This document shows, one piece after another, positions 1 to 64,000 of a stretch of 64,000 nt of DNA; position 1 is the first letter of the stretch; each line of letters starts with the position of its first letter. The stretch lies in NCBI GenBank assembly GCA_965242965.1, contig OZ251518.1, positions 3,513,838 through 3,577,837 of the forward strand. Reading direction: 5' to 3'. The DNA comes from Candidatus Poribacteria bacterium (GTDB lineage: Bacteria > Poribacteria > WGA-4E > WGA-3G). The notes beneath the pieces were generated by a model. That model had not been told where the DNA came from. It did not search any database and saw nothing but the letters and a program-made list of their open reading frames with translations. Position numbers and translations under genes: made by a program.

Positions 1-440
1 AGAGCCTGTTCCTTCTCTGTTAACGAAACCCCTTCTGTCAAGTTGACCTTCGTGTCAAATTCAGGGTTAACGCCTCGTGCAATCAGCGGTTTTCCGTCGG
101 CATCCATGATAATGAATGAAAACGGCTTCGATCTGTCTTCGGCGAGTGATTCCTCCCGAAGAATCTCAATCAGTTGTTTCTGTAGCGTCCTATCTTCGAC
201 GCTCGGCAACAGTGCGGCGAGATTCGCGAAAATGTCCACCTGTTTGTCAATATCGGCATCTAATTGCGAGATTTGCCGCGTATAATACGCGAACGCGAAA
301 ATCAGCGTGCCTAATCCGACGACGAAGTAGAGGAGCATTAACCGCCCGGTCGGATAGTTTTTGTTGTTCGCAACCTGTTGCGCGCTTTTGCGAAGCAACG
401 CACGCAGTTTGTCTAGGCGTAACCTTTTTGGTGCAATCAT
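1..440 (-). CDS. membrane protein, N-terminal portion (partial; gene continues past window start)
   Basis: Minus-strand ATG at 440..438 gives MIAPKRLRLDKLRALLRKSAQQVANNKNYPTGRLMLLYFVVGLGTLIFAFAYY...; one predicted TM helix, open to position 1. Absent from the ORF track because it has no in-window stop. Confidence 0.5.
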   Translation of the reverse strand, partial: MIAPKRLRLDKLRALLRKSAQQVANNKNYPTGRLMLLYFVVGLGTLIFAFAYYTRQISQLDADIDKQVDIFANLAALLPSVEDRTLQKQLIEILREESLAEDRSKPFSFIIMDADGKPLIARGVNPEFDTKVNLTEGVSLTEKEQA

Positions 441-683
441 GTCTGTCTGCGTAACCTGTCAAGCGTTGTTCATTCAACGTTGTCGATGACTAGGTTTTTG
501 GGCTTAATAGACATTTTAGACAAATTTTTTGATACATTAATATTATACCCTATTTTAAACAATTTTTCAAGTTTATTTTGCAAATTTCACAAAATGGGGT
601 ATTATTTCTTGATTTTCTGGCGGCGGCGTGGTAAACTAAATGCAAGGTAACCTTGTTTCTGGGAGAGAAATAGGAAAAATTCA

Positions 684-1439
684 ATGCTCAAAGCAATTAC
701 GTTTGACTTTTGGCAGACACTTTATGCGGATTCGCATGAAAATTGGATGAGACGGCAGGCGGTGCGCGTAGACAAATGCCACGATTACCTGCGCGGCCGC
801 GGGTATGCGTGTGACGTGCCAGGCGTTCAGTCTGCCTTGTCCGCCGCTTACGAGTTGACGCACGTTCGGTGGCATCGGCATGTAGGTGTGCCTGTGGCAG
901 TGGGGATGCAGGAATTAGCATCGGCACTTGATTTCACGCTGGATGCCGAGGAAATTGCGGCACTCGTTTCGGTGATGGGCGCGTCCTTTTTAGCGTCACC
1001 GCCGCGTCTGATACCGCATGTTAAGCCGGTGCTGGAACGGCTCAGCGCGAAGTATCCGCTGGGGATTGTCTCCGATTCCGCGTTGACACCGGGCATGTTC
1101 GTCCGCAAGCTCATGGAACGCGATGGGCTTTTGCACTGCTTTCAAGCGTTCACGTTTTCCGATGAGACAGCGCACACCAAACCCGAAGTCGCGCAATTCC
1201 ATGCCACTTTAGCGCATCTCGGGGTGGAGCCAGCGGAAGCCGTGCATATCGGCGACATTTTCCGCACGGATATCGTCGGCGCGAAGAATGCCGGTATGAA
1301 GGCGATTCGTTTCTGTGGCTTCAACCGCAGTGAACGAAACGACACACTCAGCGATGCTGTCGTTGACGATTATCGCGAATTGGAAGAGGCTATTTTTTCG
1401 TTGTTCGCAATGCGTTTGGATAGTGCTCTGGCGCAATGA
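684..1439 (+). CDS. HAD-superfamily hydrolase
   Basis: N-terminal ITFDFWQTLY (HAD motif I-like) and C-terminal IGDIFRTDIVGAKNAGMKAI (motif IV GDxxxD). ATG at 684. Confidence 0.75.
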   Translation: MLKAITFDFWQTLYADSHENWMRRQAVRVDKCHDYLRGRGYACDVPGVQSALSAAYELTHVRWHRHVGVPVAVGMQELASALDFTLDAEEIAALVSVMGASFLASPPRLIPHVKPVLERLSAKYPLGIVSDSALTPGMFVRKLMERDGLLHCFQAFTFSDETAHTKPEVAQFHATLAHLGVEPAEAVHIGDIFRTDIVGAKNAGMKAIRFCGFNRSERNDTLSDAVVDDYRELEEAIFSLFAMRLDSALAQ

Positions 1440-1531
1440 CGTAAGTTTGCATAGCTTGTCAAGGACTGGCACACGTGCTAGCCGTTTGACGTTGTTGATG
1501 ACTACGTTTTTTTAGAGAGGAGGCGAGTCCT

Positions 1532-2431
1532 ATGGGAACCACCGTATTGATTACTGGCGCGACCGGCTTTATCGGCAGTCGCGTCTGTGACGCGCTCGTC
1601 GAGAGAGGCGATGCATTTGGAGTCCTCTCTCGAAATCCGGCACGCGCGCGTGAGAAGTTCAGCGCGGCGAAAGTTGTCCACGGCTGGGATACCGAGGCGG
1701 AGTCCGTCTCAGGCGTAGAGGCAGTGATGCATCTCGCGGGTGAGACTATCGCGGGCCGGTGGAATGCCGAGAAAAAACGGCGGATTCGAGAGAGCCGCAT
1801 CACCTCCACACAGCAGCTTGTCGGTTTGCTCGCCGCTGCTGAAAAGAAGCCTTCCGTGCTGGTTTGCGCCTCGGCAATCGGTTACTACGGCGATAGCGGC
1901 GATGCAGATTTCACAGAAACTTCCGCTGCCGGTACCGACTTCCTCGCCGAAGTCTGCCAGGAGTGGGAGGCGGAGGCACTCAAAGCGACAGAACTCGGCA
2001 TCCGTGTCGTCACGGTGCGCATTGGCCTGGTGCTTGGTAACGGCGGTGGATTGTTGGCGCAGGTGCTTCCGCCGTTTAAAATGGGTGTGGGCGGCAAACT
2101 CGGCAGTGGTAATCAGTGGATGTCGTGGATTCACGTTGACGATGTCGTCGGTATCTTGCTGCATGCGATGGACAACGCCTCGGTAAGCGGTGCGCTCAAC
2201 GCGACGGCACCCGCACCGGTGAGAAACATAGAATTTACGAAGACACTCGGTGCAGTGTTAGGGCGGCCGACGTTGTTCCCCGTACCGAAGTTCGGTTTGA
2301 AGTTAATGATGGGCGAATTCGCGGATTTTGTCGTGCTGAGCCAAAAAATTCTGCCGGAGAAAACAGAAGCGAGCGGCTATGCATTTCAGCATCGGACGCT
2401 GGAATCGGCACTGAGGGCATGTCTGGCATGA
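1532..2431 (+). CDS. NAD-dependent epimerase/dehydratase family protein (TIGR01777/YfcH-like, SDR39U1)
   Basis: LITGATGFIGSRV Rossmann motif, ~300 aa with a DUF1731-like C-terminus; GGAGG RBS upstream of the ATG. Confidence 0.85.
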   Translation: MGTTVLITGATGFIGSRVCDALVERGDAFGVLSRNPARAREKFSAAKVVHGWDTEAESVSGVEAVMHLAGETIAGRWNAEKKRRIRESRITSTQQLVGLLAAAEKKPSVLVCASAIGYYGDSGDADFTETSAAGTDFLAEVCQEWEAEALKATELGIRVVTVRIGLVLGNGGGLLAQVLPPFKMGVGGKLGSGNQWMSWIHVDDVVGILLHAMDNASVSGALNATAPAPVRNIEFTKTLGAVLGRPTLFPVPKFGLKLMMGEFADFVVLSQKILPEKTEASGYAFQHRTLESALRACLA

Positions 2432-3762
2432 ACGTCCTTCGCGAGATTTCACTTTCTGAATACGGAAAAGCGTCAAGCACGCCTTCCCCGATAAATCGGT
2501 TGATGACAGATTTCGCTGTTGATTTTCGGGATGGATGGGACATCAACCTCGGCGCGGGCTATGTCAACGAAAACACTATTCCGCGCGAACAGATTCTGCA
2601 TGCGTGTGGAGAAGTGCTCGCGCGTCCCGAAAAGTATCGCGCCGCGCTCAATTACGGCGGCGCGCAAGGTTCGCCGAACCTGATTGCGTCCCTCCGCCGG
2701 TTTTACGTTGAGAACCGCATCGGCGGCATGACAGAACAAACCTTCCGCACGCGAGATATTCTCATCGGCGCGAACGGCGCGACGAGTCTGTTGGAAGGCA
2801 TCACGCAACTGCTACCGGCAGGTATCGTTCTCACTGCCGAACCGATGTATTATATTTACTGCAATGACTTGGGTAGAAAGGGCTTCCGCGTTATCGCCAT
2901 CCCTGAAGATGACGAAGGACTTCAGACAGAACTACTGAAGGCGAAGTTAAAGCGGTTGGGACGCGAGAAGGATGCGATTCGCTTTGTCTATGTCGTAACG
3001 GTGAACAACCCGACGAGCACCATCATGTCCAATCGCCGCATGCGGGAATTGGTGGAGATTGTTACGCGGTTGTCTCACGAAATCGGCAGGAAAATCCCGC
3101 TCTTTTTTGATAATGCGTATCGCGATTTAGTGCATGATTCGTCTGTGGAGCCGATAGTTTCTCCGATGCTTGATGATACCCTCGGCATCGTCTATGAAAT
3201 CGGCACGTTGTCCAAGATTCTCGCGCCGGGGATGCGTATCGGCTATCTTATCGGGCCGAAAGGTGATTTTTTCAACGGCATGGTGCAGCGGACTACAGAT
3301 ATTGGGTTTAGCGCGCCGTTAATCAACCAAGAAATCGCCAGTTACTTGCTTGACAACGGCATTGAAATGCAAATAACGAAGGTGAATGGCGCGTACCGAC
3401 AGAAGGCGACACAGGTGAAAGCGTGGATAGCAGCACTGCTCGGCGATGAGATTGCGGCGTGCAGCGGCGGGAGCGCGGGGTTCTATTTCTATCTGACACT
3501 TTCACGTGTTGAGACAGGCGCGGGGAGTGACTGTTTCAAGTTTTTGACGCGGACTACCGGGGATGCCGAGATAGATGGCACGGTAAGTGCCCCGCAGCCA
3601 AAGGTGATTTACATTCCGGGTGAGCACTGCGTCCATCCTGAAGGCGATATGGTTGAGGTTGGCAAGCGGCAGTTGCGTATCTCTTACGGGTTTGAGGAGC
3701 TCCCGCAGCTTCACACGGCGTTGAAGCTGATGAAAGCTGCGATAGATTTTAGTTCCCGGTAG
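2419..3762 (+). CDS. PLP-dependent aminotransferase (class I/II fold)
   Basis: SKILAPGMRIGYLIGP lysine-containing motif and NPTS... region typical of fold-type I aminotransferases. Overlaps the upstream stop; an alternative ATG at 2428 gives an ATGA overlap. Confidence 0.75.
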   Translation: MSGMNVLREISLSEYGKASSTPSPINRLMTDFAVDFRDGWDINLGAGYVNENTIPREQILHACGEVLARPEKYRAALNYGGAQGSPNLIASLRRFYVENRIGGMTEQTFRTRDILIGANGATSLLEGITQLLPAGIVLTAEPMYYIYCNDLGRKGFRVIAIPEDDEGLQTELLKAKLKRLGREKDAIRFVYVVTVNNPTSTIMSNRRMRELVEIVTRLSHEIGRKIPLFFDNAYRDLVHDSSVEPIVSPMLDDTLGIVYEIGTLSKILAPGMRIGYLIGPKGDFFNGMVQRTTDIGFSAPLINQEIASYLLDNGIEMQITKVNGAYRQKATQVKAWIAALLGDEIAACSGGSAGFYFYLTLSRVETGAGSDCFKFLTRTTGDAEIDGTVSAPQPKVIYIPGEHCVHPEGDMVEVGKRQLRISYGFEELPQLHTALKLMKAAIDFSSR

Positions 3763-3796
3763 GCGCGCTTTGCAAGCGCGCCTATTGATGCTTTGG
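3763..3796. terminator. hairpin TAGGCGCGCTTTGCAAGCGCGCCTA between convergent genes (family-F palindrome)
   Basis: Perfect 9-bp stem with a 7-nt loop, seen directly. The same palindrome recurs at 5103-5140, 8190-8215 and 18213-18240. Confidence 0.45.
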
Positions 3797-3801
3797 GGAA
3801 C

Positions 3802-4620
3802 CTAGGCCGATTTGACAAATCCGATGAGCGTCTGCACCAGCCATTCTGTATCTGGGAATTCCTCAAACGTCTTATGCAGCATCGCGAATTCAAGTTCCGC
3901 GAGGTAGCGTGCCTCTTCCTGCGCGTTTATCTCCTGTCTCCATTGCTTGAGAGCCGTGCGTTTACCCCCTGTTTCAATGTCGTGCATGCAAGCCGCAATA
4001 AGGTGGCTGTGCGTCTCCGCGGCTTTCATGAATTCCGAAGGATTTCCATTGAAATTTGCGCGTACGTCATCGTCAAGATGGCACCATTCTGTCATCCCTG
4101 CAAGCGCGAAAATCTGAAGTTCCTGGCGGTTCCGGTGAAGTGCATGTTGCCACGGTGCCAGTTCGTTGCGGAGATGCTGGATGTCATCACGCGTTTTTAC
4201 GGTGATGTTGAGATTTCCGTTAGTCCTCTCAATACCCTTACGGCCCGGATGGTGCCGGAAGAGTGTCAATTTGAGCCCGGTGATGGTAGTCGCGAGTAGC
4301 ACGTCTGGGTAAAGACGATGCGCGGGAACGATGTGCGCTTCGACATGTCTGCGGAGGGATTTTTCAATGTGCGCGAGCATTGCTAGCGTGTCGCCTTCAT
4401 AGTCCCACTCCTCAAGTTCATCGATGGCAGCGGGTTCAACGCCGAGGAGTTTGGCAAATTCCGATTGCGTCAGCCCAGTGGAGGTGCGTAAATTGTAGAT
4501 ATGTTCGGCAATCTTTAATTTAATCTCTTCACTAAGCGGCCCTTCTATTTTGGGGTGTCGCCCTAAATAAAACTGAGATATGGACGCAACCCCAGATGTG
4601 ATTCTGCTTTGTTCACTCAT
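3802..4620 (-). CDS. HTH XRE-family DNA-binding protein with an uncharacterised ~190-aa C-terminal domain
   Basis: TGLTQSEFAKLLGVEPAAIDELE helix-turn-helix. Start chosen at ATG 4620 (MSEQSRITS...), preceded by AGGAGA 7 nt upstream; the longer ORF to 4740 runs into a repeat. Confidence 0.65.
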   Translation of the reverse strand: MSEQSRITSGVASISQFYLGRHPKIEGPLSEEIKLKIAEHIYNLRTSTGLTQSEFAKLLGVEPAAIDELEEWDYEGDTLAMLAHIEKSLRRHVEAHIVPAHRLYPDVLLATTITGLKLTLFRHHPGRKGIERTNGNLNITVKTRDDIQHLRNELAPWQHALHRNRQELQIFALAGMTEWCHLDDDVRANFNGNPSEFMKAAETHSHLIAACMHDIETGGKRTALKQWRQEINAQEEARYLAELEFAMLHKTFEEFPDTEWLVQTLIGFVKSA

Positions 4621-4740
4621 TGGTGCTCTCCTGTGTGTGAGTGCCCGGGTCTTGCTCAAAATTGCGTTTGTTGCGGAGCGCGCGTTGGATTTCATTTTCG
4701 GGTGCGGCGGCACTCTTTTTGATGATGCCATGATCTCCAT

Positions 4741-5160
4741 ACATCCCGGTAGGAGAGACCTCCCGGTCTCGATGCCGCGGTGGGCTTATTTTCTCGTGCA
4801 GGCGTGCCTTATCTTGACCTGTTCGGGTGCAGGCGCACCCGAACTATAGGGCTTGGGTGCGCGCCGCCTGTAGTTCAGGAGCGCCTGCTCCTGAATTGGT
4901 TGTGCTAGGCGATTGCAAACGACAGCGGGTGTCTCAATGTTTTCCCGATACGAAAAATCGAGACCGGGAGGTCTCTCCTACGGGGACATCGCTTGCATCG
5001 AGATCAGGAGGTCTCTCCTACAAGGACATCGCTTGCTCGGTATTCACCCCCAATCGGGATAAATACCGAAACGGATTTATGAAACACCCTCATTTTAGTC
5101 CCCGGTAGGCGCGCTTTGCAAGCGAGCCTACCGGGCCGGGGGAGGTTTTCAAGGATACGC
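4741..5160. repeat. composite intergenic repeat island (families A, D, E, F)
   Basis: Contains CCGGTAGGAGAGACCTCCCGGTCTCGATG, the palindrome GGTGCAGGCGCACCCGAACTATAG...CTGTAGTTCAGGAGCGCCTGCTCCTGAA, two GAGACCGGGAGGTCTCTCCTAC units, TTATGAAACACCCTCA and TAGGCGCGCTTTGCAAGCGAGCCTACC. Confidence 0.85.
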
Positions 5161-5170
5161 GGATTGGAGG

Positions 5171-5629
5171 CTAGAGAATCTCGACAACAGCTCCTAGAAC
5201 TTCCAAGCGTTCCTTTATTTCCGCAGCGGCTTCGCGACTGATTCCCTCTTGGATAATGACAGGGGCAGATTCAACCTTTTCCTTTGCTTCCTTCAGGGAT
5301 AATCCGGTAATGTCACTAACGACGACAATCACGTCCGCCTTTTGATGGGATTTGCCTAAACTTTCTAGGGTAACCCCATATCCTTCGCGAGAGATCTCCT
5401 CTCTTTGGACGGTAGGACCTGTCGTTTCTCCTACGATAGGATCCCTCCTTTCTTCAGCATCCTTTTTTTCACTCGGGTGCTGCTGAAGTTTGTCCAAGCT
5501 TTGCGCAATTCTCCGAAGATCTTCCGCGATGCTCTTCAGATGCACCCGCATCCCATAGAGGCTGCTGACGATGAGGATAACGATAATGATATGGATAAGG
5601 ACGGCGATGAGATAGACTACTTCAACCAT
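5171..5629 (-). CDS. membrane-anchored protein with a ribosomal bL12 (L7/L12) C-terminal-domain-like module
   Basis: N-terminal hydrophobic helix VVYLIAVLIHIIIVILIVSSLY. C-terminus DVIVVVSDITGLSLKEAKEKVESAPVIIQEGISREAAAEIKERLEVLGAVVEIL closely matches the bL12 CTD consensus (...[50 protein letters not shown]). Its start overlaps the upstream DUF433 gene by 8 nt. Confidence 0.7.
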   Translation of the reverse strand: MVEVVYLIAVLIHIIIVILIVSSLYGMRVHLKSIAEDLRRIAQSLDKLQQHPSEKKDAEERRDPIVGETTGPTVQREEISREGYGVTLESLGKSHQKADVIVVVSDITGLSLKEAKEKVESAPVIIQEGISREAAAEIKERLEVLGAVVEIL

Positions 5630-5837
5630 TGCAATTTGCCTCCTTTCGTTGGGCTGCGAAACCGAGGGCGGCCCGAATACCTTCCTCAGTTAAGCGCGGA
5701 TGCGCCTCAAGCAGCTGCTCGAACGTTTCGCCGGCTGATAACTTCTCCAAAATTAATTCAACCGTAAGTCGCGTGCCGGCGATAACCGGCTTCCCCATCA
5801 TGATTGAGGGGTTGGATTGTATCAATTGAGTTGTCAT
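5622..5837 (-). CDS. DUF433-family small protein (antitoxin-like)
   Basis: MTTQLIQSNPSIMMGKPVIAGTRLTVELILEKLSAGETFEQLLEAHPRLTEEGIRAAL matches the DUF433 pattern. ATG at 5837 with GAGGT 7 nt upstream; the longer ORF to 5894 lacks an RBS. Confidence 0.7.
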   Translation of the reverse strand: MTTQLIQSNPSIMMGKPVIAGTRLTVELILEKLSAGETFEQLLEAHPRLTEEGIRAALGFAAQRKEANCNG

Positions 5838-5875
5838 GTTCAGACCTCGGGTTTTTGATTTGGTGTTGTGAGGTG

Positions 5876-6682
5876 CTACCACCGCACCTGACAAAACTCT
5901 TCATAATCAATAAGTTTGTCAATCGTCGGATTTGCGCCGCACATCGGACAATTCTCATCGTGACGGAGTTTCAATCGCTTGAAATCCATCGTCAGCGCGT
6001 TGAAAAGCAGCAGACTGCCGATGAGCGGTTCACCGATGTTGAGCAGCACCTTAATCGCTTCAACGGCTTGAATCGTGCCGATGATGCCGGGCAACACGCC
6101 GAAAACCCCTGCCTCTTGGCAGCTCGGCACCATCCCCGGCGGCGGGGGTTCCGGATAAAGGCACCGATAGCACGGCCCTTTGCCCGGATAAAAGACAGTT
6201 ACCTGTCCCTCAAATTGGAAGATGCTCCCGTGCACGATAGGTTTACCTAACATCACGGAGGCATCGTTGAGGAGATATCGCGTCGGCAAGTTATCGCAGC
6301 CGTCCACAATCAACTCGTATTGCTCCAAAATGCGGAAGGCATTTTCAGAGGTGATGCGTTCGTTATGCGGAATCACCTTGACATCAGGGTTCATCTCGGT
6401 AATAGTAGCTGCGGCAGACTGCGTTTTCGGGATGCCGATATCGCTGGTGCCGTGCAAAATCTGCCGTTGCAAATTGCTCCTATCTACGACATCGTCATCA
6501 ATGATACCCAGCGTGCCGACACCTGCCGCCGCCAGATACACACCCACCGGTGAGCCGAGTCCACCTGCACCGATGAGAAGCACTTTTGATTCAAGCAGGC
6601 GCGTCTGCCCCATCCCGCCTACTTCTTTGAGGATGATATGCCGACTATACCGCTCAATCTGTTCGTTGCTGAAGTTAAACAT
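5876..6682 (-). CDS. moeB: MoeB/ThiF-family E1-like adenylyltransferase
   Basis: YSRHIILKEVGGMGQTRLLESKVLLIGAGGLGSPV nucleotide-binding motif and C-terminal CxxC...CPMCG zinc motif; ~268 aa. Confidence 0.85.
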   Translation of the reverse strand: MFNFSNEQIERYSRHIILKEVGGMGQTRLLESKVLLIGAGGLGSPVGVYLAAAGVGTLGIIDDDVVDRSNLQRQILHGTSDIGIPKTQSAAATITEMNPDVKVIPHNERITSENAFRILEQYELIVDGCDNLPTRYLLNDASVMLGKPIVHGSIFQFEGQVTVFYPGKGPCYRCLYPEPPPPGMVPSCQEAGVFGVLPGIIGTIQAVEAIKVLLNIGEPLIGSLLLFNALTMDFKRLKLRHDENCPMCGANPTIDKLIDYEEFCQVRW

Positions 6683-6722
6683 TTTTTGTTGTTCCTATCG
6701 GATGAGTCAATCGGTTAAATTG

Positions 6723-7018
6723 AGGGTGTTTCATAACTCGCCCAACGTCGCGAGGACAGTCACCGGTGCTGCGGTAAAAAAACGCCGCTCCTTCACGTAG
6801 GGCGTGGGCCCTCGCATGCCACACGCGCATGCGAGCGGGTTTCCCTCGCCATGCGTTTGGCTGTCAGACCGCATCCCCTCTGTAGGTCAGGATCGCCTGA
6901 TCCTGACTCGTTTGTGATCAGGCGATCACAAACTACAGAGGTGGGCCCAATGCCTGCCGGTATTCGCCCTCCCTCCAAGGGCGGAATAAATACCGAAACG
7001 GTGTTATGAAACACCCTC
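6723..7018. repeat. repeat island bracketed by inverted TGAGGGTGTTTCATAA copies
   Basis: Left end GAGGGTGTTTCATAACTCG at 6723-6745 and right end TTATGAAACACCCTCAG at 7002-7018 in opposite orientation; interior holds the family-D palindrome CTCTGTAGGTCAGGATCGCCTGATCCTGAC...GATCACAAACTACAGAGG. Confidence 0.8.
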
Positions 7019-7020
7019 AG

Positions 7021-7599
7021 TTAACCGGTTAAATTGGCGCGGAGCTCCGAAAGCGGTTTATCGGAATTCGCGGAAATCCGAAGAGCGAACCGTTCGCGCG
7101 CGTCCTCCGAAGTCCGTTTCACCGTAAAAGCATCGTTGCCATACATCTGCTGCAGCACGGGAGTGAGAACTGCCTGGAGGGTATCCGCTGTCGCCTGCGT
7201 ATTCGGCGCGAGATTGCGGTTGTTCACCATAAATAGGAGATTCGCGCCGCTGAAATGCACGGCATCTTCCAATTCGGCGGACGCTTCCAACTGTTCGCAT
7301 TTGGACAGTACTTCCGCAAGTGCCTGGCGAATCTTTTCGGCGTTGTCGCCTTTGACGGCGTGCTTCCGGTTGTAGAGGAAGCCCGGCTGATGCCACGCGT
7401 TGTCAATGCTGTAGTTAGCGCGCTTGGAAATCAGCAGCACGCCCGGTCCCGCGTCGACATGCGAATAATCGGCGTAGTTGAGATAGTCATCTTGCTCACC
7501 TTCGTCCATCCAGCGGTTGAAAACCTTGATGAAGTCGGTGTAGTTGATACGGCTGTCTTCGGTGGTAAACACCTTGATATTAATCTGTTGTAAATCCAT
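7021..7599 (-). CDS. hypothetical protein
   Basis: 192-aa ORF with no recognisable motif; two direct copies of CGCATTGCGAA(A/C)A(G/A)ACAAAAA lie immediately upstream of its ATG (7600-7645). Confidence 0.55.
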   Translation of the reverse strand: MDLQQINIKVFTTEDSRINYTDFIKVFNRWMDEGEQDDYLNYADYSHVDAGPGVLLISKRANYSIDNAWHQPGFLYNRKHAVKGDNAEKIRQALAEVLSKCEQLEASAELEDAVHFSGANLLFMVNNRNLAPNTQATADTLQAVLTPVLQQMYGNDAFTVKRTSEDARERFALRISANSDKPLSELRANLTG

Positions 7600-7689
7600 T
7601 TTTTGTCTTTCGCAATGCGGTTTTTGTTGTTCGCAATGCGTTCGGCTACGTCTTTTGTTGTCTGACGTTTCCTTACGTTAGAGGGCTCT

Positions 7690-7780
7690 CCTACTGGGAG
7701 GAGTCGAGACCGGGAGGTCCCTCCTACCAAGGCAGGAGTCGAGACCGGGAGGTCTCTCCTACCCAGAGGGTATTGAGATT
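7690..7780. repeat. three tandem family-A hairpin units (GAGACCGGGAGGTC(T/C)CTCCTACC)
   Basis: Seen directly at 7694-7720, 7727-7750 and 7752-7776. Confidence 0.8.
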
Positions 7781-7928
7781 CTGTCATCGACTATTGACGT
7801 TGTCGATGGTTGTCGATGCCTCGTTTTCTGGTGCTAATTGCTACCAGTCGTGAAAGTGTGAAAAAACTCGTTAGGCGCGGCGTTGCAAACGCGCGTGTTC
7901 CTCGTGAAAATAGGCTCGGTTGATTCCT

Positions 7929-8174
7929 TTAGGCTATCCCCAGTTCGCTCACGTTTTGCCCATCAACGCTGACAACGGTGACTTCCGCTGAGGGTAGCCA
8001 GAAAATCTGCCCATTGTTGTCACAGATACAAACCATTGCGTATTCGCCTGCGTCTACGTTGGCGAGAAAATTGCCCAAAAAAGCGTTCGGTGCCGCCGAC
8101 TTATAGGCACCAAAACCGGTGCCGAGCAAACAGTAACGTTTGCCGGTTCGCACGTATTCCACGATTGTTGCCAT
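7929..8174 (-). CDS. hypothetical small protein
   Basis: 81-aa ORF; a plausible promoter TTGCAC-N17-TAAACT and GATTGCGAAAGACAG x2 direct repeats (8338-8367) lie upstream. Confidence 0.45.
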   Translation of the reverse strand: MATIVEYVRTGKRYCLLGTGFGAYKSAAPNAFLGNFLANVDAGEYAMVCICDNNGQIFWLPSAEVTVVSVDGQNVSELGIA

Positions 8175-8389
8175 CTGTTCTTCCTTCGTAGGCGCGCTTT
8201 GTCATCGCGCTTCCCAAATGGGCGTTTTAGGAATTCGCGTCCAGTTTGGACGTTATTAGTTTAACACAAACCGTAATCTCGTGCAAGCGATTTTCATTCT
8301 CGCTAGAAAACCGCCGTCCCTCTGTCGCGCGAGTGCCTGTCTTTCGCAATCCTGTCTTTCGCAATCCTGCCTGGCGCAATCTCGTTCCG

Positions 8390-9406
8390 TTACTGAACCT
8401 CCTCATTCGCGCGCTTCACCAACGCATTCATGTAGGCGATGGTATACGCGGTGCCAACGCGAGAATCGCCAGCCATGCTCGGAATGTGGTCTGGAATCAT
8501 CACGCCGTTGAAGTTCACCTCTCGAAGAACCTTCGCAACCTGATACATATCCTGATAGCCGTTGTCGACGAACGTCTCCACGAAGTGCGGGAGCGGCTGA
8601 TCTACGTTGCGGAAATGCACCTTGAAAATCTTGCCGCGTTCGCCGAAGTATCGGATAGATTCAATGACATCTTTGCCCATCAATTCGCCGCCTTCGAGCC
8701 AGCAGCCGACGCAGAAGCACATCCCGACGTTCGGGCTATCCGCAATCTCAAGCGCGCGTTTGTAGCCCTCGAAACTGCTGAAAATGCATCGCGGAATGCC
8801 GGCGAGATGCACTGCCGGCGGATCATCGGGATGGATGCCTATCATCACGCCTGCCTCCTCGGCGACAGGCGCGGCTTCCTTGATGAAGTGCGCGTAGTTA
8901 TCCCACAACTCCGCCTCGCTGAATTCGCGTCCGTGCGAAAGCGGCATCGGGTAGGTATTACCACCCCAGTGTCCCTCTTGCGCGGTTTCCAGATTGAACG
9001 CCCGCGCGCTTGCACCGCCACGCGTCGTCTCGCGCGCAGTGCTCCAAATGCCGTTGCCCATGTGCGCATACGTCGTGTAGGGAATCCCGGCTTTGCCCAA
9101 GTCGCGAATATACCGCTTATACTGCTCAAGTTTGGCATCGCGATTCGCTAGGTTCAACACGATGCTGTCCTGATTATGGACATCGCTGTTGCCGAATCCA
9201 TAAATTTTCAGACCGGCGTTCTCGAAAATCTCGCGGCGGCTCATGAAATAGTCGTAATTTGCATTCGCGCCGTTCGTCCACAGCACCACGTAATCAACAT
9301 CCATCTGCTTAGCAAATTGCAAGTCTTCCGGGGTTGGCTCCGGCGACATCTGCGCCGTGACTTTGATGCCGGGTTCAATGTTTTGTAACGGGTTTTGTGT
9401 TGCCAT
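8390..9406 (-). CDS. uxuA: mannonate dehydratase
   Basis: UxuA-like TIM-barrel sequence (…YFGERGKIFKVHFRNVDQPLPHFVETFVDNGYQDMYQVAKVLREVNFNGVMIPDH…). Start set at ATG 9406 with GGAGG 9 nt upstream; the ORF extension to 9439 lacks an RBS. Confidence 0.8.
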   Translation of the reverse strand: MATQNPLQNIEPGIKVTAQMSPEPTPEDLQFAKQMDVDYVVLWTNGANANYDYFMSRREIFENAGLKIYGFGNSDVHNQDSIVLNLANRDAKLEQYKRYIRDLGKAGIPYTTYAHMGNGIWSTARETTRGGASARAFNLETAQEGHWGGNTYPMPLSHGREFSEAELWDNYAHFIKEAAPVAEEAGVMIGIHPDDPPAVHLAGIPRCIFSSFEGYKRALEIADSPNVGMCFCVGCWLEGGELMGKDVIESIRYFGERGKIFKVHFRNVDQPLPHFVETFVDNGYQDMYQVAKVLREVNFNGVMIPDHIPSMAGDSRVGTAYTIAYMNALVKRANEEVQ

Positions 9407-9439
9407 TTTACGGTTCCTCCGTGAGCGGTGGTTTGTCAT

Positions 9440-9905
9440 ACTGGAAGTGAGGGTGTTTCATAAATCCCCGTAGGAGAGACCTCCCGGTCTCGATGCAATA
9501 GAGCGGCGAGCCTACCGGGGCGGCGGCAGAAAGCCCCTTCATCGTAGGGCGAGGGCCTGTCCCTCGCCATCGTCGGCGCAATCCAACGCTCGCGGGGGAC
9601 AGGCCCCCGCACTACAAAAAACGTCTCTTAGGTCCGTAGGACCTTAATGTCTATAGCATGCGCGAACGCGAAGAATCCTAAGGTCCTTTAGGTCCTTAAT
9701 AGTTTTTGACATGCGGCGCGTTTTTTATTAAGGACCTAAAGGACCTTGAAAACGTAACGACACGTGTATCTATAGACATGTAGGTCCTAAAGGACCTAAA
9801 ACGTCCCCTCTTGACGCTGGCCAACGCGGGGCCTGTCCCCCGCGCTACGGGAACATCGAGACCAGGAGGTCTCTCCTACGGGGAGCCCTCGCCTTACGGG
9901 CACAG
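9440..9905. repeat. composite repeat island (E, A, B, C, B, A)
   Basis: TGAGGGTGTTTCATAAATCC, CCGTAGGAGAGACCTCCCGGTCTCGATG, REP-like CGTAGGGCGAGGGCCTGTCCCTCGCCATCG / CGCGGGGGACAGGCCCCCGCACTAC, and a full C element. Confidence 0.85.
9616..9803. repeat. C element copy 1: ~190-bp palindromic MITE-like element with 8 AGGTCC/GGACCT hexamers
   Basis: AGGTCCGTAGGACCTTAATGTCTATAGCA ... CTAAGGTCCTTTAGGTCCTTAATA ... TATTAAGGACCTAAAGGACCTTGAAAAC ... TATAGACATGTAGGTCCTAAAGGACCTAAAACG; left and right ~75-nt arms are near-perfect reverse complements. Confidence 0.85.
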
Positions 9906-9909
9906 GCAT

Positions 9910-11307
9910 TTATTCCTCATCCTTTGCCTCTGCCTTCAGCCGATACAGTTCTGCTGTGAGTTCGGTGACGATGTCGGCATATCTCGGGTCAGCGTAGACG
10001 TTGCGCATTTCGCTCGGGTCCTTCTCCAGATCGAAGAGTTCCCATTCCGGCTGTTTCGATTCATCAACGGAGCCTGTCGTGCCGAGTGCTTCGCCGTAGT
10101 AATAGATGAGTTTATACCGATGCGTGCGGATGCCGTAGTGCGCGCCGACATAGTGGTGCGAGAGGTGCATCCAATAGCGGTAATACATGGCGGTTCGCCA
10201 GTCGTCCGGAGACTCGCCGTTAAGTAACGGACGAAGGCTGCGTCCCTGCATATCGTCAGGAATTGGGAGCCCGGCGTAATCGAGCCATGTCTCGGCGAAG
10301 TCAATGTTCAACGCCATTGCATCGCAAGAACTCCCCGGCTGAATTTCGCGCGGGTATCGGACGATGAAGGGCATCCGCAACGATTCTTCATACATGAACC
10401 GTTTGTCATACCACCCGTGGTCCCCCAAGAAAAAGCCCTGGTCGGACGTGTAGATGACTATCGTGTCATCGGCGATACCGTCGGCATCGAGATAGTCAAG
10501 CATCCTGCCGACGTTGTCATCAATTGAGGCGACGCAGCGGAGATATTCCTTCATATAACGTTGATATTGCCACTTCGCCAGTTCTTCCTCTGACAACCCA
10601 TCCGGCGGCGGACCGAGTGTGTCAAATTTCAGGTCGCGGGCGTTCATATCGCGTGCCACCCGCATTTTCGCCTCCTTCGCGGCGTTTGAGCGATTGGCGT
10701 AATCGTCAAAGAAGGTGTCAGGAAGCGGCACATCCTCGTTTTCAAACAGATGCGCGTGCTTCTCATCTGAATCCCACGGACGATGCGGTGCCTTGTGATG
10801 ACACATCAGGAAAAAAGGGCTTTCCCTGTCCCGATGCTGCAGCCATTCCAATGAGAAATCGGTGATGATATCCGTGGCGTAACCTTTATGCCTTTTCTCG
10901 CCGTCTGAATCCAGCATCACCGGATCGTGATAGAGTCCCTGTCCGGGCAAAACGTTCCAATAGTCGAATCCAGTTGGATCTGCGTTACCGCCGTGTCCGA
11001 GGTGCCATTTGCCTACCATTGCCGTTTGATAACCGGCTGCCTGTAGCATCTTCGCGACGTTCGGTTTTCTGCCATCAAGTTTGTCTGCCAGCGTTTTGAC
11101 CCCGTTGAGGTGGCTATGTTTCCCTGTCAAGATGTTTGCGCGGCTCGGCGTGCAGATAGAGTTGACACAGAAGCAGTTACGGAGGAGCATGCCGCCATCG
11201 GCGATGCGATCCAGTTGCGGGGTTTGGTTGATGCGACTTCCGTAGCAACTCATCGCGTGAGCCGCATGGTCATCGGACATGATAAATAGGATGTTCGGAG
11301 TGCTCAA
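9910..11307 (-). CDS. sulfatase (formylglycine-dependent, arylsulfatase family)
   Basis: ILFIMSDDH and the CTPSRANILTGKHSH C-x-P-x-R signature. The ORF start is TTG at 11307 with GGAG 5 nt upstream. Confidence 0.85.
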   Translation of the reverse strand: MSTPNILFIMSDDHAAHAMSCYGSRINQTPQLDRIADGGMLLRNCFCVNSICTPSRANILTGKHSHLNGVKTLADKLDGRKPNVAKMLQAAGYQTAMVGKWHLGHGGNADPTGFDYWNVLPGQGLYHDPVMLDSDGEKRHKGYATDIITDFSLEWLQHRDRESPFFLMCHHKAPHRPWDSDEKHAHLFENEDVPLPDTFFDDYANRSNAAKEAKMRVARDMNARDLKFDTLGPPPDGLSEEELAKWQYQRYMKEYLRCVASIDDNVGRMLDYLDADGIADDTIVIYTSDQGFFLGDHGWYDKRFMYEESLRMPFIVRYPREIQPGSSCDAMALNIDFAETWLDYAGLPIPDDMQGRSLRPLLNGESPDDWRTAMYYRYWMHLSHHYVGAHYGIRTHRYKLIYYYGEALGTTGSVDESKQPEWELFDLEKDPSEMRNVYADPRYADIVTELTAELYRLKAEAKDEE

Positions 11308-11309
11308 TA

Positions 11310-12540
11310 TAATCTCCTTTTCCGGTAGGAGAGACCTCCCGGTCTCGATGCTCTTTAGTAGGAGAACCCTCCCGTTCTCGTTTTCCGGTAGGAGAGACCT
11401 CCCGGTCTCGATGCGTGACTCTGCCTTTTCATGATTAACAGCCCTATTAGTGAATAGACGGCCAATTTATAGTAAGTTTATCAGAAAGTGTCAGAATTGT
11501 CAAATTCGTTCAACAATTTCCAAAAAACTTTAGGATGCATCAGCGTAACGAGCACCAAAAATCCCGCGAGAGCTCTGATAGAAAATTTATCCGCTGGGGC
11601 ACGTTTCCGCACATGTAGAAATTGAGTATACCATAAAATCGTTGGAATGGCAAATCTTTTTTCTTCACCAGAGCGATTCAGTTCTTCCCAGTAGGTGCGC
11701 CTTCCCAATCTTGATTTCTGGTAGGAGAGACCTCCTGGTCTCGATTACCGTAGGGCGTGGGCCTGTGCCTCGCCGGGGTATCGCGCGCGGAGCGATCGCG
11801 GGGGACAGGCCCCGCGCTACGGTAACAGGTCATCTTCTTCACAAAACGTCCCCTCATCGTAGGGCGAGGGCCTGTCCCTCGCCATGCTTCGATCTACCGA
11901 ATGATCGCGTGGGCCTGTCCCCCGCGCTACGGTAGGCGGATTATCTTCTTCACAAAACGCCCCCCTTCACCGTAGGGCGTGGGCCTGTCCCTCGCCGGGG
12001 TATCGCGCGCGGAGCGATCGCGGGGGACAGGCCCCCGCGCTACGGTGAAAAAAATGCCTCCTCTTCACGTAGGGCGTGGGCCTGTCCCTCGCCATGCTCC
12101 GATCTACTGAATGATCGCGGGGGACAGGCCCCCGCGCTACGGTAACGGGCTATCTTCTTCACAAAACGCCCTCATCATCGTAGGGCGAGGGCCTGTCCCT
12201 CGCCATGTCTCGGGTTACCGAATGATCGCGTGGGCCTGTCCCCCGCGCTACGGTGAAAAAAATGCCTCCTCTTTACGTAGGGCGAGGGACAGGCCCTCGC
12301 CGCTGGATCCTGACTCGTTCGGGATCAGGCAATCCCGAACTACAGAGTTAGAGTGCGCGCCGCCTAGTTCAGGAGTGTGCATCGAGACCAGGAGGTCTCT
12401 CCTACTGGGGGAGTCGAGACCGGGAGGTCTCGCCTACGCGTCGGGGTAGGAGGGACATCCTTGTCCCGATACGAAAAATCGAGACCGGGAGGTTTCTCCT
12501 ACGGTGGTGCATCGAGACCAGGAGGTCTCTCCTACCGGAT
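11310..12540. repeat. 1.2-kb repeat island: A hairpins x3, ~97-bp tandem REP/BIME-like array, D palindrome, A hairpins x5
   Basis: Seen directly. ORFs 11642..11935, 12111..12449 and 12402..12614 are artefacts of it. Confidence 0.9.
11735..12310. repeat. tandem array (~6 units, ~97-bp period) of paired GC-rich palindromes
   Basis: Unit CCGTAGGGCGAGGGCCTGTCCCTCGCCATGC-N~20-ATCGCGGGGGACAGGCCCCCGCGCTACGG-N~30 (TATCTTCTTCACAAAACGCC...). The inter-repeat segments are themselves conserved, so this is not a CRISPR. Confidence 0.85.
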
Positions 12541-13962
12541 TCAGGATTGAGTAGCTGTCCGCAAGATAGTCCGATCTGCAGTCCAATTATCCCGATACCA
12601 TGTGCATGTCTCAAACGTATCGTTGAGTGCCGCCATGCGTGCTTTCAACATCTCGCGGAGAGCATCTCGGAGAGATGTCGATGTAGGTTCACTAATGAGA
12701 TTGTGCATTTGGAACGGATCTGCGACGTTATCAAAGAGTTTCTCGCTGCCATCGGCGCGGTGAACGGCGTAGGTATGCTGCTTCGTCCGCAATGCGCGCC
12801 ACTCATACCCATCCTCCCACTTCGCCGTGCAGCCCATGCCTTGCATAAACGCGGCATCCGGTTCATCGGTTTGGGCACGGTTTCCTTGCGCCGCGGGCCC
12901 TAAATCTGTTCCTTCTACCTCATCAGGAATCGGCAGATGCATGAGTGAGAGGAGCGTCGGCATGATGTCAGGCGTATTCAGGCAGGCATCCGAGACATGT
13001 CCTGCGGGAATATGCCCCGGCCATCGGATGAGGAATGGGATGCGCACTGCTTCTTCATAAAAAATGTTTTTCGCGCGGCGGCCCTGCGCACCGAACATCT
13101 CACCGTGGTCGGACGTGAAAACGAAGAGGGTGTTATCGCGCAGTCCAAGTTCATCGATTGCGCACAGCAACCTGCCGAGTTGCCTATCCAAATTCGTCGT
13201 CATAGCGTAATAGACGCGCATCCATTCGGGTAATTTGCGACGTTCTGTGGGGAACATCTGGGCCCACGTGTCGCCGAGTGGGTCATTTTCGGCGCGGTAG
13301 TTGGGCGGCAGCGGGAAGTTGACATCTCGGAATAGTTCATAATCGGCGGCAGGGACGTTGTCTTGTGTCCACGGGTCATGCGGTGTGCCGATGGAGAGGA
13401 AGAGCGCGAACGGCTTCTCATGCGATGCTTCTCGCAATGCCGCGATTGCCATATCGGTTTGCCCCTCCGGTTCATAGCCGGGGAGCGGAATCTTCTCAGG
13501 CGAGTTTCTGTGGTAATACGCGTCAAAATAGCGGTGATGGAAATTGTAAGCCGCCCAGTCTCCATCAAAACCGAGCCGATGCGGGCCTGGCGGGATGTAG
13601 GAATTCCTCGGGTCATCGTGATTTCCGAGTTGATTTGCCCACAAGTGCCATTTGCCGATATAGTGCGTCTGGTAGCCATTTCGATGCAAGACGTGCCCGA
13701 GGCAGTCATGGTTTGGGTTCATCCGGAGTTCGTTAATCGCCATGCCGGTACTGCTGGCATATTTCCCCGTGAAAAGTGAGGCGCGGTAGGGCGCGCACAT
13801 CGGGCTTCCGGAGACAGCGTTGCAGAAGTTCACGCCTTCTGTGGAGAGTCTATCCATATTCGGCGTGCGCGCTTTTGCATCGCCGGCATAGCCGCACGAT
13901 TGATACCGGAGCTGATCGGCGAAGACATAAACGAGGTTCGGTTGGGTTTGTGAGGTTGACAT
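12541..13962 (-). CDS. sulfatase (formylglycine-dependent)
   Basis: LVYVFADQLRY and the CAPYRASLFTGKY signature; ATG at 13962. Confidence 0.85.
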   Translation of the reverse strand: MSTSQTQPNLVYVFADQLRYQSCGYAGDAKARTPNMDRLSTEGVNFCNAVSGSPMCAPYRASLFTGKYASSTGMAINELRMNPNHDCLGHVLHRNGYQTHYIGKWHLWANQLGNHDDPRNSYIPPGPHRLGFDGDWAAYNFHHRYFDAYYHRNSPEKIPLPGYEPEGQTDMAIAALREASHEKPFALFLSIGTPHDPWTQDNVPAADYELFRDVNFPLPPNYRAENDPLGDTWAQMFPTERRKLPEWMRVYYAMTTNLDRQLGRLLCAIDELGLRDNTLFVFTSDHGEMFGAQGRRAKNIFYEEAVRIPFLIRWPGHIPAGHVSDACLNTPDIMPTLLSLMHLPIPDEVEGTDLGPAAQGNRAQTDEPDAAFMQGMGCTAKWEDGYEWRALRTKQHTYAVHRADGSEKLFDNVADPFQMHNLISEPTSTSLRDALREMLKARMAALNDTFETCTWYRDNWTADRTILRTATQS

Positions 13963-14039
13963 ATTGGTGCCTCGTCATCCAGAAAATCTTGTTCTATTTT
14001 AGCATGAAAAGTCAAAAACGTGCGGATAAAAAAAGGAGG

Positions 14040-14340
14040 TGTCGGTAGGAGAGACCTCCCGGTCTCGATTACCGTAGGGCGAGGGCCTGTCCCTCGCCAT
14101 GCCTCGGCACCCCGAACGATCGCGGGGGACAGGCCCCCGCGCTACGGTGAAAAAACGCCGACTCTTCACGTAGGGCGAGGGCCTGTCCCTCGCCAGGCTG
14201 CGGTTTACCGGAAGATCGCGGGGGAAACCCGCTCGCATGCGCGTGTGGCATGCGAGGGCCCCCGCGCTACGGTAATCGTCGCGGCAGTCTCTCCTACCCG
14301 GCGGGCATCGAGCGATTTATGAAACTCCCTCAGATTAAAA
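14040..14340. repeat. repeat island (A, B x4, E at right end)
   Basis: GGTAGGAGAGACCTCCCGGTCTCGAT, REP-like pairs, and right end ATTTATGAAACTCCCTCAGATT (14318-14340). Confidence 0.85.
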
Positions 14341-14354
14341 CTGATTGCCTTTGC

Positions 14355-14392
14355 CGAGACTATCAGAATTTGCGTAAATCTTGTATAATGTT
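14355..14392 (+). promoter_or_regulatory. candidate sigma70 promoter with extended -10 (TGTATAAT at 14382-14389)
   Basis: CTTGTATAATG lies 60 nt upstream of ATG 14451; the -35 is poor (TCAGAA). Inference. Confidence 0.35.
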
Positions 14393-14450
14393 CCTAATCA
14401 ACTTTGCGAGGGCGGCTGTCTCTCCGTCCGTTACTTAAGGAGTCTTTCTC

Positions 14451-17342
14451 ATGCCTAACAATCCAACGCTCGTTTTTCTTGCTATGTTTAGTTTCATGTT
14501 CGGCTTTCTCCTCCCGGCTTTTTCACACGATGAGGGAGCGGCAGATGCGACTTTCACTCTCCAACTGCTCCACGCGGCAGACATGGAAGGCGGCGTGGAG
14601 GCACTTGAAAACGCCCCGCGCTTCTCATCCGTGCTAAACGCGCTCAAGGCAGAAGTTGCCGATACCGTGATTATCGGTGCAGGCGACAGTTACCTCCCCG
14701 GCCCGTTTTTCATCGCCGGTAATGACCCGAGTCTCCGTGACGTTTTGGGGCGCGAAGGTTCTGGACGCGCCGATATCCTAATGCTCAACGCCATGGGTTT
14801 TATGGCATCCGCGCTCGGCAACCATGAATTTGATGCTGGCACCGGAGGGCTTGCTAGTTTAATTCAAGACGATGGACGCGGCTACGTCGGCACGGCGTTC
14901 CCGTTCCTGAGCGCGAACTTAGATTTTAGCACCGATAGCAACCTCGCCGGGCTCGTCGTGAGTCCTGGGCAAGAGGCTAGCACAATTCCGAACAGCATCA
15001 CCAAAAGCGTCGTAATTACGACGGCTTCCGGTGGAAAGGTGGCGGTTGTCGGTGTGACTACACCGCGGCTCCGCATGCTCGCTTCACCGGGAGATGTGGG
15101 GATTGCGCCGGCAGCCCCGGGGGATATTGCGGCACTCGCGGCCATCGTCCAAGAAGCTGTTGACGCGCTGACAGCGGAGGGGATTAATAAAATTATCCTC
15201 ACCGGACATCTGCAGCAGATTCAACTTGACGAGACGATGGCACCCATGCTGCGCGATGTGGACATTATCATCGCTGGCGGCTCAAATACACTCCTTGCGG
15301 ATACCACCGACCGGATGCTTGATGGCGACATTGCCGAGAAAACCTATCCCATCCTCACCCATTCCGCGACGAATGAACCGATTGCCATTGTCTCCACCGA
15401 TGGGGCTTACCGATACGTCGGCCGGCTCGTCGTCGAGTTTGATGGAGTTGGTATCTTAATGCCTGAGTCCATTGATGCTGCGGTGAGTGGTGTCTTCGCT
15501 ACGGACGAACAAGGCGTTGTGGATACCGGCAACGCGGCACCTGCACCGCGCGTCGTTGAAATTACCGAAGCAATCCGGAACATCGTCGTGGTGAAAGATG
15601 GCAATCTCTTTGGGCAAACCAGCGTCTACCTGAACGGCAGTCGCCGTTCTATTCGGACAGAAGAGACGAACATGGGTAGTTTAACCGCCGCTGCAGACTT
15701 GGCAGCGGCAAGACGCGTCGACCCGGGCGTGGTGGCATGCTTCAAAAATGGCGGCGGCATCCGCGGTTCCATCGGCGTGCGGGCTTACGGCGAAACGCTT
15801 CCACCGCCTGCGAACCCGTTAGTCGGCAAAGCAGCAGGACAAATCTCGCAGATGGACATCGAAAACGTGCTGCGTTTCAACGACGATTTGTCGTTGCTCA
15901 CACTGACAGCACCGCAACTTCTGGCGGTTGTGGAGCACGCTGTGGCAGCCTCAGAGCCGGGTGCAACCGCCGGACAGTTTACGCAGGTTGCTGGGCTCGC
16001 TTTCAGTTTCGATTTGGCGCAGCCCCCGGGTTCGCGCGTGCAATCGCTTGTCATCACCGATGCCGATGGAAACCCCACCGATGTCGTTGCACAGGAAGGG
16101 AAACTTATCGGCAGCCCCAAACGGGCTTTCCGCATCGTTACGCTTAATTTCCTTGCCGATGGCGGCGATGGCTATCCGTATCCGAATTTCCCGAATACTG
16201 ACAGGGTGGAACTTCCGACGCTGTTAACGGAGGAACTTTCCGGTGGAAACGCGACGTTTGCCAGACCGGGGACGGAGCAGGACGCGCTGGCGGAATATCT
16301 CGCCGCGCATTTCTCTGAAACGCCGTTCGCCGTTGCCGATGTCGGCCCCGAAAGCGATGAACGCATTCAGAATCTAGCCTTCCGTGCGGATAGTTTGAGC
16401 GGGTTAGCACCGACACCTAGCACCTTTGACGTTGAACTCAGCGCGGGATTGAATATGGTGAGTTTACCGCTGATGCCAGCCGAACCTTATACTGCGCGTG
16501 CCTTCATGGAGAAAGTCGGCGCGACGGCTGTCATTGCGTATAATACGGCAATTGGGAAGTTTGTCGGGTTCACCGCGAATTCTGCTGGCGATGGATTTGC
16601 CATTGATGGCGGGAAAGGCTACATCGTCAACGTCACTGAAGCGAAAAGCGTCAGTTTCACCGGGAATGGATGGGAAAACGCTCTCGCTGCACCCTTGAAT
16701 GCCACACGCGCAGCCGAGCGGGTTAACGCGCACGTAGCGCGAGTGCCTGTCCCTCGCGATTCCTCGGCATGGGCATTTATTCTGCACGCGCAACTTGAAG
16801 GCATCACTGGTGTGACGTTGACTGTCTATAACAGCCGCGGCAAAGTGGTTTCCGAAAGTGTTGATGGAAGTCACGCAGTCTGGGCAAACATGAGTCAGCA
16901 GGCGGTTGTTTCTGCTGGTGATACGCTGACGATTGAGGTGCGCGATGCAAGCGATGACGTAATTCACAGGCTGCAACATCGGGTTACTGCTATGGATATC
17001 CAGCGCGCGTTCACAGAACTGCGCCTTACACCCCCTGATTTGAAACCGACGCAGACAGGCTTGTTTGCCAATTATCCGAATCCGTTTAACCCGGAAACGT
17101 GGCTGCCGTATCAGTTGGCGAATGACACTGATGTCGTCATTCACATCTACGCCGCGAACGGGCAACTTGTCCGTAGACTGGAGTTCGGATTCCAGAGTGC
17201 TGGCTATTACGTTGACAAATCACGCGCCGCGTATTGGGATGGCAGAAATGAACTGGGCGAACCGATGGCTTCCGGTGTCTATTTCTATCAACTCATCACG
17301 CCTGAATTCACAACGACTCGGAAGCTGGGTATTGTGAAGTAG
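14451..17342 (+). CDS. secreted 5'-nucleotidase/metallophosphoesterase-like protein with a C-terminal T9SS (Por_Secre_tail-like) sorting domain
   Basis: Signal peptide MPNNPTLVFLAMFSFMFGFLLPAFS; GNHEFD calcineurin-like motif; C-terminus NYPNPFNPETWLPYQL...VIHIYAANGQLVRRL...YWDGRNELGEPMASGVYFYQL matches TIGR04183-type tails. AAGGAG RBS upstream. Confidence 0.8.
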   Translation: MPNNPTLVFLAMFSFMFGFLLPAFSHDEGAADATFTLQLLHAADMEGGVEALENAPRFSSVLNALKAEVADTVIIGAGDSYLPGPFFIAGNDPSLRDVLGREGSGRADILMLNAMGFMASALGNHEFDAGTGGLASLIQDDGRGYVGTAFPFLSANLDFSTDSNLAGLVVSPGQEASTIPNSITKSVVITTASGGKVAVVGVTTPRLRMLASPGDVGIAPAAPGDIAALAAIVQEAVDALTAEGINKIILTGHLQQIQLDETMAPMLRDVDIIIAGGSNTLLADTTDRMLDGDIAEKTYPILTHSATNEPIAIVSTDGAYRYVGRLVVEFDGVGILMPESIDAAVSGVFATDEQGVVDTGNAAPAPRVVEITEAIRNIVVVKDGNLFGQTSVYLNGSRRSIRTEETNMGSLTAAADLAAARRVDPGVVACFKNGGGIRGSIGVRAYGETLPPPANPLVGKAAGQISQMDIENVLRFNDDLSLLTLTAPQLLAVVEHAVAASEPGATAGQFTQVAGLAFSFDLAQPPGSRVQSLVITDADGNPTDVVAQEGKLIGSPKRAFRIVTLNFLADGGDGYPYPNFPNTDRVELPTLLTEELSGGNATFARPGTEQDALAEYLAAHFSETPFAVADVGPESDERIQNLAFRADSLSGLAPTPSTFDVELSAGLNMVSLPLMPAEPYTARAFMEKVGATAVIAYNTAIGKFVGFTANSAGDGFAIDGGKGYIVNVTEAKSVSFTGNGWENALAAPLNATRAAERVNAHVARVPVPRDSSAWAFILHAQLEGITGVTLTVYNSRGKVVSESVDGSHAVWANMSQQAVVSAGDTLTIEVRDASDDVIHRLQHRVTAMDIQRAFTELRLTPPDLKPTQTGLFANYPNPFNPETWLPYQLANDTDVVIHIYAANGQLVRRLEFGFQSAGYYVDKSRAAYWDGRNELGEPMASGVYFYQLITPEFTTTRKLGIVK

Positions 17343-17468
17343 GGACAACCTACGCGGGGGACAGGCCCCCGCGCTGCGGAAAAAAACGGCACGTCATCGT
17401 AGGGCTTGGGCCCTCGCATGCCACACGCGCATGCGAGCGGGTTTCCCTCGCCATCGTCCGCGCTACGC

Positions 17469-17512
17469 AAAAAACGTCTCTTGTTCTCTTCAGGTCCGTA
17501 GGACCTAAAAAC
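17469..17512. repeat. solo/empty-site-like form of the C element (AAAAAACGTCTCTTGTTCTCTTCAGGTCCGTAGGACCTAAAAAC)
   Basis: Carries the conserved left flank and only one AGGTCCGTAGGACCT palindrome, joined directly to the right-flank AAAAC. Confidence 0.6.
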
Positions 17513-17726
17513 ATAACTTGACGATGGAGATCGCGGGGGACAGGCCCCCGCGCTACGATGAAAAAAACGGCGTGCGTTACCGTAGGGCGAGGGCCTGTCC
17601 CTCGCCATCGTTCTCGGCCACGGACACTCGCGAGGGACAGGCCCCCGCGCTACGGTAAAAAACGGTATGTCATTGAACGCTCGCGGGGGCCTGTCCCCCG
17701 CGCTACCGGGAAAAAACGGCACTTCA

Positions 17727-17896
17727 CCGTAGGACCTTAATGTCTATAGCACGCGCGCCCGCCAAGAACGCTAAGGTCCTTTAGGTCCTTAATAGATTTT
17801 GCCAGGTCCACGCGTTTTTTATTAAGGACCTAAAGGACCTTGAAAAGGTGCCTGCACGTGTTTCTATAGACATTAAGGACCTAAAGACCTAAAACG
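17727..17896. repeat. C element copy 3
   Basis: CCGTAGGACCTTAATGTCTATAGCACGCGCG...TATTAAGGACCTAAAGGACCTTGAAAAGG...TATAGACATTAAGGACCTAAAGACCTAAAACG; the left arm is truncated into a B repeat. Confidence 0.8.
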
Positions 17897-18212
17897 CCAC
17901 CGTTTGACGATGGAGATTGCGGGGGACAGGCCCCCGCGCTACGGGGAAAAAACGGCACTTCACCGTAGGGCGTGGGCCTGTCCCTCGCAATCGTTCGGGC
18001 ACCCCAACACTCGCGGGGGACAGGCCCCCGCCCTACGGGAACATCGAGACCGGGAGGTCTCTCCTACCGGTGTTGCATCGAGATTCGAGGTTTCTCCTAC
18101 CGGAAGGAATCGGGCCCATCTCTGTAGTTCGGGAGCGCCCGCTCCCGAACGGGTCAGGATCGGGCGCTCCTGAACTACAGAGGTGATGACGTTGCGCGAT
18201 TTATGAAACACC

Positions 18213-19628
18213 CTAGGCGCGCTTTGAAAGCGCGCCTACTGGTTTCCTCCATTGCCCCGCAGTCACCTGCTCAATCAAAATGCGCGCCTTCTGACTTTCG
18301 CGCACCTGTCTCTCAATCTCAACAGGATTCCAGTCTTCTAGGAGTTGTGCCTCCAGTTCCTCGCGAATCGCTTGATACGCGGGCTCATCAGCGAGGTTAT
18401 GAAATTCCCCCGGGTCTTCGCTGATGTCATAAAGTTCCGGCGCATCGCCGAGGCTATAGTTGAATTTGTATCTCCCTTGCCGCAGCATCGCCATAGGGCG
18501 CGCCACCCCGTGCGCGAGGTATTCCGAGAAGGCGAAATTGTTCCACTCAGGCGCAGTGCCTTGTATCAAAGGCATCAGACTATCGCCATCCATCTGTCTC
18601 CCCTGCTGCGCGTTTGCTAAATCAACCAACGTCGCCGTCAAATCGACAAGCGAGACGACTTCATCGATGCGTTTCCCTGCCTGCAGATGTCCCGGCAACT
18701 TCATTTGCAACGGCACGCGCGCCGATGCCTCGTAGAAATTAGACTTCCGCCACATCCCGTGCTCGCCGTTCATTTCACCGTGGTCGCTGGTGTAAATAAC
18801 CACGGTATTCTCCGCCTGTCCGGTTTCCTCAAGAGCCGTGAGTAACCTGCCGATTTTCTCGTCAAGGTAAGTAATCAGGCCATAATAGCCGGCTCTCCCT
18901 CTGCGCACCAGTTCTTCGGGGAAATCGATACATCCGAACATGCGCCGCATCCGTTGATAGACAGGATGCTGGTTTTCGAGGTGTCCCTTCGGGATGTGAG
19001 GCATATCGATTTCGTCAAGCGGATAGAGATTCCAAAATCGCTGCGGCACGACAAGCGGAAAGTGCGGTGCGATAAAGGAGACGTTGAGGGCCCACGGTTG
19101 CTCCTTCCGCGCCGTATCGCGGAGATATTCCAACGCCGCCGTTTCTGCTAAATCATCCACCTTGATTTCTTCAGTCGTGCCGGGGCCTGCTTGTGCGAGT
19201 CCTTGCCATGGACGCTTTGCCGGTGGCGTGCCGTTTTCCCAATCGGTGAGCGCGTGCTGTCGTTCGGCGTGCAAATCGCGGGCGAGTTGTGCGCGGAATC
19301 CGTGGAGTTGTTCCATGCCGCCGAAGTGCTGTTTCCCGGCGAGAACGACATCGTAACCTGCGTTGCGCAGCAGATGCGCCCATGTGATTTCATCGGATGC
19401 CAACGGTGTTGCATTATCCCACGTGCCGATGTGGTGGATGTATTTGCCAGTCATGAAAGACATCCGCGACGGCATGCAAAGCGGCGAGTTGCAATAGGCG
19501 TTCGTGAATGTGATGCCGTTTTCAGCGAGTCTGTCGAGATTCGGAGTCTGAACGAGTGGGTGTCCGTATGGGCTGCTGAACATGGGTGCGTGTTCATCGG
19601 ACATGATGATGAGAAGGTTTGGGGGCAT
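18213..19628 (-). CDS. sulfatase (formylglycine-dependent)
   Basis: LLIIMSDEH and the CMPSRMSFMTGKY signature; ATG at 19628 with AGGAGG upstream. Confidence 0.85.
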   Translation of the reverse strand: MPPNLLIIMSDEHAPMFSSPYGHPLVQTPNLDRLAENGITFTNAYCNSPLCMPSRMSFMTGKYIHHIGTWDNATPLASDEITWAHLLRNAGYDVVLAGKQHFGGMEQLHGFRAQLARDLHAERQHALTDWENGTPPAKRPWQGLAQAGPGTTEEIKVDDLAETAALEYLRDTARKEQPWALNVSFIAPHFPLVVPQRFWNLYPLDEIDMPHIPKGHLENQHPVYQRMRRMFGCIDFPEELVRRGRAGYYGLITYLDEKIGRLLTALEETGQAENTVVIYTSDHGEMNGEHGMWRKSNFYEASARVPLQMKLPGHLQAGKRIDEVVSLVDLTATLVDLANAQQGRQMDGDSLMPLIQGTAPEWNNFAFSEYLAHGVARPMAMLRQGRYKFNYSLGDAPELYDISEDPGEFHNLADEPAYQAIREELEAQLLEDWNPVEIERQVRESQKARILIEQVTAGQWRKPVGALSKRA

Positions 19629-19655
19629 GGTTGGGGTTTCCTCCTATAAACATAG

Positions 19656-21668
19656 TTACCTGAACTCATTGGCGACTTGCACCAGATCCAGCACATTCAC
19701 AACACCATCGCCGTTGACATCTGGAGCGGCTTTGCCGAAACCATTCGCCACGTGAACGAGGTCCAGAATGTTGATAACGCCATCGCCGTTGACATCGTTT
19801 TTGTCGGTTGTCTGTTTCAGATAGATTTCGCCATCCAAATCGGGGAGGGTGTGGCGTGTGTTTCGCAAGCCGCTCTCAACGCCTGTCGCTTGCTGTGGTA
19901 GATGGATGGTTTGCTGCGCACGGCTGCGGTTGTAAACAGCCCATCCGTTGGTGAATTCGCGGATGAAGACCCCGGGGCGATTTCCATAAAGTTGCGCTTT
20001 GGGGCCGATGGGTTGTCCGAGCTCTGCATCCCAGAAATCATACCAGTAGTGTTCGTGCTGATGGTCATGCGCTTTTCCACTCACGTGCTCTGCCGCATGC
20101 CCAGCCCAAATCTCGTAGTGATGTTCATGATCTTGCGAGCCGATTCCGGTGACATAGACGACATATCCATCGGAATGCGTGAGACTGAGGGTTGTGATAA
20201 CTCGCATCCACCGCTGATTCTTCGGGGTATCAAGCGGTTCAGTCTCAATTCCCCACCCTTCCAAGCCGTTTATTTGAGGGGCTCGTAAATTTTCCTCGGC
20301 CCAGAGAAGCGTGCTTTCAAGTTCGTAAAGGCCACCGTGGGTGTAACCCTCGTCGTGATCTCGGCCCGTTTCCATAAACGTCCCGTTCACATAAGGCGCA
20401 GAACGCGGGATCTTACTACGATTGGTGTTCACCATAATGAGAAAATCATCGCCAACCTCGGCCCGAATGCGCTGGAGGATGCTTACCATCGCATCCACCT
20501 CCGTGGCGAGGTCGCGATGGCCCTGTAACGCGCTCCACTCCTCACTCCACCAATCAAAGAAGATACCGTCGTAGAGTCCGCATCTTGCCACGGCTATTGC
20601 CTTTTGAACGATTCCCTCTTGCACGTCCGGATGTGTGAAGTCAATGAGGAAGCTACTCCATCCTACATCCCTGACACGGTTGCCAGCTTCATCTCTGACC
20701 CAGTGCGGCCAGTCCTCTGGATACTCCTTGGGCCCCGCCAAATTAAACTCAACTCCGACAAGGAACAGCATGTTTGGATTTTGAGAAAACAGTGCATCGC
20801 GTTGTTCCTGTGCCGCCGCCAAATCACCCATAAGTTGAACCCCTTGGGCGGTAGATTGCCAATACAGTCCAAACAAGGGACAACAAAAATACAGGTCATG
20901 ATACGCCAATCGCTCGTCCCGTGACAAGGTAGGCAGATTGATGATGTTATGCCATGCGGCAAAAATGGAAGGAAAGTTTCGTTCCATGAGCCGGTCGGCG
21001 AGCTGTGTTCCCGGCAGTTCGCAACTCATATCGTATTTAAACTCCAACAATGGCAGCGCACGAAGCGGCTCATAATCTTGAATAGGGTTGCCCTGCAGAT
21101 GGAGTGACTTCAAATTTGTTAGGTTCACAAGCGGTGTCACATCAAAAATCTGATTGCCTGCCAACCACAAATCTTCCAGTCGTGTCAGACGTGCTAACGG
21201 TATTATATCTTCGATCAAATTCCACTGAACGCGAAGCCCTTCCAGTTGTGTTAAGTTTTGAATCGGGGTGAGATCTGAAATTTGACATCCCCCCAGATCC
21301 AGCCATGTCAAATTCGTGAGGTTTGATAACGGCGTGAGATCTGAAATTGCGTTCTCAAAGCCCACGATACTTTCTAAGCGAATTAATTCCGCTAAAGGCG
21401 TAAGATCTCGAATAGCATTGCGTGCAATTCCGAGATACGTCAAATGTGTTGCGTGCTCCAACCCGGTCAGGTCTGTTATCTGGCGACCGGAAGCCTCCAG
21501 TCGAGTTAACCGAAGCATTTCGACTGGCTGCAATGAGAGCTCATTCGGCATCCCGAGTTCGTCGCGCACGGCCTGTCGTAAGCTCGGGTCGGGCATCCAC
21601 TCTTCCTGCGCCGCTGCAATGCCGACAGCAATCAAGGAGGAGATGCAGCCTATCAAAATCTGCTTCAT
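19656..21668 (-). CDS. secreted leucine-rich-repeat protein with a central unknown domain and two C-terminal dockerin-like repeats
   Basis: Signal peptide; internalin-like LRRs (LTPLSNLTNLTWLDLGGCQISDLTP ...); C-terminal DVNGDGVINILDLVHVANGFG and DVNGDGVVNVLDLVQVANEF (dockerin type-I-like Ca-binding repeats). Confidence 0.8.
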   Translation of the reverse strand: MKQILIGCISSLIAVGIAAAQEEWMPDPSLRQAVRDELGMPNELSLQPVEMLRLTRLEASGRQITDLTGLEHATHLTYLGIARNAIRDLTPLAELIRLESIVGFENAISDLTPLSNLTNLTWLDLGGCQISDLTPIQNLTQLEGLRVQWNLIEDIIPLARLTRLEDLWLAGNQIFDVTPLVNLTNLKSLHLQGNPIQDYEPLRALPLLEFKYDMSCELPGTQLADRLMERNFPSIFAAWHNIINLPTLSRDERLAYHDLYFCCPLFGLYWQSTAQGVQLMGDLAAAQEQRDALFSQNPNMLFLVGVEFNLAGPKEYPEDWPHWVRDEAGNRVRDVGWSSFLIDFTHPDVQEGIVQKAIAVARCGLYDGIFFDWWSEEWSALQGHRDLATEVDAMVSILQRIRAEVGDDFLIMVNTNRSKIPRSAPYVNGTFMETGRDHDEGYTHGGLYELESTLLWAEENLRAPQINGLEGWGIETEPLDTPKNQRWMRVITTLSLTHSDGYVVYVTGIGSQDHEHHYEIWAGHAAEHVSGKAHDHQHEHYWYDFWDAELGQPIGPKAQLYGNRPGVFIREFTNGWAVYNRSRAQQTIHLPQQATGVESGLRNTRHTLPDLDGEIYLKQTTDKNDVNGDGVINILDLVHVANGFGKAAPDVNGDGVVNVLDLVQVANEFR

Positions 21669-21750
21669 CGTTTTTCATTTCCCTTTGTGTGCGGGCGGAT
21701 GTTGACATCCGTCCTGGGTTTAGGTTTTCGCGATGGCATTGTGCTATCGA

Positions 21751-22917
21751 TTACGCCGCGAATTGCTGGAGATTGGTGCCGTTCTGGTTCTGGAGCGAGT
21801 CCGTTGATAGTTGGCGCATCTCGCGGTTAAATTTTCCGTGCTGAATCAGGTTTTCCTCCGCAGGTTGTGTGCGGCTTTCCTCTTCTCGCTCCCCTGTCAG
21901 CATTGCAGCAATATCTTCCGGCAATTCAACGCCTCGTTCGCGGGCGGCAGCCAGATCTACTTCGGCTTTTTCCCATTCGCGCAGGTATGCCGACGCTAGG
22001 GCACGGGCGTAATAGGCTTGCCCATCAGGTTTCAATTTTATCGCTTTCGTGTAGTCAGCAATGGCTCGTGTAATCTTGCCTTTGCTAAAGTAAGCGTTGC
22101 CACGGATGAAATAGGCCTGAGATTCATTGGGCTCTCGTTCTATTGCCGCGTCATAGTTTGCAATAGCCTTATCTATCTCGTCTTTTAGAAGATAAGCAAC
22201 GCCGAGATTGAGATAGGCTCTCGCCTCCTCAGGGGTAAGTTCTATCGCTTTTTGGCAGTTTGTAATAGCCGAATCAGTTTCGCCTTTTTCGATGAAAGCA
22301 AAACCGAGACTGAGATAGGTTCTTGCATCAGTGGGATTCAGTCTTATTGCCTGCGTGTAGTCTTCAATCGCCAAGTCAACTTCGCCATTAGTGTAGTGAA
22401 CGTCGCCGCGCTTGACGTAGGCAGCGGCGTATTTGGGATTGAGTTCTATTGCCGTGGTAAAATCCATAACGGCTCTGTCAAACTCGCCTGCGAGTATGTA
22501 GACACCGCCGCGGTTATGGTAGAACTTAGCGTTCTCCGGATTGATGCGTATCGCCTGAGCGCAGTCCTTGATGGCGAGGCCGAACTTGCCTTTGATGGCA
22601 TAGGCAGTTCCTCGTTGCGCGTATGCTTCGGCATAGTCCGAATCAGACCGGATTGCGGCGGTGAAGTCCTGAATCGCTAAGTCAACTTCACCTTTTCCAT
22701 TGTAGGCGATGCCGCGGCTGTAATGGACGCGAGCACGCCGCCGGGTTCGTCTTAACGCGGAAGTAAAGTCCGCAATCGCCAGATCGAACTCCCCCATGCT
22801 GAGGTAGACATCGCCGCGGTGAATGTAGGGCACGACAAAGGGGTGACTCATCTCAATCGCGTTGGTAAAGTGCTTGACAGATTGTCTGTAATGCTCAAGC
22901 TGCGTTTGGGTTACCAT
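21751..22917 (-). CDS. tetratricopeptide (TPR) repeat protein
   Basis: About nine 34-aa repeats of the AYxxRGxAYxxKGxxDLAIxDxxxAIRLNP type. Confidence 0.8.
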   Translation of the reverse strand: MVTQTQLEHYRQSVKHFTNAIEMSHPFVVPYIHRGDVYLSMGEFDLAIADFTSALRRTRRRARVHYSRGIAYNGKGEVDLAIQDFTAAIRSDSDYAEAYAQRGTAYAIKGKFGLAIKDCAQAIRINPENAKFYHNRGGVYILAGEFDRAVMDFTTAIELNPKYAAAYVKRGDVHYTNGEVDLAIEDYTQAIRLNPTDARTYLSLGFAFIEKGETDSAITNCQKAIELTPEEARAYLNLGVAYLLKDEIDKAIANYDAAIEREPNESQAYFIRGNAYFSKGKITRAIADYTKAIKLKPDGQAYYARALASAYLREWEKAEVDLAAARERGVELPEDIAAMLTGEREEESRTQPAEENLIQHGKFNREMRQLSTDSLQNQNGTNLQQFAA

Positions 22918-23635
22918 TTTCTGAGTCTCCTTTCCGTTTATAGGCTAAGCCCAGATAAATCTCCGTGTAGAGTTCTAGGGTGCGGCGTTGATGGCCAATA
23001 AATCCGTGGATGTCGTTATAGATAGTCGCCGGCGTGATACCGTGATACCTATCAAGGTGTTCCCGCAACGGCTTTTTGAGGCCTGCTGGAATGTTGATAA
23101 CGTCGTTCCTGTTCGGTTCAATAAAACCGTCGGGATGTTCGACAAATACGCTTTTCTGTGCGATAACGCGATTTATCGGTTCATAAGGTTCTGCGATGTA
23201 GGCATTTAACAGTGCCTTTTCCTGCAAGATAACCCTACCGTTTTCACCAGGCGAACCGTCGCAGGCAAAGAAGAGCGCGATGAGGTAGTCCTCCGTAAAA
23301 TCGATGAGGTTGGTTTTTCCACCGTAGTGTTGGATTTCGGAGAGGCGTTCAAGTTCCTCCACCGGTTTACGGGAAAACTCTTTCACCGTGTCCAACATTT
23401 CTGTTTGGACTTCCGCTATATCAAATTGCTCCTGCACAACGTCAAAACCTTCGCGTCTGAGGAAGACGCGGTAGAGGTTTGATGAAACTTTCCCATGATA
23501 AGGCGGTTCCTGATAATGCGCCGGTTCACCGCGAAAAAGGTAATCGTCCTCGCGCGATTTTGCCTCAATTTTTCGGAGAAGTCCCTCAACGGTAGATTCC
23601 CCGTTGAGGGACTCGGTTTTGTTCGGTTTGCTCAT
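22895..23635 (-). CDS. FRG-domain protein
   Basis: DYLFRGE...IQHYGGKTNLIDFTEDYLIALFFAC matches the FRG domain pattern. ATG at 23635 with GGAG upstream; the longer ORF to 23671 lacks an RBS. Confidence 0.65.
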   Translation of the reverse strand: MSKPNKTESLNGESTVEGLLRKIEAKSREDDYLFRGEPAHYQEPPYHGKVSSNLYRVFLRREGFDVVQEQFDIAEVQTEMLDTVKEFSRKPVEELERLSEIQHYGGKTNLIDFTEDYLIALFFACDGSPGENGRVILQEKALLNAYIAEPYEPINRVIAQKSVFVEHPDGFIEPNRNDVINIPAGLKKPLREHLDRYHGITPATIYNDIHGFIGHQRRTLELYTEIYLGLAYKRKGDSENGNPNAA

Positions 23636-23706
23636 TCCTGCTCCTTTTAAAAATGATACCTTATTTGACAAAAGATATCAACCAAAAAGCGAGGCAGTGA
23701 ATGCGA

Positions 23707-24750
23707 CTAACCCGCAGCAGTCTCTCCTGCTTCCTGCAAGGCCGCCGCTGCGCGCACTGCCGGTTCCGCAGTCGCGTCGCGCTTGATGATGCGGTTTAAA
23801 TGCAACACGGCACGGGCATCGCCACCCCTCGCTAACTCCAACGCTTCCTCGAAACCTCTGTTGCCGTAACTGAAGTCTCTCGGAATCACCGTGAGTTCGT
23901 GAGCCTTCCAATAATACTTCAGTTCATCGGAGTGCCAGTCGCGGTAGACATCTTCCCACTGGAGCGCGTTGAAGATGTTCAGGTGCGGCTCAAGCATGTG
24001 CTCCGCGATGGGCGCGTCGACTGCCTGATAACGGTTGTCTAGAGACACGCGAAGCCGGTCTTCCGTTAAATTCGGCAGTGCCTTGTGGATAGTCAGCGCA
24101 GGGAAAATCAGCGTATCCCCGATTTCGTAGTTTGTAGAGTGCCATTCGCCTTCCAAATCGTCGGTATTGACGCACAGCCCACCGGCCCCGAGCGAGAAGT
24201 GGTGTTCCAGCACCTTATTGGATTTGTGCGAACCCGGCAGCACCGCCAAGCCGCCTAACTCAATGGGGCAATCCCCGACAGGTGCCCAGCAGGTATACGT
24301 CTCGAAATTGCCTTGGAAGTGGACGAAGTCCTGATGGATAGGGGTGGTATGCGCCGTATACTTCGGAAACCAGAGGCGCGCAATCTTCTGTGGGTGCGGC
24401 AGCACCGGCTTGCCGATAATCTTCTCCACCATCCCGATGACCTCGGGCCAATGCCCCGAGCGGTGGAACGCCTCTAGTTTATACACCTCGTGGTAAACCT
24501 CCGCGTATTCCGAGTCGCCTTCGGTGCATTGGGTGGAGATATCGGCGATGCCATCTATCGGTTCGGTGCCAGCGACGAGCCAGCCGCCGGCTTGGATGGT
24601 TGTAAGCATCTCCTCGCGGAGAGCCCAGAGTTTACCCGGGTCTTGCAACTTCTTGAAGAAGAGGTATCCTTCCTCGGCGATGCGGAGACGGAGTTCTTCC
24701 GGGTTATTCATCGCGTCGTTTGAGACGCGGAGTTCTTTTAATGCTGACAT
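23707..24750 (-). CDS. phytanoyl-CoA dioxygenase (PhyH) family Fe(II)/2OG oxygenase
   Basis: HQDFVHFQG ... H motif and jelly-roll-like length; GGAGA RBS upstream. Confidence 0.75.
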   Translation of the reverse strand: MSALKELRVSNDAMNNPEELRLRIAEEGYLFFKKLQDPGKLWALREEMLTTIQAGGWLVAGTEPIDGIADISTQCTEGDSEYAEVYHEVYKLEAFHRSGHWPEVIGMVEKIIGKPVLPHPQKIARLWFPKYTAHTTPIHQDFVHFQGNFETYTCWAPVGDCPIELGGLAVLPGSHKSNKVLEHHFSLGAGGLCVNTDDLEGEWHSTNYEIGDTLIFPALTIHKALPNLTEDRLRVSLDNRYQAVDAPIAEHMLEPHLNIFNALQWEDVYRDWHSDELKYYWKAHELTVIPRDFSYGNRGFEEALELARGGDARAVLHLNRIIKRDATAEPAVRAAAALQEAGETAAG

Positions 24751-24829
24751 CTGACTTTCTCCTTGCTAATAGGTGTAAATTAAGGATACCACATGAGGAG
24801 GTCTGGAGTCAAGTTGTTTTGCGTTTTTA

Positions 24830-25180
24830 GTCAGAGCGGTTCCGTTTTCCGTTTGGATTGAGGATTTGCGAGGGACAGGCTCTCGCCAGCATCCGCGCAC
24901 TCCAACGCGCGCGGGGGCCTGTCCCCCGCGCTACGATAAAAAACGCCGCCCCTCACCGTAGGGCGAGGGCCTGTCCCTCGCCATCGTTCTTGCGCCAGGC
25001 CCTGTAGTTCGGGCTCGCCGGATCCTGACCTGTTTGTGATCAGGCGCGCACAAACTACAGCGGGGGAAACACACATCATGCCGATGGAGATCGCGGGGGA
25101 CAGGCCCCCGCGCTACGGGACAATCGAGACCGGGAGGTCTCTCCTACCGAACACATCGAAATATGAAACACCCTCATTTA
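24830..25180. repeat. repeat island (B x3, D, B, A, E)
   Basis: Seen directly; right end ATATGAAACACCCTCATTTA abuts the stop of the next gene. Confidence 0.85.
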
Positions 25181-27088
25181 TTCTAGGTTATTGTGCCCTG
25201 CACCAATCCCCAACTCCTTTTTCGCAATAGGGATGTTAAACACAGCGCGATGCACTTGCAAAGTTATCTTTCGCCGCGGCCAGGTTAGATGTTCTTCGCG
25301 GAACGATTCAGGGAGGAATGCCTCGCTCACCATCACGGGATACTCGGATGCCAGCGTGTCTGGAAAGATACTATCCATATCGTGGTAACCGAATGCTTCG
25401 GCAATAACTGTTTTCGGAAACCAGATGCCCGGTTCGTATATTGCGAGTTGATACGTTTGGCTAGAGATATGAAGCACTTCTATAGGTTGCACACTTGGCT
25501 GGCTTAGAGGCCAGATGTTACCCTCAACGGGGAAAAGCGAAGTTATTCGATTGCACGTCATCATGCGCGTCGCGTGATAGGCTTTCTGCGGATGCATCCA
25601 GATTTCGTGCGTCGTGGCTGTATCCGCGTTGTCTTTTTCCGCCTCGCGGTACAACTTGAGATAATAGTAAGGGGTGCCCTCAAGTTCAACGGTTTCTACC
25701 TCCACCGGTTTGGAGGAGTGGATGAATCTTTCAAAGGTAGTGCCGTGAGGGGCCCAACTCCACCAGCGAGGATTGAAACGCTTATCAAAAAATGACCCGG
25801 GGATATTTGGCGATGGGTACTGTTTCCATTCCGTCCCATCACGGATGAACAGCCTTTGCCCTTTTCTCAGGTATTGATGGTGTGTCTCCTGCCAAATGTC
25901 GGAACTGACTCCATCTTCTATCCAAGTTAGGGTAGGGCGGCCGTTAAGTTCCTCCTTTTTACGGGCTTTCACATCATAAAATTGATATTCACCATCAAAC
26001 CGGTGGGTGATATACCAGTATCCTCTGTCTTCATACGAGGGGACATTCTCCACAGTGTCCACCTTCGGTGACTGAAGCAATTTTAAAAGAGAGTCCCAGA
26101 AATTCCGCCGTTGTGGGAGTTTTCTACTGAGTGTCAATGAGAATTCAAGTTCGCCGCTTTTCAACTGCGCGGTGTGGGCGGCAACTGCCGTTTTGAGATG
26201 TTCTAGCTGTTGTGCAGATTCGGTGCGCTGAATGGGTGGAATGTAGGGTTCTCCCGACTCAATGCCGTGGAGATGTGCTTGTGCGACGATGTCATTCTCG
26301 GGCCTTTCTTTGAGAATGTCTAACGCTTTGTCGTAGTCTCCAAGTCTTTGGTATGCAAAGGCTAAATAGGCATTTGCGAGACCAGGGTCCTTCAGTTTTG
26401 CCTTTTCGAGATGTTGAACGGCTTCTTCGGGTTGCACCCAATAAATTGATTCTCCGAGTCCAACTAATGCTGTGAGAGAAGTGGGCTCCATTTCCAGCAG
26501 TTTGCGATAGCCTGCCTCCCGTTCTGGGTTGTGGGCATAACTCTGGTAAGGCTGGAGCCGGGTCCACAGGAGAATTGTGTCAAAGTCATTTGGGTTCTCT
26601 GCGAGTGCTTGGACTGTCAATTCACGAATATACGGAGTATAGCGTCCTTCGCGTCCGCGGTTTAACTCGTAGAGAAACTTCGCTGCGGTGAAGGCATCCA
26701 TTCCTGCGGTGAGGTTTTCAACCCGCTCTTCCTCCTGCTGCAACCACGCTTTTGCCTGCTCTGTTTCGCTTGGTAACTGAGAGGCGGCCGGCAGTGATGG
26801 TGGGAGTTGAGAGGGTGCTAGTTGAGAAGGCGGCAGGGACACAGGGAGGCTGTTTACATGGACTCCCTGCTTGTTGAATGCCCCTTGTGACGGCCCCTCA
26901 ACCGGAATTCTCCCTGCGGGGTTAGTTTTCTGCAGACCTATCGCTTTGGCCATTGGCTCAGGTGGCAACGGCGTGGATGCGCTGCGCTGGCGGTGGATAA
27001 ACAAAAGGACTGCACCAAGGAGGAGACAAAGCACAGCGAATGCCAACATGTGTCGATTCTTCAGTTGGTTAAGCATGGGTAACCTCAT
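25178..27088 (-). CDS. hypothetical membrane-anchored protein with a TPR-like central region
   Basis: N-terminal TM helix (HMLAFAVLCLLLGAVLLFI), a low-complexity Pro/Ser/Gln linker, TPR-like helices, and a C-terminal unknown domain. Confidence 0.6.
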   Translation of the reverse strand: MRLPMLNQLKNRHMLAFAVLCLLLGAVLLFIHRQRSASTPLPPEPMAKAIGLQKTNPAGRIPVEGPSQGAFNKQGVHVNSLPVSLPPSQLAPSQLPPSLPAASQLPSETEQAKAWLQQEEERVENLTAGMDAFTAAKFLYELNRGREGRYTPYIRELTVQALAENPNDFDTILLWTRLQPYQSYAHNPEREAGYRKLLEMEPTSLTALVGLGESIYWVQPEEAVQHLEKAKLKDPGLANAYLAFAYQRLGDYDKALDILKERPENDIVAQAHLHGIESGEPYIPPIQRTESAQQLEHLKTAVAAHTAQLKSGELEFSLTLSRKLPQRRNFWDSLLKLLQSPKVDTVENVPSYEDRGYWYITHRFDGEYQFYDVKARKKEELNGRPTLTWIEDGVSSDIWQETHHQYLRKGQRLFIRDGTEWKQYPSPNIPGSFFDKRFNPRWWSWAPHGTTFERFIHSSKPVEVETVELEGTPYYYLKLYREAEKDNADTATTHEIWMHPQKAYHATRMMTCNRITSLFPVEGNIWPLSQPSVQPIEVLHISSQTYQLAIYEPGIWFPKTVIAEAFGYHDMDSIFPDTLASEYPVMVSEAFLPESFREEHLTWPRRKITLQVHRAVFNIPIAKKELGIGAGHNNLE

Positions 27089-27639
27089 GGTAGATCTAAA
27101 AACTCGTAAGGAGCGATACCGCCTTCTGAAAAAGAAAGCACTTTTATATCCGATGGAATGTCTGCCTCCGTAAAACGGACTCCCTTTTCATCTTCAATAG
27201 CTCGAATCCGATCGCAAGCATCCGGGTCTCCTGCCATATTGCGGATATATTGTCTACGCGCTGTTTTTGCCCATTCGACGTAGACGGTATCTGAAATCGT
27301 TGGGTATACCAAGCCGTTTTCCATGATGGAACCCATGACATCTATTCCCTGATGAGCCAGTTTTATCTCAACGCGCGTCATTAATTCATGGTTTGCAGAA
27401 ATGCAGGGCCAGATCTGATCGGCTGGCCACCCTGCTGGCAATTCAGGATAGGGCCCGAAACCGTAAGGGGAAACGGGGATGTCGGCTATCTTCTTTGGAA
27501 TGCGTTCGCCATGCCAACGATAGAGCAGGCTGCCGGCGATGAGAAGGACGCAGCCGATGAGCCCGGCGCGAACGAGTTTGCTTGAGAGCATGTCCCGTAA
27601 CATGTGCATTCTCCTGGGTAAGGATGCCCGATGTTGCAA
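27085..27639 (-). CDS. membrane-anchored hypothetical protein (paralog of 29478..30308)
   Basis: Conserved N-terminus (R/H)xSLxRRMHML(R/Q)DxLSSKLVRAGLIGCVLLIAGSLLYRWHGER. A likely true start is ATG 27603 (MLRDML), 6 nt after AGGAGA. 4-nt overlap with the downstream gene. Confidence 0.6.
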   Translation of the reverse strand: MQHRASLPRRMHMLRDMLSSKLVRAGLIGCVLLIAGSLLYRWHGERIPKKIADIPVSPYGFGPYPELPAGWPADQIWPCISANHELMTRVEIKLAHQGIDVMGSIMENGLVYPTISDTVYVEWAKTARRQYIRNMAGDPDACDRIRAIEDEKGVRFTEADIPSDIKVLSFSEGGIAPYEFLDLP

Positions 27640-27659
27640 AAAAATTCAACCAATACTTT

Positions 27660-27800
27660 CAGGTAATCAAGGGTGTTTCCTAACTCGTTGTTGTCAAAAG
27701 GGTTTCGCGACACCCTGAACAATTCCGTTTCCCCGGTAGGAGAGCCCTCCCGGTTTCGATTGCTCCCCGTAGGAGAGACCTCCTGGTCTCGATTTCTTCC
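27660..27800. repeat. repeat island (E-like, A x2)
   Basis: AAGGGTGTTTCCTAACTCG, CCGGTAGGAGAGCCCTCCCGGTTTCGAT and CGTAGGAGAGACCTCCTGGTCTCGAT. Confidence 0.8.
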
Positions 27801-27842
27801 GTGTGTTCAGAAGAGGGACGTTAGGTCTGACAGCGCAGTGGC

Positions 27843-28811
27843 TCACTTTGAGTTTCGTTGTTTGAGTGTTGCCCAGCGCGTCGTCAGTCGGTTTGTAGGT
27901 TCCACCGCATACGCGCTCTTCGTCCAGTCAAACATCGGAACACCCCCGTCACCTTTTATATTTAAAATTTCTTCATGAGGGCCTCCATCAAGAGGTGCCA
28001 CGTAGTTATGATATAAATTATCCGGCCCGTAGACGGTATAAACGAGTGCCTGTCCATCAGGTGTCCATTTGAGGGCTATAAAGGCTGAATGTTCTCCAAG
28101 GGCTATCGTCTTCAAGCGGCGACGCGGCTCAAGCGAAATAATGTTAATCGCGGTCGCGTCGGCTAAAAACGTGTGAACAAAAGCGAGGCGGTTACCTTCC
28201 GGAGAGAAAGCAGGGTAGCGGCCGTGGGCACTAACTCCTGATGAACCCCCTCTGGTTAAGACATTGTAGATATAAATACCGCCCCCCAAGACTTCATAGG
28301 CAATATGGACACCATCCGGTGCCCATGTTACATTGGATGCTTCTCTTGCAAATAGCAGCTCGGCTTTAGGGAAATCGTTTTTTAATTCGTCACGGGGAAT
28401 CAAATAGATGCCATACGGCGGTTCTGGCTCTATGCCTGTCGGCGTGTTTGTGAAAACAACATCACCCGCGTGTGAGATGTCGATGTTCCAAACGAAATCA
28501 AAGCGATTTTGCGTTAGGTTGTGTGCTTTTGCATGAACCTGATTTCTATCAATCAGGTAAGCGTCGGCAGCAAAAAACCCATTATCCGGGTCGGCAGCGA
28601 TGAGGATATAAGGCCCATCTCTTTGGACAGCCAACTCATAAATATCTTGGGTATGTTTAAACATCCGGCGTGCGTTGCGTGTATCCCCCACATCGGATAT
28701 CCATAATTCGGATTTCTTTGGATGTCCAAAGATAACTTCCGCGGTAAGTTTGGCATCCGTTGTCAGTGGCAACAGCAAGGCCAGACAGAGACTTATCAGA
28801 CCGTATTTCAT
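27843..28811 (-). CDS. secreted PD40/TolB-like beta-propeller repeat protein (paralog of 30891..31877)
   Basis: Signal peptide MKYGLISLCLALLLPLTTDA; WAPDGVHIAY, FSPEGNRLAFV and WTPDGQALVY repeats; GGAG RBS upstream. Confidence 0.7.
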   Translation of the reverse strand: MKYGLISLCLALLLPLTTDAKLTAEVIFGHPKKSELWISDVGDTRNARRMFKHTQDIYELAVQRDGPYILIAADPDNGFFAADAYLIDRNQVHAKAHNLTQNRFDFVWNIDISHAGDVVFTNTPTGIEPEPPYGIYLIPRDELKNDFPKAELLFAREASNVTWAPDGVHIAYEVLGGGIYIYNVLTRGGSSGVSAHGRYPAFSPEGNRLAFVHTFLADATAINIISLEPRRRLKTIALGEHSAFIALKWTPDGQALVYTVYGPDNLYHNYVAPLDGGPHEEILNIKGDGGVPMFDWTKSAYAVEPTNRLTTRWATLKQRNSK

Positions 28812-28905
28812 GAGGACTCCTATTTTGCTGAGGGGAGAGTGGCGGAGTTTTCCATTTCCATGGGGAATTCGCCTAAGTCAATAATGTGTGGCTTTCCTTT
28901 TTCCC

Positions 28906-29238
28906 TCACTCATGCTGAAGCGTGTTTACGTTGTTCTCAGGTTGGGTATAGTCCACAAACGCTGTCGGATCTGTCCCGTTGAGGTATTCCTCAATGTCGG
29001 TGTATCCGTCGCTGTCTCTATCCTTTGAGGCATTGGACGCGTCACGAGGATTAAGCCCGTATCTGACTTCCCATTCGTCCGGCAGACAATCTCCATCGCT
29101 GTCAAGGGGCGCAGACAGACTCTTGAGTTCCGGCCATCCGCCGACATCTGCCTGTGAGTCAATAATACCGCATTTTGTTGGTAAGATTAATAGCGCGGCG
29201 AACGTGATAATTGCGCGAAGAAAGTTTAGACTCTTCAT
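28906..29238 (-). CDS. small secreted/lipoprotein-like protein with thrombospondin type-3-like Ca-binding repeats
   Basis: Signal peptide with Cys (ALLILPTKCG); DSDGDCLPDEWE and DRDSDGYTDIEEYLNGTDP repeats. Confidence 0.55.
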   Translation of the reverse strand: MKSLNFLRAIITFAALLILPTKCGIIDSQADVGGWPELKSLSAPLDSDGDCLPDEWEVRYGLNPRDASNASKDRDSDGYTDIEEYLNGTDPTAFVDYTQPENNVNTLQHE

Positions 29239-29244
29239 GAGTTT

Positions 29245-29462
29245 ACCTGAGGATGTTTCATAACTTGTTTTCCCCGGTAGGCGAGACCTCCTGGTCTCGA
29301 TTTCTTCTCGATAGGCGAGACCTCCTGGTCTCGATTTCTTCTCGGTAGGCGAGACCTCCTGGTCTCGATGTGGTGCGTATCGGGACAGGGATGTCCCTCC
29401 TACTGGGAAACATCAAGACACCCGCTCGTTTGCAAGAAGGCGATTTATGAAACACCCTCAGT
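29245..29462. repeat. repeat island bracketed by inverted E-like motifs, with A x3 inside
   Basis: GGATGTTTCATAACTTG (left) and ATTTATGAAACACCCTCAGTTT (right); three CGGTAGGCGAGACCTCCTGGTCTCGAT units. Confidence 0.8.
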
Positions 29463-29477
29463 TTACCTCACCAAAGT

Positions 29478-30308
29478 TCAACGAGTTAAGCCTAAGAATT
29501 CATAGGCATCAATGTAACCGTCTGGCAATTCATGGACGGTTATCCCTGGTGGAATTTCACCTTCATCAAGATATGGCTCATAGATATGCGCTGTGTCGGG
29601 ATGACCGCGGGTGACTCCCGCATATCTATGAGTTATCCCGTCATCATCTGTCCAGTAGTCCCATTTAACATAAACAACATCAGGATAGAGCAGATAGACT
29701 TTACCGTCGGCATCACCTGTAACGCCTACGTTTTCAAGTGATATTCCTTGTTTCCAGAATTCAACGATGAGTCGTTTTTGGAGCTCAAGAGCTTTACGCA
29801 TATCTGAGTCTCCCATTGAAGCAAGACTTTTGAATATGTCCGGTTCAGGGAAGTCCTCTGGAATCTCTGGATAAGGCCCGAATCTGAAGGGCGATATAGA
29901 TAGGGCTACCGATTCTTCCTCGGCGGTTTCTTTGTCGGAAGCCGGCAATTCCGGGGCTGCTGCGGTATCCCCGCGCGCCGCCTTTGCATTCGGAAGACGC
30001 TCTGTGATGTCAAACACCGTTGCCGCACCATTGTCCGTTGCAACGGATTTCGCGGCTTGTTCTTCCGCGTCTCTGTCTGTTATCTGCCGCGGCTGTTGTG
30101 CATTCGTGGTCTGGCGATTTTCTAGTTGCTGTAGGAACCGTTGGGTTCTGACTTCGTCGTTTCGGATGTCGCGTTCGCCATGCCACCGATAGAGCAGGCT
30201 GCCGGCGATGAGAAGGACGCAGCCGATGAGCCCGGCGCGAACGAGTTTGCTTGAAAGTATGTCCTGTAACATGTGCATTCTCCTGAGTAAGGATACACGA
30301 TTTCGCAA
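29478..30308 (-). CDS. membrane-anchored hypothetical protein (paralog of 27085..27639, with a longer acidic/Gln-rich linker)
   Basis: Same N-terminal block and C-terminal FRFGPYPEIPEDFPEPD motif; DNA is ~95% identical to 27530-27660 across the start region. Alternative start ATG 30272. Confidence 0.6.
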   Translation of the reverse strand: MRNRVSLLRRMHMLQDILSSKLVRAGLIGCVLLIAGSLLYRWHGERDIRNDEVRTQRFLQQLENRQTTNAQQPRQITDRDAEEQAAKSVATDNGAATVFDITERLPNAKAARGDTAAAPELPASDKETAEEESVALSISPFRFGPYPEIPEDFPEPDIFKSLASMGDSDMRKALELQKRLIVEFWKQGISLENVGVTGDADGKVYLLYPDVVYVKWDYWTDDDGITHRYAGVTRGHPDTAHIYEPYLDEGEIPPGITVHELPDGYIDAYEFLGLTR

Positions 30309-30354
30309 AAGAAGTCCACCAATACTTTCAGGTAATCATCAAAGTTGCGTCGGA

Positions 30355-30860
30355 TGTCTTTAACTGAGGGGGTTTCATATTTCGATGCGTTTGGTAAGAG
30401 AGACCTCCTGGTCTCGATTTCTTCCCGGTAGGAGAGACCTCTGGTCTCGATGCAATCGGACAGCGCGCCTCCCGGGGCCGCGGCGGCAGAAATCCCCCCT
30501 TCATCGTAGGGCGGTGGGAAGACCTGTCCCTCGCCAGCATCCGCGCACTCCACCGCTCGCGGGGGAAACCCGCTCGGATGCGCGTATGGCATCCGAGGGC
30601 CCCCGCGCTACGAAAAAAAACGCCCCCTCACCGTAGGGCGAGGGCCTGTCCCTCGCCATCGTTCTCGCGCCAGGCCCTGTAGTTCGGGCTCGCCGAATCC
30701 TGACCCGTTTGTGATCAGGCGCGCACAAACTACAGCGGGGGAAACACACATCATGCCGATGGAGATCGCGGGGGACAGGCCCCCGCGCTACGGGACAATC
30801 GAGACCGGGAGGTCTCTCCTACGGTGACACTGCTTGCATCGAGACCGGGGGGTGTCAGAA
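30355..30860. repeat. repeat island (E, A x2, B, D, B, A)
   Basis: Seen directly; ORFs 30122..30592, 30385..30636 and 30501..30749 are artefacts. Confidence 0.85.
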
Positions 30861-30890
30861 GAGGGACGTTAGGGCTGACAGAGAGGCTGC

Positions 30891-31877
30891 TCACTTTGAG
30901 TTTCGTTGTTTGAGTTGTGCCCAGCGCGTCGTCAGTCGGTTTGTAGGTTCCACCGCATACGCGCTCTTCGTCCAATCAAACATCGGAACACCCCCATCAC
31001 CTTTTATATTTAAAATCTCTTCATGAGGGCCTCCATCAAGAGGTGCCACGTAGTTATGATATAAATTATCCGGCCCATAGACGGTATAAACGAGTGCTTG
31101 TCCATCAGGTGCCCATTTGAGGGCTATAAAGGCTGAGTGCTCTCCAAGGGCTATTGTCTTCAAACGGCGTATCGGCTCAAGTGAAATAATGTTAATGGCG
31201 GTCGCGTCGGCTAAAAATTTGTGAACAAAAGCAAGACGGTTACCCTCTGGAGAGAAAACAGGGTAATATCCATGTTGGGCAACACCTCTTGAAGGCCCTC
31301 GGATAACGGTATTGTAGATAAAAATATCGCCCCCTACGACATCATAGGCAATATGGACACCATCCGGTGCCCATCTGACATGGAGCGCGTCATGTCTAAT
31401 TAGCAGCTTGGCTTTAGGAAAATCGTTTTTCAGTTCGTCACGGGGAATCAAATAGACACCATACAGCGGTGCAGGCTCTATGCCTGTCGGCGTGTTTGTG
31501 AAAACAACATCACCTATGTGTGAGATGTCTACCTTAAAAATCTCATCAAAGCGCCGACGTGTGAGATTATGCGCTGCTGCATGACGATGGTTTCTATCAA
31601 TCAGGTAAGCCTCAACATCAGGAAGGTGTCCCTCATGTTCGGCAACAAAAACGACATAATCCCCATGGTTTTGGACAGCCAGTTCGTAAATATCTCGGGT
31701 ATGTTTAAACATCCGGCGTGCGTTGCGTGTGTCCCCCACATCGGATATCCATAATTCGTTGAAATCCTTCTCTGGATGTCTAAAGATGACTTCCCCGGTA
31801 AGTTTGGCATACGTTGTCAGTGGGAGAAGCAAGACCAGACAGAGGGAGAGACAGAGACTTATCAGACCGTATTTCAT
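30891..31877 (-). CDS. secreted PD40/TolB-like beta-propeller repeat protein (paralog of 27843..28811)
   Basis: Start set at ATG 31877 (MKYGLISLCLSLCL...) with GGAG 6 nt upstream, matching the paralog start; the longer ORF to 32000 lacks an RBS. Confidence 0.7.
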   Translation of the reverse strand: MKYGLISLCLSLCLVLLLPLTTYAKLTGEVIFRHPEKDFNELWISDVGDTRNARRMFKHTRDIYELAVQNHGDYVVFVAEHEGHLPDVEAYLIDRNHRHAAAHNLTRRRFDEIFKVDISHIGDVVFTNTPTGIEPAPLYGVYLIPRDELKNDFPKAKLLIRHDALHVRWAPDGVHIAYDVVGGDIFIYNTVIRGPSRGVAQHGYYPVFSPEGNRLAFVHKFLADATAINIISLEPIRRLKTIALGEHSAFIALKWAPDGQALVYTVYGPDNLYHNYVAPLDGGPHEEILNIKGDGGVPMFDWTKSAYAVEPTNRLTTRWAQLKQRNSK

Positions 31878-31962
31878 GAGGACTCCTATGGTGCTGAGAT
31901 GTATTGAGACATCGCATTGTCTTTTCGCCTCTTGCGCGAGGGCAGAGTTTTGAACTACCGCC

Positions 31963-32020
31963 TCACAAAAGGTTTTCCGGCGGTGTATTAACTTTCCCAC
32001 GGGGTTGCCCCTGGGGTTTC
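31963..32020 (-). other. 5S rRNA 3'-end-like fragment (~45-55 nt, ~85% identical to the 3' part of the 5S gene at 33085-33130)
   Basis: GGTTTTCCGGCGGTGTATTAACTTTCCCACGGGGTTGCCCCTGGGG versus the 5S gene GGTTTTCCGGCGGCGACTTACTTTCCCACGGGGTTGCCCCCGCAG. Confidence 0.55.
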
Positions 32021-32174
32021 ATCAATAAGGATACCCGATTTCGCAAAAGAAGTCAACCGAAATGTTGAAGAAAAATCGCAGCACTTACGCGCCCCACCCC
32101 GATGATAGAATTTGCATCAGGCATCTTAAGCATACCACATGAGGTGTCTGAAGTCAAGGTTTTTCTCACAGAAT

Positions 32175-32201
32175 AAAAAAGGGTAGGCCATAAGCCTACC
32201 C
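32175..32201 (-). terminator. Rho-independent terminator downstream of hicA
   Basis: Minus strand reads GGTAGGC-TTATG-GCCTACC followed by TTTTTT (complement of A6 at 32175-32180). Confidence 0.7.
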
Positions 32202-32250
32202 TGAAAAAGGTTTGCCACATTCACTATTCATCATAGTGAACCTAGCGATG

Positions 32251-32502
32251 TCACGAATTGTTTTTAGTTTTCAATCTTGTCTTCCAATCCCACCCGGCTT
32301 GGCGGTAGATCTCGCGCAGGGTTCCTCTCGCGAGTTCTTTATTTCCTCGCGACGGTCGAGGGACAACAACCCGCCCCCGCGCCGGATGTTTATAGTGGTG
32401 ATGACTCCCTCGGGTACGAAGATATTCAAAACCGTCCTGCCGCAGCCTCGCGACCACTTGATTGAAAGTCAGAAGGAAAGCCATAGAAACTCCTTTCTCC
32501 AC
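32251..32502 (-). CDS. hicA: HicA-family mRNA interferase toxin
   Basis: LRQDGFEYLRTRGSHHHYKHPARGRVVVPRP...ELARGTLREIYRQAG matches the HicA consensus (GSHHHFKHP...VPHP...GTL..I.KQAG). Confidence 0.85.
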   Translation of the reverse strand: MEKGVSMAFLLTFNQVVARLRQDGFEYLRTRGSHHHYKHPARGRVVVPRPSRGNKELARGTLREIYRQAGWDWKTRLKTKNNS

Positions 32503-32700
32503 ATGGGAGAGTTCGTAGGTTAAAACGTTCGAGATTAGTTAATCACCTTTTTCCTTTTAGTCCACCCATTGGCTTAAACGGAAGCCTGAGTGCACTTGTT
32601 TAAAGCCCGATGTGTCACAACGGGCTAAGCCTTAAGTAAGTGCCGGGGTCTCCGCATTCTGGCACAGGACACTGCCTGCTGCGGGTTTGGTTAAAGCGGA

Positions 32701-33018
32701 TTAGCCGACAGCTGCATTAGAAAAACTCGGGGACTTTCCATAGACGACTTCATCAGTCAGTGCGGCGAGATCTACTGACACCGTTTCCCACACACCATCG
32801 GCGTAATCGGGATTATTTTTATGGAAAGCGATGTTTTTGGGAGTAGGGATGGGCTCACTGTCAAGCAATAAGCCTTCAAGATAACATTCAATGGCTTCGA
32901 CAGCTTGCGTCTGCGCATCCTTGACCGTTTCCCCGGAAGTGAAGCACCCTGGTAAATCAGGCACTGTCACTCCATAGTCACTGCCCGGGTCTTTGTGGAG
33001 AACAATGGAATAACGCAT
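32701..33018 (-). CDS. hicB: HicB-family antitoxin
   Basis: MRYSIVLHKDPGSDYGVTVPDLPGCFTSGETVKDAQTQAVEAIECYLEGLLLDSEPIP matches the HicB N-terminal domain consensus. Confidence 0.85.
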   Translation of the reverse strand: MRYSIVLHKDPGSDYGVTVPDLPGCFTSGETVKDAQTQAVEAIECYLEGLLLDSEPIPTPKNIAFHKNNPDYADGVWETVSVDLAALTDEVVYGKSPSFSNAAVG

Positions 33019-33084
33019 TAAGCACCTTTAGTTCTGATAGATGAAGGGACAGGCTCGGTGCCTGTCCCCTTTTCCAAAAAGGTT

Positions 33085-33202
33085 TTCCGGCGGCGACTTA
33101 CTTTCCCACGGGGTTGCCCCCGCAGTATCATCAGCGCAGAAGGGCTTAACGGCCGTGTTCGGGATGGGAACGGGTGGTGCCCCTTCGCTATAGCCACCGG
33201 AA
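33085..33202 (-). rRNA. rrf: 5S ribosomal RNA
   Basis: Minus strand TCCGGTGGCTATAGCGAAGGGGCACCACCCGTTCCCATCCCGAACACGGCCGTTAAGCCCTTCTGCGCTGATGATACTGCGGGGGCAACCCCGTGGGAAAGTAAGTCGCCGCCGGAAAACC; ends approximate within ~3 nt. Confidence 0.9.
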
Positions 33203-33292
33203 AGGTGTTTTGTCATATATTGTATTGACAAGAAAATTTGACAATTGCATAGATTAGGTGAGGGTGTCGGTAGAAGAAATAATAAAGAAGTT

Positions 33293-36283
<2,991 letters not shown>

Positions 36284-36378
36284 ATAAGGTGATATTATTA
36301 TTCTACCGATTTACCCTCTCTATGCAATTGTCAAAGAACCCCGCCTTGCACAGGAGCGGGCGCTCCCTTACAAGACGA

Positions 36379-36451
36379 TGGAGATGAGCGGAGTTGAACC
36401 GCTGACCTTCTGGTTGCAAACCAGATGCTCTCCCAACTGAGCTACACCCCC
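36379..36451 (-). tRNA. tRNA-Ala (anticodon TGC)
   Basis: GGGGGTGTAGCTCAGTTGGGAGAGCATCTGGTTTGCAACCAGAAGGTCAGCGGTTCAACTCCGCTCATCTCCA; G3:U70 Ala identity pair present; CCA not encoded. Confidence 0.9.
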
Positions 36452-36469
36452 AAGTGGCATTACTCTTTA

Positions 36470-36901
36470 AGTATACCACAAAAAAACGCATTTGTCAAAT
36501 TTATTTTTCAAAAAAACGGATTTGCTGACACAAACCCTCGCGATGGTATATAGTATACCACGAAAACTGCGCAATGTCAAATTAAAATCAAATTAAAATG
36601 ACAATTTCGTCATCGTTGAGGTTAATTATACCACAAAAAAGATGCAATGTCAAATTAAAATGACGATTTCTGCGAATTTCTGCTGAATTACGCCACAAAA
36701 AGTGCGCGATGTCAAATTAAAACGACAATTTCGTCATCGTTGAGGTTAATTATACCACAAAAATGACGCAATGTCAAATTAAAATGACATTTTCTGCGGA
36801 ATTCTTGTTAATTCTGCCCCAAAAAGTGCGCGATGTCAAATTAAAACGACAATTTCGTCATCGTTGAGGTTAATTATACCACAAAAATGACGCAATGTCA
36901 A
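36470..36901 (-). promoter_or_regulatory. array of seven tandem sigma70-consensus promoters directed at tRNA-Ala/23S/5S
   Basis: Plus-strand coordinates of -35 (TGTCAA) and -10 (complement of the -10 hexamer), spacer exactly 17 in every case. P1: 36493-98 / 36470-75 (TATACT). P2: 36575-80 / 36552-57 (TATACT). P3: 36648-53 / 36625-30 (TATAAT). P4: 36710-15 / 36687-92 (CGTAAT). P5: 36772-77 / 36749-54 (TATAAT). P6: 36834-39 / 36811-16 (CAGAAT). P7: 36896-901 / 36873-78 (TATAAT). AT-rich UP-like TTTTAATT precedes each -35. Underlying ~125-bp tandem DNA repeats. Confidence 0.75.
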
Positions 36902-36903
36902 AT

Positions 36904-38859
36904 TTATTTAAAAAAAGTGCTCGTATCCCACAGCAGAATGGTGCCATCGAAACTGCCGCTCGCCAAAAGCGCGCCATCCGGCGAAAAGGCAAGAGACTGA
37001 ATGTCAGTGGAATGTCCCCAGAAAGTGGCGATGTTCTCACCCGTTGCAACCTCCCAGAATCTGATGGACATCTTATCCGTGCCTTGCCACGCTGCCCCCG
37101 ATACGAGATACCTGCCACATGGCGAAAATGTCAACGCCTCCGGTCTTTGGCATCCTTGCGGCAGGCATATCACCATGAGCGTTTCATACCTTTTCGCGTC
37201 CCATAGCCAAATTTCCCGGAAAATTCCACCGGCAATCACGTTCCCGCATGGCGAAAATACAACAGTCTTTGGAACAGCATTGTATTCTATCCGTTTAAGT
37301 GCGCGTTGAATTTGACGCGCATCGCCTTTATATTTCTCTAAATCTTTGGGACGGTGAGTGGACAGTTCCGTGATGAGCCGCCAATCGTCAACATCCCAAA
37401 GGAACGCTTTCGTATAGGGAGACGCGACAGCGAGGGACTTTCCATCAGGCGAAAAAGCGATGTGCCAAATCCAATCCGATTTTCCGTTCAGCGTCTGTAG
37501 CGCGGTTCCGTTTTGTAAATCCCACTCTATCAGGCCGCCGCCACCATCTGCGCTCACTAATCGTTCCTCTGTTGGAGAGAACGCGACAGCATAAATCGGT
37601 TTTTCCTGATGTCCCGTTAACTTCGCAATCGGCGCGTCGGGTTTCTCAACGTCCCACACCCTGACTATGCCATCGTAGGCACTGGCGGCGAGTTTGTTTC
37701 CACACGGCGAAAAACTGATTGAACGGATTGTCATCGGTTCTTCTGCGAAAACGACTTGCGGTTCTCGCCGCGCAACATCCCAAAAGATTATGTCTCCTAT
37801 CCAATGGCCGGCAGCCAACTTTTTTCCATCTGGGGAGAATTTGACGCAGCCACAGACATAGGGATGCTTCCGAATAAGGGCTTCGTGCGGCGTGGCCTCG
37901 CCGATATTCCACACCTGAATTGTGCGAGGACCGGCGATGGCCACGTGCGACTCTGTGGTTTGCGAAAAATGCGTGGCATGCGAAATTTCGCGCAGCTCTT
38001 TATGTTCCAACGCCGCTAATTTTTTGTTGCGTTCCATATCCCACACAATGAGCGTGGTGCCGCTGACCTCGGATGCGAGCAAAGTTCCCTTTGACGAATA
38101 AGCGAATCTCTTCCGGCCATTTGTCGAGGAGACGGTTGAAGGTTCTCCGGTTTCCGCGAGTCGGTTGACATCCCACTTCCGCAGCGTGCCCTCTCTGTCC
38201 GCTGTCGTCAGGAAAGTCCCGCACGGCGAGAAGAGCAGTGTTGTTACCGATGCCGTATGTCCGGTGAGACAAGCGATGCGTTCACCCGCTGTCAGATTCC
38301 AGACAGAAAAGGTGTTTTCAGCTGTCGCGCATGCGAGCAGAACGCCGTCCGGAGAAAAGGCGATGGGAATCCTCGGAAGAGGCCCCTTTTTAGGGGTATC
38401 GTCAACGGGGAATTCCGCAAGCGGTTCTCCGGTTTCGGCGTGCCAGACGTAAACAGTATCGTAGCGGCCCCCGGAACACGCTAAGCGTTGTCCGTCGGCT
38501 GAAAAGGCGAGCCGAGATACCTTATTCGCCTGTTTCCGGGTTCGTTCCATTTTGGCGATGCGTTGTTGGCTTGGCATATCCCAGACGCTCACGCCACCGT
38601 CCACATTGCCGGTAGCAAGCAAATGCCCGTTCGGCGAAAATGTCACCGCAGAAACCCCGCGTTCGGTATCCCATAACGCGAACGGTTCCATCGTGGACAC
38701 CTCGTAGAGCCAGAGCCCGATACCACTTCCGACGGCGAGAGTGTTCCTGTCTGGAGAGAATGCCAGTGCCCGCACCAACCCTCTGCCCAATCGTGCAATC
38801 GCGCCATCGGGGAGAATCCATGTGGTAATATCGCTATTTGCGCGATGCTGATTTTCCAC
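36904..38859 (-). CDS. WD40-repeat beta-propeller protein
   Basis: At least 12 WD40 repeats (e.g. GHSTDIQSLAFSPDGALLASGSFDGTILLWD). The start is uncertain: GTG at 38859 is preceded by GGAGG 6 nt upstream and avoids overlap with the LamG gene; the ATG-start ORF extends to 39075 but overlaps the upstream gene by 59-197 nt. Confidence 0.7.
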   Translation of the reverse strand: MENQHRANSDITTWILPDGAIARLGRGLVRALAFSPDRNTLAVGSGIGLWLYEVSTMEPFALWDTERGVSAVTFSPNGHLLATGNVDGGVSVWDMPSQQRIAKMERTRKQANKVSRLAFSADGQRLACSGGRYDTVYVWHAETGEPLAEFPVDDTPKKGPLPRIPIAFSPDGVLLACATAENTFSVWNLTAGERIACLTGHTASVTTLLFSPCGTFLTTADREGTLRKWDVNRLAETGEPSTVSSTNGRKRFAYSSKGTLLASEVSGTTLIVWDMERNKKLAALEHKELREISHATHFSQTTESHVAIAGPRTIQVWNIGEATPHEALIRKHPYVCGCVKFSPDGKKLAAGHWIGDIIFWDVARREPQVVFAEEPMTIRSISFSPCGNKLAASAYDGIVRVWDVEKPDAPIAKLTGHQEKPIYAVAFSPTEERLVSADGGGGLIEWDLQNGTALQTLNGKSDWIWHIAFSPDGKSLAVASPYTKAFLWDVDDWRLITELSTHRPKDLEKYKGDARQIQRALKRIEYNAVPKTVVFSPCGNVIAGGIFREIWLWDAKRYETLMVICLPQGCQRPEALTFSPCGRYLVSGAAWQGTDKMSIRFWEVATGENIATFWGHSTDIQSLAFSPDGALLASGSFDGTILLWDTSTFFK

Positions 38860-38878
38860 GCGCGCCCTCCGCGTTTGT

Positions 38879-39712
38879 TTACGGGGTATACCCGCGTTTG
38901 ACGTTTGCCCAAGTGGTTGCGAGTTTGTCAACCGCATCGACAGCAAAAGTGCCAGAGATGTTTTGGAGCACCTCTGCCTCGGTGAGTGCCTTATCATAAG
39001 CGCGGACGATGGCGAATGAACCGTTGAAAGTCCGCCGCCGTTCGTCGAAGGAATTCGCACCGATGGAGATGTCATTTATCGGTAACGCCTTGTCAAACTC
39101 AAAACCGGCTTGGCTGCTGACTTCTTCGCCATCTTGATATGCGACAATCGACTTGTCGTTAGTGCCGACAATCGTAAGCCAGGTCCACACGCCTTCCTCA
39201 AGTTTGAGGTTAAGCGGTTGAACGCCCTGTTTCGCACCTTGCGCATGGACAGAGATGTCCAAGTTTTGCCCGTTGACTATCCACAGCCGAATTCCCTGTT
39301 TCCCTTCCCGCGGGCTGTTTTGGAACCCGGCGAAGTGGTGTTCCTCCACAAAGAAATCGCCGTTGCGTCGGCAAAGGAACTCAAGCGTCCAGTCCTCAAA
39401 AAAGAGAGGCGGATTTTTTGCCGGCGGACCGCCGAAGGTTTGATGGGAATCCTTGGTTGTGTAATACTTCGCGTTCGGCAAGTCGATGCCGAGTGCAGGG
39501 ATTTTGATTGGCCCTTCCTCAAGTTCGGGTGCTTCGTCCGCGGCGGGTAATTCGCCTTCAGCCGTGCCGAGGTTTGTCCACGCGTCTTTGTGGCCTGGAT
39601 TATCAGCGGCATCGAGGTAAAGCACCGGGTCTGGAACGATATTAGCATTTGCGATGTTGCACGCGAGGGATAGGCAAAGTATCGTCGTGCAAAGTGAAAT
39701 AAGTGTTCTCAT
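38879..39712 (-). CDS. secreted LamG/concanavalin-A-like lectin-fold protein
   Basis: Signal peptide MRTLISLCTTILCLSLACNIANA; jelly-roll signature ...FNGSFAIVRAYDKALTEAEV. Confidence 0.6.
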   Translation of the reverse strand: MRTLISLCTTILCLSLACNIANANIVPDPVLYLDAADNPGHKDAWTNLGTAEGELPAADEAPELEEGPIKIPALGIDLPNAKYYTTKDSHQTFGGPPAKNPPLFFEDWTLEFLCRRNGDFFVEEHHFAGFQNSPREGKQGIRLWIVNGQNLDISVHAQGAKQGVQPLNLKLEEGVWTWLTIVGTNDKSIVAYQDGEEVSSQAGFEFDKALPINDISIGANSFDERRRTFNGSFAIVRAYDKALTEAEVLQNISGTFAVDAVDKLATTWANVKRGYTP

Positions 39713-39812
39713 TTGAGTCTTCCTCCTAGGGTTTGGAAAATAGATATGCCTCCGTTTCTGCTTGAAAACTATTATAACAGCATTTCAACATTTATTCAAG
39801 AGATAAAATAAG

Positions 39813-40560
39813 GGAATTTCATATTTCGATGTCTTTTTGGTAGGAGAGACCTCCCGGTCTCAATTTGTCCGTAGCGCGGGGGCCTGTCCCCCGCGATCGC
39901 AGCATGGCGAGGGACAGGCCCTCGCCCTACGGTGCGGGGGGTGGCGTTTTCGCGATCGCTGCATGGCCTACGATGAAGGGGGGAGGCGTTTTTTTTTCGT
40001 ATCGCGGGGGGGCTCGGATGCCAGACGCGCATCCGGGCTGGTTTCCCCCGCGAGTTCCATCGTCATGATGTGTGTTTCCCTCTCTGTAGTTTGTGATCGC
40101 CTGATCACAAACAGGTTAGGATCAGGCAATCCTGACCTACAGGGCCTGGCGCGAGAACGATGACGAGGGCCTGTCCCTCGCCATCGTTCGCGCTGCGGAA
40201 AAACCGTCTCTTGTTCTCTTCAGGTCCGTAGGACCTGAATGTCTATAGCAGCCGATACGCAAAATGCTCTAAGGGCCTTTAGGTCCTTAATAGCTTTTGC
40301 CAGGGCCGCGTGTTTTCTTATTAAGGACCTAAAGGACCTTGACAACGGTACGACACGTTTTTCTATAGACATGTAGGTCCTAACGGACCTAAAACGCCAC
40401 CTTGTGACGATGGAACAACGCGGGGGACAGGCCCCCGCGCTCCGGTAAAAAACGCCATCCCCTCACCGTAGGGCGGGGGCCTGTCCCTCGCCATCGTCCG
40501 CGCAATCCAATCCTCGCGGGGGACAGGCCCCGCGCTACGGATGCATCGAGACCAGGAGGT
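39813..40560. repeat. repeat island inside the 16S-23S insertion (E-like, A, B x3, D, B, C, B x2, A)
   Basis: Seen directly; ORFs 39837..40163, 39865..40068 and 40363..40803 (N-terminal part) are artefacts. Confidence 0.9.
40197..40397. repeat. C element copy 4
   Basis: AAAAACCGTCTCTTGTTCTCTTCAGGTCCGTAGGACCTGAATGTCTATAGCAG...TATTAAGGACCTAAAGGACCTTGACAAC...TATAGACATGTAGGTCCTAACGGACCTAAAACGCCAC. Confidence 0.85.
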
Positions 40561-40669
40561 CTCTCCTACCGGGATGCATGGATACCCGGCGCGCCTACCG
40601 GCAATTCCCCGTTTTTTGACTGTAGCTGAAGAAAACGCAATCGAAATCAGCAGCCATTGTGCATGTCTC

Positions 40670-40840
40670 CTAGCGAGTGTTTTCTGTAACGGCCGAGGGA
40701 TGTGGGCAGGTAACTTGCCCGGGTCTGTAATCACAATAACCTCTCCACCGGCATCCCTTCGTAACTGTTTGAGTCTTTTGACACCGGCTTCGTTCTGAGG
40801 CAACGATGAGAACCAGGAGAAAAACGATAAAGGCTTTCAT
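40670..40840 (-). CDS. possible small secreted Cys-containing peptide (56 aa)
   Basis: MKAFIVFLLVLIVASERSRCQKTQTVTKGCRWRGYCDYRPGQVTCPHPSAVTENTR; GGAG 8 nt upstream of the ATG. Below the 60-aa ORF-track cutoff; lies between a repeat island and tRNA-Ile. Confidence 0.3.
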   Translation of the reverse strand: MKAFIVFLLVLIVASERSRCQKTQTVTKGCRWRGYCDYRPGQVTCPHPSAVTENTR

Positions 40841-40988
40841 AAAACACTCCTTTTAAGAGCGACGGGCCATCGGGCAATTTGAAAAAACGAGGGGACAACG
40901 AGTAGGAAAGAAGGTATCCGTTCAGAAAACAACGACGATTTGAAAAGGGACCTTCCTTGAAAACCGCGCGATGTCAGTTTGATGTTGA

Positions 40989-41062
40989 TGGGCTTATCTG
41001 GAGTCGAACCAGAGACCTCGCGCTTATCAGGCGCGCGCTCTAACCGTCTGAGCTATAAGCCC
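40989..41062 (-). tRNA. tRNA-Ile (anticodon GAT)
   Basis: GGGCTTATAGCTCAGACGGTTAGAGCGCGCGCCTGATAAGCGCGAGGTCTCTGGTTCGACTCCAGATAAGCCCA; perfect 7-bp acceptor stem. Confidence 0.92.
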
Positions 41063-41160
41063 GAAGTAATGTTCTTGAAAGTTAAATAGTTTCAGTGAGT
41101 GTGCCCGTTAAGGTTCAGAGCGTGAACAGATGATTTGTGTGAGAAAGCATCTGTTGTATG

Positions 41161-42712
<1,552 letters not shown>

Positions 42713-42868
42713 CCACAAAAGTATTGAAGCACATCTCAAACGCAGGTAAGTGGAAAATCATACCCACGTCTTAATTGAGGTGCACTCACAAGCTATAAAA
42801 TAGGCACGTCACGTTCACTATTTAACTTTCAAAGAACAACTTCACCTTTCGTTGAAAGGTTATCTTTA

Positions 42869-42897
42869 ATTATACCCAATAAAAATCCGTTTGTCAA
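42869..42897 (-). promoter_or_regulatory. consensus sigma70 promoter for 16S rRNA (TTGACA-N17-TATAAT)
   Basis: Minus strand TTGACAAACGGATTTTTATTGGGTATAAT (-35 = 42892-42897, -10 = 42869-42874, plus coordinates), ~150 nt upstream of the 16S 5' end. A-tract inverted repeats AAAAAGACCTTTTTTTT / AAAAAAAAGGTCTTTTTTTT lie upstream at 42935-42988. Confidence 0.75.
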
Positions 42898-43189
42898 GTT
42901 AAAATGATAAAAAAATGCAGAATTTTGCATAAAAAGACCTTTTTTTTACGATTTTTTCACTTTTTTTCAAAAAAAAGGTCTTTTTTTTTACGATGCGCGC
43001 GGTTTGCGTGCAAAAAAACGCGCATTTTGCGCGCGCGACGGACCAAAAACGCGCGCGGGTGAACAATACGCAAAATAAATTGGAATCAGGATTTTTGGGA
43101 TATGGGGTTCTTTTTCCTCGCGCGCAGGGCTCATTTCTCGCTCACAACGTCTGCATCGCAAAGATTCCGGGCGTTTTTCAGAAGATCGA

Positions 43190-43470
43190 GTCCGGCGAGG
43201 GCCTGTCCCTCTCCCTACTTTTGGAAATCGCGCATCCGCGAAAAACGTCTCTTCAGGTCCTTTAGGTCCTGCATGTCTATAGTAGCCCCGACGAAAAAAA
43301 CACTAAGGTCCTTTAGGTCCTTAATATATAGCAGACGTAACCGATGAGAAGCATTAAGGACCTAAAGGACCTTGAAGAAGCGGGTGCCTGCGCGTGCTAT
43401 AGACATTCAGGTCCTACGGACCTAAAGAGCGCGCCTTTTCATCAAGTAGGCATCTTCCCTGAAAGACTCC
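43190..43470. repeat. repeat island with C element copy 5 (43241..43433)
   Basis: A half-B repeat (GGCGAGGGCCTGTCCCTC) then AAAAACGTCTCTTCAGGTCCTTTAGGTCCTGCATGTCTATAGTAG...CATTAAGGACCTAAAGGACCTTGAAGAAG...TATAGACATTCAGGTCCTACGGACCTAAAGAGCGCG. Confidence 0.85.
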
Positions 43471-43477
43471 CTTTAAT

Positions 43478-43850
43478 TGAGGGTATTTCATAAATCGTTC
43501 AACGTCGCGGTGATGAGCGCACCCGTAAAAAACGTCTCTTCAGGTCCTTTAGGTCCTGCATGTCTATAGTAGCCCCGACGCAAAAAAACACTAAGGTCCT
43601 TTAGGTCCTTAATATACAGCAGACGTAACCGATGAGAAGCATTAAGGACCTAAAGGACCTTGAGGACGCGGGTGCCTGCGCGTGCTATAGACATTCAGGT
43701 CCTACGGACCTGAAGAGCGCGTCTTTTCATCGTAGGTCAAGATCGCCTGATCTTGACCCGTTCGGGAGCGGGCGCTCCCGAACTACAGAGGTGGGTCCGA
43801 TGCCCCCCGGTAGGAGAGACCTCCCGGTCTCGATGGCTCTCCTACTTTTT
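43478..43850. repeat. repeat island: E motif, C element copy 6 (43529..43723), D palindrome, A hairpin
   Basis: TGAGGGTATTTCATAAATCGTTCAACGTCGCGGTGATGAGC; a near-identical duplicate of copy 5 (~97% identity); GTAGGTCAAGATCGCCTGATCTTGACCCGTTCGGGAGCGGGCGCTCCCGAACTACAGAGGTG; CCGGTAGGAGAGACCTCCCGGTCTCGATG. Confidence 0.85.
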
Positions 43851-43909
43851 TGACGATGCGCGCGGTTTGCATGAAAAAAACGCGCATCGGACGAAAAGGT
43901 ATGCAGTGC

Positions 43910-44176
43910 CTAGCCGCCACTGATTGCAGGCAGGAAATGAATCTCTGCATCTGCATTGAGGCGTTCGCGCATACCCTCGCGGGTGGTGAGGATACCATCA
44001 ATATAGACAGCGATACCGGGTTTGATACGCCCCTCTTCGCATAAGCGCGCTTTGACACCGGGATAGCGGTGCTCTAAATTGTCAATGACTTCTCGGACGG
44101 TGGTGCCGGGGACGGTGACCTGCTCTTCTCCAGCGGTTAGTTTGCGCATGAGGGAGGGAATGGCTACGTGTGGCAT
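43910..44176 (-). CDS. MoaD/ThiS/CysO-family sulfur-carrier protein (C-terminal GG)
   Basis: MPHVAIPSLMRKLTAGEEQVTVPGTTVREVIDNLEHRYPGVKARLCEEGRIKPGIAVYIDGILTTREGMRERLNADAEIHFLPAISGG resembles CysO/MoaD-type carriers ending in GG. The longer ORF to 44290 begins in a repeat. Confidence 0.65.
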   Translation of the reverse strand: MPHVAIPSLMRKLTAGEEQVTVPGTTVREVIDNLEHRYPGVKARLCEEGRIKPGIAVYIDGILTTREGMRERLNADAEIHFLPAISGG

Positions 44177-44194
44177 TGAAGATGTTCCTGGCAA

Positions 44195-44330
44195 TGGGTG
44201 GATATGGCGAGGGACAAGCCCTCGCCCGAGGGTAAATGGGCGGATAGAGACATCCGCCCTTGTAGGCGAGACCTCCTGGTCTCGATGCATCCGTAGGGTA
44301 AATGGGCGGATAGAGACATCCGCCCTTACA
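44195..44330. repeat. repeat cluster (B half, A hairpin) with a 45-nt direct repeat CCGTAGGGTAAATGGGCGGATAGAGACATCCGCCCTT x2
   Basis: GTAAATGGGCGGATAGAGACATCCGCCCTTGTAGG at 44229-44265 and again at 44291-44327, each containing the inverted repeat GGGCGGAT...ATCCGCCC. Confidence 0.7.
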
Positions 44331-44334
44331 GTAA

Positions 44335-46590
44335 CTAGATTTTGCCCATCGCTTTCAACATCCGTTCGGGTGACATCGGAAGTTCTGTCATCCGAATGCC
44401 GATGGCATCGTAGATGGCGTTGGCGATGGCCGCGGGCGGCGGCACAATCGGCACCTCGCCGACACCGCGCACGCCATACGGATGCCCCGGATTTGGCACC
44501 TCAACGATGACAGCGTCTATCATCGGAAGATCCAAGCATGTCGGCATGCGATAGTCAAGGAAGCTCGCGTTCGTCATCGTGCCTTCGGCATTGTAAATGT
44601 ATTCCTCATTCAATGCCCAGCCGATGCCCTGCACAACGCCGCCCTGAATTTGCCCCTCAACGTAACTCGGATGGATGGCTTTGCCGGCATCCTGCGTTGC
44701 GGTGTAGCGGAGGATCTGCACCTTGCCAGTTTCCTCGTCTACCTCAAGATCGACGATGTGGGTTGCGAACGCGCCGCCGGCACCCGGGGGATTCACGGCA
44801 GCACTGCCGACGACGGGACCGCCTGTCTCACCGAGTCGCGCCGACAAATCGCGGAAGCTAATCTGCTCTTCCTTGCCGTTGATGCAGGAGAATTCGCCAT
44901 CGGCGAACTGCACATCTTTCTCATCAACCTCCCAGAGTTTCGCCGCGCGCGCAATCATCTGTTTCTTGACATCTTGCGCGGCTTCATAAGCGGCGTATCC
45001 GGTCGCGAACGTCGTGCGGCTACCGCCTGTCACTGCAGTGTAACCGACAGAATTGGTATCAACAACGCTGGGATTGACAGCCTCCGCTGGGATGCCAAGC
45101 ACTTCCGCCGCCTGCATAGCGATGGACGCGCGCGTGCCGCCGATGTCCGTGGAACCTTCAACGAGGTTAATCGTGCCATCGGGATTGACGTTGATGGTGA
45201 CGCTGGATGCCAAGCCGATGTTGAACCAGAAACCGGATGCGACGCCGCGTCCGTGGTGCTTCTTGCCATTCGGCGAGGTGTAGTGCGGATGCTGTTTCGC
45301 CGCCTCAACGCTTTCAATGAAGCCGATGCGCGGGAAAACCGGTCCGTCTGCACGTTTGACACCCTCTTTTGCACCGTTCATGATGCGGAATTCCAACGCA
45401 TCGATGTTCAGTTTCTCCGCGAGTTCATCAATGACAGTCTCTGAACCGAACGCGGCGTTGGTTGCGCCGGGCGCGCGGTAAGGCGCGGTTTTCGGTTTAT
45501 TGACGACGACATCGTAGCCGTCAATCAAGACATTCTCAATGTTATAGGGTGCGAAGATACACATCGCGCCCGCGCCGACAGGTGAACCGGGGTACGCGCC
45601 TGCTTCAAAGTCAAGGCGTGTCTGCGCCGCGGTGAGTTTGCCGTCCTTCGTCGCGCCCATTTTGACGCTGATGAAAGACGCGGGTGTCGGGCCGGTGGCT
45701 TCAAACACGTCAGCGCGGTTCATCAACACCTTAACAGGCCTGCCTGTCTTCTTCGCGAGTAGTGCCGCGACCGGCTCCACATAGACGTTGATTTTGCCGC
45801 CAAATCCCCCGCCAATTTCCATCGGCACCACCTTAATCTTGGAGATGGGATACTGGAGGATTTCGGCGAGTTGTTCGCGCACGGTGAACGCGCCTTGCGT
45901 GCTACACCAAACGGTGAGTTGTCCGTCGGGGTTATAGAGCGCGGTGGCGTTGTGCGGTTCGATGTAACCTTGATGGACAGTGCCGGTGACGAACTCGCGT
46001 TCAATGACAACATCCGCTTCTGCGAACCCTTTCTCAATATCGCCTTTCTGGTGCTGGAGGTGACTGGCGATGTTGCTCGGTTTTTCAGCGGTTTCGCCCA
46101 TCGAGCTCGTCTTCAGGTTTTCATGGACGAGCGGTGCATCCGGCTCCATCGCTTGACGCACCTCTAAGACAGGCGGCAGCACTTCGTATGCCACATCAAT
46201 AAGCGCGCACGCTTCTTCCGCGATGTGTGCATTCGTCGCGGCGACAGCGGCGATGGCGTGTCCCTTGTAAAGTGCCTTGTCGCTAGCGAGGATGTTGTCG
46301 CAGAGGTATTTGAGATTGACTGCGCCTTCACCCAAGTCTGCGATTTTGTCTGCCGCTGTAGGCAAGTCTTCGGCGGTGACAACGGCTTTGACACCGGGGT
46401 ATGCCTCGGCGCGGCTCGTGTCAATAGAGAGGATGCGTGCATGTGCATGCGGACTGCGGAGCACGATGCCGTGCAGGAGGCCGGCGGTATGGAAATCGGC
46501 ACCATAGAGCGCACGGCCGGTGACTTTATCAACACCGTCGTGTCGGATGGGCCGGGTTCCGATGACTTTGTATTCTTTCTTTTCGGGCAT
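44335..46590 (-). CDS. xanthine dehydrogenase/aldehyde oxidase/CoxL-family molybdopterin-binding large subunit
   Basis: ~750 aa with the Ald_Xan_dh_C/C2 domain pattern (KVTGRALYGADF...; GGGFGGK...). Start set at ATG 46590 (MPEKKEYKVIG) with GGAGG upstream. Confidence 0.85.
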   Translation of the reverse strand: MPEKKEYKVIGTRPIRHDGVDKVTGRALYGADFHTAGLLHGIVLRSPHAHARILSIDTSRAEAYPGVKAVVTAEDLPTAADKIADLGEGAVNLKYLCDNILASDKALYKGHAIAAVAATNAHIAEEACALIDVAYEVLPPVLEVRQAMEPDAPLVHENLKTSSMGETAEKPSNIASHLQHQKGDIEKGFAEADVVIEREFVTGTVHQGYIEPHNATALYNPDGQLTVWCSTQGAFTVREQLAEILQYPISKIKVVPMEIGGGFGGKINVYVEPVAALLAKKTGRPVKVLMNRADVFEATGPTPASFISVKMGATKDGKLTAAQTRLDFEAGAYPGSPVGAGAMCIFAPYNIENVLIDGYDVVVNKPKTAPYRAPGATNAAFGSETVIDELAEKLNIDALEFRIMNGAKEGVKRADGPVFPRIGFIESVEAAKQHPHYTSPNGKKHHGRGVASGFWFNIGLASSVTINVNPDGTINLVEGSTDIGGTRASIAMQAAEVLGIPAEAVNPSVVDTNSVGYTAVTGGSRTTFATGYAAYEAAQDVKKQMIARAAKLWEVDEKDVQFADGEFSCINGKEEQISFRDLSARLGETGGPVVGSAAVNPPGAGGAFATHIVDLEVDEETGKVQILRYTATQDAGKAIHPSYVEGQIQGGVVQGIGWALNEEYIYNAEGTMTNASFLDYRMPTCLDLPMIDAVIVEVPNPGHPYGVRGVGEVPIVPPPAAIANAIYDAIGIRMTELPMSPERMLKAMGKI

Positions 46591-46664
46591 TGCGAATTTC
46601 CTCCGATGCGCGCTTAGCACGCGCGCGTTTGCGGTTGAAGCACCGCGGGAGACAGGCCCCCGCG

Positions 46665-47132
46665 CTACGCTGATGCCGCGTCAAGCACGGCACGGACGAT
46701 TTTATCGTAACCGGTGCAGCGGCACAGATTGCCGGCTAACCAGTATCGAACTTCGTGCTCCGTCGGGTTCGGGTTGGTATCCAGCAGTGCCTTGGCACTC
46801 ATGATAAACCCGGGTGTGCAGATACCGCACTGGAGCGCGGCGTTTTCGAGGAAGGCATCCTGAATAGGGTGCAGCTTATCCGCTGCTGCGAGGCCTTCCA
46901 CAGTTTCGACAGCTTTGCCCTCAGTCTCTACGCCGAGGACGAGGCATGAATTGACCAGGGTGCCGTCTAAAATGACACTGCAGGCACCACAATTCCCATT
47001 ATTGCATCCCTCTTTTGCACCGGTGAGATGAAGTTCATCTCGGAGAACTTCCAAGAGACTCTGCCGGGCTTCGCAGAGGAATTCAACGGGTTCGCCATTA
47101 ATCTGGGTTTGAACGTGCGTTTTTCTCGCCAT
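46665..47132 (-). CDS. (2Fe-2S)-binding small subunit of the molybdoenzyme (CoxS/XdhC-type)
   Basis: CNNGNCGACSV...CLVLG and CGICTPGFIMSA...C motifs. Confidence 0.88.
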   Translation of the reverse strand: MARKTHVQTQINGEPVEFLCEARQSLLEVLRDELHLTGAKEGCNNGNCGACSVILDGTLVNSCLVLGVETEGKAVETVEGLAAADKLHPIQDAFLENAALQCGICTPGFIMSAKALLDTNPNPTEHEVRYWLAGNLCRCTGYDKIVRAVLDAASA

Positions 47133-47183
47133 AGTGTGGGCTCCTTTTTTGCGCGCTTGGAAAGCACGGATTCGGTTGATAGG

Positions 47184-48059
47184 TTAGACATCCAAGATTC
47201 GCTGAATGGCTCCCTTGAGGGCGCGCCGGGTTAGCACACCGACGAGGTGCGTTCGCTGTTCGGCGGTGCCGCGCATATCGCTGATAGGACGCGCGATGGC
47301 TTGCGCCGCTGCGGCGGCTTCGTCAATCGCTTCGTCAGAAATCTTTTTCCCAGCAAGTAACGCGCTCGCTTCCTCTGCAAAGAGCGGTGTCGGGGCAACG
47401 GCTGCCAATGCGATGCGTGCAGAGACAATCGTCTCTTTCGCCGCGTCAAGCGTTACGGCTGCGCCCGCGCCGACGACAGCGATATCCATCTCATTGCGCG
47501 GGATAAACCGGAGGTAATAGGAACTGGAATTGCTCGGCGGCTGCGGTATCTTGATTTCAACCAGCATTTCGCCTTCTTCCAGGACTGTCTGTCCGGGCCC
47601 CGTGCAGAATGCCGCGGCTGGGAGTTCTCTCTCACCGTCGGGTCCGGCGATAACGCAGGTAGCGTTAAGAACGATGAGCGGCGGGATGCTATCCGCTGCA
47701 GGCGAAGCGTTACATAAGTTACCGCCAACGCAAGCGCGTCCCTGAATCGCGGTGCCGCCGATAATTTTGGTTGCGTCAATTAGGCCGGGGAAACTCTCGC
47801 AGATGGACTCCGTGCCGTAAATCCGATGACACGGCACCGCGGCACCGAGTCTCAGTCCATTTTGCGAGTCGTGCGAGAGGACATTCACTTCGGGGATGGC
47901 TTTGATGTCCACCATCCAGTCCACGTCGCGCTTTGCCTCCCTGACTTGCACGATAATGTCTGTGCCGCCAGCGAGGACGCGGGCTTGTTGTCCTTTTTCT
48001 TTCAGCACCGCTACGGCTTCGGGCACCGTTTGCGCGGCGACATATTCAAATGCTTGCAT
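47184..48059 (-). CDS. FAD-binding medium subunit of the molybdoenzyme (CoxM/XdhB-type)
   Basis: LAGGTDIIVQ... FAD-binding PCMH-type domain and a CO-dehydrogenase flavoprotein C-terminal domain. Confidence 0.85.
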   Translation of the reverse strand: MQAFEYVAAQTVPEAVAVLKEKGQQARVLAGGTDIIVQVREAKRDVDWMVDIKAIPEVNVLSHDSQNGLRLGAAVPCHRIYGTESICESFPGLIDATKIIGGTAIQGRACVGGNLCNASPAADSIPPLIVLNATCVIAGPDGERELPAAAFCTGPGQTVLEEGEMLVEIKIPQPPSNSSSYYLRFIPRNEMDIAVVGAGAAVTLDAAKETIVSARIALAAVAPTPLFAEEASALLAGKKISDEAIDEAAAAAQAIARPISDMRGTAEQRTHLVGVLTRRALKGAIQRILDV

Positions 48060-48177
48060 AACAGGTTCTCCGTTTTGCTCTATTGGAGCGGGTTAAAGAG
48101 TTGATGAAAAGTGGTTGCGTCTCTACTATCATATTATAGCAAAAACGCAAAAATATGCAAGCATTTTTTTAATTTTA

Positions 48178-48743
48178 ACTGAGGGTGTTTCATATTTCGA
48201 TGGCTTCCCAGTAGGCGAGTTCTCCCGGTCTCGATTTCTTCGGGTAGGAGAGCCCTCCTGGTCTCGATGCAGTTTGTCCTCTGTCCCTCGCCATCGTTTG
48301 CACACTCAACGATCGCGGGGGACAGGCCCCCGCGCTACGGTAAAAAAACGCCCCGGGTTACCGTAGGGCGAGGGCCTGTCCCTCGCCGTGCCTGTTCCTT
48401 GTAAAAGACCGTAGTTCGGGAGCGCCCGCTCCCGAACCGTTTGTGATCAGGCGATCACAAACTACAGAGGTGGAAACACACATCATGACGATGGAGTTCG
48501 CGGGGGAAACCCGCTCGGATGCGCGGCTGGCATCCGAGGGCCCCCGCGCTACGATAAAAAACGCCATCCTTTCACCGTAGTACGTGGGCCTGTCCCTCGC
48601 CATCGTCCGCGCAATCCAACGCGCGGGGGACAGGCCCCCGCGCTACGGGAACATCGAGACCAGAGGGCTCTCCTACCGAGGATCTATTGAGACCGGGAAG
48701 TCTCTCCTACGGGTGTGCGTCGAAATATGAAACACCCTCATTT
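48178..48743. repeat. repeat island bracketed by 26-nt inverted terminal copies of the E motif
   Basis: Left ACTGAGGGTGTTTCATATTTCGATGG (48178-48203); right CGAAATATGAAACACCCTCATTTAAG (48718-48743). Interior: A x2, B pairs, D palindrome, B pairs, A x2. Confidence 0.9.
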
Positions 48744-49233
48744 AAGCCTTTTCGCCGGCCTGCTGTAATGCTTCATCAATAACCGATTTTCCCAAATAGA
48801 TTCCGTTCGTCTGCATCTGGGTTAAAAGCGGTTTGATGGTATCAATTAACCCGTTTTCCTTTGCTTCCAGCAAAACGCCGACGGTGCCTTTAACCGATAA
48901 TCCGATGTGTTGCGCATACCGTCTTGCTCGTTGCTCATCAATAATGACGAGGCGCGCGTTGTGTTCTATTGCCAAGGCAATGACTGCGGCCTCGCCCGGG
49001 TCAAGTTTTACCGGCATCAAAAGGGATGGCTGAACTGTCTTCGGAAATGTTCGGAGCCACGGCGAATTTTTCAGTGCATCCTCGCGGGCTGTCGGCTCAA
49101 CCCTAAGAAACTCATTTTTGACTTCTTCAGGCATCCACACCTCTGTATAGAGTTCGCGTAGCAGCGGCAGATGGTTGAGCATCCATAGCGCGACGAGTGG
49201 GCTATTATTGATTATTACCGGATGTGTGGGCAT
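48742..49233 (-). CDS. DUF3368-family PIN-like protein (putative toxin partnered with UPF0175)
   Basis: VIINNSPLVAL...GTVGVLLEAKENGLIDTIKPLL matches the DUF3368 pattern. Start set at ATG 49233 (MPTHP...); it overlaps the stop of the upstream UPF0175-containing gene by 29 nt. Confidence 0.65.
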   Translation of the reverse strand: MPTHPVIINNSPLVALWMLNHLPLLRELYTEVWMPEEVKNEFLRVEPTAREDALKNSPWLRTFPKTVQPSLLMPVKLDPGEAAVIALAIEHNARLVIIDEQRARRYAQHIGLSVKGTVGVLLEAKENGLIDTIKPLLTQMQTNGIYLGKSVIDEALQQAGEKA

Positions 49234-50419
49234 CCGCGCATTTTTGGCCATTCGCAAAATCCGCTGCCAGTTCCCCTGGTGTTTCGCCAAAGGGAGAAAG
49301 TCGGTATTTTCCCATAAAAATCATAAACTCGCTATACGGCATGCATGCCAGCCGTGCGGCAAGTCCGCTGCTGAGTTCATGGGTTTTGTAGTATTTCAAT
49401 GCTAACATCTGACGAGTCTCTTTTTCACATTCACCCGGGTCTTTCTTGCGAGTCAGCAGGGCGGCGATGTCCTCTGGCAATTTGATGCCAATTTTCCGTT
49501 CAAAATGGCCAACGCTTTTGTAGGTGTCATGGAACGCGGCGATGATATCCAGCACCTTGAACTTGGCGGCACCCAGGTCTGCTTTTGCCTTGTCCCATTC
49601 GCGCAGCCGTAGCCACGCTTCGCCCCGGTAGTAATGCGCCTCAGCATACGCCGGGTTGAGTGTTATCGCCGTGTTGTAGTCCTGGATCGCGCGTTCGGTT
49701 TTCCCTTGGCGAAGGTAAGCCACACCGCGATTGTTGTAAGCAATCGGTTCATCCGGTGCCAAGGCTATTGCGCGATTATAGTCCGCGATGGCACGTTCGC
49801 GCTCACCTTTTCTATCATAGACAATGCCTCGATTGATATACGCCTCGGTGCAATCTGGTTTGAGCATGATTGCAGTGCTATATTCTGCAATAGCAACGTC
49901 AATCTCCTCTTTTTTACACAAAGCGATGCCGCGGTTGACATACGCCTCGGCAAGTTTGGGATCGAGTGCTATCGCCGTGTTATAGTCTTCAATGGCGACG
50001 GCCATCGCTGTCGGATAGGGAGTTTCGCTGCAACGGCTAGGGGCCGGGTTCATGCCTACTGGGACGTTATAGCGTTTGAGGATTGCGTCAACCTCGCCGT
50101 TTTTTTCGTAAGCGATGCCGCGATTGACGTAGGCTTCGGCAAACGTTGACTCTAATTCAATCGCCTTGCTCAACACTGTGATAGCCATGTCATGGGAGCC
50201 GCATTTGATGGAATCCAACCCCAAATTGTAGTAGGCGTTCACGTAATCCGGACGCAATTCGATCGCCTGCATAAAAGCACCGATTGCCAAACCGTGCTCG
50301 CCTTCTTCACTATAAGCGATACCGCGGGCGTTGTATGTTTCGGCTAATTCTGCCTCTTGCAGTGTGTCAAGTGCCGTGTCAGCAAAGCCGACAGGAACTG
50401 CGATGAACTCTAGCATCAC
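49205..50419 (-). CDS. TPR-repeat protein fused to a C-terminal UPF0175-like antitoxin domain
   Basis: About eight TPR repeats (AYxNRGxAYxxxGxxxxAIxDYNxAIxLxP), then C-terminal ETRQMLALKYYKTHELSSGLAARLACMPYSEFMIFMGKYRLSPF, characteristic of UPF0175. Confidence 0.7.
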   Translation of the reverse strand: MMLEFIAVPVGFADTALDTLQEAELAETYNARGIAYSEEGEHGLAIGAFMQAIELRPDYVNAYYNLGLDSIKCGSHDMAITVLSKAIELESTFAEAYVNRGIAYEKNGEVDAILKRYNVPVGMNPAPSRCSETPYPTAMAVAIEDYNTAIALDPKLAEAYVNRGIALCKKEEIDVAIAEYSTAIMLKPDCTEAYINRGIVYDRKGERERAIADYNRAIALAPDEPIAYNNRGVAYLRQGKTERAIQDYNTAITLNPAYAEAHYYRGEAWLRLREWDKAKADLGAAKFKVLDIIAAFHDTYKSVGHFERKIGIKLPEDIAALLTRKKDPGECEKETRQMLALKYYKTHELSSGLAARLACMPYSEFMIFMGKYRLSPFGETPGELAADFANGQKCADAHTSGNNQ

Positions 50420-50498
50420 TTTTTCTCCTTTACAAAGTTGATTGCGTCTGGGAATATAATAACGGATTAGCGGACAGAAGTCAAGCGAAATTCGCGAT

Positions 50499-50890
50499 TT
50501 GTCTGAGGGTATTTCATATCTCGATGGCTTCCCCGTAGGAGAGCCCTCCCGGTCTCGATGCGAGCGGTGTCCCCGTAACCGAGCTCTCCTGGTCTCGATG
50601 CAATTTGTCCTTGTCCCTCGCTATCGTCCGCGTAATCCAACGCTCGCGGGGGACAGGCCCCCGCGCTACGGTTGTCAAGGCCGCTTCCTTTCATCGTAGG
50701 GCGAGGGCCTGTCCCTCGCCATGCTTCGATCCACCGAACGCTCGCGGGGGACAGGCCCCCGCGCTACGGTAACGGGAGGGGTTCTTAGTCGAAAAACGCC
50801 GTCCTTTCCCGTAGGGCGAGGGCCTGTCCCTCGCCATGCTGCGGTCTACCGGACAGTCGCGGGGGACAGTCCCCCGCGCTACGGTACTGT
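50499..50890. repeat. repeat island (E, A x3, B pairs x3)
   Basis: CTGAGGGTATTTCATATCTCGATGGCTTCCCCGTAGGAGAGCCCTCCCGGTCTCGATG... then REP-like pairs. Confidence 0.85.
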
Positions 50891-52960
50891 GACATTAATG
50901 CCATAAAGCGCAGCCACCTCCCGTTCCAGCACAACCTCAAGCGCAGATACATCCGCCGCAAAATCCGCGCGTTTCGCAGACAGAATCGCATCAACTAACG
51001 CAACAACCGGTGCCTGCCGCGCCGGCGAAACATCTGGAATCGGCAGTTTCTTCCAATCATCCGGATAGAGGTGGATATTGCTCCGACGATTTGCCATTAA
51101 GAAATCACGCGCTACGTTTGAATTCATCACGCCGAGCAGGAACTTCACCGAGAATCGACGACTCGTTTTTTCCAATTCTTCGCGCCGCGGGAGTTCCGGA
51201 CGCTGAGGCTTTTCATCACGATAACGAGCCTTCTGTTTTATCGAGCGGTTCCGAACCCCTGCTAAATCGTGCCAAAGCACGAAGGACCAGGCTGATTGAT
51301 TATGACGGAGATGCTGAGCATCGTAGGATACCTTCAATTTCTCAACGCCAGCCGCCATGTCCGCCGAAATTAATCTTTCCGCAACTTCGTATAATTCGGG
51401 AAACGTTGTTGACGTGAATAAGGCAGGCGCGCGTTCTGTCCCCCACTCCAGCCATTTCTTTGTCGCGGGCAGCCAGCGCGCGAGATGTTTGCCTTCCACA
51501 AACGGTTTCGGGTGAGTTGCGTCTTGGATATCTGAAACCAAATCCCGCACGCCAAACGCGCCGCGCGCGTGCTTGTTCGCATGAACTACCATCCCAACAG
51601 AGATATAGCAGAGGGTTTCAAGCGTCACCGTTGGAACAGAAAACTGCTGAACCTCGGTATCTTCCGGAAAAAAGAGACGATAGGTGAGGTTCCGTTGTGC
51701 GTCGGTTGGCAATAGAGTAACGTTCCCAAATTCGGGCCCGTGCAGCCTGCGTTCCGGTTGATGCTCGCGCCCATCAACTCTCTGAAACAGATAGGTGATA
51801 TTCCGCACGGCGGCATCGAAGATTCGGATATCGCGGAAGAAGTCAAGGCGACATATCCGACTATTCTCCCGAAACCACTCCTGCGATTTCTGGGCATACT
51901 TCGCGTGACAATAGGCATCCGAAACGATGAATGTCGTGAAACCTCCCGGCTTGAGCAGTTTGTAGCTGCGCTCAATAAATGGAATGTAGAGATCCCACTT
52001 TCCGAAGAGGGTTTCATACTGCGCGCTATCCTTAATTGCCTGACGCAACGCCTGTTGCCCCGGTGCATCCGCTCTCACGTAAGGCGGATTACCAATCGTA
52101 ATATCAAATCCTGCCGAAATCCCAAACATCCATTCCGCATTGAAGAAATCAGCAGAGGCGTTCTGATTATACGGGTCCCACGCTGCCAACTCTTGCGCCG
52201 TGCCACTCGGTAAGCCTAAGTCAGCAAGCAACGCGCTTATCTCCGTGCGCAAACGTTTATCCTGCCGGCGATACCGCGCCTTCGTCCGAAGCGTGCGAGC
52301 CGTGAAATGACGACGACGCACCTCTGATAGCTCCCGCTCCTTCTCGCTGATGTCGGGGCTGCGGAGAGACAATTGTCCTTCAATGCCGAGCAGCGTGTTC
52401 GCCGCAACGAACTTCGTTTCCAAATTCGGCAACGGCCGCACACCGCGATTCGCCTGTGTTTCGTCTAGCCGCTGATCGACGATAAGCGAGATGAAGAAGC
52501 GCAGCTTGGCAATCTGCGTCGCAATCGGCTGGATGTCCACGCCGTAGATGCAGTTTTCTATCAGATAGAGTTTCCTGCCGTAGTCCAGTTCGTTCCGTTC
52601 AAACGCGTCGTTGATGCTCTCTATCTCGCTTTCAAGTTCGTGGAGCGTGTTTTCGCGGAACGTGCTGTCGTCAATCTGTTCGGCGGCGGCGATGGTGCGG
52701 CGCACCCTGTCTATCTGGCGTTGCCGCCACTGTGCATTGCCCGGGTCAAGTTTACCAAGCAGGAAGACGAGTTTGTGCAGGATGCCCATCGGGAAGGCAC
52801 CGGAGCCGCAGGCAGGATCGAGGATTTTGAGCGCGTCAATGGCGGTGATGAGGCACTCGGTTTCTGCTTCGGTGAACCGATGCGGTTCATCGGTATAGGC
52901 GAGGAGGTGGCGCAGGGCTGCGTCCAAATCGGTGGACTTTACCCCCCCCCTTCGCGTCAC
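50879..52960 (-). CDS. MmeI-like Type IIG restriction-modification enzyme, C-terminal part (gamma-class N6-adenine methyltransferase motifs I and IV plus target-recognition region); frameshifted from the upstream ORF
   Basis: ILDPACGSGAFPMGIL (motif I) and ITIGNPPYVRAD (motif IV). The ORF begins with GTG inside a G9 run; it is out of frame by 1 nt with 52887..54515. Confidence 0.7.
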   Translation of the reverse strand: MTRRGGVKSTDLDAALRHLLAYTDEPHRFTEAETECLITAIDALKILDPACGSGAFPMGILHKLVFLLGKLDPGNAQWRQRQIDRVRRTIAAAEQIDDSTFRENTLHELESEIESINDAFERNELDYGRKLYLIENCIYGVDIQPIATQIAKLRFFISLIVDQRLDETQANRGVRPLPNLETKFVAANTLLGIEGQLSLRSPDISEKERELSEVRRRHFTARTLRTKARYRRQDKRLRTEISALLADLGLPSGTAQELAAWDPYNQNASADFFNAEWMFGISAGFDITIGNPPYVRADAPGQQALRQAIKDSAQYETLFGKWDLYIPFIERSYKLLKPGGFTTFIVSDAYCHAKYAQKSQEWFRENSRICRLDFFRDIRIFDAAVRNITYLFQRVDGREHQPERRLHGPEFGNVTLLPTDAQRNLTYRLFFPEDTEVQQFSVPTVTLETLCYISVGMVVHANKHARGAFGVRDLVSDIQDATHPKPFVEGKHLARWLPATKKWLEWGTERAPALFTSTTFPELYEVAERLISADMAAGVEKLKVSYDAQHLRHNQSAWSFVLWHDLAGVRNRSIKQKARYRDEKPQRPELPRREELEKTSRRFSVKFLLGVMNSNVARDFLMANRRSNIHLYPDDWKKLPIPDVSPARQAPVVALVDAILSAKRADFAADVSALEVVLEREVAALYGINVTVP

Positions 52961-54515
52961 AGATGTTAACTCTTAAGGCGTTTTTCAGATAGGCGATGAG
53001 GGATTCATTTACCATGTAATTGACGATGTCGCGCGGCGTGTAAAACGAGCCGGTCTGCTTGCGTGCGGTTATCCCCGTTTCGGGGTTAGAGGCGGCGAGG
53101 AGGTTTTCAAAGACGCGCCCGAGCAACTCGGGGTCCAACGCAACTTCCTCCTCGATGGGCGTATTCTCGGATATCGTGAACTTATAGCGGTTGAGAATGT
53201 GAATGATGCCGCGCACGGTATAGCGTCGGTTTCTCGTGCCGTAAACGGCGTTGAGATCTACGGTGTGTTCTTCGGCGAAGAAGAGTTCGTTGGGGACGCG
53301 CAGTGGGTTGTCGTCCCTGTCAGAAAAGCCTTCTACCCGTAAGATGCGTTGCGGCTGTTCAGCATCGGGTTTATCCAAACACTCAAACAGGCCGCCATTG
53401 AGGAACGGAATTGTCTCAAAGAGGCGGCGTGCTTCTTCGGGTTCCCGAAAATAGCGTTTGTATCGGTAAAGCGAGGTGATGTTATAGTGCTGTTGTCCAT
53501 CGCCACGGAACTGGCGGCGGTTTGGATGTTCCGGGGTGTTCATCTCCTGATTGAGCGTCGCGAAAAAGAGGTTTTGGAGGATGGCTTTGTAGTAGGAGGA
53601 ATCGAGCCCGGCGTTCTCGCCTACGGGGGAGATGAGCAGTCTGTTTATCTCCTTTTCATCAAAGAGCGCGTCTGGGACGAGCCCTTTCTCCTTGAGAAAC
53701 CAGACGAAGATAAGCCGCGTAATGAGCCGGATGACGCACGTAGCATTGCGCCCGGCAACGTCTTCGCCGGCATCGGCGGGGAAGGTGACGTTGTCCACAG
53801 CCCAGAAATACCAATCGGCGAGTTCCCGGAAGAAGCGTTTGTTGAGCGCGGCACTATCCAGCGTCTTCTGCCACGCTTGATGCAATTCAAGGAAATTGGT
53901 GAACTGATGGGCTCGGTGAAGTTCGCCGAGGGATAAGTCCGCCAGAATGTCCACGTGTGCGCGGTGCGGGTTGACGATGTCAATATCCTTGATGAGACTG
54001 ACTTTTTCGAGGACATCCCGTTCTCCCTCACGCTGGCTAGGACGGCGATGGATGAGGGAGAAAGTGAGCGTCTGTCCATGCTGAAAGAGGAGCATCGCGG
54101 GCATGGCGAACACTTTGTTGATTTCGCGGGTGATGTTGGCGAGCGCGGTGCGAGTGTAGACAGTCCCCCGCAGTTTGACAGCGAGGAAGAGATAGGCACG
54201 GTAGATGTCTGGGTTGAATCCGTCCTGTGCCGCGAAGGTTATGGTGCCTTGGGACTGCTGCGCGATTTCGTCTTCGGTGAGTTGGAAGAGAAAGTCGCAG
54301 GTATCCCATTCTGACAGTAACGCCTTTTCAGGGTTGAGCGTCCAACGCGCGAGGAATCCCTCGGCGGTGTTGGGTTCAATGGTAAGCGTTCTGTCGCTAT
54401 CATAACCTAACACGCCGAGGAGATGACGCGCGTTATCGGCGAGGGAACCGGATGTGAACCGACTAAGTGCCGCTTGAATCTGGGCTTTGTGGGATGCGTC
54501 GTTCATAAGTTGCAT
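52887..54515 (-). CDS. MmeI-like Type IIG restriction-modification enzyme, N-terminal part (nuclease-like region, helical linker and methyltransferase motif X)
   Basis: LDPELLGRVFENLLAASNPETGITARKQTGSFYTPRDIVNYMV (motif X of gamma-class MTases; compare MmeI ...FGSLFQSIM...GAHYTSEANILKLI). The helix VIRLITRLIFVWFLKEKGL resembles MmeI LYLVRLLFCLFAED. No motif I/IV in this fragment; they continue in the next ORF. Confidence 0.7.
   Translation of the reverse strand: MQLMNDASHKAQIQAALSRFTSGSLADNARHLLGVLGYDSDRTLTIEPNTAEGFLARWTLNPEKALLSEWDTCDFLFQLTEDEIAQQSQGTITFAAQDGFNPDIYRAYLFLAVKLRGTVYTRTALANITREINKVFAMPAMLLFQHGQTLTFSLIHRRPSQREGERDVLEKVSLIKDIDIVNPHRAHVDILADLSLGELHRAHQFTNFLELHQAWQKTLDSAALNKRFFRELADWYFWAVDNVTFPADAGEDVAGRNATCVIRLITRLIFVWFLKEKGLVPDALFDEKEINRLLISPVGENAGLDSSYYKAILQNLFFATLNQEMNTPEHPNRRQFRGDGQQHYNITSLYRYKRYFREPEEARRLFETIPFLNGGLFECLDKPDAEQPQRILRVEGFSDRDDNPLRVPNELFFAEEHTVDLNAVYGTRNRRYTVRGIIHILNRYKFTISENTPIEEEVALDPELLGRVFENLLAASNPETGITARKQTGSFYTPRDIVNYMVNESLIAYLKNALRVNICDAKGGGKVHRFGRSPAPPPRLYR
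52942..52950 (-). other. G9 (plus-strand C9) homopolymeric tract inside the RM gene, candidate slipped-strand phase-variation switch
   Basis: ACCCCCCCCCTTCGCG seen directly. Removal of one G fuses ...NICDAKGG to VKSTDLDAALRHLL... giving a ~1215-aa protein. Confidence 0.6.
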
Positions 54516-55512
54516 TCAGAAAATCGACTAATTCCGCGAAGTTATCGAAGATGCGTTCGCAGAGGTTTTCAAAAAAAATGCTCCGTTCGCCGCTGTAAAC
54601 AGCGTAGACAGGCTTGTTATAGCGAGAGGCATAGTTCATCTCACTCAGCACGCCGGGCGACAACTTGTCCGTAGGATAGATAACCACCACGAAATCACTC
54701 TGATGGAGAAACTGATAATCACGGGAGATAGTGCGGGTTTTGATTTGTTGAATGACGTTCTCGTCGATTGTCGGGATGCGGCGGTCCAACCCTATCGTCG
54801 AAGATTGGCTTTCCCGGACGAGTGCCATGTCCTTAATCGAAAGCGGATCAAAGACAATAAATGCCTCTCGCAGTTTTGCGCCGAGTGCACGAATCTCCTC
54901 AATTTCCGCCGGTGTCTCCCGCAAAATCGTGATGGGATAGCTGAGATACAGCGACGGTTTTGAAGAGAAAATCAGTTCATAAAAGTTATCAAGCGGATGC
55001 TGGCGCGCGACGGTGTAGTGGGATTTCTGATAGAGATTCGCGAGCTGCTTCGTCAGGAATTCCTCCTCGTCAATCCAGACGTTGAGCGTATCGTGCCCGA
55101 CGTTGCTCCACTGCGGGTTGTTCGCCATCCGGTTGGAGATGTCGGCGATGTTGTCAACGACGTTAATAAAAAGGTCTGGCGGGAAGCACTCGATCTCCTT
55201 AAACGAGATGCCTTCCAGCAGTGTGCCGCGCCAGCGGAAGCAGGCGTGCAAACCGATAACGGCGTGCTCGTAGTCGTCGGCGCGTTTGGCGATTTCATAA
55301 AAGGCAGCGCGACGCGCAAGGGATAAGACAGCCGGATCCGAATCCAGCACCTTTTCCGTGAAACGGATGCCGGATGCAGCGGCGGCGTTGTGCATGAAAT
55401 CGCCGACGTTAAAGAAGCCGATGTCTATCTCTTTTTGGTGACAGAGTGCCTCGAAATCGGCGATGAGTTCCTTGCGGCCGGCGCAGCTGATGCCGGTGCA
55501 GATGATGTTCAT
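54463..55512 (-). CDS. hypothetical two-domain protein: N-terminal P-loop-like region plus C-terminal nucleoside 2-deoxyribosyltransferase-like (Rossmann) domain
   Basis: Start set at ATG 55512 (MNIICTGISCAGRKE...); the longer ORF begins in a repeat island. C-terminus SLYLSYP...SDFVVVIYPTDKLSPGVLSEMNYASRYNKPVYAV fits the YLAGP...D.VVA.LDG...GT.FE.GYA.A.GKPV pattern of PF05014-like folds. Inference from motifs only. Confidence 0.5.
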   Translation of the reverse strand: MNIICTGISCAGRKELIADFEALCHQKEIDIGFFNVGDFMHNAAAASGIRFTEKVLDSDPAVLSLARRAAFYEIAKRADDYEHAVIGLHACFRWRGTLLEGISFKEIECFPPDLFINVVDNIADISNRMANNPQWSNVGHDTLNVWIDEEEFLTKQLANLYQKSHYTVARQHPLDNFYELIFSSKPSLYLSYPITILRETPAEIEEIRALGAKLREAFIVFDPLSIKDMALVRESQSSTIGLDRRIPTIDENVIQQIKTRTISRDYQFLHQSDFVVVIYPTDKLSPGVLSEMNYASRYNKPVYAVYSGERSIFFENLCERIFDNFAELVDFLNATYERRIPQSPDSSGT

Positions 55513-55529
55513 ATTTATGTTCCAATAAT

Positions 55530-55745
55530 GGCGAGGGACAGGCAGGCATTGGGCCCACCTCTGTAGTTCGGGAGCGCCCGATCCCGAACGGGTCAAGATC
55601 GCTTGGCAAACATGCCAGAGCTTCAGACGATCTTGACCTACAGGGGTGAGGCGTTCTGAACACCAAAACGCATGGCGAGGGACAGGCCCTCGCCCTACGA
55701 TAGAGAAGATGTCTCCGGTAGGAGAGACCTCCTGGTCTCGATGCC
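55530..55745. repeat. repeat island (B half, D palindrome, B, A)
   Basis: GGCGAGGGACAGGCAGGC..., CTCTGTAGTTCGGGAGCGCCCGATCCCGAACGGGTCAAGATCG...GATCTTGACCTACAGGGGTG, GGCGAGGGACAGGCCCTCGCCCTACG, CCGGTAGGAGAGACCTCCTGGTCTCGATG. Confidence 0.85.
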
Positions 55746-55757
55746 TCGATGCCTCCC

Positions 55758-56543
55758 TCACGAAGATAACCGGGCCAATGCCGCCTGCTCCTCTTTTTGC
55801 CATGGACGGTGCGCCGGTGTCTCCAATTTCTTCGGCGGACCGCCGAAGACGAGGATGTATGCACGCCGTTCTCGCGCGGTGCTATTCGGCGCGGCGTAAT
55901 GTAACGTGCGGCAGTGATGGAACGTCGCACCACCCGCGGGAATCGGGCATGCGACTGCCTCGGACGTATCCACATCGTCCGTGACTAAGCCGTGAACGAG
56001 CGGGTCATTGTCAATATGCCGATGCCACCGAACCTCACCTTTGTGGGATTTCGGAATGAATTGGAGGCACCCGCTCTCCACCGTCGCCGTGTCAAGCGGC
56101 AGCCAGACGCTGAGGCTGTGCGGCAAGACTTCGGGATTCCAATACGCTTCGTCTTGATGCCACGGGGTTTCATTGCCGTAATGCGCAGGCTTCAAGATCA
56201 TGTGTCCACCACCGCTAACCTTTTCCGAGTCTACGCTGAGTAGCGTGGCGGCGAGTCGGTGCGCGTTTTGGAAGTAAATCGTCTCGCGGAGCACTGGGAA
56301 TTGCGCCTCCGGTCCGAGCACTTGCGGCAACGTTTCGCGTCCCTTGTGTGCACGCGGACCGGCGAGATCGAAGTAGCGTCCCTCCGCCTCGCCGGTGCGT
56401 TCCGTGAAAAGTTCATCGTAGATGCCCTTTAGGAATTCGACCTCTTCATCTGTCGTGATGCGAGGGATGCTGAGGTAGCCGTTCGCTTGGAAAAAGGCGA
56501 TTTGTTCGTCGGTCACTTCAGCGTGGAAGTTGTTAGATTTCAT
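55758..56543 (-). CDS. phytanoyl-CoA dioxygenase (PhyH) family oxygenase
   Basis: WHQDEAYW...H...H pattern; ~260 aa. Confidence 0.75.
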   Translation of the reverse strand: MKSNNFHAEVTDEQIAFFQANGYLSIPRITTDEEVEFLKGIYDELFTERTGEAEGRYFDLAGPRAHKGRETLPQVLGPEAQFPVLRETIYFQNAHRLAATLLSVDSEKVSGGGHMILKPAHYGNETPWHQDEAYWNPEVLPHSLSVWLPLDTATVESGCLQFIPKSHKGEVRWHRHIDNDPLVHGLVTDDVDTSEAVACPIPAGGATFHHCRTLHYAAPNSTARERRAYILVFGGPPKKLETPAHRPWQKEEQAALARLSS

Positions 56544-56547
56544 AAAT

Positions 56548-58326
56548 TCACCGAATTACAATATCATAAGGTAAAATAGTGATAACCTGCTCGTTTTTGA
56601 ACAGATTCAGCATCACGGAAATATAGTGCCACTGCGCTTGCATCGCGGGGAATGGGAGATACGCGGGCAGCGACATTTTCGCCCCCGGCACTTCTATCAT
56701 GTTCTCTAACATCCGTTCAAAGAAGGTGCGCGGTTTCGGCAGGACGATGAGCTGCGGCTCAGATTCCACGTTGAAACCACCCTGTTCTTTGGCGATAGCG
56801 AGTGCCTTCTCCAATCCGCCGAGTTCATCGACGAGCCCGAGCTCTTTCGCCTGCTTACCTGTCCAGACTCTCCCCTGCGCGATGGCATCGATTTCGGCGT
56901 AAGACTTGTCTCGTCCTTCTGCCGCTTTACGAACGAAGTCTTGGTAGACGGTTTTCATCAACTTTTCGACGCGTTCGCGTTCTGTCGGGGTAAAGCCGCC
57001 GTAATCAGAGTAAAGCGTGGCGTTTGTGCCGTGCGCGATGATCTCCTTTGTCAACCCGACTTTGTTATAGAGCCCTTTCATGTTGAGTTTGCCGCCCAGA
57101 ACGCCGATGGAGCCGGTGAGCGTACCGGGTTGCGCCACGATGGTGCCAGCGGCCATGGCGATATAGTAACCCCCAGAGGCGGCGATATCGGACATGGAGA
57201 CGATGACAGGTTTTGCGTTCTGTGTTCGGACAACCTCGCGCCAGATGAGGTCGGAGGCGAGGGCGGAGCCGCCGGGACTATCCACGCGCAGCACAACGGC
57301 GTGCACCAACTTATCCTCGCGCGCCTTTTCAAACGCTTCCCGCAATTCTCTCGGTGTAATCGCGGCGGAAGTGGCGAAGATGTCATCGACACCTGTCATA
57401 ATCGGGCCGCTTGCGTAGATGAGCGCGATTTTCGGTTCTTCGGTTTTCGGTTGGGCGCGCTGCGCGGTGTTTAACATGGAGAACAGCTGCATGATGCCTG
57501 CGAAGCTGCTCATATCTGGTGCGCGCCGTTTCCGTTCCCTGTCTGGCTTGTGGACATGGACGGTTTCATGGGTTTTGAGTTCGGCGAGGAATTCGTCATA
57601 ATAGTGCAATACGTCAACGAGGTTCGCCTCGCGCGCTTCTTCGGCAGTGAAAGGCCCTTGATTTATCAGCATCGCGACGGTTTCCGAGTCCATGCTGTCG
57701 CGTCCCGCCGCGACTAGAACGCAAAGTTGTCCGTAAAGTGCGTCAAGGAGCGTCGTCATTGATTCGCGGAAGGCATCGGACATGCCATCGCGCGTGTAAG
57801 GTTCGATGCCGGATTTGTATTTTCCCATCGCCAGCATATCGGCGTGGATGTCCAACTTCTCCAGCAATCCTTTGAAGAAGAGGATTTCGGCGCGCAGCCC
57901 TGTGAGAGTGAGGCTTCCGGTGGGCATCAAGACGACGCGCTTCGCCGCCGCGGCGAGGACATATTCGGCAGTGCCACCACTTTCTAGATAAGCAACGGTA
58001 TCCTTCCCTGCATCGCGAAGTTCGAGCAGTTTATTTTGAATCTCCTGCAGTTTCGCCCATCCGATGCTGACATTTCTGATTTTGAAGATAATGCCAGTGA
58101 GTTCATCGTCGCCTCGGAACCCATCAAGTTTTTTGAGGAGCCCGTGGAGGGTTTCGGTTGATGCATTTCCGCCGAATACGCTGGCGAATTTGACATCGGG
58201 ATAGGAGCCGCTCAGCGTGAGTTCGACGTAGTTCTTCGCGGGCGGCGGTGTCTCCTCGGCGTGCTCTTCGGCGAACGCGGGCGAGACGATGAGGAGGAAC
58301 GCGATAAGTATGTATAACGATTTCAT
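56548..58326 (-). CDS. sppA: signal peptide peptidase SppA (protease IV, 67K type, two S49 domains)
   Basis: Two ClpP/crotonase-like S49 units (…SPGGSALASDLIWREV… SMSDIAASGGYYIAMAA…). Start set at ATG 58326 (MKSLYILIAFLLIV signal/TM) with GGAGA 5 nt upstream. Confidence 0.85.
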   Translation of the reverse strand: MKSLYILIAFLLIVSPAFAEEHAEETPPPAKNYVELTLSGSYPDVKFASVFGGNASTETLHGLLKKLDGFRGDDELTGIIFKIRNVSIGWAKLQEIQNKLLELRDAGKDTVAYLESGGTAEYVLAAAAKRVVLMPTGSLTLTGLRAEILFFKGLLEKLDIHADMLAMGKYKSGIEPYTRDGMSDAFRESMTTLLDALYGQLCVLVAAGRDSMDSETVAMLINQGPFTAEEAREANLVDVLHYYDEFLAELKTHETVHVHKPDRERKRRAPDMSSFAGIMQLFSMLNTAQRAQPKTEEPKIALIYASGPIMTGVDDIFATSAAITPRELREAFEKAREDKLVHAVVLRVDSPGGSALASDLIWREVVRTQNAKPVIVSMSDIAASGGYYIAMAAGTIVAQPGTLTGSIGVLGGKLNMKGLYNKVGLTKEIIAHGTNATLYSDYGGFTPTERERVEKLMKTVYQDFVRKAAEGRDKSYAEIDAIAQGRVWTGKQAKELGLVDELGGLEKALAIAKEQGGFNVESEPQLIVLPKPRTFFERMLENMIEVPGAKMSLPAYLPFPAMQAQWHYISVMLNLFKNEQVITILPYDIVIR

Positions 58327-58407
58327 TGTTTTCTCCGTGATTGTTTTGATATTTTTATTATAGCATGCAGGTGGGTTTTGTGTCAAAGATTAAATGATGC
58401 TAGTTAA

Positions 58408-58975
58408 TTGAGGGTGTTTTATAACTCGCTCAACGTTGCGGTGACAGGCCCCGCGCTACGGTAAAAAAACGCCTCTCCTTTACGTAGGGCGAGGGCCTGT
58501 CCCTCGCCATGCAGCGATCGCGGGGGACAGGCCCCCGCGCTACGGGAAAAAACGGCACTTCACCGTAGGGCGAGGGCCTGTCCCTCGCCATGCCACATGT
58601 GCATGCGAGCGGGTTTCCCTCGCCATCGTTCGCTCGCCGGAAAAAACGTCTCTTGTTCTCTTCAGGTCCGTAGGACCTTAATGTCTATAGCACGCGCGCC
58701 TGCAAAGAACGCTAAGGTCCTTTAGGTCCTTAATAACTTTTGCCATGCGGCGCGTGTTTTTTATTAAGGACCTAAAGGACCTTGAAAACAGCGCGACACG
58801 TGTTTCTATAGACATTAAGGACCTAAAGGACCTAAAACGCCACTGTTTGACGATAGAGATCGCGGGGGACAGGCCCCCGCGCTACGATAAAAGACGGTTC
58901 TTGAGAAAACGCGGGGGACAGGCCCCCGCGCTACGGGAACATCGAGACCAGGAGGTCTCTCCTACCGGACAATGG
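58408..58975. repeat. repeat island (E, B pairs x3, C copy 7, B x3, A)
   Basis: ATTGAGGGTGTTTTATAACTCGCTCAACGTTGCGGTGACAGG at the left end; C element at 58641..58842. Confidence 0.9.
58641..58842. repeat. C element copy 7
   Basis: AAAAAACGTCTCTTGTTCTCTTCAGGTCCGTAGGACCTTAATGTCTATAGCACGCGCG...TATTAAGGACCTAAAGGACCTTGAAAAC...TATAGACATTAAGGACCTAAAGGACCTAAAACGCCAC. Confidence 0.85.
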
Positions 58976-59004
58976 GGAGCCCTACGTTAGACACCAGCAA
59001 AAAC

Positions 59005-59034
59005 TTGACAATGCTTTTGGAATGAGGGTATACT
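59005..59034 (+). promoter_or_regulatory. sigma70-like promoter TTGACA-N18-TATACT
   Basis: TTGACAATGCTTTTGGAATGAGGGTATACT; the -10 ends 25 nt before ATG 59059, which has a GGAGG RBS. Confidence 0.55.
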
Positions 59035-59058
59035 CTTGCATGCAGGAGGTTGAATGCG

Positions 59059-59664
59059 ATGGCTTATAGTAGTTTCACGTTAGATACAGTCGTGACAACG
59101 TTTCAGTTAAACATCGTTGAATCCGCTGCGCTCTTCGCTGGAATAGAACCGGTGGCACCGCGGGCGCATTTTACGGCGGATTTGGCGAGAAGAGTGCAGC
59201 TGGCAAGTGCCATAAACACCGAGAAAGCGAAATCGGAATTGATAGTCGCTGAGATACTGTTTGAACTACAGGAGCACTTCAACCGGCGCATCAGTCTTTT
59301 TTCCGGCATTGAGTTGAGTGTGGATAGCGAAAGCGGTCTCGTCGGCGTATGCGATTTTTTAATCAGCCTGTCGCCGGTGCAGTCAATGTTAGAGGCACCG
59401 ATTGTCAGTCTGGTTGAGGCGAAAAAAGCAGACTTGACGCTGGGCCGCGGGCAGTGCGCCGCCGAGATGCTCGCCGCGCAACGCTTTAACGCGCAAAAAG
59501 GGAATGACATCCCCTGCGTTTACGGCGCGACGACTACCGGCATCGATTGGCAATTCCTGAAATTGAGAGAAAAGGAACTGCACATCGATCTGGAGATTTA
59601 TCCTATCCAGCAGTGTGAGAAAATACTCGGTATCCTCGCGAGCATGGTGGCGCAAGAAGCTTAG
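59059..59664 (+). CDS. hypothetical protein, possible PD-(D/E)xK nuclease fold
   Basis: GLVGVCDFLISLSPVQSMLEAPIVSLVEAKK shows a D...(17 aa)...E-A-K arrangement typical of PD-(D/E)xK cores. Motif-level inference only. Confidence 0.5.
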   Translation: MAYSSFTLDTVVTTFQLNIVESAALFAGIEPVAPRAHFTADLARRVQLASAINTEKAKSELIVAEILFELQEHFNRRISLFSGIELSVDSESGLVGVCDFLISLSPVQSMLEAPIVSLVEAKKADLTLGRGQCAAEMLAAQRFNAQKGNDIPCVYGATTTGIDWQFLKLREKELHIDLEIYPIQQCEKILGILASMVAQEA

Positions 59665-59675
59665 CGTTTTGGGCA

Positions 59676-60641
59676 TCAATACCACGCCGCCTTATTGACG
59701 ACATTCTGCAACGGCTCACCTGCGGCGAACCGACGCGCGTTCTCTAAAAACACCTCAAACCGACGCGCCGGGATGTTCGCCGCATCTTTCACGGCGATGT
59801 GCGGCGTGAGCAACACGTTCGGTAACTGCCACAGCGGACTCTCCGCCGGCAACGGCTCGATTTCAAACACGTCTAACCCGCACCCGGCGATGTTACCCTG
59901 CTGGAGAGCCGCAACCAGATCGGCGAGAATCATCGTCTTGCCGCGCCCGATGTTGATGAAATAGGCGGTGCGTTTCATTAACGCGAAGCGTTCTTTATTC
60001 CACATCCCCTCCGTTTCAGGCGTGTGCGGCGTGGTGGCGATGACAAAATCGGCACGCGGGAGGAGCTGACTCAGCTCCTGCGGCGGATGTTTCTCAACCG
60101 AAGGGACATCGTATTCCCACCTCGGGTCGGTGCCGATAACCTTCATGCCGAATGCGTTACAAAGCCGCGCCGTTTCCTGTCCGATGCCTCCAACACCGAC
60201 AATCAACGCTGTCGCCTGCACCAGATCGATGTATCCGTGTTTTCGGGCATCTTTGTCCCAAATTCGTTCGCGCTGCGCGTCCATATAGTAGGGCAAGCCG
60301 CGCGAAAGTGCCAGCACGAACATCATGATGTGCTGCGCGATGTGATCATTGTAGATACCGCGCGGGTTACAGACAACGACAGGGTGTTCGATCAATGCCG
60401 GGTAGTAGAAACCGGGAGAGGGCCCTGCGGCGGGACTCTGTAGCCAACGCAGGTTTTCGGCTAACGGCAGTTGTTCCGGTGATACCCAGCCGTAGACAGC
60501 ATCTGCATTGGGGAGGTGGGTCTGGACTTCGTCGTCTGTCCTCGGCAAGACGATGTCGTAAGTTGGCAATTCAGTTTGAATGCGGTGTGCCCAGTCCTGC
60601 GATTCTGCATTTTGGGGCGGCATGATGATTAATTTTGGCAT
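59676..60641 (-). CDS. D-isomer-specific 2-hydroxyacid dehydrogenase family protein
   Basis: GVGGIGQETARLCNAFGMKVIGTDP NAD-binding motif and a catalytic R...E...H arrangement. Confidence 0.8.
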   Translation of the reverse strand: MPKLIIMPPQNAESQDWAHRIQTELPTYDIVLPRTDDEVQTHLPNADAVYGWVSPEQLPLAENLRWLQSPAAGPSPGFYYPALIEHPVVVCNPRGIYNDHIAQHIMMFVLALSRGLPYYMDAQRERIWDKDARKHGYIDLVQATALIVGVGGIGQETARLCNAFGMKVIGTDPRWEYDVPSVEKHPPQELSQLLPRADFVIATTPHTPETEGMWNKERFALMKRTAYFINIGRGKTMILADLVAALQQGNIAGCGLDVFEIEPLPAESPLWQLPNVLLTPHIAVKDAANIPARRFEVFLENARRFAAGEPLQNVVNKAAWY

Positions 60642-60654
60642 GAGGGTTGCTCCT

Positions 60655-61330
60655 GTTTAACAACAGTAGGAGAGACCTCCCGGTCTCGATTTCTTCGGGT
60701 AGGAGAGACCTCCCGGTCTCGATGTTCCCGTAGCGCGTGGGCCCTCGGATGCCACACGCGCATCCGAGCGGGTTTCCCCCGCGATGGCTCAAGAACCGTT
60801 TTTTTTTCGTAGCGCGGGGGCCTGTCCCCCGCGATCTCCATCGACAAGAGATGACGTTTTAGGTCCTTTAGGACCTACATGTCTATAGAAACACGTGCCG
60901 GTCCCACGGCAAGGTCCTTTAGGTCCTTAATAAAAAACGCGCCGCATGGCAAAGCCTATTAAGGACCTAAAGGACCTTAGCATTCTTCGCGTCTGTGCGT
61001 GCTATAGACATTCAGGTCCTACAGACCTGAAGAGAACAAGAGACGTTTTTTCCGTAGCGTGAACGATGGCGAGGGACAGGCCCTCGCCCTACGATGAAGG
61101 GGGACCTTCTGCCGCCGCGGCTCTGGTAGGCGCGCTGCCCTATTGCATCGAGACCAGGAGGTCTCGCCTACCGGGGAAACGGAAGCGTTTGAGGTTTCAC
61201 GAAACCATTTTTGACAACAACGAGTTATGAAACACCCTCATTTAACGCTCGCGGGGGACAGGCCCCCGCGCTACGGTATCATTGAGAGATGCTTGTGGGG
61301 GACAGGCCCCCGCGCTACGGTATCATTGCA
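60655..61330. repeat. repeat island (A x2, B x2, C copy 8 inverted, B, A, E, B2 x2)
   Basis: Seen directly; ORFs 60571..60792 and 60629..60847 are artefacts. Confidence 0.9.
60853..61050. repeat. C element copy 8 (opposite orientation)
   Basis: GACGTTTTAGGTCCTTTAGGACCTACATGTCTATAGAAACACGTG...TATTAAGGACCTAAAGGACCTTAGCATTC...TATAGACATTCAGGTCCTACAGACCTGAAGAGAACAAGAGACGTTTTTT. Confidence 0.85.
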
Positions 61331-61383
61331 CTGCATATTTTATCATGATTTCATAAGAAAGTCAAACGTTATATTGACATTAT

Positions 61384-61413
61384 CTTTCGCGATGTGATAC
61401 AATACATTAGCGA
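61384..61413 (+). promoter_or_regulatory. sigma70-like promoter TTGACA-N18-TACAAT
   Basis: TTGACATTATCTTTCGCGATGTGATACAAT, ~35 nt upstream of the RBS and ATG of the 61447 gene. Confidence 0.55.
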
Positions 61414-61446
61414 CGCTGTCCCAGTAAGACCACTTAATAGGAGGAA

Positions 61447-63060
61447 ATGATGCGAACGTTTGAAACCCGAGGCCCTGTGAATCCCGAAAAGAATTACGTT
61501 GTTCGCCGAGAAGGAGAGTTGGCGGATTTCATCTGGCGCGTGAAAGAGGGCCGCTATATCGTCATTTTCGCGCCGCGGCAGACAGGCAAGACGACCTTTT
61601 TCCGCGCCGCTCTCCAAACTCTCGCAGCGGAAGAACCTACCTATTTTCCGATCGAACTGAATTTCCAGGTGTATAAAAACGTCGCGCCGGATGCATTCTA
61701 CGGCCGCGTTTACAGAAAGATTCGTCAGGAAATTGAGGGCGTTTTCCACCAGCGCGGGCAGCCGCTGTCTGATGCGCTAAGTCAATTTTTGGGGAACGGC
61801 TCGGTGCATGATCATCTTTCGCTGCTAGACTTCTTTGAGAACCTCGGAGGCCTCCTAGCACCGCATCGGGTTGTGCTCATCATTGACGAGTTTGATGGCA
61901 TCCCATCCGCCGCCGTGAGCGATTTTCTGTATGCACTCCGTGACATCTATCACTCCAAGGCGGCTACTTCCTGTCCCTATAGCGTGGGCATTGTTGGGGT
62001 CAAAAACATTACGCAATTGAACTATGACAGGTCCATTTCGCCGTTCAATGTCCAAGATGAGTTTGGTTTGCCGAACTTCACGGTTGCACAGGTGGCGGAG
62101 CTCTTTGGACAATATACGTCAGAAGTCTGGCAGTCGTTCGCGCCAGAGGTTATTCAGACACTGCATCGGCAGACAGGTGGCCAACCGTTCCTTGTCAATC
62201 GACTTGCGCAAATGCTCACGGAGGAAATGGATATTCCAAATTCGGAGCCAATTGCGATGACGCACTTCGCATCCGCACATCGGCAACTCCTTGAAGAAAG
62301 GAACGTCAACATCACACACCTGACTACCAATATCCGCAGGAATCCGCGCTTTCAACGCCGCCTGATGCAAATTACCTCCTACGATGAAAGCATCGGCTTC
62401 AATCTAGATGACGACATCCTTAGTGAACTTGCCACCTACGGTGTCATCGTGAGAGGCGAGGACGGTATGTGTGAGATTGCCAACCCGATTTATCTCTACC
62501 GTATCCTACAAACGTTCCAACCGCTAATAAACGGACTTGAGGAAGAATACTACCCGCAAGACACAGGCAACGGGTATCGCGATTATCTCACGCCGGCGGG
62601 ACAGATTCATATAGTCGGGCTGCTGGATAATTTCCGAGATTTCATTGCGCGCGCGGGGTTCCGCATCCTAGCAGTGCCGGAAACACCACGAGAATACGTT
62701 GGACAGTGCCTCTTGTTTGCCTATCTGGACCAGTTTGTTCGGCAGGTGCGCGGCACTATGCATCTAGAAGTGCAGACCGGGCGCGGCCGGGCAGATCTCG
62801 TCATTTTCCATCAAGGACAAAAACATATCGTGGAGACTAAACTCTGGCAAGGCGAAAAGAGTTATCAAGTTGGTAAAGCGCAACTGTTCGCCTATCTCAA
62901 ATTGGAAGCCGCGATGGAAGGCTACTATGTCGTCTTCGACCATCGCAGGCATCCTGTGCCGCGCGTGGAGACAGAGACGTTGGATGGGGTGACGCTTCGG
63001 AGTTACGTTATTCCGGTGGTGCAGGAGATGCCTTCTAGCGCGAGAATTGAAAACGCATAA
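61447..63060 (+). CDS. AAA-ATPase-like protein with a C-terminal PD-(D/E)xK nuclease-superfamily domain (PF09820/PF08011-like architecture)
   Basis: Walker A VIFAPRQTGKTTF, Walker B-like VLIIDEFD, and C-terminal ...GRGRADLVIFHQGQKHIVETKLW (D...E-T-K). Confidence 0.7.
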   Translation: MMRTFETRGPVNPEKNYVVRREGELADFIWRVKEGRYIVIFAPRQTGKTTFFRAALQTLAAEEPTYFPIELNFQVYKNVAPDAFYGRVYRKIRQEIEGVFHQRGQPLSDALSQFLGNGSVHDHLSLLDFFENLGGLLAPHRVVLIIDEFDGIPSAAVSDFLYALRDIYHSKAATSCPYSVGIVGVKNITQLNYDRSISPFNVQDEFGLPNFTVAQVAELFGQYTSEVWQSFAPEVIQTLHRQTGGQPFLVNRLAQMLTEEMDIPNSEPIAMTHFASAHRQLLEERNVNITHLTTNIRRNPRFQRRLMQITSYDESIGFNLDDDILSELATYGVIVRGEDGMCEIANPIYLYRILQTFQPLINGLEEEYYPQDTGNGYRDYLTPAGQIHIVGLLDNFRDFIARAGFRILAVPETPREYVGQCLLFAYLDQFVRQVRGTMHLEVQTGRGRADLVIFHQGQKHIVETKLWQGEKSYQVGKAQLFAYLKLEAAMEGYYVVFDHRRHPVPRVETETLDGVTLRSYVIPVVQEMPSSARIENA

Positions 63061-63064
63061 GCCT

Positions 63065-63440
63065 GGCGCGATACGCTCCCCGGTAGGAGAGTCCTCCCAG
63101 TCTTGATGCAATAGGGCGGCGCGCCTACCGGGGCCGCGGCAGCAGAAGGTCCCCCTTCATCGTAGGACGAGGGACAGGCCCTCGCCAGCGTCCGCGGAAT
63201 CCAACGCGCGCGGGGGACAGGCCCCCGCACTACGAAAAAAACGTCTCTTAGGTCCGTAGGACCTTAATGTCTATAGCACGCGCGCCCGCGAAGAAGCCTA
63301 AGGTCCTTTAGGTCCTTAATAGGTTTTGCCAGGGCCGCGCGTTTTGTTATTAAGGACCTAAAGGACCTTGAAAACGGGCCGACACGTGCTGCTATAGACA
63401 TGTAGGTCCTAAAGGACCTAAAACGTCCTCTTGGGGAGTG
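63065..63440. repeat. repeat island (A, B pairs, C copy 9 at 63235..63425)
   Basis: CCGGTAGGAGAGTCCTCCCAGTCTTGATG..., REP-like pair, AAAAAAACGTCTCTTAGGTCCGTAGGACCTTAATGTCTATAGCACGCGCG...TATAGACATGTAGGTCCTAAAGGACCTAAAACG. Confidence 0.9.
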
Positions 63441-63527
63441 CATGCTAAATCCATCGCCGGCTCGCGGGCGCACTTCTACTGCGCGTGGTCCTGTTTTCGC
63501 GAAAATGGAATTCCCTCACATTTTTAA

Positions 63528-63557
63528 GTTGACATTTTAACAGAAAATGTGATAAAA
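63528..63557 (+). promoter_or_regulatory. sigma70-like promoter TTGACA-N18-TAAAAT
   Basis: TTGACATTTTAACAGAAAATGTGATAAAAT, ~80 nt upstream of the start of the terminal ORF. Confidence 0.5.
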
Positions 63558-63639
63558 TACCATAAATGGCAAAGAGGAAACCGGTTGACTCACCGTAGGT
63601 TGCTTGGTTTCCATTTTTCTTCAAAGGAGGTGAAAACTT

Positions 63640-64000
63640 GTGAGTGTGGATACGATATTCCCCAAACTATTTGAACTGCTACCAGATGCAGGTCATTTAT
63701 TAAGTCTTCAACCGGAGGAACTTGCCGGACCGCTTTTAATCTCTTTAGATGGCAGCGATTACATAGAGCCGTTTGCGATTATATCCTTCGATCTTATCCA
63801 GAAATACCCGGCTAAGCATGAACAGGACATTCTCTTTGCGCTCATGGAAGCTTGGCAGTGGTTGGAACGTGAAGGGTTTGTTGCGCCTAGACCGAACGGA
63901 TCTTCCACCAGGTCCTACTTCGTTACCAGACGCGGCAAGGCCATTGAGACCACCGAGGCTTTAGAGGTTTATCGCAAGGGAAACCTGTTGCCTAAACGTC
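63640..64000 (+). CDS. hypothetical protein, N-terminal part (partial; open to window end)
   Basis: GTG at 63640 lies 9 nt after AGGAGG; translation VSVDTIFPKLFELLPDAGHLLSLQPEELAGPLLISLDGSDYIEPFAIISFDLIQKYPAKHEQDILFALMEAWQWLEREGF... has no stop up to 64000. Absent from the ORF track because it has no in-window stop. Confidence 0.45.
   Translation, partial: MSVDTIFPKLFELLPDAGHLLSLQPEELAGPLLISLDGSDYIEPFAIISFDLIQKYPAKHEQDILFALMEAWQWLEREGFVAPRPNGSSTRSYFVTRRGKAIETTEALEVYRKGNLLPKR

Follow-up and report, generated by a model that had tools for sequence, protein, structure and literature searches.

A tandem array of predicted sigma70-type promoters of variable copy number upstream of a detached tRNA-Ala-23S-5S unit in Candidatus Poribacteria

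How is a 23S rRNA gene transcribed once it has been parted from its 16S partner, and what is the meaning of seven promoter-like units crowded into 430 bp in front of the detached half? The locus that raises these questions lies in a stretch of 64,000 nucleotides, here called the window, which was analysed as a whole and comes from Candidatus Poribacteria, a sponge-symbiont bacterium. Homologues about 80% identical to a LamG-domain protein encoded in the window carry that name, all 60 of the 60 genome loci found in a LamG-based look-up belong to Poribacteria MAGs, and the neighbouring sulfatase, TPR, WD40, LRR and dockerin genes are consistent with this source.

Layout of the split locus and anatomy of the array

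On the minus strand, the genes and elements follow one another in the order 16S, tRNA-Ile, protein-gene DNA, promoter array, tRNA-Ala, 23S and 5S, with the following positions in the window:

42869..42897, minus strand: single predicted promoter of the 16S-tRNA-Ile unit, TTGACA-N17-TATAAT, matching the consensus at 12/12 positions, with a long A/T-rich upstream region and TAAAGA downstream as in P7, the proximal unit of the array
42719..41169, minus strand: 16S rRNA
41062..40989, minus strand: tRNA-Ile
36904..40988, minus strand: DNA between tRNA-Ile and the array, about 4.1 kb without rRNA, holding small ORFs, REP-like palindromes and the LamG and WD40 genes
39712..38879, minus strand: LamG-domain gene
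ending at 36904 (stop codon 36906..36904), minus strand: WD40 gene
36901..36470, minus strand: candidate promoter array of seven units, directly upstream of tRNA-Ala-23S-5S
36377..36452, minus strand: tRNA-Ala(UGC), first gene of the transcription unit
36314..36339, minus strand: 23S leader GTTCTTTGACAATTGCATAGAGAGGG, the 5' strand of the 23S processing stem, which pairs with the 23S-5S spacer
33290..36286, minus strand: 23S rRNA
33085..33201, minus strand: 5S rRNA

The end of the 16S gene (41169) and the start of the 23S gene (36286) are 4.9 kb apart with the LamG and WD40 ORFs inside, so that the two rRNA genes are split, or unlinked, and the proposal of the sequence-only reading that the 23S is uncoupled from the 16S promoter is borne out. 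Brewer et al. 2020 reportedly call rRNA genes unlinked when 16S and 23S lie more than 1.5 kb apart with non-rRNA genes between them. Inspection of the neighbouring genes revealed no rep, cas, replication or partition genes beside the array. As a separate observation, LamG is located elsewhere in 58 genomes, and 16S is missing near 23S in four other lineages.

The detached half also carries its own processing elements. Its 23S leader and trailer form a duplex of -59.9 kcal/mol, and complementarity between leader and spacer is likewise seen in L155; with this leader/trailer stem of its own, the tRNA-Ala-23S-5S unit is predicted to be self-sufficient for processing. By comparison with TGTTCTTTGAAAG of the 16S leader, we read GTTCTTTGACAATTGCATAGAGAGGG as boxA-like.

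A scan of the minus strand between 36200 and 37200 placed TTGACA at 36901, 36839, 36777, 36715, 36653, 36580 and 36498, confirming the seven TTGACA-N17 units and the -10 hexamers that had been listed for the region upstream of tRNA-Ala and 23S. The units, the repeat that carries most of them and a hairpin near their proximal end are as follows:

36873..36901, minus strand: unit 1 (A type), TTGACA-N17-TATAAT with TGG; long A/T tract upstream, overlapping the WD40 stop codon
36811..36839, minus strand: unit 2 (B type), TTGACA-N17-CAGAAT, with GGG replacing TGG
36749..36777, minus strand: unit 3 (A type), TTGACA-N17-TATAAT with TGG
36687..36715, minus strand: unit 4 (B type), TTGACA-N17-CGTAAT
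36625..36653, minus strand: unit 5 (A type), TTGACA-N17-TATAAT with TGG
36552..36580, minus strand: unit 6 (P6), TTGACA-N17-TATACT with TGG
36470..36498, minus strand: unit 7 (P7, proximal), TTGACA-N17-TATACT with TGG; 20-nt A/T-rich tract upstream
36588..36904, no strand assigned: tandem repeat with a 62-bp unit within a 124-bp A+B dimer (Tandem Repeats Finder, 2.6 copies, 93% matches)
36510..36537, minus strand: 8-bp hairpin followed by GTTTTTTT, terminator-like, -9.3 kcal/mol, between P6 and P7

In all seven units the -35 hexamer is exactly TTGACA and the spacer to the -10 is 17 bp, in keeping with the 17 +/- 1 bp of sigma70-type promoters. The units had all been taken for near-consensus promoters, which holds for five of them: their -10 hexamers are TATAAT (three units) or TATACT (two), with A-11 and T-7 present, their -35 and -10 together match the consensus at 12/12 positions in three cases and at 11/12 in two, and TGG directly precedes the -10 in every one, making it an extended -10. 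It does not hold for the two B units, in which the -10 has decayed. Both lack T-12, CGTAAT of unit 4 additionally lacks the key A-11, and CAGAAT of unit 2 resembles the consensus weakly; unit 2 is thus probably a weak or dead promoter and unit 4 probably a dead one.

The distances between successive units are 62, 62, 62, 62, 73 and 82 bp, rather than the roughly 45-80 nt first estimated, and the 73 bp between units 5 and 6 result from a local duplication of 11 nt (TRF 36577-36599). The intact promoters, named A1, A2, A3, P6 and P7, therefore follow one another at intervals of 124, 124, 73 and 82 bp. Tandem repeats of about 125 bp had been proposed; the repeat is present, its unit being 62 bp long and arranged as a 124-bp dimer, in which an A unit with a perfect promoter followed by TAACCTCAACGATGACGAAA is joined to a B unit that is about 70% identical and has a broken -10. 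P6 and P7 are two further, more diverged units on the 3' side of the A/B dimers, and the units abut, leaving no unique spacers between them.

The sequence-only reading described an AT-rich, UP-like tract for every unit; an UP element would be some 20 bp of A/T-rich sequence between -40 and -60. A/T-rich sequence of 16-20 nt is present at units 1 and 7, as at the 16S promoter, whereas units 2-6 have only the 7-nt TTTTAAT, with mixed sequence upstream of it. The tract of unit 1 lies within the 3' end of the WD40 ORF. Counting 7-8 nt past the -10 of P7, the predicted start falls about 11 nt before the 5' end of tRNA-Ala, in agreement with the earlier figure of about 12 nt. The discriminators (TAACCTC, ATATACC, TAAAGAG) are A/T-rich and not G+C-rich like those of E. 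coli rrn P1, so that E. coli-style regulation is not to be assumed. P7 resembles the 16S promoter in its spacer and downstream sequence (TTGACAAAyG...TTTTT.TTG.GGTATAmTTAAAGA), a likeness that suggests common descent or common constraints.

The array is not a product of chance. The pattern TTGACA-N14-TGN-TATAMT has five matches in the 64-kb window, all within the array's 430 bp and all on the rRNA strand, and no match in 100 dinucleotide-preserving shuffles of the window.

Copy number and conservation among Poribacteria

Among close relatives, the copy number of the array varies between five and seven units. Seven are present in ENA contig L001, with few SNPs relative to the window, and in both L145 and L147, short-read scaffolds that come from other samples; the GTDB species representative L002, whose 16S is 98% identical, has six units and, ahead of an inserted gene for a solute-binding protein, a relic unit, and L160 has five. 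Unit-specific SNPs make the copies distinguishable in assemblies that span the array. This variation in unit number, together with the decayed B units, indicates that individual copies are dispensable.

More distant loci were reached through spurious ORFs within 23S and across tRNA-Ala, which served as look-up handles; most of the contigs are short. This yielded tRNA-Ala-23S(-5S) loci with a 23S 92-94% identical to that of the window (L170-172, L177, L178 and L179/180). Within 10 kb upstream of tRNA-Ala-23S-5S, no 16S was found in L177-L180, and protein genes precede tRNA-Ala. In the short L170 contigs, the first promoter is preceded at about 80 nt by what resembles a protein gene's 3' end, where the contig stops. 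Promoters before the 23S leader were counted by one fixed criterion, namely an exact -35, a 16-18 bp spacer and a -10 matching at least 5/6 positions with A2 and T6, which gave the following numbers:

window, L001, L145, L147, L002: 5 promoters
L160, L170: 4 promoters
L178, L179: 3 promoters
L177: 1 promoter

The promoters of the distant lineages all share AAATAAATTTGACA ... TGGTATACT; they lie 48-128 bp apart, and the sequence between them is unrelated. The search of related genomes for the repeat thus separates close relatives, with their 5-7 units, from the distant lineages (L170, L177, L178, L179), in which the 62-bp repeat is absent; on these comparisons, the 62/124-bp amplification is specific to the window's lineage. 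Since a predicted promoter of the same design precedes every distant unit, an own promoter appears to be general to this 23S unit, and since one lineage has a single promoter where others have three or four, amplification is lineage-specific and not required by uncoupling. The earlier suggestion that repeat amplification compensates for the uncoupling therefore fares differently in its two parts: it is plausible as an account of why the unit has its own promoter, as all the unlinked units do, whereas for the amplification, which a lineage with one promoter does without, it is a conjecture.

The same design occurs outside the array. Many Poribacteria genomes keep a TTGACA-17-TATACT motif with TG some 100 nt ahead of LamG, and since the motif precedes both 16S and LamG, it would represent the housekeeping promoter of the phylum. 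Among the other Poribacteria loci fetched, none exceeds two such promoters in any 500 bp. For a control, a metagenome scan with the 23S leader pattern was used, which returned only non-Poribacteria linked operons (16S at most 86% identical); in the 1.5 kb before the leader, none of 83 such unrelated linked rRNA operons sharing the 23S leader motif had a promoter of this kind.

Which positions have been kept is seen when the units are compared with one another. Comparison of 28 distinct unit sequences (A, P6 and P7) leaves AATTTGACA and GTGGTATA[A/C]T as the only stretches that never change in any of the three unit types, and about 12 of the 14 spacer columns vary. An alignment of seven proximal promoters with two 16S promoters leaves only TTGACA and GTATA.T invariant within the promoter region. 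In lineages whose 23S is 92-99% identical, the -35, TGG and -10 of intact units are invariant, so that the hexamers are kept while their surroundings drift. In B units, the -10 is itself among the variable positions, taking the forms CGTAAT, CAGAAT, CGAATT and TAAATT, and an intact TATAAT remains in 2 of 11 distinct B sequences. These comparative data strongly support the prediction that five of the seven units are promoters.

One further element is conserved. The first 20 nt past the A-unit -10, TAACCTCAACGATGACGAAA, are invariant in 13 of 13 distinct A sequences, though the spacer drifts, and promoter function does not explain this. No match to the 20-mer was found outside these arrays, either in the window or in other fetched Poribacteria loci. 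Inter-promoter segments gave no sign of conserved RNA structure, with fold z-scores of -0.55 and -1.34 and small stems that differ between the window and L002.

Several other identities were considered for the repeat. Its confinement to these arrays, judged by the A-unit 20-mer in the window and the other fetched loci, rules out a dispersed repeat or MITE, and the array is not a CRISPR array, a set of iterons or a dispersed MITE or REP, given that it has no unique spacers, no rep or cas genes nearby and no dispersed copies in those loci. A DnaA box at TGTGGTATAA was dropped, as by eye it has three mismatches or an insertion relative to TGTGGATAA.

Competing readings of the array

The reading that we favour, with a probability of roughly 0.7, is that of a working tandem array of sigma70-type extended -10 promoters that drives tRNA-Ala-23S-5S and has been enlarged by unequal recombination. 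The ancestor, a promoter of the form AAATAAATTTGACA-N17-TGGTATACT-TAAAGA and related to that of 16S, would have been duplicated; in the window's lineage, the 62-bp promoter unit would have given rise to the 124-bp A+B dimer, which was then presumably amplified by unequal recombination or slippage, and unequal recombination between 62/124-bp units would produce the 5-, 6- and 7-unit alleles. Both B copies would have lost their -10 box, with five copies staying intact. RNA polymerase would then load at several sites, sending co-directional transcripts into tRNA-Ala; RNase P would trim the 11-nt leader of transcripts from the P7 start, and transcripts from the upstream promoters would add to the flow into 23S. 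The intervals between intact promoters in the window's lineage could let several polymerases bind at once; such spacing is not found throughout, as intact promoters follow at 62 bp in L002 and L163. We infer initiation at each site, additive output and a selective reason for the amplification.

Five promoters are not required, to judge from L177, which apparently manages with one, and this counts against a five-promoter drive. Moreover, 16S has one promoter and 23S five, and if the outputs of the five simply added up, the subunits would be thrown out of balance; the difference may be levelled by occlusion or by the long A/T-rich stretch that precedes the 16S promoter. Partial occlusion of the upstream copies has been discussed for tandem rrn promoters (PMC10218544).

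The main alternative, in our judgement unlikely, is that P7 alone feeds tRNA-Ala-23S-5S, the upstream copies being near-neutral products of slippage or unequal crossing-over whose transcripts are occluded or short, ending at the hairpin and its U-run. Between P6 and P7, the hairpin of -9.3 kcal/mol is followed by GUUUUUUU; its 8-bp stem includes three G-C pairs, a U7 follows in the window, and together they could stop transcripts from upstream promoters. In other strains, a G-to-A change turns a G-U pair into A-U, preserving and even improving the stem. The T-run behind the stem is at the same time the A/T tract that precedes P7. The decay of B units, the strain-to-strain differences in copy number, the single promoter of L177 and that of 16S all fit such a view as well. 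However, folding of the hairpin in the window scores a z of only -1.0, most strains have an interrupted U-run (GTTTGTTTGG, GCTTTTTGG), and L002 is without the whole P6/hairpin segment, so that all its copies read into tRNA-Ala. Furthermore, the upstream A units show no variation in hexamers and TGG where spacers diverge, and diverged lineages keep three or four promoters that share nothing but promoter sequence, which is hard to reconcile with P7 acting alone.

A more elaborate possibility, which we regard as doubtful, is that the array serves as a copy-number-variable gain control. Changes in unit number by unequal recombination between 62/124-bp units (5, 6 or 7 units, with 1-4 promoters in distant lineages) would tune 23S/5S relative to the separately transcribed 16S, inactivation of B units and the hairpin ahead of P7 would set spacing and read-through, and TAACCTCAACGATGACGAAA would be a new regulatory site or leader element peculiar to this system.

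Very improbable, in our estimation, is that the repeats are binding sites for a DNA-binding protein (a regulator, nucleoid or replication/partition factor) that happen to resemble the sigma70 consensus, or a non-productive sink for RNA polymerase. The regular 62-bp phasing, about six helical turns, and the invariant 20-mer in every A unit would suit bound proteins, but the invariant positions shared by the unit types are exactly the -35, TGn and -10 at 17-bp spacing, and all copies are oriented as the downstream rRNA genes. In addition, L170, L178 and L179 have several promoters without the 62-bp phasing, the motif also precedes 16S and ordinary genes, and the absence of adjacent replication or partition genes speaks against a replication or partition factor. 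Finally, the chance that the array is an expansion or collapse artefact of assembling a simple repeat is negligible: many short-read contigs (L148-L154, L161-L169) break within it, as expected for a repeat, but the window, L001, L145 and L147 (7 units), L002 (6) and L160 (5) span it independently with distinguishable copies, which rules an artefact out.

The array among known rRNA promoter systems

Tandem promoters are a familiar feature of bacterial rRNA operons: those of E. coli have P1 and P2, and rrnD of Streptomyces coelicolor has four promoters. In Mycobacterium, as many as five rrnA promoters are known from M. chelonae (PMC10218544), and M. fortuitum has four (PMC2443159). The Poribacteria array is like these in having co-oriented promoters of the housekeeping-sigma type within a few hundred bp, in numbers that vary between related species. 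Unlike the arrays of E. coli, Mycobacterium and Streptomyces, it stands before tRNA-Ala-23S-5S and not before 16S, and it differs from bacterial tandem rRNA promoters in lying on a near-identical 62/124-bp tandem repeat of strain-variable copy number. In contrast to differently regulated P1/P2 types, its intact copies, as predicted from sequence, are nearly identical, with full-consensus extended -10 elements and A/T-rich discriminators.

Slow-growing and symbiotic bacteria often have unlinked rRNA genes, and unlinked operons with a separately promoted 23S-5S occur in Thermus, Rickettsia/Wolbachia, Planctomycetes and Helicobacter. How the two halves stay balanced is, to our knowledge, poorly documented. 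Unlinked rRNA genes are widespread, for which PMC7534041 cites the survey of Brewer et al. 2020, and those of Wolbachia appear in a reference given in PMC3761228. The window shares with such operons the parting of 16S and 23S by protein-coding DNA and a 23S-5S unit with its own predicted promoter and processing stem. Unlike dispersed unlinked operons, it keeps its 16S-tRNA-Ile unit only 4.9 kb upstream on the same strand, and is in this sense "split"; unlike other unlinked operons, it divides the spacer tRNAs between the halves and equips the 23S half with a promoter array, not one promoter.

A likeness in the use of repeats is seen outside bacteria. Dennis 1985 and Chant and Dennis 1986 reportedly described several promoters carried on repeats ahead of the rRNA operon of Halobacterium, and eukaryotic rDNA has spacer-promoter repeats. 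In its rRNA promoter region, H. salinarum R1 differs from NRC-1/91-R6 by an indel of 133 bp (PMC7002104). As in these systems, the Poribacteria promoters are duplicated within tandem repeats upstream of rRNA genes, with a strain-variable number of repeats; the promoters of Halobacterium and of eukaryotic rDNA, however, use other machinery and precede a whole operon, not a detached 23S half.

Among the papers searched, we found none on Poribacteria rRNA promoters, and the locus would offer a first sequence-level view of the housekeeping promoter of this phylum. Within one uncultured phylum, it presents a natural series in which the detached 23S-5S has 1, 3, 4 or 5 near-identical promoters as against one for 16S, and in one lineage promoter number is still shifting between strains through tandem-repeat dynamics. 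Such a series is a testable model of the evolution of promoter dosage after rRNA uncoupling, and the array itself supplies compact natural promoter cassettes that are predicted, by their consensus, to be very strong. Multi-promoter control of rRNA has long been known, and no new mechanism is shown here. What sets this case apart is the combination: an array before a detached 23S half, a young tandem repeat that carries near-identical, full-consensus extended -10 promoters, a copy number that varies between strains, and a graded series of 1, 3, 4 and 5 promoters across the phylum.

Content and turnover of the tRNA-Ile to tRNA-Ala interval

A 4.1-kb stretch with a LamG-domain gene and a WD40 gene (window 36904-41169, minus strand) separates tRNA-Ile from tRNA-Ala, splitting the rRNA operon. 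In 58 other Poribacteria genomes (loci L003-L061), the orthologue of LamG, with about 80% identity, is far removed from all rRNA genes, and in four other, divergent lineages (L177-L180) no 16S gene lies within 10 kb of tRNA-Ala-23S-5S. One of these, L177, has four WD40 paralogues in tandem upstream of tRNA-Ala.

Compared across assemblies, the DNA immediately upstream of the promoter array shows rapid turnover. In the near-identical strain L001 (600-4500, against window 39712-40988), the tRNA-Ile-to-LamG interval is about 2.6 kb longer, the extra DNA including an FtsX-domain gene and others, while in the species representative L002 and in L160, another assembly carrying the array, an OpuAC-type binding-protein gene replaces most of the WD40 gene. 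Repeats and short promoter-like sites in and around the split operon, together with the downstream neighbour, are as follows.

Features of the split operon and its surroundings (window coordinates)
32701-33018, minus strand: HicB-like antitoxin ORF, directly downstream of 5S
36525-36554, plus strand: promoter-like CTGACA-18-TATAGT, directed oppositely, out of the interval between P6 and P7, the last two intact units
36605-36624, 36729-36748 and 36853-36872, minus strand: 20-mer TAACCTCAACGATGACGAAA, directly 3' of the -10 of each A unit
39850-40600: dense REP-like palindromic repeats, intergenic, after tRNA-Ile
40966-40977, minus strand: CTGACATCGCGC, directly 3' of tRNA-Ile
43200-43400: dense REP-like palindromic repeats, intergenic, upstream of the 16S promoter

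Both repeat tracts comprise the REP-like families GGGACAGGCCC(C/T)CGC and AGGTCCTTTAGGTCCTTA. The position downstream of 5S is also held by HicB or HicA/HicB genes at four other loci (L145, L146, L148, L161).

The A-unit 20-mer and promoter-like sites outside the array

Across several genomes, 13 distinct sequences of the A unit are known, and the 20-mer TAACCTCAACGATGACGAAA is identical in all of them although their promoter spacer varies; no further copy occurs in the rest of the window or in the other fetched loci. It begins a 6-codon ORF (ATG ACG AAA ... TAA), which preserves its reading frame and has no Shine-Dalgarno sequence.

Directly after tRNA-Ile, CTGACATCGCGC agrees with TTGACATCGCGC, the -35 and first part of the spacer in the B units (those with a decayed -10), and is possibly a relic promoter unit remaining on the opposite side of the insertion. 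Among relatives, L145 has this element too, L001 carries an altered form, and in L002 it is displaced. The plus-strand CTGACA-18-TATAGT site, which overlaps the hairpin between P6 and P7, is probably a chance occurrence.

Promoter, tRNA and 23S copies in relatives

On three scaffolds from different samples (L155, L156 and L157, about 1000-1110), about 98 nt joins the 23S 3' trailer to the 23S 5' leader. The junction reflects either 23S genes arranged in tandem with no 5S, or a loop made by the assembly via the leader/trailer inverted repeat. The Nextera adapter sequence GTCTCGTGGGCTCGGAGATGTGTATAAGAGACAG at the contig start of the divergent locus L171 (1-35) is contamination in a public assembly. 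An ARAGORN-predicted tRNA-Phe(GAA)-like gene lies between the third and fourth promoters upstream of tRNA-Ala in the divergent lineage L170 (279-349).

Between tRNA-Ala and 23S, L002 (12535-12810, where TTGACATTTTGACATTTTGACA is also present), L178 (10300-10330) and L179 (10265-10295) contain an additional copy of the promoter, a partial, degenerate copy of tRNA-Ala, or both, which suggests that promoter and tRNA modules were duplicated as a block.

What the first reader, a model, noticed from the sequence alone, without database searches (positions are those of the whole stretch)
48742..50419. TPR-repeat protein fused to a UPF0175 antitoxin domain, followed by an overlapping DUF3368 PIN-like toxin
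The last ~45 aa of the 404-aa TPR protein (ETRQMLALKYYKTHELSSGLAARLACMPYSEFMIFMGKYRLSPF) match the UPF0175 family. UPF0175 is normally a free-standing ~80-aa antitoxin encoded just upstream of DUF3368 (PIN-like) genes. Here it is fused to eight TPR repeats, and the DUF3368 gene overlaps its stop by 29 nt. The second TPR paralog at 21751-22917 lacks the UPF0175 tail but shares the preceding LPEDIAA(M/L)LT motif. A TA antitoxin appended to a protein-interaction scaffold is unusual.
Basis: partly seen in the sequence, partly recalled or inferred. Interest (0 to 1): 0.6.

Follow-up and report, generated by a model that had tools for sequence, protein, structure and literature searches.

The report
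TPR-extended antitoxin paired with PIN toxin
This is a real, conserved toxin-antitoxin-type gene pair from a Poribacteria genome whose antitoxin carries a long TPR protein-binding array; the fusion is common in that phylum and may make the toxin ligand-gated, but that is untested.

Summary
On the minus strand, 49205-50419 encodes a 404-aa protein with seven TPR hairpins and a C-terminal UPF0175 domain (47.3 bits, cut-off 27.9). It overlaps by 29 nt a 163-aa DUF3368/COG2405 gene (48742-49233) whose model has a PIN fold.

The fusion is not an artefact. Orthologues of 77-96% identity sit at the same locus in related Poribacteria, with a conserved promoter and ribosome-binding site.

The fusion is rare in the described literature but common here. 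Among the 80 closest PIN genes in species-representative genomes (74 labelled Poribacteria), all 80 upstream partners carry UPF0175 and 72 carry TPRs.
- TPR HMM matches range from 3 to 31 per partner.
- Some partners add an N-terminal TIR or FRG domain.
- Closely related PINs pair with very different arrays.

The "paralogue" at 21751-22917 belongs to a recurrent FRG + TPR-tail gene pair.

Best reading: a COG2886-COG2405 toxin-antitoxin module whose antitoxin has gained a TPR array, probably for ligand binding. Toxicity, neutralisation and any sensing are inferred, and defence-island context is weak. It is a new variant of a known kind.

The parts
50456..50484 (-). Sigma-70-like promoter: TTGACT, 17-nt spacer, TATTAT
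   Evidence: scores it 10 of 12. The -35 hexamer is invariant and the -10 hexamer conserved in four orthologous loci.
50425..50428 (-). Shine-Dalgarno GGAG within AAAGGAGAAAAAGTGATG
   Evidence: Read from the sequence. The whole 18-mer is invariant in the orthologues.
49205..50419 (-). TPR-UPF0175 gene (404 aa; the alternative ATG 50416 gives 403 aa)
   Evidence: ORF, Pfam. Orthologues are 96, 80 and 77% identical. The 90%-identity cluster holds 36 members, all 402-403 aa.
49559..50344 (-). TPR array, aa 26-287: seven helical hairpins
   Evidence: The AlphaFold2 model shows a solenoid with pLDDT about 95.
49997..50083 (-). 29-aa loop inserted in the third TPR (aa 113-141)
   Evidence: pLDDT is 38-63. 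The loop is present in orthologues L005, L009, L006 and L017.
49478..49558 (-). Conserved linker after the TPR cap (aa 288-314, ...DIIAAFHDTYKSVGHFERKIGIKL)
   Evidence: Two short helices in the model. The linker is conserved in fusion proteins and in TPR-tail proteins that lack the rest of UPF0175.
49250..49477 (-). UPF0175 (COG2886) antitoxin-type helix-turn-helix domain, aa 315-390, starting with the LPEDIAALLT motif
   Evidence: PF03683 at 47.3 bits. PADLOC PDC-S70 model PDLC05075 at E 1.4e-5. Stand-alone 83-90-aa UPF0175 proteins align from the motif onward.
48742..49233 (-). DUF3368/COG2405 PIN-like gene (163 aa); overlaps the upstream gene by 29 nt (49205-49233)
   Evidence: PF11848 at 59.1 bits. 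PIN fold. PDC-S70 at E 3e-45. N9, E41, E81 and D99 are the same residue in every homologue with a residue at those columns.
48174..48745 (.). REP-like palindromic repeat cluster just after the PIN stop codon, bounded by 26-nt inverted copies
   Evidence: The repeat is genome-wide, with 53 matches (both strands counted) in the window. The cluster is absent at this position in L009 and replaced by a second cassette in L006.
50498..50886 (.). REP-like repeat cluster upstream of the cassette promoter
22895..23671 (-). FRG-domain gene (258 aa) overlapping the start of the TPR paralogue by 23 nt
   Evidence: PF08867 at 42.8 bits. PADLOC PDC-S15. Aligns to aa 2-220 of the FRG-TPR-UPF0175 fusion in L048.
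21751..22917 (-). TPR-tail paralogue (388 aa): TPR array ending in ...VELPEDIAAMLT, with no helix-turn-helix part and no PIN gene
   Evidence: Collinear with aa 223-580 of the L048 fusion. The same two-gene FRG + TPR-tail arrangement occurs in L090.
50879..54515 (-). Type IIG restriction-modification-like genes directly upstream (two ORFs, with an Eco57I methylase domain)
   Evidence: Syntenic in L005, L006, L009 and L016.

Best explanation
This is a two-gene, translationally coupled operon of the COG2886(UPF0175)-COG2405(DUF3368 PIN) toxin-antitoxin type, expressed from its own conserved promoter.

Gene 2 encodes a PIN-fold nuclease-like toxin. Gene 1 encodes its cognate UPF0175 helix-turn-helix antitoxin domain, permanently fused to the C-terminus of a seven-hairpin TPR solenoid through a conserved linker.

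Inferred mechanism:
- The UPF0175 domain and its C-terminal helix hold the PIN protein inactive, and probably repress the promoter, as proposed for stand-alone pairs.
- The TPR array is an added protein- or peptide-binding module. It would make neutralisation depend on a bound ligand or on oligomeric state, so the toxin is released, or the antitoxin destabilised, on a specific cue.
- In relatives the same scaffold also carries N-terminal TIR or FRG (NADase-type) domains. The family therefore behaves like a modular 'effector - TPR - tethered toxin' conflict system.

Shown: gene structure, domains, PIN fold, conservation, family-wide modularity.
Inferred: toxicity, neutralisation, DNA binding, ligand gating, and the biological role (defence, stress response or addiction).
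For: Domains and fold:
- Both domains pass the Pfam cut-offs.
- The PIN model has pLDDT 91 and matches VapC4 and 2mdt.
- The fusion model shows a solenoid, linker helices, a disordered hinge at aa 323-332, and then a helical UPF0175 domain with a terminal helix.

It is a real gene:
- Syntenic orthologues are 77-96% identical, with the TPR region about as conserved as UPF0175.
- The promoter and ribosome-binding site are conserved.
- 36 near-identical full-length copies occur in metagenomes.

Family:
- All 80 partners of the closest PINs carry UPF0175 and 72 carry TPRs, at 3-31 HMM matches and 90-1301 aa.
- Pfam confirms N-terminal TIR_2 or FRG in some partners.
- Closely related PINs pair with TPR3 versus TPR25, or with no, TIR or FRG N-termini.
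- Tandem cassettes are gained or lost at the syntenic locus.

Baseline:
- Stand-alone UPF0175 + DUF3368 pairs are a predicted TA (PMC2701414, PMC5499597).
- A canonical 83-aa + 165-aa pair sits beside a BREX PglZ gene.
- The PIN matches PADLOC candidate PDC-S70 and the FRG matches PDC-S15 (bioRxiv 10.1101/2024.01.29.577857). The FRG domain is described as a possible NADase effector of the ART (ADP-ribosyltransferase) superfamily (PMC9503650).
Against: - No UPF0175-COG2405 pair has been tested experimentally in the literature I could search. PDC-S70 itself is unvalidated.
- The first canonical PIN acidic position is Asn in all 81 sequences, and also in a distant plasmid homologue. Nuclease activity is therefore not assured. 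PMC5499597 lists COG2405 as having 2-5 active-site residues.
- Nearest neighbours of 75 cassettes are mostly metabolic genes. Only about 12 of 143 are R-M components, so there is no strong defence-island signal.
- No relatives were found on phage records or viral contigs.
- The TPR region is not hypervariable among orthologues.
- No conserved operator palindrome was found.
- Many stand-alone 90-aa relatives exist: only 12 of the 120 best hits have TPRs. The TPR is therefore dispensable for the core module.
Confidence: 0.55

Rival explanations
1. This is an ordinary addiction-type TA module, and the TPR part is passenger cargo or a stabilising scaffold. The TPR might be a 'eukaryote-like' repeat protein used for something else, such as host interaction. 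Fusion to the antitoxin would only ensure retention and spread of the TPR gene, or lengthen the antitoxin's half-life. No ligand gating would be involved.
For: - Cassettes are scattered among housekeeping genes.
- Some lie next to IS elements and are duplicated within one genome (L001 and L002).
- TPR-tail proteins without the helix-turn-helix part or a PIN gene are common. They could be what remains after the TA part decays.
- In L003 the PIN gene is reduced to a 35-aa stub.
- Sponge-symbiont papers treat TPR proteins as host-interaction factors (papers listed).
Against: - The N-terminus is not an obvious secretion signal by eye (no predictor was run), and the helix-turn-helix and PIN partners are cytoplasmic by nature (my inference).
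- The linker and tail are strongly conserved even in tail-only proteins, which argues for function rather than decay.
- N-terminal TIR or FRG domains recur on the same scaffold.
Confidence: 0.25
2. The protein is mainly a ligand-responsive transcription factor: a TPR sensor plus a helix-turn-helix, analogous to RRNPP/AimR peptide-sensing regulators. The PIN protein would be a co-regulator or regulated output rather than a toxin that needs neutralising.
For: - UPF0175 is predicted to be a Fis-like helix-turn-helix (PMC2701414).
- TPR plus helix-turn-helix is the RRNPP domain set (my own knowledge).
- The PIN active site is non-canonical, N/E/E/D.
Against: - The domain order is the reverse of RRNPP.
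- UPF0175 is reported to occur only next to COG2405 genes (PMC5499597).
- The 29-nt overlap and the strict pairing in 80 of 80 loci fit a TA-like stoichiometric partnership.
- No conserved operator was seen.
Confidence: 0.12
3. The fusion is an artefact: an assembly error, or a frameshift joining a TPR gene to a small antitoxin gene.
For: None found. It was considered only because the architecture is unusual.
Against: - The same full-length architecture occurs in independent assemblies at 96, 80 and 77% identity.
- The 90%-identity cluster holds 36 members, all 402-403 aa.
- 72 further fusions were found in other genomes.
Confidence: 0.02

Closest known systems
COG2886 (UPF0175) - COG2405 (DUF3368 PIN) predicted type II TA pair, VapBC-like (Makarova 2009, PMC2701414; Matelska 2017, PMC5499597)
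   Same: The same two Pfam families occur in the same order on the same strand, with overlapping genes. The toxin has a PIN fold. The N/E/E/D residues are shared with a canonical plasmid pair of 83 aa + 165 aa.
   Different: The antitoxin is 404 aa, not about 85 aa. A seven-hairpin TPR array and a conserved linker precede the UPF0175 domain. Relatives add TIR or FRG domains.
PADLOC phage-defence candidate PDC-S70 (with PDC-S15 for the FRG gene)
   Same: The PIN protein matches PDC-S70 models over their full length (E 3e-45). The UPF0175 part matches the small PDC-S70 model. The window's FRG protein matches PDC-S15.
   Different: These candidates come from 'guilt by embedding' and have not been tested (bioRxiv 10.1101/2024.01.29.577857). 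They do not include a TPR array. Defence context is weak for the Poribacteria cassettes.
Antitoxins or fused TA proteins that act as infection sensors, for example CapRel (my own knowledge, not checked here)
   Same: The concept is the same: the antitoxin moiety carries the element that decides when the toxin is released.
   Different: The toxin, the antitoxin fold and the added module are all different. Nothing here shows sensing.
TPR-sensor immune proteins: STAND/Avs-type NTPases with TPR arrays, and TIR-TPR proteins (eLife 2020, PMC7159879; my own knowledge)
   Same: The effector-plus-repeat-array logic is shared. So are variable repeat numbers, TIR or FRG at the N-terminus of relatives, and shuffling of domains between close relatives.
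   Different: No NTPase or other switch domain is present. The nuclease is a separate protein held by an antitoxin domain.
TPR-GreAB-C-PIN system (Pfam PF20698)
   Same: It also links a TPR protein with a PIN protein.
   Different: The PIN scores only 13.6 bits against a cut-off of 27.8, and no GreAB-C domain is detected.
RRNPP/AimR helix-turn-helix + TPR peptide-sensing regulators (my own knowledge)
   Same: A helix-turn-helix and a TPR domain lie on one chain.
   Different: The order is reversed, the helix-turn-helix family is different, and there is an obligatory PIN partner.

Membership tests
COG2886-COG2405 (UPF0175-DUF3368 PIN) type II TA | The upstream gene product contains a UPF0175 domain | tested here: met
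   PF03683 at 47.3 bits against a cut-off of 27.9, covering model positions 2-75 of 75.
COG2886-COG2405 (UPF0175-DUF3368 PIN) type II TA | The downstream gene product is a COG2405/DUF3368 PIN-fold protein | tested here: met
   PF11848 at 59.1 bits. The AlphaFold2 model matches VapC4 (5h4g) and the COG2405 structure 2mdt.
COG2886-COG2405 (UPF0175-DUF3368 PIN) type II TA | Antitoxin gene directly upstream of the toxin gene, on the same strand, adjacent or overlapping | tested here: met
   29-nt overlap. The same layout is seen in 80 of 80 related loci.
COG2886-COG2405 (UPF0175-DUF3368 PIN) type II TA | Antitoxin is a small single-domain protein (about 80-100 aa) | tested here: not met
   The protein is 404 aa with seven TPR hairpins. 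Canonical examples are 83-90 aa.
COG2886-COG2405 (UPF0175-DUF3368 PIN) type II TA | PIN catalytic acidic residues are present | tested here: inconclusive
   E41, E81 and D99 are the same in every aligned sequence with a residue there, but the first position is Asn throughout the family. PMC5499597 lists 2-5 active-site residues for COG2405.
COG2886-COG2405 (UPF0175-DUF3368 PIN) type II TA | The toxin arrests growth, the antitoxin neutralises it by binding, and the antitoxin autoregulates the operon | not testable with these tools
   This needs expression, binding and DNA-binding (EMSA) experiments. No published test of this pair type was found.
PADLOC PDC-S70 defence candidate | Proteins match the PDC-S70 HMMs | tested here: met
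   PIN at E 3.3e-45 over the full length; UPF0175 part at E 1.4e-5.
PADLOC PDC-S70 defence candidate | Protects against phage | not testable with these tools
   The candidate family is itself unvalidated.
TPR-GreAB-C-PIN system (PF20698) | PIN belongs to the PF20698 family and a GreAB-C domain is present | tested here: not met
   13.6 bits against a cut-off of 27.8, and no GreAB-C match.
STAND/Avs-type TPR immune sensors | A central STAND NTPase domain | tested here: not met
   No NTPase family among the Pfam or NCBIfam matches shown (best 25 per protein). Non-TPR regions of relatives are TIR or FRG only.
RRNPP-type helix-turn-helix + TPR regulators | N-terminal XRE-type helix-turn-helix followed by a C-terminal TPR peptide-binding domain | tested here: not met
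   The order is TPR then UPF0175, and no XRE helix-turn-helix match was found.

The most novel reading that the evidence does not exclude
Poribacteria would carry a large family of NTPase-less, modular immune or conflict receptors built on a TA chassis. In this reading a variable TPR array senses a protein ligand and gates up to two effectors at once. One is a PIN nuclease held by the C-terminal UPF0175 antitoxin domain. The other is an N-terminal NADase-type domain (TIR or FRG). The family would be an evolutionary bridge between toxin-antitoxin modules and repeat-based pattern-recognition receptors. It would also mean that part of the phylum's 'eukaryote-like' TPR repertoire is defence hardware rather than host-interaction machinery.
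Probability: 0.25. Interest if true: 0.75.

Novelty: new variant of a known kind. Interest (0 to 1): 0.55.

Why it matters
The UPF0175-COG2405 pair is a widespread TA-type module that has only been predicted, and it is also listed as an untested phage-defence candidate. This locus shows that in one phylum its antitoxin has repeatedly been built onto a TPR array whose repeat number changes fast, and that sometimes carries TIR or FRG domains.

If the array gates toxin release, three things follow:
- It gives a simple, testable model of how a TA module becomes a ligand-controlled effector system without any NTPase switch.
- It points to where the toxin-binding and signal-receiving parts lie.
- Sponge-symbiont genomics, where TPR proteins are usually counted as host-interaction factors, would need to treat part of that count as TA-linked.

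If the array is only cargo or a scaffold, the locus remains a clear case of a TA module driving the spread of a repeat-protein family.

Tried and rejected
- **PDB sequence searches.** Searches with the PIN protein and the UPF0175 region found nothing meaningful. Only the fold search worked.
- **AFDB fold search.** The afdb50 library was not available, so I could not look for the architecture in other phyla by structure.
- **Mobile-cassette idea.** The cassette is flanked by repeat clusters with 26-nt inverted ends. I rejected these as specific evidence because the same REP-like palindromes fill intergenic regions across the whole window.
- **Operator search.** A palindrome next to the -35 hexamer (GCGAATTTCGC) is present only in the window, not in the orthologues.
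- **Defence-island test.** The nearest neighbours of 75 cassettes are mostly metabolic genes. The type IIG R-M neighbour in the window is locus-specific synteny, not a general rule.
- **Phage and plasmid carriage.** There was no phage match and no viral-contig relative. Plasmids gave only two weak stand-alone UPF0175 hits.
- **Hypervariability of the TPR among orthologues.** Not seen.
- **UPF0175 or PIN remnants near the paralogue.** A hidden UPF0175 in another frame and a PIN remnant were both looked for and not found.
- **Frameshift reading of the FRG/TPR junction.** The junction at 22895-22917 could be read as a frameshift in a once-fused gene. The same two-gene layout in L090 makes a regular two-gene arrangement at least as likely.
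- **TPR-GreAB-C-PIN membership.** Rejected.
Full report
**1. What is there**

The finding lies on the minus strand.
- ORF 49205-50419 encodes 404 aa, and ORF 48742-49233 encodes 163 aa. They overlap by 29 nt.
- In the first protein Pfam finds multiple TPR families and a UPF0175 domain. UPF0175 scores 47.3 bits against a cut-off of 27.9, at aa 315-390, covering essentially the whole 75-position model.
- In the second protein Pfam finds DUF3368 at 59.1 bits against a cut-off of 27.3.
- NCBIfam adds nothing specific.
- An AlphaFold2 model of the second protein (pLDDT 91.3) matches PIN/VapC structures. These include P. horikoshii VapC4 (5h4g) and SSO1118 (2mdt), the solved member of the COG2405 cluster (PMC5499597).

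**2. Anatomy of the fusion protein**

The model (pLDDT 85) shows the following parts:
- fourteen helices forming seven TPR hairpins (aa ~10-287, pLDDT about 95);
- two short linker helices (aa 292-310) and a helix on the LPEDIAALL motif (aa 316-322);
- a low-confidence hinge (aa 323-332);
- a small helical UPF0175 domain (aa 333-370) and a terminal helix (aa 381-403).

My TPR HMM gives eight matches because the third repeat is split by a 29-aa loop. That loop is predicted disordered and is conserved in orthologues.

Stand-alone UPF0175 proteins of 83-90 aa align with the window protein from 'IKLPEDIAALL' onward.

**3. It is a real, expressed-looking gene pair**
- A sigma-70-like promoter (TTGACT, 17 nt, TATTAT, at 50484-50456) and the AAAGGAGAAAAAGTGATG ribosome-binding and start region are conserved in four orthologous loci.
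- The cassette is syntenic, lying between a type IIG R-M-like methylase gene and a xanthine-dehydrogenase-type operon. Nucleotide identity is 96% in L005 and 80-86% in L006, L009 and L016.
- Protein identity to the orthologues is 96, 80 and 77%. The TPR region is about as conserved as the UPF0175 domain.
- The 90%-identity cluster of the orthologue holds 36 members, all 402-403 aa.

An assembly or frameshift artefact is excluded.

**4. The family**

A scan of one genome per species with a PIN alignment returned 80 loci. Of these, 74 are labelled Poribacteria, two Latescibacteria-type, one Chloroflexota and three 'uncultured bacterium'. I extracted the ORF ending at each PIN start.
- All 80 partners carry UPF0175 and 72 carry TPRs.
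- Partner length runs from 90 to 1301 aa, with 3-31 TPR HMM matches.
- Only eight partners are classic short antitoxins, and their PINs form one clade.
- Some partners have an extra N-terminal domain. TIR_2 was verified in L008/L023, L022 and L054, and is doubled in L060. FRG was verified in L048 and L071.
- In the PIN tree, close relatives pair with very different arrays, for example TPR3 beside TPR25 and TPR10. They also pair with no, TIR or FRG N-termini.
- Cassettes occur in tandem in L005, L006, L057, L066 and L073. They are gained or lost at the window's own locus.
- In L003 the PIN is reduced to a 35-aa stub.

One caveat applies. The 72-of-80 figure describes the PIN clade nearest the window. 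A profile search of 5.8 billion proteins found 1520 relatives of the tail at E <= 1e-8, and only 12 of the 120 best-scoring have TPRs. Stand-alone relatives are therefore plentiful.

**5. The 'paralogue'**

ORF 22895-23671 is an FRG-domain protein that overlaps the start of the TPR ORF 21751-22917 by 23 nt.
- Together the two ORFs are collinear with the single FRG-TPR-UPF0175 protein of L048. The FRG ORF aligns to aa 2-220 at 45% identity, and the TPR ORF to aa 223-580.
- The window copy stops just after LPEDIAAMLT, and no UPF0175 remainder or PIN follows.
- The same FRG + TPR-tail two-gene layout occurs in L090, next to a TIR-TPR-tail gene and a type IIG R-M gene.
- Several TPR or TIR-TPR proteins end right after this motif: P0192, P0217, P0229 and P0266.

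The common core of the wider family is therefore 'TPR array + conserved linker/tail'. UPF0175 + PIN is one C-terminal option, and TIR or FRG are N-terminal options.

**6. What is known**
- COG2886/UPF0175 was predicted as a helix-turn-helix antitoxin of PIN toxins (PMC2701414).
- COG2405/DUF3368 is a VapC-like PIN cluster with 2-5 active-site residues. UPF0175 is reported to occur only in its context (PMC5499597).
- A canonical pair (83 aa + 165 aa, 8-nt overlap) sits directly upstream of a BREX PglZ gene on a Thioflavicoccus plasmid.
- PADLOC lists the PIN and the small antitoxin as candidate PDC-S70, and FRG proteins as PDC-S15. These candidates came from 'guilt by embedding' and are untested (bioRxiv 10.1101/2024.01.29.577857; PMC12988326).
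- The FRG domain is described as an ART-superfamily, possibly NADase, antiviral effector (PMC9503650).
- I found no paper describing a TPR-UPF0175 fusion. No source in the protein collection gives these proteins a name.

**7. Mechanism**

Shown: the architecture, the PIN fold, the coupling of the two genes, and the modular, fast-changing family.

Inferred:
- The UPF0175 part neutralises the PIN and may repress the promoter.
- The TPR array binds a protein or peptide and thereby controls neutralisation or antitoxin stability.
- The presence of TIR or FRG on the same scaffold, the repeat-number turnover and the domain shuffling fit a conflict system.

Against a defence role:
- Nearest neighbours of 75 cassettes are mostly metabolic genes. 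Only about 12 of 143 are R-M components, and I had no genome-wide background for comparison.
- No phage or viral-contig copies were found.
- Orthologous TPRs are not hypervariable.

The PIN site reads N9/E41/E81/D99 in all 81 sequences and in the distant plasmid homologue. Catalysis is therefore plausible but unproven.

Rivals are a plain addiction module with TPR as cargo or scaffold, and a TPR + helix-turn-helix regulator.

**8. Verdict**

The object is a member of the COG2886-COG2405 TA type in every sequence-level feature except antitoxin size and architecture. I file it as a new variant of a known kind. Interest is moderate: the fusion is undescribed and forms a large modular family with TIR and FRG variants, but function rests on inference.

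Noticed in passing
window 33085-42719 (minus strand): The rRNA operon is interrupted. It runs 16S (41169-42719), tRNA-Ile (40989-41062), about 4.5 kb of other sequence, tRNA-Ala (36377-36452), 23S and 5S. The 4.5 kb holds a 723-aa WD40 protein gene (36904-39075), a 277-aa Laminin_G_3 protein gene (38879-39712) and REP copies. Protein-coding genes therefore sit inside the 16S-23S spacer.
   Followed up: partly
whole window; clusters at 48174-48745 and 50498-50886: REP-like GC-rich palindromes (CGCGGGGGACAGGCCCCCGCG) give 53 matches (both strands counted) in 64 kb and fill many intergenic regions. The block 48175-48745 is bounded by 26-nt inverted copies of TTAACTGAGGGTGTTTCATATTTCGA. The inner copy overlaps the PIN stop codon. 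The block is absent at this site in L009.
   Followed up: partly
L003 and L004, 3254-3918: A 98-aa TPR protein gene is overlapped by a 130-aa Fic/Doc gene, so a TPR protein sits in the antitoxin position of a different toxin family. It lies beside a TPR-UPF0175 gene whose PIN is reduced to a 35-aa stub.
   Followed up: partly
window 50879-55803 (minus strand): Directly upstream of the cassette lie two ORFs that together resemble a split type IIG restriction-methylase (50879-52960 and 52887-54515). Next to them is a 446-aa protein (54463-55803) with a weak, sub-threshold nucleoside 2-deoxyribosyltransferase-like match.
   Followed up: partly
L005 3162-3644: A 160-aa protein with no Pfam match lies between the two tandem TPR-UPF0175/PIN cassettes of the closest relative.
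   Followed up: no
L091 (Thioflavicoccus mobilis plasmid pTHIMO01, 75230-75971): A canonical 83-aa UPF0175 + 165-aa DUF3368 pair lies immediately upstream of a PglZ (BREX) gene. Its PIN also has Asn at the first catalytic position.
   Followed up: yes
L009 4330-4331, relative to window 48832-48903: The syntenic PIN gene of L009 lacks 72 nt (24 codons) in the DUF3368 region compared with the window.
   Followed up: no
proteins P0149 and P0174: P0149 (184 aa) carries both PF03683 and PF11848 on one chain, so it may be a fused antitoxin-toxin or a frameshift. P0174, a repeat protein of unrelated sequence, gave multi-stretch hits that look spurious; P0167 and P0188 (~1330 aa) gave similar multi-stretch hits but I did not read their sequences.
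   Followed up: no
window 19656-21668 and 18213-19628: Next to the FRG/TPR pair lie an LRR + GHL15 + dockerin protein and a sulfatase. These gene types are typical of sponge-associated Poribacteria (the lifestyle link is my own knowledge).
   Followed up: no

Follow-up and report, generated by a model that had tools for sequence, protein, structure and literature searches.

A large minus-strand gene interrupted at a run of nine G

We analysed a 64,000-nucleotide stretch of Candidatus Poribacteria DNA (the window), in which two consecutive minus-strand ORFs, 52887-54515 (542 aa) and 50879-52960 (693 aa), are out of frame with each other at a G9 homopolymer. The minus strand at the tract reads GCGAAGGGGGGGGGTAAAG, the nine G appearing as C9 on the plus strand (52942-52950); the coordinates, frames and motifs that the initial annotation gave for this broken pair were all verified. 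Removal of one G (G8) fuses the pair into a single ORF of 1211 aa, bearing out the predicted restoration of a frame of ~1215 aa, and G11 gives 1212 aa. With G9 the N-terminal frame stops 17 codons past the tract, and with G7 or G10 it stops immediately. More than 100 full-length homologues (~1200 aa) align end to end with the G8-repaired protein at 99% coverage, the closest at 82% and 81% identity, which argues against the ORFs coming from unrelated families. These alignments indicate that both ORFs are halves of one gene belonging to a single large family. The true start is likely the second Met (MND...) at 54506. The features of the locus are as follows.

50879-54515, minus strand: whole Type IIG-like restriction-modification (RM)/methyltransferase gene; 1211 aa with G8, two ORFs as sequenced
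52887-54515, minus strand: N-terminal ORF, 542 aa, last 17 codons out of frame; N-terminal domain, helical connector and motif X
50879-52960, minus strand: C-terminal ORF, 693 aa counted from a GTG immediately before the tract; motifs I-IV, Eco57I domain and target-recognition region (TRD)
52942-52950, minus strand: G9 homopolymer, frameshift site and proposed slippage tract; codes for a Gly run in a surface loop between motifs X and I
53841-54515, minus strand: N-terminal alpha/beta domain, aa 1-225, DUF4391-like
53151-53840, minus strand: helical connector region, aa ~226-455, highly conserved across the family
53010-53054, minus strand: methyltransferase motif X (TGSFYTPRDIVNYMV), aa 488-502
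52793-52822, minus strand: methyltransferase motif I (LDPACGSGAF), aa 565-574, AdoMet binding
51818-52555, minus strand: Eco57I-type methylase domain, Pfam PF07669, aa 654-899, with NPPY inside (aa 809-812, 52079-52090)
50882-51817, minus strand: C-terminal target-recognition region, aa ~900-1211, with structural resemblance to the TRDs of M.TaqI, CamA and M.BseCI

A single-chain Type IIG-like enzyme outside the MmeI family

The motif order X-I-IV is that of a gamma-class N6-adenine methyltransferase of the Eco57I type, and the significant Pfam match was to Eco57I (PF07669, E=7e-29), alongside a match to the PADLOC model REase_MTase_IIG (E=5.6e-61). In structural alignment, a C-terminal region of ~310 aa matched the MTase+TRD chains of CamA, M.BseCI and M.TaqI, placing a TRD in the same polypeptide; in one allele, L036, the TRD is mosaic. 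The predicted full-length structure of P0002, an 81%-identical homologue (pLDDT 84), was similar to CamA, PglX/BrxX, M.BseCI, MmeI and M.TaqI. Pfam, PADLOC and structural matches thus support the Type IIG-like layout originally proposed, with an N-terminal domain, a helical connector, a gamma-class N6-adenine methyltransferase and a C-terminal TRD. The fold of the N-terminal domain weakly resembled the N-terminal regions of DrdV and BpuSI, and the domain lacks a conserved D...(D/E)XK. As judged from its domains, the product is a Type IIG-like single chain that joins a gamma-class N6-adenine methyltransferase of the Eco57I type to an N-terminal domain with putative nuclease function.

The narrower assignment to the MmeI family did not hold, since no match to MmeI_N, MmeI_hel, MmeI_TRD or MmeI_C was obtained; MmeI_Mtase alone gave a match, confined to 21 residues around motif I, with 16.4 bits where the cut-off is 27. 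MmeI and DrdV (Type IIL) and BpuSI (Type IIG) do combine the same four parts, in the same order, in one polypeptide, and Foldseek of the full-length model against MmeI (5hr4) gave E ~1e-14 with a target-normalised TM of 0.56-0.58. Unlike these enzymes, the protein carries no Pfam MmeI-family domain above threshold and no D-X8-EXK, is ~300 aa longer and has a ~240-aa insert between motifs I and IV; we know of no homopolymer control in any of the three. The MmeI D-X8-EXK motif was absent family-wide among the intact homologues compared. The suggestion that Ala had replaced the catalytic Glu in LFLAVK, leaving the nuclease possibly inactive, proved unfounded: this Ala is shared by at least 80% of intact homologues, the Lys is not conserved, and the earlier candidate D103-X8-A-X-K corresponds to a homologue consensus of DxxIIxSYLFxAIxL. 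The comparison indicates that the LFLAVK segment is not an EXK motif decayed in this genome.

BREX PglX/BrxX proteins are likewise ~1200 aa long with a similar overall fold (Foldseek 8q56, 8c45 and 9ex7, E ~1e-17, up to 1137 aligned columns). Identity with PglX was rejected on NCBIfam BREX scores of 29-42 bits, far under the cut-offs of 400-900, and BREX partner genes (BrxA/B/C, PglZ, BrxL) were not found near the gene in the window or at the relatives' loci. The neighbouring genes encode an S49 peptidase, PhyH, a 349-aa protein, TPR-UPF0175 and DUF3368.

The G-run recurs at one position and varies in length among relatives

An i.i.d. base model expects ~0.65 G/C runs of at least 9 per 64 kb, so a single such run is not significant. 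The tract is the sole G/C run of at least 8 within the window. Across 564 kb (the window plus related loci) we counted 76 G/C runs of length 6, 10 of length 7, one of length 8 and eight of length 9 or more, six of these eight lying at this one site. Long G/C runs are otherwise strongly depleted in these genomes, and the alignments place the non-trivial part of the observation in the recurrence at the same position in homologues. GGG makes up 19% of Gly codons here, so a glycine requirement does not explain a pure G-run. The tract lies in an indel-rich, hypervariable surface loop that joins two helices and has a reduced pLDDT; the loop tolerates in-frame changes of length, and homologues carry insertions of up to ~100 aa there.

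We compared the tract across relatives represented by consensus sequences of independent metagenome assemblies from different BioSamples. In the window's own clade of syntenic loci, G9 occurs at five loci (the window, L034/L035, L036 and L037) as four sequence-distinct alleles, with G10 in L038 and G7 in L039; all seven loci are out of frame, and no in-frame (ON) allele was seen among them. A sister syntenic clade has G13 in frame in L040, and its protein-level alleles include EGGGS and EGGGGS, both in frame, along with two distinct tails that are out of frame. A third clade, at another genomic locus, has G10 in frame (L002, P0265) and G11 (L030, L031), G9+TGTG (L032) and G9+TG (L033) out of frame. 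The G-run is thereby kept at one codon position in three gene clades (dS ~0.8) and two genomic locations, and two relatives without the tract have intact genes. Tract-bearing alleles comprise ~5 ON and ~19 out-of-frame (OFF) sequences, with all three frames represented; ON alleles are a minority overall (~5/24).

These alleles bear on whether the frameshift is a sequencing or assembly error in a gene that is really intact, as the initial annotation allowed. Homopolymers are error-prone, but the identical G9 in the identical frame was recovered from four other BioSamples with differing flanks, which argues against a one-off error, and other lengths also recur across samples (for example, G11 in both L030 and L031). 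Random error would not repeat the same length, and the closest alternative length, G10, would leave the gene out of frame too. We regard such an error as highly unlikely.

Both halves remain under purifying selection

No further stop or frameshift was found in the ~3.5 kb of any tract-clade allele. Pairwise dN/dS was 0.14-0.29 for the N-terminal half and 0.07-0.13 for the C-terminal half, where higher values (0.26-0.29) were confined to pairs involving L036 and its mosaic TRD. The low range (0.07-0.29) also holds in OFF-versus-OFF pairs, at dS of 0.06-0.30. Among the five G9 loci of the window clade, N-half dS runs from 0.06 up to ~0.19.

A plain inactivating frameshift, with the gene an early pseudogene and the homopolymer merely the site of mutation, would account for the broken frame at all seven window-clade loci and has parallels in more distant Poribacteria, which carry decayed pseudogene copies (L027, L029) and ~220-aa C-terminal remnants. 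Neutral decay, however, predicts a non-synonymous to synonymous ratio of ~3:1 and several stops, whereas the four distinct alleles (five loci) sharing G9 differ elsewhere at 93-156 positions with a strong synonymous excess (93 synonymous and 63 non-synonymous between the window and L037). The only gaps between G9 alleles are whole codons, with neither nonsense mutations nor other frame-breaking indels among them, and tract length itself varies (G7/G9/G10 in one set of alleles, G10/G11/G13 in others). The otherwise intact alleles and low dN/dS exclude an old pseudogene and make assembly error unlikely; inactivation in general appears very unlikely.

The alignments establish the unity of the gene, the position of the tract, the ON/OFF length polymorphism among close relatives and the purifying selection on both halves, in keeping with the original proposal that the G-run is a phase-variation tract.

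Possible expression from the out-of-frame alleles

That diverged window-clade loci share G9 calls for an explanation: a mutational attractor, selection for OFF or some other mode of expression. One such mode is recoding, in which RNA-polymerase slippage or +1 ribosomal frameshifting would let OFF alleles still give some full-length enzyme, the tract setting low expression of a potentially toxic RM enzyme. It would fit the persistence of G9 at five loci (N-half dS 0.06-0.19) with dN/dS of ~0.07-0.29 in both halves and the absence of ON alleles from the clade. Most OFF alleles also share one relative frame (mod3=1) that a single +1 shift, or loss of one nucleotide from the RNA, would repair, and by its sequence the G-run would permit perfect tRNA-Gly re-pairing after a +1 slip. 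Yet both wrong frames occur among OFF alleles (L033, L038, L039, P0130, P0253) and in-frame tract alleles exist (L002, L040), so no single programmed shift fits all alleles. No conserved stimulatory element (for example, a positionally fixed stop or rare codon) was identified, and most documented cases of efficient transcriptional slippage involve A/T runs, which also counts against recoding. We consider this explanation quite unlikely.

Alternatively, the two ORFs could be translated separately, with the C-terminal half starting near the tract and the halves forming an active complex, in which case the frame state would be irrelevant. The break falls in a surface loop where homologues accommodate insertions of up to ~100 aa, near-tract starts are available (GTG in the window, ATG in L030/L031, GTG in L032) and purifying selection acts on both halves. 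Against this, the candidate starts lack conservation: the C-terminal frame of L034 and L036 has a stop just before the tract and a TTG after it as its first start, and in L033 the first start lies at motif I. Conserved ribosome-binding spacing is absent, and the break would fall within one AdoMet-binding fold, between its motifs X and I. A functional split enzyme therefore seems to us a slim prospect. That either the G-run is a conserved recoding or attenuation site or the halves form a split enzyme, rather than the tract being a binary switch, is on these alleles unlikely; if it were so, full-length or split enzyme would routinely come from an out-of-frame gene, keeping the dose of a self-toxic RM enzyme very low.

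A candidate poly-G contingency switch in a sponge symbiont

The probable explanation, in our view, is a homopolymer contingency locus controlling the on/off state of a Type IIG RM enzyme or methylase, with the switching proposed from consensus alleles. As in contingency genes, a simple sequence repeat lies within the ORF and its length shifts the frame (G8/G11 in, G7/G9/G10 out), length polymorphism with ON and OFF alleles occurs in different BioSamples (G7/G9/G10/G11/G13), and the gene is otherwise intact and under purifying selection, OFF-versus-OFF pairs included. The poly-G tract between motifs X and I would act as a simple-sequence contingency element, in which slipped-strand mispairing during replication would alter the number of G's. 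G8 or G11 in this genome would yield the full-length enzyme (ON); G7, G9 or G10 would truncate it ahead of the AdoMet-binding motif, so that methylation and any restriction would be lost together (OFF), the sequenced G9 being the OFF state. Switching would be expected to be reversible and frequent within a population, and the ON enzyme to methylate adenine and cleave DNA. The benefit may be bet-hedging, with phage defence set against RM cost or self-toxicity, or epigenetic heterogeneity. Five window-clade loci with G9 and none ON count against a contingency switch, as a freely switching neutral tract should scatter more.

The closest described parallel in layout is Cj0031 of C. jejuni NCTC11168, a 1243-aa protein with an Eco57I domain whose G9 tract splits the gene into cj0031/cj0032; many strains have no tract or interrupted tracts, and switching, methylation motif and phage restriction have been demonstrated experimentally (PMC4889913). 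Likened by description, both are single chains of ~1200-1250 aa that include a methylase domain of the Eco57I type (PF07669); in both, slippage at a G9 inside the gene leaves it annotated as two ORFs, the tract occurs in some alleles only, and the TRD regions vary. They differ in tract position, here between motifs X and I (codon ~523 of 1211) and in Cj0031 at nucleotide 2573 of 3732, in host, here an uncultured sponge-associated phylum and no pathogen, and in that switching, methylation motif and phage restriction are inferred here. In the phasevarions of Haemophilus, Neisseria and Helicobacter, simple-sequence-repeat slippage in Type III mod or Type I hsd genes switches genome-wide methylation (PMC12707154). 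The likeness is slippage of a simple sequence repeat inside a methyltransferase ORF; phasevarions, in contrast, are multi-subunit Type I/III systems of host-adapted pathogens, often with tetra- or pentanucleotide repeats, whereas here a mononucleotide run lies in a fused Type IIG-like gene of a marine symbiont.

The new aspect is the host, Poribacteria, an uncultured phylum of sponge symbionts. To our knowledge, homopolymer phase variation of RM systems and methyltransferases, though well established, is described almost only in cultured host-adapted pathogens (Campylobacter, Helicobacter, Neisseria, Haemophilus), and we found no paper on phase variation in sponge symbionts in the literature searched. 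If the contingency switch is real, sponge symbiont populations would hedge phage defence, or epigenetic state, against its cost, and the ON/OFF ratio would be a ready marker that could be scored directly in metagenomic reads already available. Both ON and OFF alleles segregate among sponge samples. Annotation of metagenome-assembled genomes warrants caution, since genes of this kind are recorded there as two separate ORFs or as pseudogenes.

A split restriction-modification gene with a poly-G tract

The Type IIG-like restriction-modification/methyltransferase (RM) gene at 50879-54515 (-) is split at a homopolymer. As the initial annotation described, two minus-strand ORFs are present with an exact G9 at their junction:

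52887..54515 (-), N-terminal ORF, 542 aa
50879..52960 (-), C-terminal ORF, 693 aa
52942-52950 (-), G9 homopolymer (C9 on the plus strand), at the ORF overlap GCGAAGGGGGGGGGTAAAG

Loss of one G yields a single ORF of 1211 aa (~1215 aa had been predicted), and a G11 version yields one of 1212 aa. The G9 version is read in the wrong frame for 17 codons, and the G7 and G10 versions reach an immediate stop. All motifs previously claimed were found in the repaired protein:

aa 488-502, motif TGSFYTPRDIVNYMV
aa 565-574, motif LDPACGSGAF
aa 809-812, motif NPPY

The two ORFs are halves of one gene, since 99% of the repaired product could be aligned with a set of more than 100 proteins ~1170-1300 aa long. 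The closest homologues are the proteins P0001 (82% identity) and P0002 (81%); many family members come from MAGs of Candidatus Poribacteria and Latescibacterota, under the NCBI name 'Eco57I restriction-modification methylase domain-containing protein'.

Membership in the MmeI family, as first proposed, was not borne out: the Pfam model MmeI_Mtase scored 16 bits against a threshold of 27, placing the protein outside the MmeI family proper. Pfam instead gave a match to Eco57I (PF07669, E=7e-29), a weak match to N6_Mtase and, in the N-terminal domain, a sub-threshold match to DUF4391, on which a literature search returned nothing useful. The top PADLOC model was REase_MTase_IIG (E=5.6e-61). A PDB sequence search matched the methyltransferase core alone. 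Structural comparison used the AlphaFold model of P0002, a full-length homologue (pLDDT 84, pTM 0.77); the PDB structures most like it were CamA, PglX/BrxX, M.BseCI, MmeI and M.TaqI, with a TM on target of 0.56-0.58 for MmeI 5hr4. From the family searches and the structural similarity of this model, we place the RM protein in the broad single-chain class of Type IIG/IIL/PglX-like architecture, with an Eco57I-type methyltransferase. We rejected BREX membership, as NCBIfam BREX PglX models scored 29-42 bits against cut-offs of 400-900 and no BREX partner genes were found near the RM gene.

The suggestion that an E-to-A substitution may have inactivated a nuclease proved unfounded. No D...(D/E)XK motif is conserved in the N-terminal domain across the family alignment, and the segment read as D-X8-EXK (…DIYRAYLFLAVK…) corresponds to DxxIIxSYLFxAIxL in the family consensus, in which the Ala is conserved and the Lys variable, intact homologues included. 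The domain, a possible nuclease, is under constraint (dN/dS ~0.2) and so has some function. Q78, R130, N133, D167, K171, D177, H184 and H187 are among its conserved residues.

Tract polymorphism among relatives

Neither the window's two ORFs nor the hypothetical G7, G8, G10 and G11 products had an exact match in the protein collection, so relatives were reached through homologue clusters at 90% identity, along with a second search using the N-terminal half. Tract states were read from the fetched DNA of the loci or inferred from protein tails.

Tract states of the RM gene in relatives (L, DNA loci; P, homologous proteins; ON, in frame; OFF, out of frame)
Window clade: window, G9, OFF
Window clade: L034/L035 (SAMN12291529), G9, OFF
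Window clade: L036 (SAMN12290269), G9, OFF
Window clade: L037 (SAMN12290268), G9, OFF
Window clade: L038 (SAMN12290282), G10, OFF
Window clade: L039 (SAMN12291160), G7, OFF
Window clade: P0261, P0262, G9-type protein tails, OFF
Sister clade: L040/P0256, G13, in frame
Sister clade: P0255, EGGGGS, in frame
Sister clade: P0246, EGGGS (one Gly fewer), in frame
Sister clade: P0130, P0257, OFF in one wrong frame
Sister clade: P0253, OFF in the other wrong frame
Third clade: L002, P0265, G10, in frame (sole ON alleles of this clade)
Third clade: L030, L031, G11, OFF; P0132, P0134 likewise by tail
Third clade: L032, G9+TGTG, OFF
Third clade: L033, G9+TG, OFF
Syntenic with window: L001/P0001, no tract, GAAGGGCGCACC, intact
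P0125: no tract, loop duplication, intact

Overall, tract-bearing alleles comprised ~5 ON and ~19 OFF, with all three frames represented. Members of the window clade have N-terminal halves (N-halves) 92-96% identical and share the gene order S49 peptidase, PhyH, 349-aa gene, RM gene, TPR-UPF0175, DUF3368; the sister clade has the same synteny, and in the third clade the RM gene occupies another chromosomal location, between a 3-keto-disaccharide hydrolase and LepA. The tract falls between motifs X and I, in a loop that is hypervariable and rich in indels; in the P0002 model two helices flank this loop and its pLDDT is lowered. A scan of GTDB representatives recovered relatives of at most 72% identity, none with a long tract at the RM site (one of them, L019, has G6 runs), and JGI metagenome scans with one DNA pattern and one protein query gave no relative above 64%. 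G-runs also occur at loci L053 and L056, upstream of a homologue whose N-terminus differs, and have no connection with the tract.

By itself, a G9 run is unremarkable, because ~0.65 G/C runs of at least nine are expected per 64 kb under a naive base-composition model. Long G/C runs are nonetheless strongly depleted in the window's lineage. The 564 kb examined, made up of the window and related loci, contains 76 runs of length 6, ten of length 7 and one of length 8, and six of the eight runs of at least nine are located at the RM-gene tract site; within the window, the tract is the sole G/C run of at least eight. Only 19% of Gly codons in the window are GGG, so glycine selection does not account for a pure G-run kept across three clades (dS ~0.6-0.9).

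Selection on OFF alleles and the predominance of G9

A one-off sequencing error is an unlikely source of G9, because the same length was seen in four other samples with differing flanking substitutions. Neutral decay is expected to leave ~3 non-synonymous changes per synonymous change, plus nonsense and frameshift mutations. No further stops or frameshifts occurred in either half of any allele, and dN/dS (Nei-Gojobori) was 0.14-0.29 in the N-half and 0.07-0.13 in the C-terminal half (C-half), where values of 0.26-0.29 arose solely in comparisons with L036, in which a block of the target-recognition region is mosaic. These ranges cover OFF-vs-OFF pairs (dS 0.06-0.30) and pairs within the all-OFF window clade; for example, 93 synonymous and 63 non-synonymous changes separate the window from L037, and all gaps between them are whole codons. 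Low dN/dS in both halves and the lack of extra lesions, OFF-OFF pairs included, exclude an old pseudogene. Gene loss does occur in more distant Poribacteria, where several long-read genomes carry decayed copies (L027, L029, P0247-P0254) with several frameshifts off homopolymers, internal deletions or the last ~220 aa only.

In the window clade, exact G9 was present in five of seven loci and none was ON, despite N-half dS of up to ~0.19. A hypermutable tract would change many times over such divergence, so the shared G9 must represent an equilibrium: G9 may be a mutational attractor beside G8, the ON length, or OFF may be selectively favoured in the habitat that was sampled. The alternative is that G9 alleles remain expressed. 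This last option underlies the main rival to switching, in which G9 alleles would be recoded at the G-run through slippage of RNA polymerase or a +1 shift of the ribosome, in keeping with the prevalence of G9 and the lack of ON alleles in this clade. A single programmed shift, however, fits poorly with the occurrence of both wrong frames among OFF alleles and with the existence of in-frame tract alleles. A functional split enzyme made from the two ORFs is a second, weaker rival, against which candidate restart codons are unconserved; a conserved internal start for the C-half was likewise discarded, as start codons vary among alleles.

A candidate phase-variable switch

The tract, its polymorphism, the ON and OFF alleles and selection are all observed in this gene and its relatives. 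We propose that slipped-strand mispairing alters the number of G in the tract. In-frame lengths would give the complete enzyme, and out-of-frame lengths a product cut before the AdoMet-binding motif I, such that methylation and any restriction would be lost together; this joint loss would make OFF switching safe in a fused enzyme. Switching rate, reversibility, enzyme activities and ecological benefit are inferred. Campylobacter jejuni Cj0031 (1243 aa, Eco57I domain) follows the same logic, demonstrated there by experiment: a G9 tract, missing in many strains, splits the gene into cj0031/cj0032 (PMC4889913). Phasevarions in general share this logic (PMC12707154). The RM locus is probably a poly-G-controlled Type IIG-like RM/methyltransferase gene. 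RM systems are enriched in sponge symbionts (e.g. PMC5649159, PMC8163846), and the literature searched contained no description of phase variation in them. The points of note are the uncultured sponge-symbiont phylum as host and the population-level comparative support.

Genomic neighbourhood and related observations

The following features were annotated around the RM gene and elsewhere in the window:

54463-55512 (-), 349-aa gene, overlapping the RM gene start by ~44-53 nt
49205-50419 (-), TPR-UPF0175 fusion, directly downstream of the RM gene and overlapping the DUF3368 gene
48742-49290 (-), DUF3368 (PIN-like) gene
48250-48652, 50497-50886 and 55521-55754, clusters of REP/MITE-like palindromic repeats
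33085-42719 (-), interrupted rRNA operon
41169-42719, 16S
40989-41062, tRNA-Ile
36904-39075, 723-aa WD40 beta-propeller gene
36377-36452, tRNA-Ala
33290-36286, 23S
33085-33201, 5S

The 349-aa product shows weak similarity to Nuc_deoxyrib_tr (24.5 bits, below cut-off) and to P-loop AAA_17. The overlap of its gene with the RM gene is kept in all syntenic relatives (L001, L034-L040), and the gene itself is missing from the L002 clade; given this absence and the lack of a PADLOC match, we rejected it as an obligatory RM partner. In PADLOC, the TPR-UPF0175 and DUF3368 pair (48742-50419) matched PDC-S70, a candidate defence system, with E-values as low as 5e-45; some relatives (L001, L036) have two copies of the pair. 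The intergenic regions surrounding the RM gene are filled with REP/MITE-like repeats (core CGTAGGGCGAGGGCCTGTCCCTCGCC / GCGGGGGACAGGCCCCCGCGCTACGG; units of ~77-92 nt as inverted pairs). One copy contains the stop codon of the RM gene, so the C-terminus reads ...YGINVTVP in the window and ...YGILDG in relatives. In the rRNA operon, 16S and tRNA-Ile lie ~4.5 kb from the remainder, separated by protein ORFs that include the WD40 gene.

Within the RM gene of L036, a block of the target-recognition region (TRD; fused aa ~1015-1175) is 30-75% identical, against 92-100% for the rest of the allele, which suggests a recombinational TRD swap with changed specificity. The motif X-I loop is an insertion hotspot, as L026, a Chloroflexaceae homologue from the GTDB scan, carries a ~950 bp insertion there (~7533-8489), made up of peptide-like units repeated in tandem and in part masked as N, and repeat-derived peptide insertions occupy the same loop in other homologues, e.g. 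P0014 and P0145. Finally, slippage may also affect an intergenic C12 run in L012 (10170-10181), located just 3' of a more distant Poribacteria RM homologue, with a small ORF downstream of the run.
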